Origin: Eledone cirrhosa
Lineage: Eukaryota
Direction of reading: 5' to 3'
Assembly: GCA_964016885.1 (NCBI GenBank)
Contig: CAXHJY010001390.1
Location: 62,001 to 126,000 of the forward strand
Length of the DNA: 64,000 bases
Part shown: piece by piece, positions 1-64,000 of the stretch
Position numbering within the stretch: the stretch's first letter is position 1
How the letters are laid out: the number at the start of each line of letters is the position of its first letter
Translations under genes and position numbers: made by a program
The notes under the pieces: model-generated
What the model was told of the DNA's origin: nothing
The model's database searches: none
Seen by the model: only the letters and a program-made list of their open reading frames with translations

Positions 1-772
1 CATTAATGTCCATATGCTTATGATAATGGTATATACACATATATGTGTGTGTGAGTGTGTGTGTGTATGTATGTTCGTGGTTGTGTGTATGTTTATGCGT
101 ATACGCGCGTGTGTGTGTGAATGTATGTATATGTGTGAGTATATGAATGTGTATATTTATATGTTTATATGCGTATACGTATTTTATCTGTAGATTATAA
201 ACATACAGAGACATTAGTCCTGAATTTTTGTATTTACATACATCTTTTCGGCATGCGTATGCATGTGAACATATATATTTTTATGCATATCTGTGAACGA
301 AGTTACTTACATATATACATACACCTAACTGTATAAACTTTTTGTGTTTTCATTGGTCAATTTGAATTCTGTTCCCAAACAGACCTGTAATTTTTAATTG
401 TTGTTATTATCAATAAATATATTTCATTATTTCTGAAGACGGCATATATATGTGTTGGTATGTATATTTAATTTTGATAGTTTGTATAATTTTGTATAAT
501 TTTGTACATAGATCTGTTGAATATGCATGCCAATTCGAACACATATATATCCTAGAAACGATCGTTAAATAATGAACTTTTTTTGTTTAATATAAGGAAC
601 TGTTTCATTGTTTTATTCATTATTTTTTTAATATTTTATCTTGACTCTGTATTCCGTTTATCTTTCACCGAAAGTGATTTTTCATTGCATCTCTTCTTTC
701 CATGATATCCGGATTACATTGAGTTCTTCATACGGATTGGACACTACCGTAAACTCTTGGTAGATTTATCTA
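1..772 (+). mobile_element. 3' end (pLTR/tail) of a probable Penelope-like element or retrozyme, running off the window start
   Basis: Non-coding, (TG)-rich UTR-like sequence containing an HHR, followed by a ~200-nt tail that ends directly in (TA)n. Same layout as the PLE 3' ends elsewhere in the window. Confidence 0.6.
425..574 (+). ncRNA. Type I hammerhead ribozyme with long stem II
   Basis: Stem I CATTATTT/AAATAATG; core CTGAAGA at 433-439; extended stem II (atatatatgtgtt...aacacatatatat); GAAAC-gatc-GTT. Confidence 0.8.
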
Positions 773-1133
<361 letters not shown>

Positions 1134-1169
1134 TATAAGATCAAAAGATGGTTAAAGGAGTTCCATGTA

Positions 1170-1236
1170 TTTTATTATGCGCATTTCAAAAACAAACATC
1201 ATCATGCAATAATATTTGTGTTTTCATCAGATAAAA
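1170..1236 (-). ncRNA. Type I hammerhead ribozyme (Naiad family 1)
   Basis: Minus strand: ttttat CTGATGA aaaca...ttttt GAAAT-gcgc-ATA ataaaa. Confidence 0.8.
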
Positions 1237-2258
1237 CAGAACATGATATGAAGGCTAAAAAACACTTGTGGATAGTGCAGTTTTAAATCAACATATGAAA
1301 AGTGGTTTTAGATTGATGTGTGATATTGGGAAAAATATTTTATTTAGAGAGGGGGGGTGGAAAGGATGAAAAAGGGGAGGAGATGAGAGGGAGAGATGGG
1401 TGATAGAGAGAAAGAGATAGTTTTTATAACTGAGAGAAGATATATTGTTTTACATAGAGAGGTTGAAAACCGTTGGAAGATAATGTATAAATTAAAAGAA
1501 TTTGAAAATTAACGAAGGGAAGATATGTATGAGGAAAAAATATTTTATTTAGGGAGGGGGGGGTGGAAAGGATGAAAAAAAGGGGGAGGAGATGAGAGTG
1601 AAGGTGGAGAGGGAGAGATGGGTGATAGAGAGAAAGAGATAGTTTTTATAACTGAGAAAAGATATATTGTTTTACATAGAGAGGTTGAGAACCGTTGGAA
1701 GATAATGTATAAATTAAAAGAATTTGAAAATTAACGAAGGGAATTTATGTATGAAGATAGAGAGAAAAAATAATAATTGTGGATGAATATTCTAACGTCA
1801 AAAAAAGTGTATGTTGATAAGTATTGTGGCAATTTCAAAATTAACGAAGAGAAAAAAATTATTAAGGTTTGTGTGTAGAAGGATTTGAGAAAAATAATGT
1901 GAAGTTAAAGTTTGTATATTGAAGGAATTGATATGTGCGAATAAAGAGTTAATATGTATTAAGAATGAGTTCGTTGATGGGGAGAAAAAAAATAATAAAT
2001 TATGAAATTGAGATTAAAAAGTTTTATGATAGAGAGAAAAATAATAATAATTGCGGATGAATATTCTAACGTCAAAAAAACAAATGTATATGTTATGAAG
2101 GATTTTACAAGGTGAAGATAGAAAGAGGGTAATGAGTAAACAAGTATTATAGAGTGTATAATGCCCTTTGAAGTAAGGTAGGAAGATGGGTATATTTTAA
2201 AGAGGTGTATGTATATGTGCCTTTGAGAAAAGATTCTAAATTGATAAAGAATTGAATA

Positions 2259-4661
2259 TTAACTGTATACTTTGTGAAAAGTCCTATGGAATTTATGCAG
2301 GCAGATAGAAAACAAATCTGTACGTCTATTTATTATAGAATCTAGGTTAGAGATAATGGTAAATTTTTCATTTAGACAGAGATTACAGATTTTAGATAGA
2401 GAGCTGTTCAAGTATGAGGATGCAGAAGAAACCTTCTTCCAAAAGATGGTATATTTTATGTTTTTGTCTTTCAAGGACCATATGAGTTCTGAGAGAGCCG
2501 TGTTGGTTCTTTTAAGTTTGTATTTGAAAGATGAATGATGATTGTAGAGACGAGCTTTAAAAGAGGTGGAAGTGGAGCCAAAATAGGTGAAGGAATTGGT
2601 GCTAGTTATAACTTTACATTCATAAATTAAGTTTTTATCGAGACAATGGTTGTTGAGAGGACATTTATTTTTAATGCGGCAGTTGCAATTAGAGAGATTA
2701 TTAATGAGTGACCTAGTGTTATCTATAGAAGGAATTGGATTGGAGAAGTTGTTTGCGATAGGAATAATAGGAATAATAGTTTCTTGATTTAGAGTTGGAT
2801 TATGAACATTTAGCGAAGTTGTGTTTGACGTTGTATTTGGGTTTACAGAAGTTAGCCTAGGGTTTACAATGACGTCGGGAGTACTATTACTGTTATTATG
2901 AAATTCAATGTTGGAAGGAAGAGATTTAGTATTTAGTATGTTATTGTTGTGTTTAGAGATGATGTTGGAAATATTGGAGGATGTAGAATAAGAAAATTTG
3001 ATGGTGTGTTTGTTAAATATTTTACTATAGATATGTGAGGGAGGGAAGCATTTATTTAAGGCACTAAAAAATAATTTAGGAATATTGTTATTAATAGAGA
3101 TGGAGAAAGGAGCATTATACCAGATTATGTTTTTGTATCTAGGTCTTTTATTAAAATTATTGGAATGATCATGATTAATTATTCTACTGTAAGTTTTTCT
3201 AGAATTTGTTTCTTTACTATATTTGATTTTATCTGGATAGCCGGCTTTAGAAAGTGCGTTATTATAGTAATTGGCGTTAGCATCAAAGATGTTTTTATTA
3301 GAAGATATGTTAGATATTCTTTTTCCAATATTACTAACTATAGCATTCTTGATATTGGTAGGATGGTTAGATTTAAAGTTAACATAATTTAGGTTCTCAT
3401 TGTTTTTATGGTAAGGGTAATATAGGCCAGTGTCAAGATTAAGAGATACATCCAAGAAATTAGCTAGTTTGATACTATTATCAAATTCAATTTTTAGGTT
3501 ATGTTGGTTAAAGAGATTACGTATATTGTTCTTAATAATATTAAGGTTAACTATATTGCAATTTAGGATAGTAAAGAGTCCATCGTCACGATAAATTCCA
3601 CCGCGAAGTTGAGGAATTTTCCGACTCAAGGAGTTCAAAATGAAGATACCAATTAAATCAGTCAATTGGGATGAATCGGATGCTCCCATTGTGATGTCGA
3701 AGTTGTTAGAGGTATCGGCTCTGGTCCAATATTCGTTGTTGAACTCTAGGATGGTTTTACGTGCGGTGAGGATGATGTGAAGTTCATCTGTGGTGATGTC
3801 AGAATATTTAAGTGCGAAAGATAGAGCATTATTGAGAAGTGAAGGCGAAATGGAGGAATAGTAGCTGGCAATATCAAATTGAATAAATTTTAGTTTGTTT
3901 TTATTATCCAATTTGTTGAACCAGCCAATCACTTCAGAAGTACCAAACCATAAATTTAGGTTCAAAGAAGAGCAATTAGAACTAACCTGTGGGATAATTC
4001 TATCCAAGATGGCTTTACTAACAACCCCCAGATCAGATTTAGAGGGGGCGATTAATCTAACAGGTAGTTCAGTGCGAAAATTGTTTTTGTGATCCTTGAG
4101 ATTTATCCTCGGAGTTCTTGGGAGGAATGGTTCGGTCTTTATTTCAATGCCAAGTTTTGACATAATCTCAGAGGCTTCAAGGTTTATGTATTCTAAATTT
4201 TCATGGTTGGTTTTACGATACTTTTTCCTAAGTTCCTTTAGGATAAGGTTGTTATAATTATCCTTGGAAATACCATATAAATTATTGGTTTTGTCAGAGT
4301 GGACTAAAACATTTTTTGAGGAATTTAGGTTAGAAATTGTGTTCTTGAGATTTACAAGGTGCTCTTGTCCTTTGTAAGGGTATCTCTTGAATTTAAGATT
4401 TTTTATTATTTTAGTTAATTCTTCCTCGAATTGTACTAGATTTTTGTTGGAAGGAGGATTTCGTCTAGAATTAAATAGATGATCGAGGAAGTTATGTTCT
4501 TTGGTATGGAAGTTCCCTTTTAGGCGCTGGTCATAGAAATAGGCTGTCCATCTAAGTCTTCTTACGAAGGAGTCAGTTTTTTCAATAAGAAGTTTGGTGA
4601 ATTCAGATTTACCAGGTATAGGAATGTCTTTAGTTGAATTGGTTATGTTGTAATAATCCAT
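2259..4661 (-). CDS. PLE reverse transcriptase-GIY-YIG endonuclease (~800 aa, uninterrupted)
   Basis: N-terminal KDIPIP...RRLRW; RT motifs [22 protein letters not shown]; CNC-x5-CPL-x3-C linker; LIYEC...YFGST GIY-YIG; C-terminal CNLC...CLH. Start placed at MDYYN because the upstream part of the ORF call is mostly microsatellite (an alternative Met lies at 4688). Confidence 0.9.
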
Positions 4662-4724
4662 GTTGTAGAAGAAGAGGTAAAAAACCATCAAAAGGTATCC
4701 AATATGAGAGTAAGCGTATACATA

Positions 4725-4907
<183 letters not shown>

Positions 4908-5694
4908 CGTAGTTTAGAAAGCCACAACAATGTAGAGGGAAATCTCGAGGTAGGAAGTGAATGATAGATAGGAGAAATAGGAGAAAGTGAAAATTGAGAG
5001 AGACAAAGATGAAAACAAAACAAAGGTAGAAAGGTTACCGTAGTGGAGATTTAATCCCAATATTTCGGGCTCACGCCCATCAACGGGGGAAAGTTCCAAA
5101 AGGGGGGGAACAGGCTAAGCCGGAGAAAGTTGTGATGTCGTTAAAACAGGAATGCCGTTATGGGGAGAACATTTTTAAAAATTTAAATGAGGGAAAGAAT
5201 GCGCGTGCGCGTGATAGGCTGTGGCAAAAGCTACTGACCAAATGGGTTAAATCAAGAGGGTGCGCTAGCGTGTGAAAGCCGTAAAATATGTGTGTGTAAA
5301 TATATATGTGTGTGTAACTGTGTGTGTATATGTGTAAGTGTGTATATGTGTGACTCTGTGTGTGAAAGATAGTGGGCTGTAGAAGCTGGAAATCAAAGGG
5401 TGTGAAAGGTGGTAGTTTGTAAAACATGTGTGCGTGTATAAATATAGATGTGTGTGTGTATGCGTATGGGTATATATGTGTGTGTAACTGTGTGTGTATA
5501 TGTGTGAGTGCGTGTGTGTGTGAAAGATAGTGGGCTGTAGAAGCTGGAAATCAAAGGGTGTGAAAGGTGGTAGGTTGTAAAAACATGTGTGCGTGTATAA
5601 ATATAGATGTGTGTGTGTGTATGCGTATGGGTATGCATATACGTGCGTGTGTGTGAAAATAGCAGGCCGTAAGGGCTGTGAATGGTCACTATGG

Positions 5695-6757
5695 TTAAGT
5701 TAGCCATGTCAGCTCATTTCTCTCAGCCCGGTTGTTAAGTGGGGGTCTGAGGTTCTTAATAACAAGTGCTTCCTTTATCCTTAAGGATCCGATGCTGCGT
5801 TCAGTCGCTAGGACTGTGACCAAGGGTCTACCCTGTGGGTTTCCGCATTTAAGGATGTGTTTACGGAAGGAAGATGCGTTGGTGTTGATATGTTCCTTGA
5901 TACGAACATGTAGGGGTCGGATGGTGCTACCTATGTAAAACTTGTTACATTTATCGCATTGAATCTTATATACGACATAGGTGCGTAGGCAATCTGCCCC
6001 CCGTATCGGGCAGTTGCTGAGGGAACACGTCCCATCTGACTCGTCGGGTTTGTTGGAGAGGCATCTTCGCAGCGAAGGTCCTGTGTGGGCCAAATGTATG
6101 TCAAGTCCCTCCGTCCGTATGGCCCTGCGGATGGCGTTCGTGGTATATTCACTCAGGTGGGGGATTTTAAAGAAGCACCTGCTTTTATTTAAGTTTCTAG
6201 TGGGTGTCTGTCTATTGGGTCTGGGGTCTCTAATTCCGTTTATCAGTCGCTTGAGATATCTATTAGACTTGAGTAGATTACGGAATTGCGTGGTATGGGT
6301 GAGACCACCCATCGGGTCGCTGCATCTGTTAGTGATCCGTGTCAGTTCATTTAGGACATAGCCTCTCTTAGCGTTGTTGGGGAGGGCTGAGTTGTAATGC
6401 ACAAATAAGTCCGTGCACGCTGCTTTGCGGTAGAAGGTGGTGTTTATGTTTCCTTCTTCCGAGATGTTGATACGGAAGTCGAGGAGGGCGAGTGACCCGT
6501 CTTCTCCTGGGTGTTCGATGGTGAAATCGACGTGATGGTCAGTATCGTTGAAGATTTGGTGATTTCATTCGCCATCTCCCGGGAAGAAGTAAGTATCAGG
6601 ATGTCATCAACGTATCTGGAGTAGAAGGCGACGGCGTTGGGTTGGCAGGTATTGAGTGCCTTGCGTTCCAGGTGGTCCATGTACGAGATCGCAAGTATGC
6701 CGGACAGACTAGAGCCCATAGGTAGCCCAGAGATTTGTTTGTACGTGTGGCCGAGGA
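5695..6757 (-). pseudogene. Truncated, frameshifted PLE RT + GIY-YIG
   Basis: YKQISGLPMGSSLS and YSRYVDDIL in one frame; VVYKIQC..C...YIGSTIRPLHVRIKEH and EALVI..LRPPLN in another. Confidence 0.88.
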
Positions 6758-7012
6758 AATATACACACTTACACATATACACACAGTTACACACACATAT
6801 ATATTTACACACACATATTTTACGGCTTTCACACGCTAGCGCACCCTCTTGATTTAACCCATTTGGTCAGTAGCTTTTGCCACAGCCTATCACGCGCACG
6901 CGCATTCTTTCCCTCATTTAAATTTTAAAAAATTTTCTCCCCATAACGGCATTCCTGTTTTAACGACATCACAACGTTCTCCGGCTTAGCCTGTTCCCCC
7001 CTTTTGGAACTT

Positions 7013-7048
7013 TCCCCCGTTGATGGGCGTAAGCCCGAAATATTGGGA
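7013..7048 (+). ncRNA. Divergent minimal hammerhead-like motif (second copy 5055-5090, minus)
   Basis: tccc CCGTTGA t gggc-GNRA-gccc GAAA-ta-TT ggga. The core deviates from CUGANGA at two positions. Confidence 0.4.
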
Positions 7049-7194
7049 TTAAATCTCCACTACGGTAACCCTTCTACCTTTGTTTTGTTTTCATCTTTGT
7101 CTCTCTCAATTTTCACTTTCTCCTATTTCTCCTATCTATCTTCACTTCTTACCTCGAGATTTCCCTCTGCATTGTTGTGGTTTTCTAAACTACG

Positions 7195-7370
<176 letters not shown>

Positions 7371-7371
7371 G

Positions 7372-7513
<142 letters not shown>

Positions 7514-7519
7514 TATGTA

Positions 7520-7585
<66 letters not shown>

Positions 7586-7589
<4 letters not shown>

Positions 7590-8787
7590 TGAGGGCCACC
7601 TCCTCCCTGGAATGACGTCAATAGAACAGAGACAGACGGAATCCCTGCTGGCCCTCACACCCAGGCTGTTCATGGTGCAAGCAATACTCCTCCCAACAAG
7701 AGGCGAAAATATCCTGGACCTCTGTTTTACAAACAACGAAGTGCTCATCCACAATGTAAAGGTGACACCAACAATTCTCTCGGATCATAACTTAGTAGAG
7801 CTAATGATATGTGGTCCAAGAGAACCAACAGAGACAAAACCACCAAGAAGCTCCGGGACGCTATCCAACCTTAACTTCTACAAGGCTAACTGGAAAAAGA
7901 TTAAGAGTGAAATCCGGAAGCAAACATGGAGTGAAAACACTGCCACACAAGACACTAACACACAATTTCAACACTTCATGACAACGATACACACCATATG
8001 CAAAAAGTGTGTCCCGGAAAAAGAGGCAAACAGACACAAAAATCTTATTCCCAGAGATAAGAAAATCCTTATGAAACGTAGAACTAAACTCTCAAACCAG
8101 TTGAATAGTCAACAAAACAAAAACAAGAAGGAATCCCATTTGAAACGTGCACTACTTGACACCGAGATTGCACTCAAACTTTCACATGAGAATGAGAGGG
8201 CAAAGAAAGAGAACAGGGCCATAGAAAACATTAAAACAAACCCTAAGGCCTTCTTTAAATTTGCAAAAGAAACTGCCTCAGTACACTGCAAGATTGGACC
8301 ACTCTTCCACACGGACGGTTCATTACCCGAAAATCCCCAAGAGATATATGAAATACTGAACGAACAGTACAAAAGTGTCTTCACATGTCCACTGAGGCAC
8401 ATGCAAATAACGAAGCCAGAGGAGTTCTTTGATGCCACAACACTACATGAAGAAATGGCAACCATCAACCACATAGACATAACGGAGGAGGATGTAGTGT
8501 ACGCCATTGATGAAATTAGAACAGACTCGACTGCTGGACCTGATGGATTCCCAGCAGTTCTCCTAAAAATATGTAAGCGGGCCTTAGCAACTCCACTGAA
8601 GATGCTCTTCAGAAGCTCCTTGGCTAGCGGTGTACTACCCAGGGAGCTGAAAGAAGGCACAATATGCCCTATCCATAAAGGAGGAAGTAGAGCGGAGGCC
8701 AAGAACTATAGGCCAGTCTCCCTGACGTCGCATATCAGTAAGGTCATGGAGCGAGTCGTCAGAAAGAAACTAATCACTTTCCTCGAA
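7586..8787 (+). mobile_element. Internal fragment of CR1/L2-group LINE family B (end of endonuclease to start of RT)
   Basis: [37 protein letters not shown]; closely similar to ~56140-57335; both ends abut (TA)n. Confidence 0.9.
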
Positions 8788-8933
<146 letters not shown>

Positions 8934-8935
8934 CA

Positions 8936-9017
<82 letters not shown>

Positions 9018-9255
9018 CATGCTACTGTACGTCTGTATACATATATGTATGTACGTATACATACATACTTACATTTAAGTAAGTGCCATACTAAGAGTGG
9101 GAAATGAAATTTCGTTTTAATTTTTTTCAACTTATCGTTTTCGGTATGCCTGACCGATTTAACTCACTCAATATGCAAATTAGGCTGCTCAGCCGTTAAT
9201 TTTCATAAGGAAATTATATACTTTCGAACGTTCAACTATGTGGCAGATGGGTATA

Positions 9256-9296
9256 CGGTGCTGATGATAGTTAACAAGCTAGAAACTAGTACATCG
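9256..9296 (+). ncRNA. Minimal type I hammerhead ribozyme
   Basis: cggtg CTGATGA tagtt-aaca-agcta GAAAC-ta-GTA catcg. Confidence 0.88.
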
Positions 9297-9447
9297 TTCC
9301 TGTGTCAGTGTTGAACAAAAAGGTGACGTGGTTGCCTTAACACCGTATGGCATAAATTCAGGCTGTTCAGTTTGTTTACAAACGAACAAAGCGGCGTTAT
9401 AATAAGCGTCCGCTAAACTGATGCGTGCATATATGTATGTGTACCTG

Positions 9448-9536
<89 letters not shown>

Positions 9537-9775
9537 GCATGCTACTGTACGTCTGTATACATATATGTATGTACGTATACATACATACTTACATTTAAGT
9601 AAGTGCCATACTAAGAGTGACAAATGAAATTTCGTTTTCATTTTTTTCAACTTATCGTTTTCGGTATGCCTGACCGATTTAACTCACTCAATATGCAAAT
9701 TAGGCTGCTCAGCCGTTAATTTTCATAAGGAAAGTATATACTTTCGAACGTTCAACTATCTGGCAGATGGGTATA

Positions 9776-9816
9776 CGGTGCTGATGATAGCTAACAAGCT
9801 TGAAACTAGTACATCG
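9776..9816 (+). ncRNA. Minimal type I hammerhead ribozyme (second monomer)
   Basis: cggtg CTGATGA tagct-aaca-agctt GAAAC-ta-GTA catcg, 520 nt after the first copy. Confidence 0.88.
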
Positions 9817-9961
9817 TTCCTGTGTCAGTGTTGAACAAAAAGTCGACGTGGTTGCCTTAACACCGTATGGCATAAATTCAGGCTGTTCAGTTTGTTTACA
9901 AACGAACAAAGCGGCGTTATAATAAGCGTCCGCTAAACTGATGCGTGCATATGTGTACCTG

Positions 9962-10027
<66 letters not shown>

Positions 10028-10238
10028 CATGCTACTGTACGTCTGTATACATATATGAATGTACGTATACATACATACTTACATGTAAGTAAGTGCCATA
10101 CTAAGAGTGAGAAATGAAATTTCGTTTTCATTTTTTTCAACTTATATATATATGTATATATATATATGTATATATATGTATATATATATATATGTATATA
10201 TATATATGTATATATATATATGTATATATATATATATG

Positions 10239-10269
<31 letters not shown>

Positions 10270-10460
10270 GTATATATGTATATATATATATATATGTATA
10301 TATTGGAATAAATGCTCTGAAATAGCGATATATATGTGAATATAGACATAGAATATTCGAAAATATTCTGTATGTTTATAATAAACATTTTGAAGACCTA
10401 ATCGCTATAGAATAGAATACGTCACGTATTACAATTAGATTCTCGATAAAAGCAAGGGAA

Positions 10461-10503
10461 GTAATCTACGCGTTTCATTCTTGTTAGAAATCTTCAGGAC
10501 TAC
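10461..10503 (-). ncRNA. Minimal type I hammerhead ribozyme
   Basis: Minus strand: gtagtc CTGAAGA tttct-aaca-agaat GAAAC-gc-GTA gattac. Confidence 0.88.
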
Positions 10504-10770
10504 ATATCCAGTGCTTTTATCGAGAATGACACAGCTAGAGACTTATAGAATACTTAGCTGTGTACAGGAACTGGTTTGAAAGAGCGGTTGCCGGTCCGGC
10601 AGAAATTAGAAATTGGAATAAATGCTCTGAAATAGCGATATATATGTGAATATAGACATAGAATATTCGAAAATATTCTGTATGTTTATAATAAACATTT
10701 TGAAGACCTAATCGCTATAGAATAGAATACGTCACGTATTACAATTAGATTCTCGATAAAAGCAAGGGAA

Positions 10771-10813
10771 GTAATCTACGCGTTTCATTCTTGTTAGAAA
10801 TCTTCAGGACTAC
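10771..10813 (-). ncRNA. Minimal type I hammerhead ribozyme (second monomer)
   Basis: Identical motif 310 nt away. Confidence 0.88.
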
Positions 10814-11140
10814 ATATCCAGTGCTTTTATCGAGAATGACACAGCTAGAGACTTATAGAATACTTAGCTGTGTACAGGAACTGGTTTGAAAGAGCGGTTG
10901 CCGGTCCGGCAGAAATTAGAAATTGGAATAAATGCTCTGAAATAGCGATATATATGTGAATATAGACATAGAATATTCGAAAATATTCTGTCAAGAATGA
11001 AACGCGTAGATTACTTCCCTTGCTTTTATCGAGAATCTAATTGTAATACGTGACGTATTCTATTCTATAGCGATTAGGTCTTCAAAATGTTTATTATAAA
11101 CATACAGAATATTTTCGAATATTCTATGTCTATATTCACA

Positions 11141-12808
<1,668 letters not shown>

Positions 12809-13284
12809 TCAACACATACAGTTGAGCAGTTGAAGTATAAGGACGTGTTTTTACTTCTCTCCCCGAGTAAGCAGCAAGTCACACAGCCACAAAACAAAAC
12901 CAGAAAACCAAACCAAACAAACAAAAATTGACCGGTTAATACATTTACATACATCTATATTATTATATATTTGAAAATTGACCGGTTAATACATTTACAT
13001 ACATCTATAATATATTATTATATATTTGAAACCACGTGTTTTCGAACTTGTGAGTACATTTTCCTTTAACTACAAATTATTATTATATACTTTCGTCTTT
13101 TCATTAACTTAATTAATTTCAAATAACCAGAATATACATATATATATATATACTCATATTTATATATATACTCTTCTCACTCACACACAAGAAAAACAAA
13201 AAACAAAAATAAATCAAAAATAAATTTAAAAAAAATATATAAATATTGAAATACTTAACTAAAACACACACACTCAAAACTAGA

Positions 13285-14439
13285 ATGGCTAACCAGCAAA
13301 AATCCAAACAGAACTGGTCTGATAATGAAATCGACATTCTAATAAACACATGGCATTGCCTTACCCAAACAGAAGACATAGATGCTTCATCTCTGAACGA
13401 CATTGCTAAACGTACAGTTCAATTTTTGAAAACTCGATCTGAACAACAGATTCAAAATAAATTAAAGCAAATCGAAATTGCTTTTAAATTAATCAATAAA
13501 CATTTGGATAAACTACGGTGTGTTTTTTCTTCGAATGCTGTCCAGCAGCAGCAACAACAACAACAGCAGCTACAACGGCAACAACAACAACAGCTACAAC
13601 AACAACATCAACAACAGCAACAACAACAACAACGACAACAACAGTGTGAACCACTCCTTGATTCATCAACAATGGCCGATCTACTAAATGAAACTATTGA
13701 CCCCCCAGTAGCCTCTGTCTCACAGCATGAAACGCCACATCCTTTCTCTGGCCCAGCAGTCCAATCATCACCACTGCCAACATCTCTGCCTACTACTACT
13801 ACTACTACTACTACAACATTTTTGTCTACTGCTATGTCAAGGAATTTACCTTCTAATACCAGAACAAGAACTCTCCCTCCCACAGTCCACAAAGGTCGTC
13901 AAATCCTACCCAAACCATCATCTACACCTCTCACAACACACACACCCACATACCCACCCACTCGAAACCCCATCATTTGCCGCTACTCTCTACGCTATAG
14001 AATATGTACGGATAGTGGCTGCAAATTCACCCATTTACCTAGGACAAAACGATCTATCCCCACAAACAGCCACCACCATAATACATACTCTAATTTAACA
14101 CCAACACAACCACCAATAACTCAAACAAGGAATCCACAAATCTGCCGCTTTTCCCTGCGAGACAGATTGTGTTTAGACCGGGATTGTCCCTTTACCCATC
14201 TCCCGGGGACCCGTCGGGCAAATGAAAATAAAATTAAAAATAAAAACAAAAACAAAAACCATAACCTACATAAAAATAACCACTACCACAGTCACCAACA
14301 GTCTTCTAAACAGGAAACTTCTTCCTCTTTTTTAGCCATAATGAATCTGGCAAAAGTACTGGAAAAAAACATTCGAGCTATCACCCAGCACCACCCTCCA
14401 CTATCACCCCACTGCACAAACTCCCATTGCTGCCATTAA
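13285..14439 (+). CDS. LINE ORF1: Myb/SANT-like N-terminus, poly-Q/poly-T linker, two CCCH-type zinc fingers
   Basis: WSDNEIDILINTW...RSEQQIQNKL; CRYSLRYRICTDSGCKFTH and CRFSLRDRLCLDRDCPFTH (C-x8-C-x4-C-x3-H). First ATG at 13285. Confidence 0.8.
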   Translation: MANQQKSKQNWSDNEIDILINTWHCLTQTEDIDASSLNDIAKRTVQFLKTRSEQQIQNKLKQIEIAFKLINKHLDKLRCVFSSNAVQQQQQQQQQLQRQQQQQLQQQHQQQQQQQQRQQQCEPLLDSSTMADLLNETIDPPVASVSQHETPHPFSGPAVQSSPLPTSLPTTTTTTTTTFLSTAMSRNLPSNTRTRTLPPTVHKGRQILPKPSSTPLTTHTPTYPPTRNPIICRYSLRYRICTDSGCKFTHLPRTKRSIPTNSHHHNTYSNLTPTQPPITQTRNPQICRFSLRDRLCLDRDCPFTHLPGTRRANENKIKNKNKNKNHNLHKNNHYHSHQQSSKQETSSSFLAIMNLAKVLEKNIRAITQHHPPLSPHCTNSHCCH

Positions 14440-17400
14440 CAAACAAACAAATTAACAACACACCAAAACAATTAAAACCATCCACTCTCGCCTCTACATT
14501 TTTGCTTAACGCCCAAGGCATCAGCCCTTCCACCAATACTCAAAAATGGAAGATCAAATTCCTGGAGGACTGGATTGATGTCCATCCAAACCACATCCCT
14601 TTCTTCGTCCTCACTGAAACCCATCTCAGTAACCTCCACTTGGAAGCCGAGGTGAAAGTGAAAAATTTCAAAGCCATCCGTGCTGATCGCGCTGGCAGAA
14701 GAAAGGACGGAACTGCCATTTATGTCCATAATTCTTTCTCAACAGAGGCTATGAATATATTCACTAATGGATACTGTGAGGCAGTCACTGTATTCAGTCA
14801 AACCAACAACCTATTAGTAGTTGGGCTCTATAGGCCACCCCAAACGCCTGTACCATGCTTCAAGGAATGCCTCAACAGCATAAAGTGTTTCATCCAAGAG
14901 TGTCACCCTGACAACATCTTAATGATGGGGGACTTCAACCTCCCCGGAGTTGACTGGTCCACAAACAGCCTGCCACCAGGTTCTTCTGCCTCAACCTCTG
15001 ACAGGGAAGCTGTGGAATCGCTTCTTGACTTCATGGATGATTTCTTCCTATCCCAACTGGTGCTCGAACCAACGAGGTGCCACAAAAACGTCCTAGACTT
15101 AATTTTCAGCAATCACACTGACAATATCCACAATATTGCAGTGGAGAAAACTCTACTCTCTGATCATGACATGGTTCTCTGTGATCTGAGATTCCACCGT
15201 CCAATATACAAACCCAATGTCATCTCTCCTGTCCATCCGTTTGATACTATGGATTTCCACAATGCAAACTGGGAAGCGATCAGTCATGATCTTGCACATG
15301 TCGACTGGTCCTTCACGCACACTCATACACCCACTAACATCAAAAAGTCCTGGCAGACATTTGTGAACACTGTTACAAACATATGTGCTAAACACACCCC
15401 ATTAAGAACTATAAACAAATCTAAGAGCAGAATCCCTAGAAATAGAAAAACGCTCATCAGAAAAATTAAGAGAACGAACAAAAAAATCAACAAGCTGAAA
15501 TACTGTCAGCAGCAACACATCAACTTGACTGCCATTTCATCACTAGAGATTAAAAAACATAACCTCCAAAACAACATAATGTCCCTCATCAACAATCAGA
15601 GAAGAGCTGAAGAGGCCTGGGCCATTGAGAAGATCAAACTCAATCCCAAAGTGTTCTTTTCATTTGCAAAAAAACACAAAATCACTGGCTCTACTGTTGG
15701 CCCTCTAATTGATGAAAATGGCACTCTTCAAGACAATGCTAAAACCATGGGTGAGATACTGCAGAAACAATACTGCTCTGTTTTCAGCAATCCTGATATG
15801 GCCGATCTGGGCTGTATCGGCGATGTTACTCCCCATTACACCTTATCGGACATAACGTTTGGCGCCCCTGATGTCTTGGCGGCAATAAAGGAAATCAAGC
15901 ATAATTCAGCAGTAGGTCCCGATAGGTTCCCTGCTTGTGTCTTGAAGGCGTGTCAACACCAACTTGCATCTCCTCTTGCCAATCTGTGGCGGAACTCACT
16001 GGATGCTGGATATGTGCCAGAAAACCTTCTATCCCAGTCTGTTGTCCCAGTTTTCAAAAAGGGAAACAAATCCCTTGCCGTGAATTACCGTCCAATCTCA
16101 CTCACCTCTCATATCATTAAGGTATTTGAGAGAGTGGTGAGATCGCGAATGACCCACTTCCTTCAGAGTAACAATATGCTGAACTCCAACCAGCATGGAT
16201 TCCGTAATGGAAGGGATTGCCTGACGCAGCTACTGCATCACTTTGATGACATTTTGAGAGCCTTGGGAGAGGGTTCCAACACTGATGTTATCTACCTTGA
16301 TTTCAGCAAGGCCTTTGACAGGGTTGATCATAACATTCTACTGAGAAAGCTGTCCAATATTGGTGTCACTGGAAAGCTGCTGCAGTGGATCAAGAGCTTC
16401 CTGTCAAACAGAACCCAACATGTTGTAGTTGAGGGAGTCAAATCAAGCCCAGCCAAAGTCAGTAGTGGGGTCCCACAAGGCACTGTGTTGGGCCCACTTC
16501 TCTTCATCATCTATATTAATGACATCACTGACATCATCAAACACAGCAACATTAAAATTTTCGCTGATGATTCCAAGCTCCAAAAGGTCATCAATGGCGT
16601 GGATGACGGGATAAGCCTTCAGTCAGACCTACTGGCTGTTACCCAATGGGCGGAAAAGAACAACATGTTACTAAACCAAGACAAATTCGAACTGATCCAC
16701 TTTGGAAAAGAGGATACTCTGAAACTCCCGTACTCCCTTCCCTCCGGGGAAACTCTCGTGGCATCTAACAACATCAGAGACTTGGGAGTAACCGTGGACA
16801 GCAACATAAGCTGGACCACGCATATAAGCAGCAAAGTTGACATGGCCCGCAGAATGTGTTCCTGGATCCTCAGAACCTTCCAGTCGAGAGATTCCCGCAC
16901 CATTATCCTTCTCTTCTCTACTTTTGCCCGACCACACCTTGAATACTGTTGTCCACTGTGGTCTCCCCACATGAAACAAAGTATCATGAAACTTGAAGCT
17001 CCTCAAAGGGCAATCACGAAGAAGATAGATGGCATGTCAGACCTTGACTACTGGGGTCGATTAGAAAACCTGAAACTTTACTCACTCCAACGTCGCCGTG
17101 AGCGTTATATTATCTGCACGATGTGGAAAATGTTCCATCATCACTGCCCAAATGATGTTGGCATCGCCTTCAAGATACACCCAAGGCTTGGGCCCCATGC
17201 TATCCGTCCCATTCAAAAATCTAAATCGCAACTCATAACAACAATACGGCACAATTATTTCACCTCAATCGGCCCTGCTCTCTTCAACATCACACCAGGA
17301 CACGTCAAAACAGAAACTGACCACACAAAATTCAAGAAGTCTTTGGACAAATTCCTCCAAGTAATCCCGGACAAACCACCCACACCTGGATATGTCTCCG

Positions 17401-17447
17401 CAAACAGTAATTCTCTTCTCGAATGGGCCATGGTGCCCAAATCCTGA
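14427..17447 (+). CDS. LINE ORF2: apurinic-like endonuclease + reverse transcriptase (uninterrupted; no AUG at the start)
   Basis: LTETHL, GLYRPP, MGDFN, SDH; [47 protein letters not shown]. Confidence 0.95.
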
Positions 17448-17531
17448 ATTGAAAGACTTCGCCAGGTGGTGCTATTAAGTTAGACATGGCCTGGGCCAAT
17501 ACTGGCCAAAACATTTCAAAGTTATTCAAAG

Positions 17532-17652
<121 letters not shown>

Positions 17653-17686
17653 GTATATATATATATGTATATATATATATGTATAT

Positions 17687-17778
<92 letters not shown>

Positions 17779-17787
17779 GTATATATG

Positions 17788-17839
<52 letters not shown>

Positions 17840-17844
17840 TATAT

Positions 17845-20546
17845 AACTTTGAATAACTTTGAAATGTTTTGGCCAGTATTGGCCCAGGCCATGTCTAACT
17901 TAATAGCACCACCTGGCGAAGTCTTTCAATTCAGGATTTGGGCACCATGGCCCATTCGAGAAGAGAATTACTGTTTGCGGAGACATATCCGGGTGTGGGT
18001 GGTTTGTCCGGGATTACTTGGAGGAATTTGTCCAAAGACTTCTTGAATTTTGAGTGGTCAGTTTCTGTTTTGACGTGTCCTGGTGTGATGTTGAAGAGAG
18101 CAGGGCCGATTGAGGTGAAATAATTGTGCCGTATTGTTGTTATGAGTTGCGATTTAGATTTTTGAATGGGACGGATAGCACGGGGCCCAAGCCTTGGGTG
18201 TATCTTGAAGGCGATGCCAACATCATTTGGGCAGTGATGATGGAACATTTTCCACATCATGCAGATAATATAACGCTCAGGGCGACGTTGGAGTGAGTAA
18301 AGTTTCAGGTTTTCCAATCGATCCCAGTAGTCAAGGTCTGACATGCCATCTATCTTTTTCGTGATTGCCCTTTGAGGAGCTTCAAGTTTCATGATACTTT
18401 GTTTCGTGTGGGGAGACCACAGTGGACAACAGTATTCAAGGTGTGGTCGGGCGAAAGTAGAGAAGAGAAGGATAATGGTGCGGGAATCTCTCGACTGGAA
18501 GGTTCTGAGGATCCAGGAACACATTCTGCGGGCCATGTCAACTTTGCTGCCGATATGCGTGGTCCAGCTTATGTTGCTGTCCACGGTTACTCCCAAGTCT
18601 CTGATGTTGTTAGATGCCACGAGAGTTTCCCCGGAGGGAAGGGAGTACGGGAGTTTCAGAGCATCCTCTTTTCCAAAGTGGATCAGTTCGAATTTGTCCT
18701 CGTTCAGTAACATGTTGTTCTTTTCCGCCCATTGGGTAACAGCCAGTAGGTCTGACTGAAGGCTTATCCAGTCATCCACGCCATTGATGACCTTTTGGAG
18801 CTTGGAATCATCAGCGAAAATTTTAATGTTGCTCTGTTTGCTGATGTCAGTGATGTCATTAATATAGATGATGAAGAGAAGTGGGCCCAACACAGTGCCT
18901 TGTGGGACCCCACTACTGACTTTGGCTGGGCTTGATTTGACTCCCTCAACTACAACATGTTGGGTTCTGTTTGACAGGAAGCTCTTGATCCACTGCAGCA
19001 GCTTTCCAGTGACACCAATATTGGACAGCTTTCTCAGTAGAATGTTATGATCAACCCTGTCAAAGGCCTTGCTGAAATCAAGGTAGATAACATCAGTGTT
19101 GGAACCCTCTCCCAAGGCTCTCAAAATGTCATCAAAGTGATGCAGTAGCTGCGTCAGGCAATCCCTTCCATTACGGAATCCATGCTGGTTGGAGTTCAGC
19201 ATATTGTTACTCTGAAGGAAGTGGGTCATTCGCGATCTCACCACTCTCTCAAATACCTTAATGATATGAGAGGTGAGTGAGATTGGACGGTAATTCACGG
19301 CAAGGGATTTGTTTCCCTTTTTGAAAACTGGGACAACAGACTGGGATAGAAGGTTTTCTGGCACATATACAGCATCCAGTGAGTTCCGCCACAGATTGGC
19401 AAGAGGAGATGCAAGTTGGTGTTGACACGCCTTCAAGACACAAGCAGGGAACCTATCGGGACCTACTGCTGAATTATGCTTGATTTCCTTTATTGCCGCC
19501 AAGACATCAGGGGCGCCAAACGTTATGTCCGATAAGGTGTAATGGGGAGTAACATCGCCGATACAGCCCAGATCGGCCATATCAGGATTGCTGAAAACAG
19601 AGCAGTATTGTTTCTGCAATATCTCACCCATGGTTTTAGCATTGTCTTGAAGAGTGCCATTTTCATCAATTAGAGGGCCAACAGTAGAGCCAGTGATTTT
19701 GTGTTTTTTTGCAAATGAAAAGAACACTTTGGGATTGAGTTTGATCTTCTCAATGGCCCAGGCCTCTTCAGCTCTTCTCTGATTGTTGATGAGGGACATT
19801 ATGTTGTTTTGGAGGTTATGTTTTTTAATCTCTAGTGATGAAATGGCAGTCAAGTTGATGTGTTGCTGCTGACAGTATTTCAGCTTGTTGATTTTTTTGT
19901 TCGTTCTCTTAATTTTTCTGATGAGCGTTTTTCTATTTCTAGGGATTCTGCTCTTAGATTTGTTTATAGTTCTTAATGGGGTGTGTTTAGCACATATGTT
20001 TGTAACAGTGTCCACAAATGTCTGCCAGGACTTTTTGATGTTAGTGGGTGTATGAGTGTGCGTGAAGGACCAGTCGACATGTGCAAGATCATGACTGATC
20101 GCTTCCCAGTTTGCATTGTGGAAATCCATAGCGTCAAACGGATGGACAGGAGAGATGACATTGGGTTTGTATATTGGACGGTGGAATCTCAGATCACAGA
20201 GAACCATGTCATGATCAGAGAGTAGAGTTTTTTCCACTGCAATATTGTGGATATTGTCAGTGTGATTGCTGAAAATTAAGTCTAGGACGTTTTTGTGGCA
20301 CCTCGTTGGTTCGAGCACTAGTTGGGATAGGAAGAAATCATCCATGAAGTCAAGAAGTGATTCCACAGCTTCCCTGTCAGAGGTTGAGGCAGAAGAACCT
20401 GGTGGCAGGGTGTTTGTGGACCAGTCAACTCCGGGGAGGTTGAAGTCCCCCATCATTAAGATGTTGTCAGGGTGACACTCTTGGATGAAACACTTTATGC
20501 TGTTGAGGCATTCCTTGAAGCATGGTACAGGCGTTTGGGGTGGCCT
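17845..20546 (-). mobile_element. 5'-truncated LINE family A copy, tail-to-tail with the full-length copy
   Basis: Near-identical reverse complement of ~14830-17535; frame open 17931-~20545. Confidence 0.95.
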
Positions 20547-21157
<611 letters not shown>

Positions 21158-21196
21158 TGAAATATAAGAATCAAAGAACTGTTCAAAACATTATTG

Positions 21197-21243
21197 TGCT
21201 TACAGCTGTTTCCTCCAAACCGAGGTTTGGATTCTTCGGAGCA
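21197..21243 (-). ncRNA. Hammerhead ribozyme, CCGAAGA core variant (inverted arm)
   Basis: Minus strand: tgct CCGAAGA a tccaaacc-tc-ggtttgga g GAAAC-agct-GTA agca. Confidence 0.75.
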
Positions 21244-23347
21244 ATTTATTAACGCATGGACAGTTATATGACCTCCTTTTCAGCCGAGAGACATACCAAT
21301 ACATATTCAAGCATTGATACATATTCAAACATTGTGGGTCAACATTCATTACAGAATTTAGAGTGGCAGTACACACTTCGAGATTACATTTATATTAATA
21401 GGTACAATCAAAAATCAAAGATATAGGTTAAAGTACAACATGAAGATAAGTGGTTATATAGTGCAAATGTTATATGTGTGGCACGCATGTGTGTCTTGTT
21501 TATATAGTGTGGCAGAGAGATATGTGTGGTAGAGGCACTTAGGTAGGTAAATAAGAGTGTTAGGTTGGTAGATCTGGTGGCAAAGTCTTTATAAGATTGA
21601 TATAGTCTGTGTGTGGAGAAATATTATAAGCATTAAAGATAGTGCAAGCATTAAAAGTGTTATAAGTATTGGAGATGCACAGCGCAGGGATGTCAAGTAA
21701 TTCATGTACTTCGGCATTTTCATGGTCAAGGGAGTGTATATTTCGATTATATGCCTTTCACATAATCCACGATAATCCAGTTAGAGATCGTAGTCTGGTG
21801 TTCTTTAGTTCGATACAGGAGGTTGTTACGTTTCGAGAAACGCCATTGAATACCGGAAGTGTGTGTGTGGCTAATGGGAGTTAATGCATGCGGGGAGGTA
21901 ACTCTGGGGTTTCTATATCTAGCCATTAAAATGTGTCCCAATATAGACCCTAAATTCTATGGTGAGGTGCACCTTCCAAGAGAGACTTTTAAAGCATAAA
22001 GTGTACTAACTATAGAGTAGTTTAACTAAATTATGCTGAAGGTGATCATATTATTATTAAGGTGGATTAACCCATCTTAAGGTGCTACAAATGGAAATTA
22101 TAGATGATGAGCGAGGATTCTAAATTAATGATCTCTGTGGTTGTAGTCTGCTCATATGACCAGGCGCGGTGATTGCAGGATTGCTTCAGGACCCAATGAT
22201 CTCTGGTAAGATCTGGGTCATCGCTTGCTACATTGGATGTCGAAAGATAATCGTCCCCAGGCAGGCCAAAGGTCAATCCGCAGTCCTCGGGACCCCTCTC
22301 TGACCGTCAGATCATCCATATACGTACAACCCGCACGGCAGTTGCATTGCATTCACTCACTGCGCTCAGCAGCCCGGTCCTACTGGTCAACAGCGCTACT
22401 CGATTAAATCATTTTACATCTGTCTAAGGAAGGTGTTTCCTCTGCCCAACACCATCCAACCGATCAATTCATGCTCAAATTACCCTTAGACCGGTGTGGT
22501 GCCGTCCAAGTGGGTGGATGTTGTCACACCTGCCGTAGAGGTATAAATGGGTATTTTCCCTGCGAAGGGTTCCAGAGGGATGTCGTTGTTTGTGTTATAA
22601 TGGATCAGCTAGTGTTGGGTATGTAGTATAGGGTGTGTCTCTGGTGTTTGATGCTAGATGTGGTGTTAGGTTCCAGTCCGACATTGCTATATATAGGGCT
22701 TAACGTTTTGGAAGGAATGTCTGAGGCGGTGCTGGCAAGTTGCAAACACCTCAGATTTTTTGTTAAGTAGGTTACGGTTGGAGAAGATAATATTGTGTGT
22801 CTCTAGTATACAGAGATTACAGAATTTATTAGGTGGTTTGTACGAGGTCGCGCTGCCTATCACTTCCCATTTGAGTGTGTATGGTTTATTTTTAGATTTT
22901 AGATAGTGTATGTAGCTAGAAAGTGAGGTGGAGTTGGCTAGGCTGTGCTTTTTGAACGAGTGGATGTGCGAGTTATATCTGATTTTGAAGCAGTTAGAAG
23001 TGGAGCCTACATAAGTTTCTGAAGAGTTATTAGTCGTGACTGTGCATGAGTATATGACATCCTTGGTTAGGCATTTTTTATCTAAAGGGCAGGTTCTATT
23101 AGCTCTACAGTTACAATTATTCTGTGCGTTAGTTCGCTGGTTATAATGCAATGCGGAAGTCTGTGTGGTGGATATAGGGTTTTGGGTGTTCGGGTTGGCA
23201 ACCCTGGTGTTATTACTTATACTAGTGTTATTTCTATTGTTACTGCCGTTGCTATTGTTGCTTGCTACAGTGGTATTTAGAGGGTTTGCATCCCGTTGTG
23301 ATTTTGTTTGTTGGAAGTAAGAACTAATTTTACTATTATTGCTGCTA

Positions 23348-25751
23348 GGAATACATATGAGAAATTGCTGATCAACAGTGTAAATTCATTTATCAATAGA
23401 GTGAGATGGAGGACATTCCATTATGATAGAAACAAATCTAACAACTTGAATAATACTAACAATTTTGACTCCTTCGGCTTTAAAACCTTTAAAAGCCCCC
23501 CTCATAACACTCTACTTAACTCCTTTGAAAATGACCTAGTTAAACTAGTTAAGAACATTAAATACAATAAGCACCATATTAGAAGCAACACCTTCTTAAA
23601 CAAACTTAACACTTCTATTAGTGGATTCAAAACTAGTAATAAAATTATTGTACACGCAGATAAAACTAATAACATATACAGCCTAGATTATATTACTTAT
23701 AGAAAGTTTATATATAATGAACTACATAAAAGCTACAAAAAAACCACCTTGAAAAACTTAGAAGATATTAATGTAGAGGGTTATAATATAGTGTCTAAAC
23801 TAGGACTACAGAGGCATACACAACCTTTCACTCCGAACCCCCTAGATTCTCTCTGAAGGACCATAAGGAGAACTTCATCAGCAACCCCACGATAAGACTT
23901 ATCTGCCCTTCCAAGTCCGACATTGGTATTATCAGCAAGAAGATTTTGGATAAAATCATCCCACAAATTAAACACAAGATACACCTTAAACAATGGGGAA
24001 ATACGGGTGAAGTAATTGAATGGTTTAAGGATATCAAGAATAATAAGAACAAAAAATTTATTCAATTTGATATCAATTCATACTACACCTCTATTTCCCC
24101 TATCCTATTAAATAAGGCACTTATCATGGCCATGACCAATAGCGACCTGACTAGAGCCCAGGTTGATGTCATCCTTGCGGCCCGTAAAACCATAATCACC
24201 TTCGAGGACCAACTATGGACACGCAAGGATACGCACAACAACTTCGACATAACCATGGGATCTAGTGACTCGGCGCAGGTCACTGATTTGGTCGGCCTAT
24301 ACCTCCTCAATGAAATCCATAAAGACCTCCCTTACCTCAACGGAGGTTTGTACCGCGATGATGCACTTCTACTCATAGAATATAAAAAATTTAATATAGA
24401 AAGAACTAGAAAACAACTGCATAAGACATTCAAAAACTTTAACCTTAGTATCACCATGGACAAAAACACTAAAAATGTTAACTTCCTAGACGCCACACTA
24501 TACCTAGACTCAAAAATATATACACCTTTCCATAAGCCTAATGAGAAACTTATTTACGTAGATACCAAGTCTAATCACCCTAGATCAATATTAAACTCTA
24601 TCTCTAAGGGGGTGTCCAATAGAATCTCTAGTCTGTCCTATGACGCAAACATATTTAGCAAAAACTCACAATATTACAATCAAGCATTAGCTAGCTCCGG
24701 CCATAATATAGAAATTGAGTTCCTACCTAAGAAAACACATAGCTACAACATAATCTCGCACAACATGTCCATGAGGAAATCTAATAATAGGAATAGCAAC
24801 CACAAGTACACCAAAGCGGAGGGTGCCACAGGAAGTAACCATTACCATGGAAACTACTGTGAGGCCTTAGGAGGAAGCAACACACCAAACACTAAAAGCA
24901 AAAATAGAAGAAGAAATAATACATTTTTCAACCCTCCTTTCAACCTAAATGTCTCCACCAACATACCTAGGGCTTTCTTCTCACTACTAGATAAAAACTT
25001 CCCTCGAGGACACAAGTACCACAACCTCTTAAACAAAAACACCATTAAAATCTCATACTCTACGACGCCTAACTTAGCATACCACATAGCTAGCAGCAAT
25101 AATAGTAAAATTAGTTCTTACTTCCAACAAACAAAATCACAACGGGATGCAAACCCTCTAAATACCACTGTAGCAAGCAACAATAGCAACGGCAGTAACA
25201 ATAGAAATAACACTAGTATAAGTAATAACACCAGGGTTGCCAACCCGAACACCCAAAATCCTATATCCACCACACAGACTTCCGCATTGCATTATAACCA
25301 GCGAACTAACGCACAGAATAATTGTAACTGTAGAGCTAATAGAACCTGCCCTTTAGATAAAAAATGCCTAACCAAGGATGTCATATACTCATGCACAGTC
25401 ACGACTAATAACTCTTCAGAAACTTATGTAGGCTCCACTTCTAACTGCTTCAAAATCAGATATAACTCGCACATCCACTCGTTCAAAAAGCACAGCCTAG
25501 CCAACTCCACCTCACTTTCTAGCTACATACACTATCTAAAATCTAAAAATAAACCATACACACTCAAATGGGAAGTGATAGGCAGCGCGACCTCGTACAA
25601 ACCACCTAATAAATTCTGTAATCTCTGTATACTAGAGACACACAATATTATCTTCTCCAACCGTAACCTACTTAACAAAAAATCTGAGGTGTTTGCAACT
25701 TGCCAGCACCGCCTCAGACATTCCTTCCAAAACTTTAAGCCCTATATATAG
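23348..25751 (+). pseudogene. Naiad RT-GIY-YIG ORF, slightly 5'-truncated, one frameshift near 23840
   Basis: FINRVRWR, FIQFDINSYY, MGSSDS, LYRDDA, CNC-x5-CPL-x3-C, VIYSC..YVGST, CNLC..CQH. Confidence 0.9.
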
Positions 25752-27194
25752 CAATGTCGGACTGGAACCTAACACCACATCTAGCATCAAACACCAGAGA
25801 CACACCCTATACTACATACCCAACACTAGCTGATCCATTATAACACAAACAACGACATCCCTCTGGAACCCTTCGCAGGGAAAATACCCATTTATACCTC
25901 TACGGCAGGTGTGACAACATCCACCCACTTGGACGGCACCACATCGCTCTAAGGGTAATTTGAGCATGAATTGATCGGTTGGATGGTGTTGGGCAGAGGA
26001 AACACCTTCCTTAGACAGATGTAAAATGATTTAATCGAGTAGCGCTGTTGACCAGTAGGACCGGGCTGCTGAGCGCAGTGAGTGAATGCAATGCAACTGC
26101 CGTGCGGGTTGTACGTATATGGATGATCTGACGGTCAGAGAGGGGTCCCGAGGACTGCGGATTGACCTTTGGCCTGCCTGGGGACGATTATCTTTCGACA
26201 TCCAATGTAGCAAGCGATGACCCAGATCTTACCAGAGATCATTGGGTCCTGAAGCAATCCTGCAATCACCGCGCCTGGTCATATGAGCAGACTACAACCA
26301 CAGAGATCATTAATTTAGAATCCTCGCTCATCATCTATAATTTCCATTTGTAGCACCTTAAGATGGGTTAATCCACCTTAATAATAATATGATCACCTTC
26401 AGCATAATTTAGTTAAACTACTCTATAGTTAGTACACTTTATGCTTTAAAAGTCTCTCTTGGAAGGTGCACCTCACCATAGAATTTAGGGTCTATATTGG
26501 GACACATTTTAATGGCTAGATATAGAAACCCCAGAGTTACCTCCCCGCATGCATTAACTCCCATTAGCCACACACACACTTCCGGTATTCAATGGCGTTT
26601 CTCGAAACGTAACAACCTCCTGTATCGAACTAAAGAACACCAGACTACGATCTCTAACTGGATTGTCGTGGATTATGTGAAAGGCATATAATCGAAATAT
26701 ACACTCCCTTGACCATGAAAATGCCGAAGTACATGAATTACTTGACATCCCTGCGCTGTGCATCTCCAATACTTATAACACTTTTAATGCTTGCACTATC
26801 TTTAATGCTTATAATATTTCTCCACACACAGACTATATCAATCTTATAAAGACTTTGCCACCAGATCTACCAACCTAACACTCTTATTTACCTACCTAAG
26901 TGCCTCTACCACACATATCTCTCTGCCACACTATATAAACAAGACACACATGCGTGCCACACATATAACATTTGCACTATATAACCACTTATCTTCATGT
27001 TGTACTTTAACCTATATCTTTGATTTTTGATTGTACCTATTAATATAAATGTAATCTCGAAGTGTGTACTGCCACTCTAAATTCTGTAATGAATGTTGAC
27101 CCACAATGTTTGAATATGTATCAATGCTTGAATATGTATTGGTATGTCTCTCGGCTGAAAAGGAGGTCATATAACTGTCCATGCGTTAATAAAT

Positions 27195-27241
27195 TGCCCC
27201 GAAGAATCCAAACCTCGGTTTGGAGGAAACAGCTGTAAGCA
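27195..27241 (+). ncRNA. Hammerhead ribozyme, CCGAAGA core variant (main copy)
   Basis: Same motif with one stem I mismatch (tgcc). Confidence 0.7.
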
Positions 27242-27445
27242 CAATAATGTTTTGAACAGTTCTTTGATTCTTATATTTCATATAACTGCTCTGTAAATCA
27301 TCTGATGTTTTTACATTGAGCTACTTAACTTACTGGTAATAAGGTAGTAATACATTACTGCCTACTCCTATTTAGGGTGTGTGTAAAATACTTACAACTG
27401 CTTAAGGTTTTGTGTTTACATAACCATAAATAGTATAACTAATAC

Positions 27446-30240
<2,795 letters not shown>

Positions 30241-30259
30241 ATATATATGTATATATATG

Positions 30260-30543
<284 letters not shown>

Positions 30544-30544
30544 G

Positions 30545-30602
<58 letters not shown>

Positions 30603-30960
30603 GTATCATCATCATCATCATCATCAACGTTTAACGTCCGTGTTCCACGCTTGCATGGGTTTGGACGGGGGTAGTCCCACTTGAGGCAAGAGTGATTGTC
30701 TTGCTCGCATAGGACTGTCTGGCAGGTTTTCTACAGTTGGATGCCCTTCCTAACACCAACCACATTTACAGTGTGGGTCTGGAAGGTTTTTACCGTGTTG
30801 CCTACACGGCCACATTACAGCGTGGACTGTGTGTTTTTTTGTCGTGACACCTACACGATCTCATTTGTTTCGGCCTGGATGGCGCGGCACCAACATAACT
30901 TTACATAGAACGGGGTGGTGTGGATGGGGTGGGGGTGGTGGCGGGACGGGGTGTATTTTG

Positions 30961-33900
30961 TTAGAGATGCCTACTGGCAAGGCGGGTCTTCTCTGTTACT
31001 GAGTACCGCCAAAGGTCTCGGTCCAGTGACATTGTCTTGGAGAGGTGTAAGTGTGTGAGGTCGGAGTTTATCAGCTCATCCCAGGTTTTTCTAGGTCTGC
31101 CTATTCCGTGGCTACCGTCTATCTTTATTGCCCTGCACTTTGTTATACAGCTATCGACTTTCATGCGCATCACGTGTCCATACCAACGCAGCCTTCTCTC
31201 GAGTAAACAACATCTGATCCCTCTTATCTCTTATTTTTTCCTTAGTTTGTTTATGCTTTGCCGTTCACGTATATTACTGTTACACATCCAGCGGAGCATG
31301 CAAGCTTCGTTCCTCTCTAGTCTGCGTATATCCTCTGCACACAATGCTCAGGTCTCACTACCATGCAACATTGCTGTTCGTATGCAGGCATCGTACAACC
31401 TGCCTTTCATTTTTAGGGAGAACCCTTTAGCAGCTAATAGTGGTATAAGCTCTCTGAACTTTTTCCAACCAGTTCTGACTCTAGCTACAGTACTTTCAGA
31501 GCACCCTCCCCCACTGCTAATTTTATCGCCCAGGTAACAGAAGCTGTCCACTATTTCTATAGAACCCTCTGCGCAATTGAAAGAGCTAGTATTTTGTGGG
31601 CACTTGCTGCTACTTATTGCAGCAGAACACCGGCCACATGTAAAATCTATGTTCTTAGTTAGCTTACCTGTGATCCCACTACATCTTTTATGCACCCATA
31701 CTTTGCATTTAGGACATAAAATGGAGTTTCTACCTACGCCTTTCCTACACACCGAGCACGACCATTTCCCAGAAGGGACCGCCGCCTTGTTTTCTTTCCT
31801 ACAAACTAGAACTTTGGTCTTAGCCAGGTTAATTTTAAGTCCTTTTGACTCTAGGCCGTGCTTCCATGTTTGGAATTTCTTATCTAGCTCGGCCATTGAT
31901 TCCGCTATGAGTGTCAGGTCGTCTGCGTATAGGAGTTCCCATGGGCAGCCTGTCTTGAACTCCTCTGTTATAGCCTGAAGGGCAATAATAAATAGTAGGG
32001 GGCTGAGAACAGAGCCCTGATGGACGCCAACTTTTACGCTAAACTCTTCACTATATTCGTTGTTAATTCTAACCTTGCTGACTGTTTCTTTATACATGGC
32101 TTGTATAGCCCTCACAAGCCATTCGTCAACGCCTAGTTTTCTAAGAGCCCACCAGATAATGGAGCGGGGGACTCTGTCGAAGGCTTTCTCCAGGTCGACA
32201 AAAGCTAAGTAGAGGGGTTTACCTTTAGCTAGGTACTTCTCCTGTAGTTGTCGTACTATGAAAAGAGCGTCTGTGGTACTTTTGCCTGACACAAACCCGA
32301 ACTGCATTTCATCTAGGTCAATTCGCTCTCTGATTAGTTGCGCTATTACTTTTTCCGTGACCTTCATGACCTGGTCGATTAATTTAATGCCTCTATAGTT
32401 ACTCCTATCTAGGGCGTCTCCTTTACCCTTATAACAGTTAACGATGATGCTGCTATGCCAGTCCTTCGGAACAACCCCATTCTGTACGACTTGGTTAACT
32501 ATGCGGGTGACCATGGTGTGTCCCACCGTGCCAGATGCCTTCAGCATCTCAGCAACTATTTCCGAAGGCCCAGCCGCCTTACCCGTCTTCATATCCTTGA
32601 TTGCCTTACTTATTATACTCCCCTCGACTAACACTGCTGGTCCCTCTATTGTGTCGATATGGGGGAGACTGTCTTTCTCCCATTTATTCTCCTCATTTAG
32701 TTGTTTCTACTATTAGCACAAGGCCAGAAATTACCCAGTGCATTACTGGTACTTTATTTTATCGACCCCGTAAGGATGAAAGGCAAAGTTAACCTCGGCT
32801 GGATTTGAACTCAGATCGTAAAGGGACGTAACTATGCTGGAAAGCATGACGTCCGACCCTCTACCGATACTGCCAATCCACCTTTCATAGTGACACTTCC
32901 AAGCTACCTTCTTATCAGTGTCGGTGATGGCAAGTATGCCATCATCGTTAAGTACACACTTCTCCCCGACAATATCACGGTTTTCCTTGACGCATTGCCT
33001 AGCAATCCTGAACACCTCACGTTTTTGGTCATCGCGTTGTAGAACATGCTTGAACTTTCTTTCCTCAGCTTCCCTTCTTGCTAAGTACACTTCTCTCCTA
33101 GCTTCCCTCCTGGCCACTTGATAGTCTACTCTACTTCCCCCCATCCCGCCATACTTTCCAAGCCTGCTTTTTGGCCTTAATTGACCCCTCCACCCTACTG
33201 TTCCACCACCATGTTACTCTCCTCCTGCCTACAGGCCTGCTCCAACCACAGACTTTGTCTGTCGCCAACAGCAGGTTTGCTTTCAGAAATTCCCACTGTC
33301 CCTCTATATTGTCCGATTCTAGATGCTCTTCCTTACTGTCGAAAGCATCAAGTAATATGCTTTGAAATTTATTTCTGGCTGTGGGGTCCTTTAGTTTCAA
33401 TATTTTCCTCCTGAGGATAGTCCTCTTCTGCTGTCGAGTACGTCTCGTCCTGACTATGAGGTCGCTAATTATCAGTCTATGTTGGGAGGTGCATTCTTCA
33501 TGGGGGAGGGATTTAGTGTTTACAACAGACACTCTGTCACGTCTTCTGGTAAGGATATAATCTACCTGGCTTGTGTGTTCCCCGGATCTATAGGTGGTCA
33601 GGTGATTGTCACGTTTTTTGAAGTTAGTGTTACAGATAGTTAGGTTATTTGCATCACAGAATTCCAGGATTCTGGAGCCTTCCTCATTTCTAGTACCAAA
33701 CCCATAGCCTCCATGGATTTCGTCGTAGCCGTCACAATGTTGTCCAACGTGACCATTTAGGTCGCCTGCAATAATTATATAGTCACTGTCAGATATTTGG
33801 GAGGTAGTTAGCAACAGTGTCTCATAGAATCTGTCTTTTATAGTGCCGGGCAGTCCGGATTGGGGTGCGTACGCAGATATTACTGTCACCGTAGTTCTAT

Positions 33901-34251
33901 TGAGGACAAGTCGTATTTTAATTATTCTGTCGTTCACTCTATTTACGTCTATTATCTTATCTGCCCACTTTTCTGCTACCATGATTCCTACTCCACCCAG
34001 CCCATCGTCGTCTCCCACCCAGAAAAGCTTATAACATCGTTTTTTACCCTCAATGAATCTAGCAGACCCACCCCTCCACCTGGTCTCTTGAATACAACAA
34101 ACATCGACCTCCTTACGTTCAAGCATTTCTACAACCTCGTTAGCGCGACCCTTTAGGGTGCCTACATTTATGGTACCAACTCTGAAGTTTTGGGTTGCGT
34201 TTGGAGGGTGGGGGTGGTGGGGGCGGGGGGAGATAGGGTTATGTTAGCCAT
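30961..34251 (-). pseudogene. RTE APE-RT ORF with frameshifts, stops and a SINE insertion
   Basis: [38 protein letters not shown] and the PHD-like C4HC3 motif are spread over several frames. Confidence 0.9.
32700..32878 (-). mobile_element. tRNA-derived SINE inserted in the RTE ORF
   Basis: A-box-like TGGCAGTATCGG, B-box GAGTTCAAATCC, central GCCTTTCATCCTTACGGGGTCGATAAAA; interrupts CHYER|LNEENKW. Confidence 0.8.
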
Positions 34252-34585
34252 CCGCGGACGAAACAAAGAGGAGTGCTCGCATTCTCGTCCACGAGGTGAA
34301 TTTGACTTTAACTTTGGCATTTTCGCTCTGAGCGTCCAGAATTTTCTCTCCCTTCCACTCTCCAGGATTCCGCAGTCCGTCCATCCATCCATCCATCCAT
34401 CATATATCGAAGGCAACCGCGCAAGCGATAGTATAGGCCTCTGGCTTATGATTGGTCCGCGTAATAATAATAATGGTGATGCGTGGGGGGGGCTCTGGCT
34501 TATAATAATAATGGTGATGCGTGGGGGGGGGCTCTGGCTTATGATTGGTCCACGTATTAAGGATGGTGGTGGGTGGGAGGAGGGT

Positions 34586-37223
<2,638 letters not shown>

Positions 37224-37560
37224 CATTTCATCATTTCATTTCATTTCACGTCCACTTTTTCCCTGCCTGCAAGGGTGGGACGGGAACTGATTCTGGCTTG
37301 ATTTCTACAGCTGGATGCCCTTCCTAACACCAACCTAATTTACAGTGAGTGCTGGGTGCTTTTTTGCCGTGGCACCTCCACGACCACTTTGCAGTGGAAT
37401 GATAGGGACCGCAGTCCCTATCATCTCATTTCTACAGCAGAGTAAACTGGAGCAATGTGAAATAAAGTGTCTTGCTCAAGGAAACAACACATCACCCGGT
37501 CTGAGAATTGAACTCACAACCTTTCGATTGCAAAGCCAATGGTCTAACCACTAAGCCATG
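37224..37560 (-). mobile_element. tRNA-derived CORE-like SINE with RTE-type 3' tail
   Basis: TGGCTTAGTGG A-box, GAGTTCAATTC B-box, CCTTGAGCAAGACACTTT core-like segment; 3' end matches the RTE family 1 end (~27588-27628). Confidence 0.75.
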
Positions 37561-37671
<111 letters not shown>

Positions 37672-38797
37672 GTCGTTTCTGAATTTGTTTAGCAAGATTC
37701 TTTATCTGAAATCGTGTGTTGAAACCGATATTGTTATACTTTGGGAGGGTCATGTTGCCAATAAGAAACACACGCACCAGTTGCTTTCACTTCAATTTAT
37801 TATATATTTATAAATTTATGAATTTACAAGTTTACAAACTTCTAAATTTCTGGTTGGTTGGTTGGTTCCACAACCAGATAGTTGTTTATATATATAGTCA
37901 TAGTCCTTCGTCACAACTCTGTGACCTCTTCAGTGACTGGGGATTCCTTTCTTCGTTTCTGTGCCTTTCCTTTCTTCTATCCTACGCCATTTTGTTTCTG
38001 TGTGTGTGTTGTGTGCTCAGTTTGCGCATGCGCCACATCCGGGTGTCTGTGTGTGTTTGTGTTCATTTTTCTATTTTTTCTATTTATATTTTTCTCTATT
38101 TGTTTATTTATTTATTTATTTATTTATTGTTGGTTGGTTGTTTGTTCTATGTGTGTGTGTGTTTTCATTTTGTCCTGTGTGTGTTTTCAATTGTAAGTTG
38201 TTTGTTCTATGTGTGTGTGTGTTTTCATTTTGTCCTTAATTGTAAGTTGTGATGTTGCTGTTCCACTCATATTTTCTATTTAATTTTGGTTTTAATTCTT
38301 TTATGCTTATTGCCTCTGTAATTTGCCTAAACATTGCGTCTTTTCTGTGTGTGGATTCTATTTTTATTTCTATGCTCTCTAATCTACCCCTGTGTTCTAT
38401 CTTAGCATGTTGGTAGAGCACAGATGATTCTTTATTATCTTGGAGGTCTCGCCAGTGTTCATTTATTCGTTCCCCTATACTACGAGCTGTCTCACCTATG
38501 TACACTATATTTTTGTTTCTACATTGTCCTTCAGTACATCTTATGCTATACACTACATTTCTAGTTTTACAGTTAATATGGGGGCTTATTTTACAGGTTA
38601 TACATTTCTTATCTATACATGAGGGTCTTTGGAACGGGTATGTCTTGCTAATAAGTGTTTTTACGGAGGAACCAGGTCTTTCTACTATCTTAATATTGAG
38701 ATTATGTTTATTTAGGGCCCTTCTAAATTTGTAGGCTAGTTCGCCTCTAGGGGTTGTATTGATGAACATTATTGATGAACATTGTATAGATAAGAAA
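37672..38797 (-). mobile_element. 5'-truncated PLE (non-Naiad, possibly Neptune-like), GIY-YIG end plus pLTR/tail
   Basis: 38236-38797 encodes [12 protein letters not shown]...[17 protein letters not shown]...EAISI...PKLN; HHR in the UTR; homologous to the 51600-53519 element. Confidence 0.88.
37896..37938 (-). ncRNA. Minimal hammerhead ribozyme variant
   Basis: Minus strand: agtca CTGAAGA g gtcaca-gagt-tgtgac GAAGG-a-CTA tgact (GAAG instead of GAAA). Confidence 0.65.
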
Positions 38798-40081
<1,284 letters not shown>

Positions 40082-40180
40082 AAGTAATTCCATCGGAAAA
40101 GTCCAGGAAAAAAGAGTGCTCTATGTATGCAACAGAGCTTAATTATTATTATTATGTAATAAACAACATAAGGCAATTAT

Positions 40181-40238
40181 TCCATTTACCAGTGGTTTCT
40201 TAAAAGCAAAAGGTTTTGCTTTCAATCCTCAGAATGAA
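40181..40238 (-). ncRNA. Type I hammerhead ribozyme (Naiad family 3, distal)
   Basis: Minus strand: ttcatt CTGAGGA ttgaaagcaaaa-cc-ttttgcttttaa GAAAC-cactg-GTA aatgga. Confidence 0.88.
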
Positions 40239-40438
40239 AAATCCTGGTTTGTTTATTGAATCTGGATTCTAAAAACAAAAATGCAATCTATATTAAAGTG
40301 AGGCTGGAAAAGGGAGAAGGAAAGGAAAAATAAAATAAAACTACACATGCAAACACACACATAAAAACACAAAAGCATACTAACACACACATACATATAT
40401 ACACATACATATAAATGTACGCATACACATATACACAT

Positions 40439-40486
<48 letters not shown>

Positions 40487-40631
40487 AGCGTACACCTACA
40501 CACACATACACATATATACACACATATACACATACATATAGTCATACATACACACACACACACACACATATATACACACATACACACACACACACATACA
40601 CACACACATATATATACACATGTACATATCC

Positions 40632-40729
<98 letters not shown>

Positions 40730-41115
40730 GTGTGTACAAGCATACACATACACACACACATATATATATACACACACATATACATACATTCACAGAAACA
40801 TACAACGTACATACATACACATACATGAATGCACTCCACTACATATTAACACACGCAAATAAATAGAAGAAAAAAATATATAAATATATATTAACAACAT
40901 TTTTGACAGCGATACATGCCCCAGCTAACAGGACAGACACGCGTGGTAAGTAATACACACATAAGCACATATACATACGTTCGAAATAGTAAACACATAC
41001 ACACACTCTCACACATAAATATACATATACAAATACATAAACACGTACATACACATACATACACAAACACGTACACGTATACAATATAAACACACACATA
41101 TATATGTAATTATAT

Positions 41116-41168
<53 letters not shown>

Positions 41169-41640
41169 CATACATATATATATATATACATACATACGAA
41201 AATATAAAAATATAAACGCACACACACATATAAATACGTAAACACACATATACATACATAGCTAAACAATTATACACATGCAAATACGTATATATCAAAA
41301 GAACGCACAACCAAATACAAACACACACACATATACACACACACACACACCCACACACAAACCCACGCATACATAAAAATGAATAAATACACACGCACAC
41401 ATATACATACATACACATACATATACATATATACATATATACATATACATACATATATATACACATATATATATAAATATACATATATACACACATACAC
41501 GTACACATACACACATGCATACACATACACACACACATATACATGTGTGTATGTGTAAAGCTCAGTATTAGATAAGACAAATGAACCTTACACAAACGTA
41601 TATATAGTAGTAAAGTAATAAAGCCATACAAGGCAATTAA

Positions 41641-41698
41641 TCCATTCACCAGAGGTTTCTTAAAGGCAAAAAAAGTTTCCTTCAATCTTCAGAATGAA
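41641..41698 (-). ncRNA. Second, probably non-cleaving hammerhead paralogue (GUG triplet)
   Basis: ttcatt CTGAAGA ... GAAAC-ctctg-GTG aatgga. Confidence 0.65.
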
Positions 41699-42109
41699 AA
41701 AAAGGCCTGGTTTATCCACATATACATACATATACACACACAAATATACAAATATATACACACATACAGACACGCATACACACATATATATATATACATA
41801 TACATATATATACAGACATATATACATATATATATATATATACATACACATACATATACATACATACATACACATACATATACATACACAAACATATACG
41901 TACACATATACATATATACACACAAAAATACATACACATACACATAGGTATGTGAAGGGCAAAACAAAAAGAATATATGGGGGGGGCTAAGAGGAGGTAA
42001 AAATATAAGGGGAGGTGAGGGAGAAAAAAAAAATTTAAATATACAAGAGTACAGAAGGTAGAAGCAGCAAAATAAAAACCGTAGCAAAAGTAAAGAGCAG
42101 AGAAGGAGT

Positions 42110-43789
42110 TCAAGGCGGTTGATTTATCGTAGGAGTGTCAATCCAGTTACAGATCAGATGCGATTTCAGATGAGGACAGCATCTGAAGATCTCAGTCTTA
42201 GAGTTAAGGCAAGCGGAAGTGTCTCTCAAGTTTAGCAAAATCCTATACTTTTCTGTGGTACACAAAGAACAATTCTTTGTGCCCCTTTGGTACTCCCTCG
42301 AATGGTCTAATATAGACCAATCAATAGAGTACGGGATATTACTATCCTTGAGATCCCATACCTTACTTGCGAGGGCCGTTGATGTTCGTTTATCTGAGTG
42401 TTTAAAAGAAGCGACATGTGAGTAAAATCTGGTTTTAAACCTGTCCTGGGTCATACCGACATATCGCTCGCTTCTGGCTGGCTGGTTGTTGATAACTGGC
42501 GTTATTTTAGCCTCATAAACGACAGATTTTGTGTTACATTTACCCTGCAATGGGCATTCATCCGGCTTCCTGCAACTGCATCCTGGATTTATCCTCGTAC
42601 GGTTTGAACTGGTGATTTTGGACTTCATGGATGGGCAACAAGAGTAGCTGATCTTAACTACATTCCTATTAAAAATCTTATAATATCTATGAATAGGAGG
42701 AAAATGTTTGTCTAATAGTTCAAGGAATTTCCTTCCTACATTAGTTTTGACATTTAGAGAGAAGGGGGGTGTGAACCAAATAATCTTCCTTTTCCTGTTA
42801 TTATGGTTAGTTTTAGGGGGGGGGAGTAGGTAAATAAGAAATATTTTCTGTAAAACCGCTGTTCTTAAGGGCTTTATTATAATAAGGGGCGGCTTTATTA
42901 AAAATGTCTATAGACGAAGATAAGGTAGAAATCCTACGGCTAATGTTAGGAATAAGATTATTAAAAACTATAGGGGGATGGCAAGACTCTTTGTGTATAT
43001 ACCTAAGATTTTCATTAGGTTTATAATAGGGTTTAAAAGAGGCAGTAAGTAGATCAAGATTAATATCAAGAAAGTTAGCATTAGTAAGGTTCGTATCTAT
43101 AGTAATTTTAAGGTTAAGATTAGCAAAAGTACTAATTAAATCTTTACGGAATTTATCAAGATTATGGCCATTGGTGGTATGAGAAACTGCTAATCCGTCA
43201 TCACGGTATAAACCGATATTATGGGACGGAAATTTCTCTTTGAGTGTGTGGAGAATGAATAATCCTACTAAGTCGCACACATCCGCACTGTCATAAGAAC
43301 CCATTGCAACATCGAAAGAGTTTTCAGGGTTTGACTTTTTAACCCAAATATTATCATTAGTAAAAAGTAAAGTTTTTCTACCATGAAAGATAATGTCCTC
43401 TTCTAATTTGGAGATATTAATGAAGGGTCTTGCAAAATCTAAGGCTTTAGTTAATAAGGAAACAGTAATAGAAGGGTAAAAATCGACAATATCAAACTGG
43501 GTAAATCTAAACTTATTTTTACCTTGTATATTATTGAACCAAGAAATAACAGAGGAAGTATTTAGCCACTGTGAAAGGACAGTGTTAGTTCTAATTTGGA
43601 GAATTATTTTTCTTAAGATTTTCTTACTAGCAAGGCCAACCTCGGATTTAGCCGGGTTAATCAGTCTACAACTAGGTCGATTAGTAAAGTCCAATTTATG
43701 GTCTTTAAGGGTAATATATGCTTTACGCTTAGCTAAGCTTTCAATCCGGTTATCTATTTGTAAAGAACTAGCTAGTTCTTTAGCTTCTT
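42110..43789 (-). pseudogene. Naiad RT-GIY-YIG, truncated and frameshifted near 42760-42820
   Basis: ITLKDHK, FTQFDIVDFYP, MGSYDS, LYRDDG, CSC-x5-CPL-x3-C, VVYEA...YVGMT, CSLC...CCPH. Confidence 0.9.
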
Positions 43790-44681
43790 CCAGGATGCAG
43801 TTGCAGGAAGCCGGATGAATGCCCATTGCAGGGTAAATGTAACACAAAATCTGTCGTTTATGAGGCTAAAATAACGCCTGTTATCAACAACCAGCCAGCC
43901 AGAAGCGAGCGATATGTCGGTATGACCCAGGACAGGTTTAAAACCAGATTTTACTCACATGTCGCTTCTTTTAAACACTCAGATAAACGAACATCAACGG
44001 CCCTCGCAAGTAAGGTATGGGATCTCAAGGATAGTAATATCCCGTACTCTATTGATTGGTCTATATTAGACCATTCGAGGGAGTACCAAAGGGGCACAAA
44101 GAATTGTTCTTTGTGTACCACAGAAAAGTATAGGATTTTGCTAAACTTGAGAGACACTTCCGCTTGCCTTAACTCTAAGACTGAGATCTTCAGATGCTGT
44201 CCTCATCTGAAATCGCATCTGATCTGTAACTGGATTGACACTCCTACGATAAATCAACCGCCTTGAACTCCTTCTCTGCTCTTTACTTTTGCTACGGTTT
44301 TTATTTTGCTGCTTCTACCTTCTGTACTCTTGTATATTTAAAATTTTTTTTTTTTTCTCCCTCACCTCCCCTTATATTTTTACCTCCTCTTAGCCCCCCC
44401 CCCATATATTCTTTTTGTTTTGCTCTTCACATACCTATGTGTATGTGTATGTATTTTTGTGTGTGTATATGTATATGTGTACGTATATGTTTGTGTATGT
44501 ATATGTATGTGTATGTATGTATGTATATGTATGTGTATGTATATATATATATATGTATATATGTCTGTATATATATGTATATGTATATATATATATGTGT
44601 GTATGCGTGTCTGTATGTGTGTATATATTTGTATATTTGTGTGTGTATATGTATGTATATGTGGATAAACCAGGCCTTTTT

Positions 44682-44740
44682 TTCATTCTGAAGATTGAAG
44701 GAAACTATTTTTTGCTTTTAAGAAACCTCTGGTGAATGGA
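44682..44740 (+). ncRNA. GUG-triplet hammerhead paralogue in the inverted arm
   Basis: Mirror of 41641-41698. Confidence 0.65.
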
Positions 44741-45210
44741 TTAATTGCCTTGTATGGCTTTATTACTTTACTACTATATATACGTTTGTGTAAGGTTCAT
44801 TTGTCTTATCTAATACTGAGCTTTACACATACACACATGTATATGTGTGTGTGTATGTGTATGCATGTGTGTATGTGTACGTGTATGTGTGTATATATGT
44901 ATATTTATATATATATGTGTATATATATGTATGTATATTTATATATGTATATATGTATATGTATGTGTATGTATGTATATGTGTGCGTATGTATTTATTT
45001 ATTTTTATGTATGCGTGGGTTTGTGTGTGGGTGTGTGTGTGTGTGTATATGTGTGTGTGTTTGTATTTGGTTGTGCGTTCTTTTGATATATACGTATTTG
45101 CATGTGTATAATTGTTTAGCTATGTATGTATATGTGTGTTTACGTATTTATATGTGTGTGTGCGTTTATATTTTTATATTTTCGTATGTATGTATATATA
45201 TATATGTATG

Positions 45211-45267
<57 letters not shown>

Positions 45268-45654
45268 ATATAATTACATATACATGTGTGTGTTTATATT
45301 GTATACGTGTACGTGTTTGTGTATGTATGTGTATGTACGTGTTTATGTATTTGTATATGTATATTTATGTGTGAGAGTGTGTGTATGTGTTTACTATTTC
45401 GAACGTATGTATATGTGCTTATGTGTGTATTACTTACCACGCGTGTCTGTCCTGTTAGCTGGGGCATGTATCGCTGTCAAAAATTTTGTTAATATATATT
45501 TATATATTTTTTTCTTATATTTATTTGCGTGTGTTAATATGTAGTGGAGTGCATTCATGTATGTGTATGTATGTACGTTGTATGTTTGTGTGAATGTATG
45601 TATATGTGTGTGTATATATATGTGTGCCTGTATGTGTATGCTTGTACACACACA

Positions 45655-45775
<121 letters not shown>

Positions 45776-45814
45776 GGATATGTACATGTGTATATATATG
45801 TGTGTGTGTATGTG

Positions 45815-45853
<39 letters not shown>

Positions 45854-45916
45854 ATGTATGACTATATGTATGTGTATATGTGTGTATATATGTGTATGTG
45901 TGTGTAGGTGTACGCT

Positions 45917-45978
<62 letters not shown>

Positions 45979-46178
45979 ATGTGTATATGTGTATGCGTAC
46001 ATTTATATGTATGTGTATATATGTATGTGTGTGTTAGTATGCTTTTGTGTTTTTTTGTGTGTGTTTGCATGTGTAGTTTTATTTTATTTTTCCTTTCCTT
46101 CTCCCTTTTCCAGCCTCACTTTCATATAGATTGCATTTTTGTTTTTAGAATCCATATTCAATAAACAAACCAGGATTT

Positions 46179-46236
46179 TTCATTCTGAGGATTGAAAGCA
46201 AAACCTTTTGCTTTTAAGAAACCACTGGTAAATGGA
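46179..46236 (+). ncRNA. Type I hammerhead ribozyme in the inverted arm
   Basis: Mirror of 40181-40238. Confidence 0.88.
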
Positions 46237-46272
46237 ATAATTGCCTTATGTTGTTTATTACATAATAATAAT

Positions 46273-46944
<672 letters not shown>

Positions 46945-48283
46945 CAACCAGCATGGATTCCGTAATGGAAGGGATTGCCTGACGCAACTACTGCATCACT
47001 TTGATGACATTTTGAGAGCCTTGGGAGAGGGTTCCAACACTGATGTTATCTACCTTGATTTCAGCAAGGCCTTTGACAGGGTTGATCATAACATTCTACT
47101 GAGAAAGCTGTCCAATATTGGTGTCACTGGAAAGCTGCTGCAGTGGATCAAGAGCTTCCTGTCAAACAGAACCCAACATGTTGTAGTTGAGGGAGTCAAA
47201 TCAAGCCCAGCCAAAGTCAGTAGTGGAGTCCCACAAGGCACTGTGTTGGGCCCACTTCTCTTCATCATCTCTATTAATGACATCACTGACATCATCAAAC
47301 ACAGCAACATTAAAATTTTCGCTGATGATTCCAAGCTCCAAAAGGTCATCAATGGCGTGGATGACGGGATAAGCCTTCAGTCAGACCTACTGGCTGTTAC
47401 CCAATGGGCAGAAAAGAACAACATGTTACTGAACGAAGACAAATTCGAACTGATCCACTTTGGAAAAGAGGATGCTCTGAAACTCCCGTACTCCCTTCCC
47501 TCCGGGGAAACTCTCGTGGCATCTAACAACATCAGAGACTTGGGAGTAACCGTGGACAGCAACATAAGCTGGACCACGCATATAAGCAGCAAAGTTGACA
47601 TGGCCCGCAGAATGTGTTCCTGGATCCTCAGAACCTTCCAGTCGAGAGATTCCCGCACCATTATCCTTCTCTTCTCTACTTTCGCCCGACCACACCTTGA
47701 ATACTGTTGTCCACTGTGGTCTCCCCACACGAAACAAAGTATCATGAAACTTGAAGCTCCTCAAAGGGCAATCACGAAAAAGATAGATGGCATGTCAGAC
47801 CTTGACTACTGGGGTCGATTGGAAAACCTGAAACTTTACTCACTCCAACGTCGCCGTGAGCGTTATATTATCTGCATGATGTGGAAAATGTTCCATCATC
47901 ACTGCCCAAATGATGTTGGCATCGCCTTCAAGATACACCCAAGGCTTGGGCCCCGTGCTATCCGTCCCATTCAAAAATCTAAATCGCAACTCATAACAAC
48001 AATACGGCACAATTATTTCACCTCAATCGGCCCTGCTCTCTTCAACATCACACCAGGACACGTCAAAACAGAAACTGACCACACAAAATTCAAGAAGTCT
48101 TTGGACAAATTCCTCCAAGTAATCCCGGACAAACCACCCACACCCGGATATGTCTCCGCAAACAGTAATTCTCTTCTCGAATGGGCCATGGTGCCCAAAT
48201 CCTGAATTGAAAGACTTCGCCAGGTGGTGCTATTAAGTTAGACATGGCCTGGGCCAATACTGGCCAAAACATTTCAAAGTTAT
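46945..48283 (+). mobile_element. 5'-truncated LINE family A copy (RT to 3' end)
   Basis: Near-identical to ~16187-17525; frame open to the stop at 48205. Confidence 0.95.
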
Positions 48284-49400
<1,117 letters not shown>

Positions 49401-50464
49401 TTTATTCAGGTTTGAGGTTCACCACTGTATAGAGCTGGTCTATTCCGTATGGTCAATCGTAATGCAATAATATAGAGAGTACTCAACGTAAAGCAGTTCA
49501 ACCGTCTTTGTTTTTGTAGTTGGTGGTGCTATTACGGAGTTAAATATTATAATGAAATGACAGGAGGCTGGATTTGTGTAAATCCTTGAAAGGTTTATTA
49601 TACTATGATCATTTCAATGACCGGGTTCCGTATGAATCCGGTGATATCATCAGGTATTCGAAATATAATACGTGAATGTAATAGGTAAAATCCATGGGGC
49701 TGAAAATCGAGACCCGAGGGCGACCGCTATTCTGTTCCTTCAACCTCAGCCGGTCGCCCTGGAGTGACGTGGCTAAATTTTATAGTATGCTACTACCGGT
49801 CAGATGAACGAAAACAGAAAGAGATGGGAGCATAGGTTAACGTCGATCCCATGACACAAGGTAAAAGAAAGAAAGAAAGGAAGGAGAAGAAGGGGGAAGA
49901 AAGAAGAAGAGAAGTCAGGGTTAATGTCAGCTAAAAGAGGAAGGTAACTACTACTGGTCAGATATAGGCAAGCAAGAGGGGGAAGGAAGATAAGTCTGCG
50001 GGAGGAGGAGAGGAGAGAAGGAAGGGGAGAAAGAAGTAGAAAAGTAAGGGTTGATGGCTACAAGAAGGAAGATAGAAAGGAAGAGGAAGAAAGGTCGATA
50101 TTAATGTCAGACCACAGTCAAGCCAGGAGTGGCGCGAGAAAATTTTCACAGGGACCCGCATCTTAGCGGAGATGAATATATTGGGAGTCAGTGTTTTACA
50201 GTGTTTAGACTTCTAGGATGAAGCTAAAAAAATTTAATAATCAATATTCAATATTAAAGAGGTTAGAAAATTTAAAGTTCAACAGTTTAACAATTAATTA
50301 TATAATAGTTCCGATTTGTTCTGTAATTTAAAGGTACTATTTGGCGGTTAAAACAACGGCCACGCCCCGGGCCCCATGGCGAATTAAGCCACGCCGATTA
50401 TTTTCATTTACTGAAAGAAGGGGAAATTTATTTTTCCAAGCACTCCAGGTGAGCTCGTTCGCCA
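49401..50464 (-). mobile_element. Probable PLE 3' UTR/pLTR remnant of another family
   Basis: HHR followed by a ~200-nt tail into (TA)n; pyrimidine-rich UTR on the minus strand; no convincing ORF. Confidence 0.6.
49600..49657 (-). ncRNA. Type I hammerhead ribozyme
   Basis: Minus strand: atac CTGATGA tatc accggattc-atacg-gaacccggt catt GAAAT-gatc-ATA gtat. Confidence 0.8.
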
Positions 50465-50471
50465 CATATAC

Positions 50472-50524
<53 letters not shown>

Positions 50525-50525
50525 C

Positions 50526-50592
<67 letters not shown>

Positions 50593-50625
50593 TATACATA
50601 TATGCATATATACATATACATATAT

Positions 50626-50967
50626 GCCATCCGGAACCTGTTTATAGAATTCTGTCTGCCCTTGTTACTCTAAAAACATAGATAAATAAAAATAAAAATA
50701 AACTATAGCTTTGTAGAATTAGCTTTTAATGAATTCCCTTTTCTATCAACCAATGACCTGCACCCATCCCACTCCCCACCCTCTCCTACCACTTGTAGAG
50801 ACCTATAAATACCATATTTATTTTTTGATACCCAGATTCCTGATGATTTCTAATGAATGAAACAGTTCTAGTCCTGTAGAATCTCATCTATATTAAAACT
50901 GTTATACTCTGCTATGTATTGAGTAACTTACTTACTGTGGTTACCTCCGATTCAACCCGGAATAACG

Positions 50968-50968
<1 letters not shown>
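50626..50968 (+). mobile_element. Short HHR-bearing insertion (solo pLTR or retrozyme monomer, ~340 bp)
   Basis: Non-coding, flanked by (TA)n, contains a canonical HHR. Confidence 0.65.
50834..50884 (+). ncRNA. Type I hammerhead ribozyme with full stem III
   Basis: agattc CTGATGA tttc-taat-gaat GAAACAG-ttctagtc-CTGTA gaatct. Confidence 0.88.
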
Positions 50969-51059
<91 letters not shown>

Positions 51060-51098
51060 CATATATATACATATATATATATATATACATATATATAC

Positions 51099-51247
<149 letters not shown>

Positions 51248-51248
51248 C

Positions 51249-51309
<61 letters not shown>

Positions 51310-51326
51310 TATATATACATATATAC

Positions 51327-51415
<89 letters not shown>

Positions 51416-51438
51416 TACATATATACATATATATATAT

Positions 51439-51517
<79 letters not shown>

Positions 51518-51518
51518 C

Positions 51519-51604
<86 letters not shown>

Positions 51605-51873
51605 ATATTTGGGGAGGGTCATATTTGCGTAATATTGCCAGAATTAATAACAGAACACACTCACTGTTTGGTTGGTTTTCGCTTCTCGCTGTCTTTTATA
51701 TATATATATCTGCGATCTAACTTACTCGGTCCTCAATGTTGCCATTGACTGACCGGCGGTCAAAAATAAAATAATACAGATACAATATAGACAAACACAT
51801 ATATATATAGTTTACATAAATCTTTTGTTGCACATCTGCAACATCGTCAGTGGTGTTATATTCATTGTTCCTC

Positions 51874-52953
51874 CTGGAAAGCATCCAGCAGATAGCTAAT
51901 TCCATACACCAGAGTATAACTGTAACTATAGACTTCCCTTCCAAACACCCTAACAATAGACTACCTGTATTAGACACAGAACTCTGGATTAACACTATAG
52001 ACGAGAGAGCCCAAATTCTCCACTCACACTATGCTAAACCCATGGCCTCCAAATACCTGATACTCAAAAACTCAGCAATGTCCAGTAGTGCTAAGTTTAA
52101 TATTCTGATCGCAGATTTGGTACGAGTGATGAAGAATGTGTCCAGCATGTGCGACCCAACAGAAATGGAAGGACACATCCAACACTTCATCAACCGCATG
52201 CAGTTCTCTGGCTACAACCAAAGAGACAGAGTCAGAGTATACGAAGGAGCCATGGAAAAGTATAAGACCCTCATAGAACTGGACATGAAAGGAATTTGCC
52301 CACTATACAGGAGCAAATCATGGAATAGCTTAGATAGGGCTAGACATAAGATAGGGAAGGCCACATCATGGTACGACAACCAGAGATATCAGAGTGTCAT
52401 GTTTGTGGACGCCACCCCTGGAGGGAAATTAGCTAACCAGTGTAGAAAGGCCCTGAGAAAGACCCACTTAAAAATAAAGGTGGTAGAAAAGCCAGGAACC
52501 ACCATAAAATCCCTGATCAGCAAAACCTACCCTTTTAAGAAAACCCACTGTACCAATAGGAAATGTATCATATGTAAGGTGAACCCCCGGATAAACTGTA
52601 AAACTAGAAACGTAGTCTATAGCATAAGATGTACAGAGGGTACTTGTAGAAACACGACAACAACATACATAGGTGAGACAGCTCGTAGCATAGGTGAAAG
52701 GATAGACCAACACTGGGGGGAACTAAAAGGACGAAAAAACGGGTCAGTACTATACGAACATGCTAGACAACATCATGACGGTAACATAGACAACATAGAA
52801 ATTAGAATAATATCTAAACATAGGAATGACCCAGCAGATAGGCAAATCAGAGAGGCCAGTGAAATAGAAATTAGAAGACCAAAGCTAAACAGAAAGAATG
52901 AGTGGAACAACAACAACACCCAAACAAACAACACTGACCTAAGAGAAGTATAA
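51874..52953 (+). CDS. PLE RT C-terminus + GIY-YIG endonuclease (5'-truncated, open)
   Basis: [57 protein letters not shown]...PKLN. Confidence 0.85.
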   Translation: MESIQQIANSIHQSITVTIDFPSKHPNNRLPVLDTELWINTIDERAQILHSHYAKPMASKYLILKNSAMSSSAKFNILIADLVRVMKNVSSMCDPTEMEGHIQHFINRMQFSGYNQRDRVRVYEGAMEKYKTLIELDMKGICPLYRSKSWNSLDRARHKIGKATSWYDNQRYQSVMFVDATPGGKLANQCRKALRKTHLKIKVVEKPGTTIKSLISKTYPFKKTHCTNRKCIICKVNPRINCKTRNVVYSIRCTEGTCRNTTTTYIGETARSIGERIDQHWGELKGRKNGSVLYEHARQHHDGNIDNIEIRIISKHRNDPADRQIREASEIEIRRPKLNRKNEWNNNNTQTNNTDLREV

Positions 52954-53203
52954 ATAAATAAGTAAATTAAATTAAATAAAATAAGATAAATAAATACATA
53001 CACAAGCACATAAACACACACTAGTCACCCAGCAGACACAACACTATACACACTAGTCACACATCACACACGCAAACGCATGCGCAAAGAAGACAAAATA
53101 AAATAAGATAAACAAACAAGCAAACAAATAAATAAATATATAGACGGACTGAACAAAAAAAATGGCGTAGACATACAACACAACAGGAGGAACAATGAAT
53201 ATA

Positions 53204-53248
53204 ACACCACTGACGATGTTGCAGATGTGCAACGAAAGATTTATGTAA
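53204..53248 (+). ncRNA. Minimal hammerhead ribozyme (mutated mirror copy at ~51810-51856)
   Basis: CTGACGA t gttgca-gatg-tgcaac GAAAG-at-TTA; stem I weak. The inverted copy has GAAA>AAAA. Confidence 0.65.
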
Positions 53249-53518
53249 ACTATATATATATGTGTTTGTCTATATTGTATCTGTATTATTTTATTTTTGA
53301 CCGCCGGTCAGTCAATGGCAACATTGAGGACCGAGTAAGTTAGATCGCAGATATATATATATAAAAGACAGCGAGAAGCGAAAACCAACCAAACAGTGAG
53401 TGTGTTCTGTTATTAATTCTGGCAATATTACGCAAATATGACCCTCCCCAAATATAACAATATCTGTTTCGACACACGATTTCATATAAAAAACCTCGCA
53501 AAACTAATTCATCGCCGC

Positions 53519-55923
<2,405 letters not shown>

Positions 55924-58731
55924 GTACTGTTGACACATTCAAATTCAGTCTGTGACACACTGATAATACATATGAAGCAACTACAGACAGTAATATGTGT
56001 CACATATCGGCCGCCCGATGCCCCCATCATGAGTGTAAATTTGAGGATAGCCTAAGTAGGATAGAAGAGGTCCTTGACAAACTGGACCAGGGTCTCAACA
56101 TTCTACTGCTGGGAGACTTCAACCTATCAAAGGTCAAATGGCCTGAGGGCCAGGCCCTCCCTGGAATGACGTCAATAGAACAGAGACAGACGGAAACCCT
56201 GCTGGCCCTCACCCACAAGCTGTTCATGGAGCAAGCAATACTCCTCCCAACAAGGGGCGAAAATGTCCTGGACCTCTGTTTTACAAACAACGAAGTGCTC
56301 ATCCACAATGTAAAGGTGACACCAACAATTCTCTCGGATCATAACTTAGTAGAGCTAATGATATGTGGTCCAAGAGAACCAACAGAGACAAAACCACCAA
56401 GAAGCTCCAGGACGCTATCCAGCCTTAACTTATACAAGGCTAACTGGAAAAAGATTAAGAGAGAAATCCGGAAGCAAACATGGAGTGAAAACACCGCCAC
56501 ACAAGACACTAACACACAATTTCAACACTTCATGACAACGATACACACTATATGCAAAAAGTGTGTCCCGGAGAAAAAGGCAAACAGACACAAAAATCTT
56601 ATTCCCAGAGATAGGAAAATCCTTATGAGATGAGGAAGCAAACTCTCAAACCAGTTGAATAGTCAACAAAACAAAAACAAAAGGAATCCTGCTTGAAATG
56701 TGCATTATTTGGCACCGAGATTGCACTCAAGCTTTCCCATGAGAATGAGAGGGCAAAGAAAGAGAACAGGGCCATAGAAAACATTAAAACAATACTAAGG
56801 CCTTATTTAAGTTTGCAAAAGAAACTGCCTCAGTACACTGCAAGATTGGGCCACTCTTCCATACGGACGGTTCATTAACCGAAAACCCCCAAGAGATATG
56901 TGAAATACTGAACGAACAGTACAAAAGTGTGTTCACATGTCCACTGAGGCACATGCAAATAACGAAGCCAGGGGAGTTCTTTGATGCCACAACACTACAT
57001 GAAGAAATGGCAACCATCAACCACATAGACATAACGGAGGAGGATGGGGTGTACGCCATTGATGAAATTCGAACAGACTCGGCTGCTGGACCTGATGGAT
57101 TCCCAACAGTTCTCTTAAAAAATGTAAGCGGGCCTTAGCAACTCCACTGAATATGCTCTTCAGAAGCTCCTTGGCTAGCGGTGTACTACTCAGGGAGCTG
57201 AAAGAAGGCACAATATGCCCTATCATAAAGGAGGTAGCAGAGCGGAGGCCAAAAACTATAGGCCAGTCTCTCTGACGTCGCATATCAGTAAGGTCATGGA
57301 GCGAGTCGTCAGAAAGAAACTGATCACTTTCCTCGAGGAAAATGACCGCCTGACTAGCACGCAACATGGCTTCCGCCCAGGAAGAAGCTGCCTTACACAG
57401 CTGCTACATCACTACGACTGGGTACTGAGACAACTACTAGACAGCTCATATGTGGACGTGATATATCTTGACTTTGCGATGCCTTTGATAAGGTCGACCA
57501 CGGAATGATATGTCACAAACTACATGGACTCGGCATAACTGGAAAAGTAGGTGAGTGGCTGCATGACTTCCTAAAGGACAGAAGCCAGTCAGTCGCAGCA
57601 AATAGGGCCCTCTCAAAGGAAACACCAATAACAAGTGGGGTGCCCCAGGGGACAGTCCTGGGACCACTACTGTTTTTGGTGGTTCTCTCAGACATGCCCT
57701 CTGTAGTACATACAACAATATCCCTCACTAGCTATGCTGATGACACTAAGGTAGCACAGGCAATCAAAAACCCCGCTGACGCTGCCCTTTTACAGCAGGA
57801 TCTGGATGCCATATACAAATGGGCGGAAGAAAACAACATGCAGTTTAATGCTGGCAAATTCCAAGCCCTACAATACAAACCTCCAAACAAACCTGCAAAC
57901 ACAAATATAGTACAACACAACTACACAGGACCAGGAGGGACCGATATCCCCGTTTCAAAATCGATACGAGACCTGGGCATAGACAGGAGCGATGATGCAT
58001 CTTTTTCTTCACCCATCATGAAAGTGGCGACATGTGCAGACGACTCGCTGGCTGGACCTTGAGGACTTTCCGGACAAGAGATCGAGACACCATGTTGACA
58101 CTATGGAGGACATTTGTCCTAAGCCGCCTGGACTACTGCTCCCAGTTGTGGTCACCCCATAGTGTCAAACTAGCCACGGAGCTTGAGGCAATCCAGCGAA
58201 GCTACACCAAGAGGATTGCCACGATGAAGGAGACAAGCTACTGGGAGAGGCTAAAGGAACTGAACCTCTACTCCTTGGAACAAAGACGGGAGAGATACGC
58301 ATTGATCTACATGTGGAAAATCCTGGAGGGACTAGCACCAAACTTCGGCATTGGGAGCTGGACCAACTGTCGAACAGGACGTCACTGTGTGGTGCCAAAG
58401 GTCCCGTCTTCCACATCTAGAATAAGGAACAGGTATTGCAATAGCTTGGGATTCAAGGGCCCTCAACTCTTCAACAAGCTGCCGAGGGATCTGAGAGATC
58501 TGCATGACGTGGAGGTGGATGTCTTCAAGAAACATCTCGACACCTTGTTATCCAGGATCCCGGATGAGCCCACAGCAAGACACGAGGGAAACCTAAGGGC
58601 AGCAGCAACAAACTCCCTCTTACACCAGTGGCCAACCTATACAGGCTGGAGATAAAATGTGTAGCAAGAAGGGCGGTGCCCCAGCATGGCCTCAGCCAGA
58701 TGGCTGAAACAGGTAAAAGAGTAAAAGAGTA
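55924..58731 (+). mobile_element. 5'-truncated, decayed CR1/L2-group LINE family B
   Basis: APE and RT motifs ([33 protein letters not shown]) across several frameshifts; 3' end GGGCGGTGCCCCAGCATGGCC...GTAAAAGAGTAAAAGAGTA then (TA)n. Confidence 0.92.
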
Positions 58732-58852
58732 TATGTATATATATATATATATATACATATATATATACATGTACATATATATGCATATACATATATATAT
58801 ATATATATGTGTGTGTTCATATATATATATATATACATGCACATATATATGC

Positions 58853-58885
<33 letters not shown>

Positions 58886-58955
58886 AACAAGGTTTAGCAA
58901 ATAATGAAAAAGTTTCAAAATAAATTTTAAAAAATTGACTTTACCTACTATAGTT

Positions 58956-59055
58956 ACCTTTACCGATCGGTTTCGAATCCCCCCCCCCCCCCCCCCCAAA
59001 AAAAAACCGGAGACCATACGGCCTTCGTTGCAAAGAAAGATTCTCGTCAGAAGGT
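58956..59055 (-). ncRNA. Type I hammerhead ribozyme with large loop II
   Basis: Minus strand: acctt CTGACGA gaatc...gattc GAAACC-gatc-GGTA aaggt. Confidence 0.85.
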
Positions 59056-59454
59056 TCTTTTCATTCAAAGAATATAAAATTCCTGAATTTAAATTACAGA
59101 CTAGCGCTATCAAAACTGTTCCCGGGATGAGAGTGGATGATGTAGAAACAGGTTTATCAAGGGCCGAAGCAAAGATAGAGGCAGAAGGAGGTAGGTCAAA
59201 CCAGCCACAGCTGTCGCTAGCAGCAGTCAGAACGACCAAATTTGTTCTCAACATTAGAGGAGGTAGTAGTAATAGGATATGTGTTCCTTCCCGCACAAGG
59301 CGCTAAGGTACGCATGTATTGTCCAACCAAATGCCAGTGTGGTTCAATGGCGGGTTAATAAATTAACGAGCCAGAACAAATATAAACAAGGTTTAGCAAA
59401 TAATGAAAGAGTTTCAAAATAAATTTTAAAAAATTGACTTTACCTACTATAGTT

Positions 59455-59538
59455 ACCTTTACCGATCGGTTTCGAATCCCAAAAATAAAACGGAGACCAT
59501 ACGGCCTTCGTTGCAAAGAAAGATTCTCGTCAGAAGAT
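59455..59538 (-). ncRNA. Type I hammerhead ribozyme (second monomer)
   Basis: Same motif with one stem I change. Confidence 0.8.
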
Positions 59539-59810
59539 TCTTTTCAATACATGCGTACCTTAGCGCCTTGTGCGGGAAGGAACACATATCCTATTACTAC
59601 TACCTCCTCTAATGTTGAGAACAAATTTGGTCATTCTGACTGCTGCTAGCGATAGCTGTGGCTAGTTTGACCTACCTCCTTCTGCCTCTATCTTTGCTTC
59701 GGCCCTTGATAAACCTGTTTCTACATCATCCACTCTCATCCCGGGAACAGTTTTGATAGCGCTAGTCTGTAATTTAAATTCAGGAATTTTATATTCTTTG
59801 AATGAAAAGA

Positions 59811-59894
59811 ACCTTCTGACGAGAATCTTTCTTTGCAACGAAGGCCGTATGGTCTCCGTTTTATTTTTGGGATTTGAAACCGATCGGTAAAGGT
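59811..59894 (+). ncRNA. Type I hammerhead ribozyme (inverted arm)
   Basis: acctt CTGACGA gaatc...gattt GAAACC-gatc-GGTA aaggt. Confidence 0.85.
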
Positions 59895-60100
59895 AACTAT
59901 AGTAGGTAAAGTCAATTTTTTAAAATTTATTTTGAAACTTTTTCATTATTTGCTAAACCTTGTTTATATTTGTTCTGGCTCGTTAATTTATTAACCCGCC
60001 ATTGAACCACACTGGCATTTGGTTGGACAATACATGCGTACCTTAGCGCCTTGTGCGGGAAGGAACACATATCCTATTACTATATATATATATATATATA

Positions 60101-60710
60101 TTCTTTGTTTATTTTTTATATATGAATATTGATTGTTCCTTATATCTCATTCTGTTATTTTGCCCGAGAAAATATCTGTGTGTCATCTAATGTTGTACAC
60201 ACATAGATATTTTTTCAATTTCCAATTGAGTTCTTAGCACGTGGCCTGAATTCCTTTCAGAGTTCATTGTCAAGCGCATGTATTGTTTTTTTTGGCGGTA
60301 ATTCACTTCCTCATTGTTTGAATCAGTTCGAGCACTTCTTTCAGAACTGCTGGACTGGCTACCTGACAGATACCTCAGCCACAAAAAGTGATTATCGCTA
60401 AATGCTGATGTTGGTTAGATTATCAATATTAGTATTATTGGGGCACCCACTGATGAATTATAGGAGCCCACTTGAATATATATCTATTGATGGTATACAA
60501 GCTCCTACATAAATTGGTATAATTTGACCCAAATTGTAGGAGTCCTATAATGAAACGAGACGTCCGTCTGGGAAGAGATATATTAGATATGTCTCATTTG
60601 AAATAATACAGCCAATTTTCCACGCAATACTTTTAGTTAGCACCCCGAACACATGATTGGGAATATAATCACTTATTTCCTAATAAGCTTTCTCCGATAT
60701 TGTATTTATT
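60101..60710 (+). mobile_element. HHR-bearing non-coding insertion (~610 bp; solo pLTR or retrozyme monomer)
   Basis: Flanked by (TA)n; hairpin at ~60169-60214; canonical HHR. Confidence 0.65.
60446..60572 (+). ncRNA. Type I hammerhead ribozyme with branched stem II
   Basis: ccca CTGATGA attatagga...(ctcctaca/tgtaggag)...tcctataat GAAACG-agacgtc-CGTC tggg. Confidence 0.88.
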
Positions 60711-60711
60711 A

Positions 60712-60875
<164 letters not shown>

Positions 60876-60902
60876 CATATATATATATATATATATACAT
60901 GT

Positions 60903-60935
<33 letters not shown>

Positions 60936-60998
60936 CATATATATGCATATACATATATACATGTACATATATATGCATATACATATATACATATATAC

Positions 60999-61499
<501 letters not shown>

Positions 61500-61536
61500 T
61501 ATATATATATATATATATACATGTACATATATATGC

Positions 61537-61579
<43 letters not shown>

Positions 61580-61611
61580 CATATATATGCATATACATAT
61601 ATATATATATA

Positions 61612-62007
61612 GTATTAATTATACTATTTATGGTTATGCAAATACAAAAACCTTTTGTAGTTATATATATTTTTATAAACCCTAAATAGTGGTAGGCAGT
61701 AATATATTACTACCTTATTACCAGTAAGTTAAATAGCTCAATGTAATAACATCAGATGATTTACAGAGCAGTTATATGAATTATAAGAATCAAAGAACTG
61801 TTCAAAAACAATTTTATGCTTACAACTGTTTCCTCCAAACCGAGGTTTGGATTCTTCGGAGCAATTTATTATTGAATGAACACTTATATGACCTCCTTTT
61901 CACCCAAGAGACATACAGATACATATGCAAATATTGTGGGTCAACATTCATTACAGCATTTATTGTGGCAGTACACATTTAGAGATTACATTCATATTAA
62001 AAGATAC
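61612..62007 (-). mobile_element. Naiad family 2 3' stub (diverged copy)
   Basis: Homologous to ~27030-27449; CCGAAGA-type HHR at 61817-61863. Confidence 0.88.
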
Positions 62008-62340
62008 AGTAGGCACCTCTAACAAAATACACCCCCACCGCATCCACCCCACACCTTTCAATGTAAAGTTATGTTGGTACCACAATATCCAGTCCGAAAC
62101 AAATGAGGTTCGTGTAGGTGTCACGACAAAAAAACACACAGTCCACGCTGTAGGTAACACGGTAAAAACCTCCCAGTCCACACTGTAAACGTGGTTGATG
62201 TTAGGAAGTGCATCCAGCCGTGGAAAACCCGCCAGATAGTCCTATGCGAGCAAGACAACCACTCTTGCCTCAAGTTGGAAAACTCCCGTCCAAACCCATG
62301 CAAGCGTGGAAGATGGACGTTAAACGATGATGATGATGAT
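62008..62340 (+). mobile_element. RTE family 2 3' stub with (GAT)n tail
   Basis: Homologous to the reverse complement of 30606-30975. Confidence 0.88.
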
Positions 62341-62580
62341 ATATATCCATATACATATATATGTCTCCATCAGTTCTGTATGTATATATTCATATATATA
62401 TATACATAGACATATATATGCATATATATATATATACATATATATACATCAGTTCTGTATGAGCAAGACATGGCCACCTGACCTGGCATTGCTCACAACA
62501 GGACAACTGATCTAACCCATGCCAGTATGTAAACTTGGACATTAAACAGTAATGATGATCATTATATATATATATATATA

Positions 62581-62800
62581 GTAATTATAATAAATTTGAA
62601 GACTAAATTCCAAAGAGGGCTCGATAAGAATAAATATATATCAGATATATAAGAACCGTAGAGCAAATATTTATTAAAATAACAGATTAAAGTTTAAGCA
62701 AAGAATCGCTGCTCTCACCCTTAACGGGATCTTCTGAAACCTGTTAAGGGTGAAAGCAGCGATTCTTCGCTTAAACTTTAATCTGTTATTTTAATAAATA
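62581..62800 (-). repeat. Hairpin stub (~60-bp arms, 62667-62800) with ~85-nt extension; PLE-like fold-back geometry
   Basis: TATTTATTAAAATAACAGATTAAAG...CTTTAATCTGTTATTTTAATAAATA; flanked by (TA)n. Strand inferred from the extension. Confidence 0.6.
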
Positions 62801-62814
62801 TATATATATATATA

Positions 62815-62852
62815 TCATCACCATCATCATTTTACGTCCGCTTTTCCCTGCT

Positions 62853-62857
<5 letters not shown>
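62815..62857 (-). mobile_element. Very short RTE family 1-type 3' tail
   Basis: CATCATCATTTTACGTCCGCTTTTCCCTGCTTGCA matches 27579-27614. Confidence 0.75.
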
Positions 62858-62886
<29 letters not shown>

Positions 62887-63306
62887 TCAGAGAGAATGAA
62901 GCCATATATCACTTCTTATCACTTTCAGAGGATCTTTTAATGTAGATCTGTTTATACATAGAAAACAGAAGAGTTGCTTCGCTTATATCTATGTAACAGT
63001 GAGGTAACCTAACATCCTGCTTCTGTTGAGTTCTTCATAACTTAAATCTTAATCACAAGTGTGTGTCTGTAATATTAGGGCTTAAAACCTAACATCTAGT
63101 GTAAAACAGCAGAACTAGGATGTCACAGATTAACAAAAAAAAATATCTCAGCAATTCTCAGGAAATGTCTTTGACCAAGATTCATCATTATCGTTGTGAT
63201 TGTTATCATAACCAGTAATACACTGGGGTCAGTTTAATCAACTTTCTCCTCCTCCAAAATTCTTGACCCGGTGTCTCATTTAGAAATCGTTATTTCATGA
63301 CTAAAA

Positions 63307-63522
63307 AGGGCAGCCGATTGTTAAAATTGGTAGAACATCAGACATGCTTTATGGCATAGAGTTACGTCCCTTTACGTTCTGAGTTCAAATCCTGCTGAGG
63401 TTTGTTTAGCCTTTCATCCTTACAAGGTCAATAAAATAAAGTATCAGTAATAATCTGGGGTTGATTTAATTGACTTTACCCCCACCCAAAATTGCTGGCC
63501 TTGTGTATAAATCAGAAACTAT
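63307..63522 (+). mobile_element. Diverged tRNA-derived SINE, same family as 32700-32878
   Basis: AGTTACGTCCCTTTACGTTCTGAGTTCAAATCC...GCCTTTCATCCTTAC...CTGGCCTTGTG. Confidence 0.78.
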
Positions 63523-64000
63523 TATATCTTTGGATATATTTGATAAAAAGTTTGTTTATTAAGACTTCAACTTTGAATTCTGTCACTTAATCATTGTTTC
63601 CACCTCTTCGTGCTTCATCAGTACAAACTAACTATAGTAATATTAACTATAGGTAAGTTTTAATTACTATATATACTCAAATATAACCTGAGGAATGTGT
63701 GGCCAAAAACATTGATAAAATGGTGAGGGCGGTCGGCTTATATTTGCCATCAAAACAATGTGTTGATTAGCTGCCTCAATTTATAAATGGGGTTTTGATT
63801 TTTGTCCATTTCTCAGACATAAAATAGGGGTGGAGCTTGGATTATATTCGAGTATATACCGTATATTTTTTCTCTGTTATTACCAGTTATGTTTATAATT
63901 AATCTAATTTAATTGGATGCATTAACTATATTTGGGGGTACCATCATCATCATTATTATTTTACCTTCACTTTCCCTACTGTCATGAATTGAACAGATTT

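What the first reader, a model, noticed from the sequence alone, without database searches (positions are those of the whole stretch)
9015..10143. Retrozyme candidate A: ~520-nt monomer carrying its own (TA)n tract
Seen: two HHRs exactly 520 nt apart, ~2.2 monomers, no coding capacity, and a variable (TA)n inside each monomer. Established: HHR-to-HHR cleavage of such arrays yields monomers that circularise, and partial tandem copies fit rolling-circle reverse transcription. Inference: the built-in (UA)n could guide insertion into (TA)n.
Basis: partly seen in the sequence, partly recalled or inferred. Interest (0 to 1): 0.75.

Follow-up and report, generated by a model that had tools for sequence, protein, structure and literature searches.

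The report
Retrozyme carrying its own TA target
This 1.1-kb non-coding tandem repeat has two hammerhead-ribozyme motifs and a long TA microsatellite between its units; it is likely a 'retrozyme', a parasite copied by Penelope-like jumping genes that insert into TA repeats, and whether its RNA is cut, circular or uses the TA tract as a guide is untested.

Summary
Observation confirmed. 9015-10145 holds two 427-433-nt non-coding units and a 119-nt third start, separated by (TA)n tracts of 87 and 63 nt. Type I hammerheads cleave at 9291/9292 and 9811/9812; the scan finds 12 such motifs in the window against 0.08 in shuffles. Their shape (6-bp helix I, 4-bp helix II with U·U, palindromic helix III) is the dimer-type form of animal non-LTR retrozymes, not the Penelope minimal form. 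No ORF link was found; one public run shows a large family (5646 contigs) without 5' truncation. The window holds three Hydra-like Penelope ORFs, a clade known to target (TA)n, and five sibling hammerhead families whose ends fuse to (TA)n at short internal TA motifs (4 of 5 with at least 4 nt; null 4%) or after a tail. The 119-nt piece reads as such a tail, so the TA was likely in the template. Circularity, rolling-circle copying and a guide role are unshown; published biochemistry shows Penelope can copy uncut linear tandem RNA without target homology. New variant of a known kind; moderate interest.

The parts
8787..9014 (.). Upstream (TA)n tract, 228 nt, target side of the 5' junction; it cuts off an APE-type LINE fragment (7588-8786), not a Penelope ORF
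9015..9447 (+). Unit 1 (433 nt), non-coding; first ~60 nt and last ~28 nt are decayed TA-like sequence
9232..9314 (+). Predicted long rod (extended helix I, about 23 bp with internal loops) with hammerhead 1 at its tip
   Evidence: predicted
9255..9297 (+). Type I hammerhead 1: helix I 9255-9260/9292-9297, core 9261-9267, helix II 9268-9281, GAAA 9282-9285, palindromic helix III 9285-9290, cleavage 9291/9292
9448..9534 (.). Internal (TA)n tract 1, 87 nt, starting 156 nt after the cleavage site
9535..9961 (+). Unit 2 (427 nt); carries the majority allele of run X1 at all 5 listed sites where it differs from unit 1
9775..9817 (+). Type I hammerhead 2, U·U at the base of helix II, cleavage 9811/9812
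9962..10024 (.). Internal (TA)n tract 2, 63 nt
10025..10145 (+). Start of a third unit (119 nt plus 3-nt TA microhomology), read as a Penelope-type tail
   Evidence: inference from PMC11167929
10146..10301 (.). Downstream G-interrupted (TA)n tract, target side of the 3' junction

Best explanation
It is a tandem, non-coding, hammerhead-bearing repeat sitting in (TA)n, likely a non-autonomous Penelope-dependent element (an animal non-LTR retrozyme) that was likely copied by the reverse transcriptase and GIY-YIG nuclease of a TA-targeting Penelope-like element from a tandem read-through RNA that likely already held a TA tract between its units. Shown: the units, the two hammerhead motifs, the absence of an ORF, a large variable family in one public run, Hydra-like ORFs and sibling hammerhead families with TA-fused ends in the same window. 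Inferred steps: (1) an ancestral unit inserted in (TA)n, a further copy or read-through put TA between units, and the tract became part of the period (decayed TA-like margins point to repeated capture); (2) the + strand is transcribed as a structured tandem RNA whose hammerheads would cut mainly as a pair, releasing a 490-520-nt monomer that a host ligase may close; (3) the partner nuclease nicks (TA)n, reverse transcription starts inside the RNA 119 nt past a tract (the tail) with 3 nt of TA pairing, runs through two units and two tracts, and the copied tract likely pairs with target TA at the far end, which would explain why the 5' junction falls exactly at a unit start; (4) tract lengths then drift by slippage. 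Target choice most likely comes from the partner's nuclease; the tract likely helps joining rather than acting as a true guide.
For: Hammerhead geometry matches the 'canonical' metazoan type I form (helix I 6 bp, helix II 4 bp, short palindromic helix III, active as dimer; PMC4209133 passages) and the axolotl retrozyme motifs (single-pair helix III with palindromic tetraloop; U·U at the base of helix II; PMC7229834). Forcing the paired hammerhead costs 6 kcal/mol less than two single ones in the whole array (-376.3 vs -370.0). The non-TA core folds better than shuffles on the + strand only (z -4.1 and -3.7 vs -1.7 and -0.8; 60 shuffles each). Run X1: 5646 contigs laid, summed depth 0.45-1.8 million over 9085-9452 with no rise towards the 3' end, share running on into unlike sequence 0. 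Three Hydra-like ORFs with CxCX5C, CxxC and CxH motifs, two with RW and DKT; Hydra elements carry hammerheads and almost all insert into (TA)n (PMC8557442 section 11). Five sibling families show a short end 45-139 nt after the hammerhead and a tail end 112-213 nt after it; short ends share 5, 2, 7, 4 and 5 nt of alternating TA with the target (4 of 5 at least 4 nt; null 4.0%, P about 1e-5), tail-type ends 2, 2, 3, 3 nt (null 23% each, P about 0.003) (cases picked by eye). Tails mark internal RT start sites (PMC11167929). A second tandem (34586-37048) keeps a composite (TA)n(TG)n at all 3 junctions, showing that tracts can be inherited inside a period here.
Against: No partner with nucleotide similarity in the window (blastn; nhmmer one search finds only the neighbouring 310-nt family's hammerhead, E 0.02). 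The predicted lowest-energy fold of the array (-385.3) mispairs the catalytic core; the active paired form lies 9 kcal/mol above it. Only 1 of 9 Xenopus dimers cleaved and PLE hammerheads are weak in vitro. The tail is longer than the 30-40 nt described in print and includes a whole TA tract. No target-site duplication can be read in TA. No genome was held, so other loci could not be inspected, and reads skipped 9005-9084. X1 shares 62% of sampled words and may be another species.
Confidence: 0.66

Rival explanations
1. A single TA-flanked unit was duplicated at the DNA level by unequal exchange between its flanking TA tracts, and a third copy was later cut back by deletion. The TA is then only target sequence and need never have been in a template RNA.
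For: Both complete units start and stop at TA; tract lengths differ (87, 63 nt); the window has many TA-centred rearrangements; unequal crossover is proposed for retrozyme arrays. X1 shows mostly full-length units.
Against: Needs extra events; the third piece ends with the same 2-3-nt TA microhomology as sibling tails; decayed TA-like margins are a fixed part of all three copies.
Confidence: 0.14
2. One reading: a monomer circle is copied by rolling-circle reverse transcription and its (UA)n anneals to the nicked (TA)n target as a guide.
For: Coral, mussel and axolotl retrozymes give circles (PMC7229834); helix I would hold the cut ends together; sibling ends favour TA microhomology; Terminons place a target-complementary repeat after the hammerhead (PMC6431247 passages).
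Against: This insertion's 3' end is not at the tract but 119 nt past it. Unit 1 differs from units 2 and 3 at 9119, a common family polymorphism in X1 (46/54%), and at 9281 (9/91%), which one circle should not give (about 0.1-0.2 such hits expected by my hand estimate; weak, as 9281 perfects an inverted repeat and may recur). The (UA)n is predicted to form a 44-bp hairpin. A purified Poseidon element starts at sites not homologous to the cut DNA and needs no hammerhead cleavage.
Confidence: 0.12
3. The units are pseudo-LTRs shed by an autonomous Penelope-like element whose ORF lies elsewhere.
For: Tandem plus tail is the standard pLTR layout; retrozymes and pLTRs are close relatives (24 of 57 Xenopus families match known TEs, 21 of the 22 being PLEs); runs X5 and X6 show the hammerhead rod joined to other upstream sequence at 9250; the Hydra-like ORF at 2259-4715 begins right after a TA tract.
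Against: The upstream neighbour is an APE-type LINE piece; all three copies start at the same base instead of at random 5' breaks; no 5'-3' depth gradient and no run-on into unlike sequence in X1; the hammerhead has a short helix II, unlike the long helix II of the Hydra-linked motifs here and of PLE minimal motifs.
Confidence: 0.08

Closest known systems
Animal non-LTR retrozymes (PMC7229834; 10.64898/2026.07.22.740005)
   Same: Non-coding tandem repeat, one type I hammerhead per unit, canonical dimer-type geometry, low GC, large family, Penelope-like elements in the same genome.
   Different: Period 490-520 nt (150-450 in PMC7229834; 51-972 in the preprint); a long, variable (TA)n inside the period and TA-embedded ends, not mentioned in the main texts read ('microsatellite' 0 times in PMC7229834; once, in another sense, in the preprint). 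Circles not shown here.
Hydra-clade (also Neptune, Naiad) Penelope-like elements (PMC8557442)
   Same: Hammerhead near the 3' end, insertion into (TA)n, partial tandem and tail.
   Different: No ORF; no sequence similarity to the three Hydra-like elements in the window; long TA inside the period rather than only around it.
Terminon/Athena endonuclease-less PLEs (PMC6431247 passages)
   Same: A target-like simple repeat downstream of a hammerhead; works-like comparison for the guide idea.
   Different: There the repeat is short, directly after the ribozyme and pairs with telomeric overhangs; here it is 63-87 nt, about 150 nt downstream, self-complementary, internal to chromosomes and would need a nuclease in trans.
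Microsatellite-targeting non-LTR retrotransposons Waldo, Mino, Kibi, Koshi, Dong (PMC3812793 passages)
   Same: Insert into simple repeats.
   Different: Autonomous; targeting ascribed mainly to the endonuclease; no hammerhead tandem.

Membership tests
Animal non-LTR retrozyme | At least two consecutive tandem units each with a complete type I hammerhead | tested here: met
   criterion from the preprint
Animal non-LTR retrozyme | No protein-coding capacity | tested here: met
Animal non-LTR retrozyme | Canonical rather than PLE-minimal hammerhead (helix I 6 bp, helix II 4 bp, short palindromic helix III) | tested here: met
   against PMC4209133 passages; loop 1-loop 2 tertiary contacts not tested
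Animal non-LTR retrozyme | Multi-copy family in the genome | tested here: inconclusive
   5646 contigs in run X1, but the run's kind is not on record, it may be another species, and depth is no copy number
Animal non-LTR retrozyme | Unit length within the described range | tested here: met
   490-520 nt; within 51-972, above 150-450
Animal non-LTR retrozyme | Self-cleavage and monomeric linear/circular RNA | not testable with these tools
   no RNA run could be laid; folding only
pLTR of an autonomous PLE | Joined to an RT-GIY-YIG ORF | tested here: inconclusive
   not at this locus, no run-on in X1 over 9085-9452; 9005-9084 skipped and no genome held
pLTR of an autonomous PLE | Variable 5' truncation of copies | tested here: not met
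   3 of 3 copies start at the same base; no depth gradient in X1
Penelope-type insertion | Partial tandem with an optional 3' tail | tested here: met
   119-nt extension, longer than the 30-40 nt in print
Penelope-type insertion | Inverted 5'-truncated copy or target-site duplication | tested here: inconclusive
   no inverted copy at this locus; duplication unreadable in TA
Terminon/Athena | Telomeric repeat directly after the hammerhead, RT ORF | tested here: not met

The most novel reading that the evidence does not exclude
A retrozyme that has captured its target microsatellite and uses it as a built-in RNA anchor: the (UA)n in a circular or tandem RNA pairs with nicked genomic (TA)n to start or finish reverse transcription, making it the chromosome-internal, non-autonomous counterpart of Terminon telomere attachment, and a machine that spreads and lengthens (TA)n, so building its own targets. 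The short internal TA motifs at the ends of five sibling families would be the ancestral form of the same device.
Probability: 0.25. Interest if true: 0.68.

Novelty: new variant of a known kind. Interest (0 to 1): 0.38.

Why it matters
How Penelope-like elements choose and join microsatellite targets, and whether retrozyme circles are real transposition templates, are open questions (PMC8557442, PMC7229834, PMC11167929). This window offers an unusually complete test set: an apparently intact Hydra-like ORF, sibling hammerhead families with short internal TA motifs at their ends, and a passenger with a long internal tract. If RNA-target pairing matters for TA-targeting clades, it would contrast with the homology-free initiation shown for Poseidon and would link retrozymes to microsatellite birth. 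If not, this is one more retrozyme family in a TA-rich animal genome.

Tried and rejected
No whole genome is held, so copy number and end mapping could not be done. Exact-pattern scans found nothing in metagenome contigs, viral contigs or genome contigs. Sequencing runs: no RNA holder listed. Of the 4 runs laid (of 24 listed), X5 (34 contigs) and X6 (570, mostly at the TA-like end) hold only part of the unit at low depth and X23 gave 2 reads under 90% alike. Rfam miRNA hits are TA-hairpin artefacts; the z of -10.5 for the monomer is inflated by the UA hairpin and was replaced by the core-only test. The 17-kcal advantage of the paired hammerhead was biased by clipping helix I of copy 1; the whole-array figure (6 kcal) is used. 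The first microhomology null (P values) counted only one side of the junction and was replaced; the 310-nt family's 8 nt runs through a mismatch and is counted as 4; Hydra1's end (5 nt) was left out as the same family as the 61-kb element. Pairing of the unit's two TA-like margins across the tract: 24 bp at junction 1 (19 of 2000 shuffles) but 10 bp at junction 2 (1697 of 2000), so not kept as evidence. My early label 'minimal hammerhead' was dropped. Absence of variants in the catalytic core in X1 is not significant (24 variable sites in about 370 nt). The protein search on the Hydra-like ORF gave 15 unnamed relatives at 33-39% identity and no host information. No tRNA in the window. Host taxon was not determined.

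Full report
What is there. The stretch 9015-10145 consists of unit 1 (433 nt), (TA)n of 87 nt, unit 2 (427 nt), (TA)n of 63 nt and the first 119 nt of a third unit, with further (TA)n on both sides. Units 1 and 2 differ by 9 internal substitutions, the first base and a 6-nt indel; the third piece differs from each at 4 places. Each complete unit has a type I hammerhead on the + strand, cleaving after 9291 and 9811. The descriptor finds 12 motifs in the window and 0.08 on average in 60 shuffles, and 6 against 0 at stricter settings. There is no credible ORF. The period is 520 then 490 nt, and one full hammerhead-to-hammerhead monomer is encoded.

The ribozyme. Helix I has 6 bp and is predicted to continue through internal loops into a rod of about 23 bp; helix II has 4 bp, a 4-nt loop and U·U at its base (U-A in unit 1); helix III is a 6-nt palindrome that cannot close on itself beyond one pair. 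By the passages of PMC4209133 this is the canonical metazoan form that works as a dimer, not the PLE minimal form with a 7-8-bp helix II; the axolotl retrozyme motifs have the same two traits (PMC7229834). In the whole array the forced paired form scores -376.3 kcal/mol, two single forms -370.0 and the free fold, which mispairs the core, -385.3. So cleavage is possible, best as a pair, but not assured; 1 of 9 Xenopus dimers cleaved in the 2026 preprint. The core without TA-like sequence is more structured than shuffles on the + strand (0 of 60 as stable, both units) and not clearly on the - strand (2 and 13 of 60).

The family. No genome is held. Twenty of 24 listed runs hold part of the unit; I laid 4. 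In X1, 5646 contigs lie on 9085-9460, most at 90-99% identity, with high summed depth and no gradient, and the share running on into unlike sequence is 0. That suggests a large family of mostly full-length units, with the cautions that depth is no copy number, the run's kind is unknown and 9005-9084 was skipped. Units 1 and 2 agree at 19 of 24 variable sites; at the other 5 unit 2 has the majority allele. At 9119 unit 1 has one common allele and units 2 and 3 the other, weak evidence against all three coming from one monomer circle. X5 and X6 hold diverged partial relatives, some with the hammerhead rod in other surroundings.

The neighbourhood. The upstream flank is an APE-type LINE fragment cut by TA. 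The window holds three Penelope-like ORFs with Hydra-clade motifs (2259-4715, 23302-25751, 42110-43865) and three other GIY-YIG fragments; Hydra elements have hammerheads and almost all insert into (TA)n (PMC8557442). None resembles this unit at the DNA level, so the partner is unidentified. Five hammerhead families here show two kinds of 3' end: one fused to target TA 45-139 nt after the cleavage site, the other running on to 112-213 nt. The short ends sit at internal TA motifs (5, 2, 7, 4, 5 nt shared with the target; 4 of 5 at least 4 nt against a 4.0% null), and four tail-type ends, this array's included, share 2-3 nt (null 23% each). The cases were chosen by eye and are few. In this element the long tract begins 150-156 nt after the cut and the array ends 334 nt after it: the tract is the long counterpart of the siblings' internal motif, and the 119-nt piece reads as the tail. 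A second tandem at 34586-37048 keeps (TA)n(TG)n at 3 of 3 junctions, so tracts carried inside a period are not unique to this family.

Mechanism. Most likely (0.66) a non-autonomous Penelope-dependent retrozyme, copied from a tandem RNA that held the tract, into (TA)n chosen by the partner's nuclease; the tract was captured from earlier targets (the margins are decayed TA-like sequence) and may help join the far end. All steps beyond anatomy are inferred. On the other side, tested retrozymes of coral, mussel and axolotl do form circles, Terminons use a repeat after the hammerhead to pair with their target, and sibling ends favour TA pairing. DNA-level duplication between TA tracts (0.14) and an orphan pLTR (0.08) remain.

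Novelty. Hammerhead tandems, their Penelope link and TA targeting are each in print. A retrozyme with a long target microsatellite inside its period was not found in nine searches. What I saw of each paper: 10.64898/2026.07.22.740005 parts 1-3 of 5 (abstract to discussion; supplements closed); PMC7229834 parts 2-4 of 6 and term passages (supplement unreadable); PMC11167929 parts 1-3 of 4; PMC8557442 passages, section 11 and two supplement rows; PMC4209133, PMC6431247, PMC3812793, PMC8969392 and PMC3846280 passages only. Verdict: new variant of a known kind, interest 0.38.

Noticed in passing
34586-37048: Tandem of 646-nt units with a variable (TA)n(TG)n tract at all three junctions; no hammerhead core by a relaxed scan, no Rfam hit, no tRNA: the same layout without a recognised ribozyme.
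   Followed up: partly
2259-4715 (-), hammerhead at 1230-1176: Apparently intact ~800-aa Penelope-like ORF with Hydra-clade motifs, TA on both sides; relatives only 33-39% identical. A candidate enzyme for in vitro work.
   Followed up: partly
21168-27450 and 40075-46275: Two more Hydra-like elements (frameshifted) inside long inverted duplications, each with a short end and a tail end; the hammerhead cleaving after 27237 has C in place of U at core position 4.
   Followed up: partly
10302-11146: 310-nt hammerhead tandem on the - strand (2.2 units, 100% alike) with an inverted truncated copy and a 26-nt tail: textbook Penelope layout; its hammerhead shares the helix II loop and U·U with this element.
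   Followed up: partly
58890-60082; 61141-61499; 49398-49660; 50627-50967: Further non-coding hammerhead elements ending in (TA)n; 12 strict motifs in 64 kb, in about seven families.
   Followed up: partly
14833-17506/17872-20545; 12107-12359/12554-12806: Inverted duplications (98-99% alike) whose axis is a (TA)n tract, one of them of a LINE; fold-back at self-complementary TA or an assembly effect.
   Followed up: no
7588-8786: Internal LINE fragment cut by (TA)n at both ends, 95% alike to 56142-57335, its other parts absent nearby.
   Followed up: partly
37223-37556: SINE-like piece between TA tracts that resembles cephalopod SINE sequence by recall only; no call tested this.
   Followed up: no

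Follow-up and report, generated by a model that had tools for sequence, protein, structure and literature searches.

Two-armed, head-to-head insertions of a non-coding 310-nt hammerhead retrozyme in Eledone cirrhosa point to probable dual priming by a Penelope-like element on one RNA

Animal non-LTR retrozymes are tandem, non-coding units of a few hundred nt and low G+C content that each carry a type I hammerhead ribozyme, have long target duplications and a self-paired fold, and co-occur with Penelope-like elements (PLEs); Cervera and de la Pena 2020 (PMC7229834), in whose work circRNA was shown, proposed PLE mobilisation from that co-occurrence. Xenopus retrozymes have likewise been argued to be non-autonomous PLE derivatives (Li, Clavereau and Pollet 2026, 10.64898/2026.07.22.740005). 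PLEs themselves typically have an inverted copy of their 5′ part and, at one of their two ends, a tail of 30-40 bp (PMC8557442, PMC3846280), and a purified PLE protein nicks and extends both strands, starting at two internal sites that bound the tail (PMC11167929). In Chlamys, non-autonomous PLEs such as MRC1 form multicopy head-to-tail insertions in microsatellites (PMC8557442; a Chlamys pair also appears in PMC9977147). In the accessible text of these papers, to which all our comparisons are confined, two questions are left open: what machinery inserts animal retrozymes and which template it uses, and how the inverted arms and tails of PLEs arise.

Here we describe a locus of Eledone cirrhosa that touches on both questions. 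By every feature testable here, its 310-nt family is an animal non-LTR retrozyme as that class is described in PMC7229834, PMC7761336 and 10.64898/2026.07.22.740005: the tandem units fall within about 150-450 bp, each carries a hammerhead motif (below the Rfam cut-off), they are non-coding with G+C below 50%, their target duplications exceed 4 bp (12-16 bp), and autonomous PLEs co-occur, namely a young intact Neptune-like family and Poseidon-like and Hydra-like ORFs. Whereas the retrozymes of PMC7229834 were described as head-to-tail arrays, the insertions here are nearly always head-to-head arms with two fixed ends. The Xenopus argument drew on co-distribution and homology to PLE pseudo-LTRs (pLTRs); ours, by contrast, draws on the insertion signature, and the PLE families sampled contained no homologous pLTR. 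EN+ PLEs are similar in their head-to-head arms, one-end tail, (TA)n targets and internal initiation with little homology, but contain an RT/GIY-YIG ORF where the ORF-less arms here are multimers of the 310-nt unit; in the in vitro reactions of PMC11167929 the start sites were the same for both strands, but the two ends of a single insertion here nearly always differ. The insertion of multicopy units into microsatellites is shared with the non-autonomous Chlamys elements, which have 3′ sequence in common with their autonomous partners; most Chlamys lack canonical hammerheads (PMC8557442); no 3′-sharing partner of the 310-nt family was found in the PLE families sampled. The first-pass annotation had called the element viroid-like, a likeness to hammerhead viroids and satellite circRNAs that stands for its size, rod-like fold and hammerhead and fails in that the unit is genome-encoded with a ribozyme in a single polarity. 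Our literature searches turned up no account of retrozymes inserted as head-to-head arms of which one end is short and the other tailed, although supplements might contain one. We read the locus, with a probability of roughly 0.7, as a two-armed head-to-head insertion of a non-coding 310-nt non-LTR retrozyme, made by a PLE from one, probably circular, RNA.

The window (the whole 64,000-nt stretch analysed, contig CAXHJY010001390.1, positions 62,001 to 126,000) consists largely of nested retroelements in (AT)n, which also lies on both sides of the 10302-11139 element (Table 1). The tandem part is exact and comprises two full 310-nt units plus 69 nt of a third; the two full monomers, whose identity had been noted before, match at 310/310 positions. 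The unit is non-coding, with a longest ATG ORF of 30 aa when a fourfold tandem is translated. Over 162 nt, the inverted segment (10992-11147) is 98% identical to the unit, and it merges into (AT)n near 11140; the G of the right duplication copy explains the single mismatch of that copy to the unit, at q136 (q positions count from the predicted cleavage site in RNA sense). The final AT of the left duplication copy overlaps end site B; the window shows the B end at the left and the A end at the right. This target duplication is weakly marked, its 12-mer occurring 14 times in 10000-11300 and a 15-nt alternative fitting as well. The 17-nt tail stretch between the end sites is almost invariant across sister families and may be the element that the PLE protein recognises. 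Because the inverted arm lacks the CUGANGA half and contains just the 3′ half of a hammerhead, the complete ribozyme motifs of the locus number two.

Table 1. Features of the 10302-11139 insertion with its flanking duplication, and further PLE ORFs of the window (window coordinates).
Feature	Position	Strand	Details
Main arm	10302..10991	-	2.2 exact tandem units; 3′ end leftward at site B (q165), 5′ end q96
Monomer 1	10303..10612	-	310 nt, 34% G+C, ATG ORFs of at most 30 aa
Monomer 2	10613..10922	-	same sequence as monomer 1
Inverted arm	10992..11139	+	q294-310 then q1-131; 3′ end rightward at site A
Head-to-head (5′-to-5′) junction	10991..10992	.	q96 joins q294; exact overlap absent
Probable target-site duplication, left copy	10292..10303	+	12 nt of AT microsatellite with one G
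Probable target-site duplication, right copy	11140..11151	+	same 12-mer; adjoins right end
Site A	10328..10335	-	internal AUAUAUAU, q132-139; could pair with an (AT)n target end
Tail stretch between end sites A and B	10313..10329	-	17 nt; from family alignment
Hammerhead 1 with enclosing 16-bp helix	10439..10527	-	helix arms 10439-10454 / 10512-10527; motif scan and folding
Hammerhead 1, stem I	10503-10498 with 10466-10461	-	
Hammerhead 1, core CUGAAGA	10497-10491	-	
Hammerhead 1, core GAAA	10476-10473	-	
Hammerhead 1, stem II	10490-10477	-	U.U pair at base
Hammerhead 1, stem III		-	minimal, palindromic
Hammerhead 2 with enclosing helix	10749..10837	-	predicted cleavage 10777/10776
Further PLE ORFs	2259-4913, 23302-25751, 42110-43865, 5695-6564, 38236-38790		three Hydra-like, one Poseidon-like, one Neptune-like

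The hammerhead is a type I motif found on the minus strand only. Its predicted GUA cut lies between 10467 and 10466, in agreement with the site proposed in the first-pass annotation (about 10466/10467), and the perfect 16-bp enclosing helix described there is present and recurs 310 nt on; no perfect inverted repeat of the unit is longer than these 16 bp, while 60 base shuffles gave at most 10 bp, with a mean of 7.9. Two further hairpins that had been called are both found, the first of them imperfect, with a 2-nt bulge. The linear unit folds with z = -5.2 (0/100 shuffles as stable) and the circularised unit, a fold proposed as a check at the outset, with z = -4.6; in the predicted circle stems II and III hardly form (pair probabilities 0.15-0.18 and 0, respectively). 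With its CUGAAGA and the U.U at the base of stem II, the window variant is non-canonical and is predicted to fold poorly as a monomer. By analogy with axolotl ribozymes, in which a U.U at the stem II base and a palindromic minimal stem III each occur too (PMC7229834), it would work as a dimer. At the Rfam gathering threshold there is nothing in the window, and the window variant is without any hammerhead hit; sibling variants score 23 and 25 bits on Hammerhead_HH9, for which the cut-off is 52. L136 and L141 represent a 311-nt subfamily in which one additional C, two bases past the cleavage site, replaces a G.U pair in stem I by G-C and leaves a bulge.

When 20 sister-family copies are compared, 28 of the 63 named pairs change on both sides, a count inflated by the relatedness of these copies; the two-sided changes cover stems I and II, two hairpins and 10 of 15 pairs of the enclosing helix. 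None of 500 shuffles scores as high and slid controls give 6-10 pairs, controls that are lenient because the structure was drawn from the same sequences. Families that are 62% alike thus show covarying hammerhead helices, which implies that the fold has been selected. Two findings from other systems weigh on the other side: of nine dimeric Xenopus retrozymes assayed in vitro just one cleaved (10.64898/2026.07.22.740005), and a PLE could insert in vitro without cleavage by its hammerhead (PMC11167929).

Searched with a 35-nt ribozyme pattern, the 3.0-Gb assembly gives 8,767 exact matches, and none with the reversed control; 815 of the matches are the window variant and 3,744 a variant with CUGAUGA and a paired stem II base. 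We estimate 700-1,000 nearly identical insertions of the 310-nt family, extrapolating from the 12 clusters that the initial 53.5 Mb of C1 contain, with about 8 motifs in each. Only 68 unit-private variant calls were made in 276 full units (0.08% per base), which indicates that the expansion is very young and bears out the earlier suggestion of a young element. Several older sister families of 305-322 nt, first met in the flank of L046 and about 62% identical to the 310-nt family, persist without an ORF. One of them, scored by eye, shows the A+B pair of ends in 13 of 55 loci, the rest being one-armed, eroded or odd. Two older-sister arrays (L200 and L201, G000:C2 near 208.9 Mb) are long, diverged and head-to-tail, with at least 18 and at least 12 units, and behave like satellite. 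The unit was also found in sequencing runs of unspecified kind under four organism codes. Runs X2, X3 and X6 each have it as one closed contig of 340 nt (310 + 30) at low depth; these were not counted as circRNA, because a high-copy tandem repeat yields such a contig from traces of genomic DNA too.

To describe the insertions we assembled 68 loci of the family: the window, the 38 top matches to the window unit, and the first 12 and 17 further clusters on C1. Two that adjoin assembly gaps (L019, L143) were dropped, leaving 66 scorable loci, and 57 of these are two-armed and head-to-head, their 3′ ends pointing outward and nearly always into (AT)n; the PLE-style inversion proposed from the window alone is thus the usual arrangement. 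Wherever both strands occur among the matches listed (the first 100, in three motif searches), the order is minus then plus. The outer ends fall into two classes, site A at q127-139, with its internal AUAUAUAU, and site B at q164-172, 32-37 nt beyond. Fifty-four of the 57 two-armed loci have one end of each class, none has A/A or B/B, two combine A with a near-B end (q154, q159) and one combines B with an odd end, so that site A ends one arm in 56/57; among the nine one-armed loci, eight end at A and one at B. Marked target duplications in eight loci picked by eye measure 12, 16, 14, 15, 13, 12, 12 and 12 bp. Where the target is not pure AT they overlap both ends; within uninterrupted (AT)n they cannot be read. 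Next to the ends, bases of the target often stand in place of those of the template (131C>T at site A, 168C>A at site B), and L026 and L028 repeat short stretches of B-end sequence, both as would be expected of priming sites. Terminal sequence, interleaved with (AT)n, is reiterated at the left end of L028, the right end of L026 and in sister-family loci L078 and L081, resembling repeated abortive priming by a telomerase-related reverse transcriptase.

The inner junctions lie anywhere in the unit, mostly with 0-3 nt of overlap. Most are asymmetric, and few are near-palindromic (L010, L020, L035). None of 90 computed arm 5′ ends comes closer than 5 nt to the cleavage site (the seven values of q288 being extension artefacts), and copying therefore runs through it; a cleaved linear monomer as template is disfavoured by this lack of a pile-up, 344 of 371 junction reads being exact and 22 carrying one common locus-wide insertion. 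L1-style twin priming with collision was rejected as well, because the arm 5′ ends are spread over the whole unit and not near A and B. Both arms exceed one unit in 29/37 loci, and an arm can reach about 19 units. No LTR-internal-LTR layout occurs in the 68 loci and no tRNA gene within the 64-kb window. The inverted arm, the one-end tail and the AT targets match PLE hallmarks, from which we infer integration in trans by a PLE.

Mobilisation in trans had been suggested from the window, and its non-autonomous part is upheld: beyond the absence of coding capacity, 53 locus records show no RT or GIY-YIG ORF in the unit or abutting it. A PLE frame occurs in the flank of 13 of the 53 records, the nearest at 112 bp, and none (0/53) adjoins the element, which is hence not always attached to a PLE ORF; such constant attachment was what the first-pass annotation had named as refuting its reading. 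The Hydra-like calls in the window rest on DKT and CxCX5C motifs; Pfam gives weak GIY-YIG matches in 2/6 window ORFs and none in the 1,217-aa frame of a Neptune-like element (represented in the window at 51600-53510), which has an asparagine-rich insert and belongs to an element with a minimal hammerhead.

Our search for an autonomous partner covered a small part of the genome's PLEs. The lineage profile matched no PLE terminus in any of three sets, namely the window, 64 loci drawn from three PLE families, and 50 GIY-YIG loci, the last yielding just independent retrozyme insertions or fragments. The autonomous Neptune-like PLE is very young (4,137-bp unit, intact frames of 1,216-1,217 aa), and a truncated copy lies at window 51820-52953. 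In 20 of its loci (L171-L190), chosen for being paired, 15/15 two-armed loci with both ends in view have one short and one tailed end, at unit positions 244-249 and 292-307, the end rule seen in the 310-nt family; as a partner it was rejected, having a 43-60 nt tail and no homology to the 310-nt unit. The element at 50626-50967, whose hammerhead stem II at 50834 had been likened to the one studied here, is abundant, young and pLTR-like, with a long upstream region containing a microsatellite (L039-L050). It looks like the pseudo-LTR of a Hydra-type PLE, and at L049 the pLTR-like sequence runs on into a Hydra-type ORF. The stem II likeness exists but is weak (24/28 nt, E = 0.019) and does not extend beyond the ribozyme core, the element having no homology to the whole-unit profile. 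Its inverted partners stop 61-67 nt before the main end is reached, and this spacing, with homology confined to the core, led us to reject the Hydra-type pLTR as partner. Poseidon-like loci were set aside for want of a lineage-profile match. Variants of the tail 13-mer gave 257 matches (control, 7), and the 20 examined as possible PLE partners were all older retrozyme relatives without an attached ORF.

Further hammerhead-like cores lie in the window at 1230, 40232, 46185, 49653 and 61310. A second hammerhead repeat occupies 9015-9960 and 10025-10142, with cores at 9261 and 9781 (520 nt apart) and a unit interrupted by (AT)n; the repeat or its relatives also lie at L264:2700-3264 and in the flanks of L072 and L074. 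Its ribozyme region matches the profile of the 310-nt family weakly (E 0.001-0.03), and the L264 relative is also head-to-head, with a similar hairpin before CATATATAT. This repeat may use the same PLE partner as the 310-nt family.

Variants within and between arms bear on the template. The first 12 C1 loci represent about nine haplotypes, and among the loci examined no two-armed locus has arms of differing haplotype. Of 29 loci whose selection did not depend on identity to the window unit, with uniqueness judged against the 67 loci examined, 12 have a locus-unique variant fixed in every unit, on both arms in 10 of them. Such variants are what a single-unit bottleneck, predicted by a circle, would leave in sequence, and one donor array active per cell could mimic part of the pattern. 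At L226, 204C>T occurs solely in the outermost full unit of both arms, a pattern that a monomer circle cannot give and that calls either for fold-back copying or for two or more units in the template. Some arms contain a variant several times over (L001, L016, L020, L145, L146), but these recurring variants are not strictly periodic, which indicates that array length is partly a matter of DNA-level duplication or assembly; a multimeric circle behind them was rejected, as the variant is missing at expected positions and never occurs on the other arm. Of the other unit-private variants, 0/30 are common to both arms in register (two shared rows of 32 were set aside as a locus haplotype).

We propose the following sequence of events. 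The arrays would be transcribed and their hammerheads would cut unit-length RNA to be ligated into a circle, the ribozymes probably acting as dimers because stem III is a short palindrome. A PLE protein would bind the RNA near the conserved tail and nick both (AT)n strands 12-16 bp apart; one 3′ overhang would pair with AUAUAUAU at site A, and the other would start at site B, 32-37 nt downstream, with little pairing. The starts at about q129-131 and q163-166 correspond to the 32-37 nt tail. Both ends would then be extended round the template for a variable number of units, the two cDNAs would join by 0-3 nt of microhomology, and some arrays would later change length through DNA-level duplication. 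In this scheme PLE-type dual priming is the part we hold with good confidence; the circular template is probable but less certain. That the insertions are fossils of twin-primed rolling-circle reverse transcription, in which a dimeric Penelope enzyme works on one circle from two different fixed starts, one for each target end, we put forward tentatively.

The template could instead have been an uncleaved linear multimer read from an existing array and mobilised by a PLE, with hammerhead and circle as bystanders and the long arrays made by DNA-level duplication. The unit-private variant of L226, in register on both arms, fits such a template, as do the arm-restricted repeated variants if they reflect DNA-level block duplication, the weak-looking ribozyme of the window variant, and the finding that RNA left unprocessed serves as the main PLE substrate in vitro (PMC11167929). 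A linear multimer would need a separate bottleneck to put locus-unique variants into all units of both arms at 10 loci, however, and it is opposed by the 30 other unit-private variants, none of them shared in register, and by helix covariation across the 62%-alike families with the selection on the fold that this implies; we consider it rather unlikely.

Dual priming itself could be replaced by fold-back of the first cDNA (or antisense self-priming), with the endonuclease resolving the intermediate at the tail. Self-priming on the antisense strand and tail resolution by the endonuclease are published proposals (PMC3846280, PMC8557442), and fold-back would account for identical arm haplotypes, the L226 pattern and the few near-palindromic junctions. 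We find it improbable all the same: junctions are mostly asymmetric, A- and B-ended arms are the longer equally often (17/37 loci), B ends show reiterated starts and target-derived mismatches, and both sites are initiation sites in vitro (PMC11167929). It is very improbable that the family is a PLE-derived satellite or orphan pseudo-LTR, spread as DNA or always within a PLE and lacking an RNA stage of its own. Homology to pLTRs is known for Xenopus retrozymes, for which tandem amplification on a local scale has been proposed (10.64898/2026.07.22.740005), and the core resembles the pLTR hammerheads of this genome's Hydra-type PLEs; yet the loci are dispersed and every one has a target duplication and truncation points of its own, none of the 53 records adjoins a PLE ORF, and ORF-less families of the same size class have persisted.

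The class of element is already known, and the value of the present family lies in the mechanism exposed by its unusually clean insertion record, whose ends, target duplications and locus-private variants allow statistical scoring of both questions raised at the start. For PLE assays in vitro, the 310-nt RNA would also offer a minimal substrate. If twin-primed rolling-circle reverse transcription is the true account, the insertions would be direct genomic evidence for retrozyme circRNAs as a transposition template; a general rule, one short and one tailed end, would explain both the inversion and the tail of PLEs; and this retrozyme lineage would have evolved as a standalone structured RNA without a detectable parent pLTR.

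Follow-up and report, generated by a model that had tools for sequence, protein, structure and literature searches.

A head-to-head insertion of a non-coding 483-nt hammerhead unit points to probable retrozyme mobilisation by a Penelope-like element

In a 64-kb stretch of DNA (the window, whose coordinates are used throughout), we found one insertion of a high-copy, non-coding 483-nt unit that carries a predicted type I hammerhead ribozyme and lies as two head-to-head arms between (TA)n tracts. We consider it likely that this non-LTR retrozyme was mobilised in trans by the RT/endonuclease of a (TA)n-targeting Penelope-like element (PLE), which possibly belonged to the Hydra clade. The layout of the DNA does not establish a circular RNA template, and DNA alone cannot separate the forms that the template may have taken.

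The unit spans 59545-60027. Its first 55 nt (59545-59599) recur at 60028-60082 with 100% identity, which bears out the 483-nt period that a preliminary description of this DNA had placed at 59545 to 60028. The same description had estimated the minus arm at ~1.3 and the plus arm at ~1.1 monomers, and we measured 1.35 and 1.11 units. The plus arm is 538 nt long (unit positions 1-483, then 1-55), and the minus arm, which reads from 59546 down to 58881, has 666 nt, of which a homopolymer expansion contributes 16 nt; the remaining 650 nt correspond to unit positions 259-483 followed by 1-425. Counted from the predicted ribozyme cut, the minus arm comprises 80 nt beyond the cut site, one complete unit from cut to cut, and a further 87 nt. 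At the center the arms overlap by 2 nt (CA), and their inner starts are ordinary 5′ truncations with these two shared bases at the join. Both outer ends adjoin (TA)n, with an overlap of 5 nt for the minus arm and 2 nt for the plus arm, and the plus arm extends beyond the outer end of the minus arm by 113 nt as judged by alignment, or by 116 nt as judged by TA-array offset. Outside the homopolymer tract the arms differ by six substitutions, two of which are CpG-type and each of which is private among copies; the arms are thus not the identical copies of an assembly fold-back. Between the two laps of the minus arm there are two substitutions in about 167 nt, similar to the difference between the arms. 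The 16-nt G expansion in one ribozyme copy (Table 1) may be due to slippage or assembly error. Unit GC is 38.5%, and no further match to the unit was found within the 64-kb window. When folded as a circle, the unit reached -103.8 kcal/mol with 59% of its bases paired (z -1.4 versus 60 shuffles).

Table 1. Features of the fold-back and of the PLE families in the window
Feature	Position	Strand	Remarks
Left (TA)n target tract	58730-58885		directly beyond 3′ end of a LINE; from sequence
Minus arm	58881-59546	-	one complete cut-to-cut unit between two hammerheads
Cut site to recurrent family 3′ end, 80 nt	58881-58960	-	last 5 nt overlap (TA)n target; same end in other copies
Type I hammerhead copy 3	58956-59055	-	core 59050; predicted cut after 58961
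G run of 19 (3 in other two copies)	58979-58997	-	16-nt expansion beside stem II
Type I hammerhead copy 2	59455-59538	-	core 59533; predicted cut after 59460; one C-to-U change in stem I
Head-to-head junction of two 5′-truncated arms	59545-59546		2-nt microhomology
Plus arm	59545-60082	+	one 483-nt lap + 55 nt
Type I hammerhead copy 1	59811-59894	+	core 59816; predicted cut 59889/59890
Copy 1, stem I	59811-59815 with 59890-59894	+	
Copy 1, core	59816-59822	+	
Copy 1, stem II	59823-59829 with 59869-59875	+	
Copy 1, GAAA	59876-59879	+	
Copy 1, helix III	59879-59888	+	palindromic
One-sided extension (tail), 113 nt	59970-60082	+	past family 3′ end; last 2 nt overlap (TA)n target
Right (TA)n target tract	60081-60100		from sequence
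PLE family with Hydra-clade motifs	2259-4913		
PLE family with Hydra-clade motifs	20883-27564		
PLE family with Hydra-clade motifs	39434-46944		

Three type I hammerhead cores were located, one in the plus arm and two in the minus arm. Stem I comprises 5 bp and stem II 7 bp, and loop II proper has 39 nt with an inner hairpin. Since the span between the two core boxes is 53 nt (69 nt in the G-expanded copy), the ~45-60 nt previously given for loop II was roughly right. The self-complementary stem III noted at the same time proved to be a helix III decamer that is a perfect palindrome, with a dimer duplex of -16.6 kcal/mol. Upon free folding of the plus-arm copy, stems I and II formed, and the full active fold of the three copies was 3.1-5.6 kcal/mol above the free ensemble. 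The plus arm has T at 59875 where related copies have C, turning the core-closing G-C pair into G-U. In the reads of sequencing run X11, described below, C was found at this position in 419 of 476. The rarity of T suggests that the core-closing pair of the plus-arm copy has likely decayed. The Rfam hammerhead models gave no match at the gathering score, nor at E up to 10, and our ribozyme prediction rests on the core motif and its pairing. Family variants in X11 carry one extra base inside loop III at 59882-59883 (18 and 60 reads) and keep the stem. A variant at 59952 would convert a U-G pair to U-A in a hairpin that follows the cut. Extending from the cut site almost to the family end, this post-cut hairpin (z -1.7) was a candidate for a general start signal. 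We rejected that role since z was 0.2, -1.5, 0.7, and -0.05 for four similar segments, short or long, of two other families.

The unit contains two long open frames on opposite strands, and we treated it as non-coding from its sequence. Pfam returned no families for either frame, in searches that also missed the window's real Hydra-type ORFs. One frame had no homologue among 205 longer candidate proteins, and for the other phmmer returned only two giant proteins, of which the one checked was a weak bacterial Ig-repeat match. Among 25 variants in a contig from organism B (see below), 11 at most were synonymous in any frame. Given this low synonymous share and no Pfam or homologue support, we rejected the frames as coding remnants. 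The X11 reads also contain a 1-nt loss at 59718 (101 reads) and 1-nt gains at 59750-59751 (43 and 49 reads). These indels are about 32 nt apart and could compensate one another; no other coding signal was found. Between successive ribozymes there is no ORF, and hence none of the RT plus GIY-YIG coding sequence by which an autonomous PLE is recognized. The sequence-level traits used to recognize non-LTR retrozymes are present, namely a hammerhead in each unit, consecutive ribozymes arranged head-to-tail, no coding capacity, and a GC content below 50%, with the exception of a notably stable circle (z -1.4). The earlier assignment to a retrozyme-type unit is upheld by the type I cores, by the two ribozymes exactly one unit apart, and by a 483-nt cycle that closes on itself.

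A run search listed 13 sequencing runs, nine of which contained part of the unit and none of which is recorded as RNA, a result that does not bear on expression; four of the 13 were aligned to the unit at 85% likeness. The aligned material comprised 865 contigs of X1 and 2175 raw RAD reads of X11, a reduced-representation library (both organism A), three contigs of X4 (organism B), and one of X6 (organism C); runs X7-X9, with small word shares, were left out of the alignment. With a share of the unit's words no higher than 0.52, the aligned runs may not come from the window's own species. We found 163 reads, from 23 starts, that span 60027 to 59545, and one 513-nt X4 contig corresponding to the 483-nt cycle plus 30 nt. 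The joint from 60027 to 59545 was rejected as proof of tandem arrays on its own since the point lies inside the unit. The unit is a multi-copy family in at least two organisms. At five of five checked positions where many or all aligned copies differ, the two arms share one letter, which fits a single source for both arms and may instead reflect species differences. Exact ribozyme patterns had no matches in metagenome contigs and none in viral contigs.

One end of the family is recurrent. Position 59969, equivalent to the outer stop of the minus arm, is a 3′ end in X11, X1, and X4. There, 106 raw X11 reads (agreement 0.84), which may derive from few loci in this RAD library, and four X1 contigs run into (TA)n, while contigs 6 and 7 (X1) and 10 (X4) stop at the same point with 6-8 other letters each. 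It was the sole TA-joined end among the 14 loose ends listed of 162, and ends such as the TATA-like site at 59794, beside an AATT site, would be hidden in the X11 reads. Peaks of read beginnings and ends were rejected as element ends; seven of seven among those listed fall on AATT or CATG sites, a placement that fits restriction ends of the RAD library. Raw depth drops from 242 at 59597 to 126 at 59608, near the plus-arm end at unit position 55. The drop is compatible with a second start site; among the 14 loose ends listed of 162, none lies there. In addition, upstream of 59884 a diverged ribozyme region is joined in 79 reads and one X4 contig. Sister elements therefore share the post-cut segment (59884-59969), and the joined element is possibly a sister family or the end of an autonomous partner. 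In X1, the summed contig depth over 59885-60003 exceeded that over 59545-59782 several-fold to tenfold.

Three sets of PLE ORFs occur in the window, two with RxRW, DKT, and CxCX5C and the third with CxCX5C. Such motifs, together with (TA)n insertion and hammerheads, are described for the Hydra clade (PMC8557442), and by these motifs the window's PLEs would belong to it. We examined five head-to-head fold-backs, which were the 483-nt locus, the hammerhead unit at 10302-11147, two coding Hydra-type pairs (20883-27564 and 39434-46944), and the solo pLTR pair at 61141 to about 61490. In each of the five, one arm stops at (TA)n and the other continues, with TA-array offset differences of 116, 28, 69, 163, and 97 nt in the same order. 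As the ends are unequal in coding and non-coding insertions alike, this layout is the local norm for PLE-type insertions. The preliminary description had taken the different arm ends as a sign of free permutation. With one end recurrent and unequal ends generic to such insertions, that reading was not supported, and the argument from permutation to a circle is weakened.

Other repeats in the window share some of these features. The fold-back at 10302-11147 is built of a non-coding 310-nt unit with minus-strand hammerhead cores at 10807 and 10497, head-to-head in (TA)n, and its ends differ by about 28 nt, near the classic tail length. At 8909-10145, inside a LINE ORF, a 520-nt unit with hammerhead cores at 9261 and 9781 is repeated in tandem, with a (TA)n tract within each period. 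The small head-to-head pair of pLTR ends at 61141-61490 is of the same family as the ribozyme at 1230, which sits downstream of a Hydra-type ORF; helix III of its minus-arm ribozyme is altered, and one arm is about 97 nt longer. Hydra-type inverted pairs in the window have one-sided extensions of 69-163 nt compared with the published 30-40 nt, and our scans found no hammerhead in the pair at 20883-27564. At 14829-20549 a LINE is present twice, tail-to-tail around (TA)n and with 98.5% identity over 5.7 kb, either as a true palindrome or through an assembly artefact; a third partial copy lies at 46945-48602. Between the unit and the coding PLEs of the window there was no blastn match, and the best tblastx E was 0.2, so sequence comparison within the window points to no partner PLE.

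The metazoan non-LTR retrozymes described in PMC7229834 are likewise non-coding and low in GC, carry a type I hammerhead once per period, show tandem junctions, reach high copy numbers, and share their genome with PLEs. At 483 nt the unit is above the 150-450 range given there and within the 51-972 range of a preprint (10.64898/2026.07.22.740005), in which retrozyme units are argued to derive from PLE pLTRs and one of nine predicted Xenopus dimers is reported to have cleaved. Circles have been demonstrated for coral, mussel, and axolotl retrozymes; for the 483-nt unit a circular RNA would be a prediction from DNA. With its 5-bp stem I, 7-bp stem II, and long loop II, the ribozyme is nearer to PLE variants than to the canonical retrozyme form. 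As in the PLE hammerheads of PMC4209133, helix I is short, helix II is long, and helix III is palindromic and suited to dimers; unlike those variants, it has no bulged base before stem II and its 39-nt loop II contains an inner hairpin. Plant LTR retrozymes have a type III ribozyme and paired LTRs, whereas we found a type I ribozyme and, as direct repeats, partial laps of one unit. Copies longer than one unit from circular templates were already proposed in 2014 and 2020, and a PLE origin in 2026. The main texts of PMC7229834 and of the preprint do not describe inverted arms or tails, and we found no description of fold-back retrozyme insertions with tails in the openly readable main-text literature.

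Insertions of Hydra-clade PLEs are reported to contain partial tandems, a head-to-head inverted 5′-truncated copy, a one-sided 3′ tail of 30-40 nt, a (TA)n target, and a hammerhead near the 3′ end (PMC8557442; PMC3846280). Of the PLE footprint, the locus has a partial tandem, an inverted 5′-truncated head-to-head copy, a recurrent 3′ end past the ribozyme, and (TA)n flanks, a target found for both Hydra and Naiad elements. The locus differs from Hydra-clade PLEs in that the unit has no RT/endonuclease ORF and in that the extension is 113 nt long as opposed to the published 30-40 nt; fixed recurrence was seen for one of its two ends. A second comparison is with the anole Poseidon element PAc (PMC11167929), which by its published coordinates starts about 85-92 nt past the ribozyme cut compared with 80 nt here. 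In vitro, the PAc protein is reported to cut and extend both DNA strands, with two internal start sites bounding the genomic tail, to need no ribozyme cleavage, and to have uncut RNA as its dominant substrate. PAc is autonomous and of another clade, and the ends here are 113 nt apart. In addition, the anole enzyme needed no target homology, whereas both outer ends of the locus share 2-5 nt with (TA)n, and this counts against our preferred explanation.

We propose that a PLE protein would bind a transcript longer than one unit and that both strands of the (TA)n tract would be nicked. The nicks would then prime copying inside the template, at +80 from the ribozyme cut (the family site) and at +193, 113 nt farther on. 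Copying would pass intact ribozyme junctions and end early, after 650 nt and 538 nt, and the two 5′-truncated copies would be joined head-to-head via two shared bases. Antisense self-priming, which has been proposed as a route to head-to-head repeats (PMC3846280), may also have produced the fold-back. Because the minus arm spans the cut site twice, the template would have been an uncut multimer, a circle, or a cut monomer with jumps. We give the uncut linear multimer a somewhat better than even chance and favor it over the other two; a ligated circle appears rather unlikely, and a cut monomer with jumps quite unlikely. Since the laps differ about as much as the arms do and the substitutions are private, circle and multimer are both compatible with the sequence. 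The two internal starts and the preference for uncut RNA of the PLE enzyme suggest, in turn, that a circle is not required. The preliminary description had attributed the arms to reverse transcription of circular or multimeric RNA, and what remains of this is copying across intact or rejoined cut sites, for which a PLE enzyme and uncut RNA would do without a circle. In one specific form of the circular template, a Hydra-clade PLE enzyme acting as a dimer would copy a 483-nt RNA circle, which itself encodes no protein, through the ligation junction, starting at two defined internal sites that lie 113 nt apart, with one start on each strand of the nicked (TA)n; we hold this combination to be unlikely.

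Three other accounts were weighed against mobilisation by a PLE enzyme. The arms could be freely permuted products of rolling reverse transcription on a ligated 483-nt circle, primed wherever (TA)n pairs with a few bases. In its favor, each arm is longer than one unit and the minus arm spans the cut site twice; the two differences in about 167 nt between laps are compatible with one template and later drift, and circles have been demonstrated for coral, mussel, and axolotl retrozymes while circular PLE templates were proposed in 2014. However, one outer end (59969) recurs across the family, the window's coding PLEs show unequal ends too, and the fold of the circle is not clearly more stable than its shuffles. 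Fixed linear ends shared by all copies had been named beforehand as evidence against this account, and we found them in part, as one recurrent end among the aligned copies. We regard free permutation as improbable. A circle with fixed start sites is possible and is counted within our best explanation.

The unit might also be the pLTR or 3′ part of a coding PLE, with the locus made up of two short, truncated copies of it, a possibility already raised in the preliminary description. The layout of the locus is like that of the solo pLTR pair at 61141-61490, X1 depth is higher on the post-cut side, and the diverged ribozyme region joined upstream of 59884 leaves room for a related element that could code. 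On the other hand, the distance between two ribozymes is exactly one unit and contains no ORF, closure of the cycle is seen in 163 reads and one contig, and no branch into coding sequence was recognizable among the 14 loose ends listed of 162. No PLE protein homologue was found either, in searches where Pfam also missed real Hydra-type ORFs. With no coding capacity and a cycle that closes at 483 nt, the unit is more than a pLTR attached to an ORF, and we consider this origin highly improbable; that the unit originated by deletion from a PLE is likely and is compatible with the preferred PLE-driven insertion. An assembly or amplification artefact, or a DNA-level satellite rearrangement, could be suspected since the window is unusually rich in inverted pairs, including the 5.7-kb LINE pair at 98.5% identity, and since the G run of 19 may be a sequencing error. 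Yet the arms differ by six substitutions with two of CpG type, one arm stops at the family's recurrent end, and (TA)n lies on both sides of the insertion, leaving an artefact the slimmest chance of the three.

The link between animal retrozymes and PLEs has so far been argued from shared ribozymes, co-occurrence, and pLTR similarity. To this the locus adds a footprint, consisting of a recurrent internal 3′ end, a one-sided tail, head-to-head arms, and a (TA)n target, that is common to coding Hydra-type elements within the same 64 kb. Our result supports the current model of retrozyme mobility and does not alter it. The family is small in unit size and abundant, and offers a cheap test system for distinguishing a circle from an uncut multimer as template. 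If the circular reading were true, the locus would be direct genomic evidence that animal retrozyme circles serve as transposition templates, and it would provide a minimal substrate for studying how the inverted ends and tails of PLEs arise.
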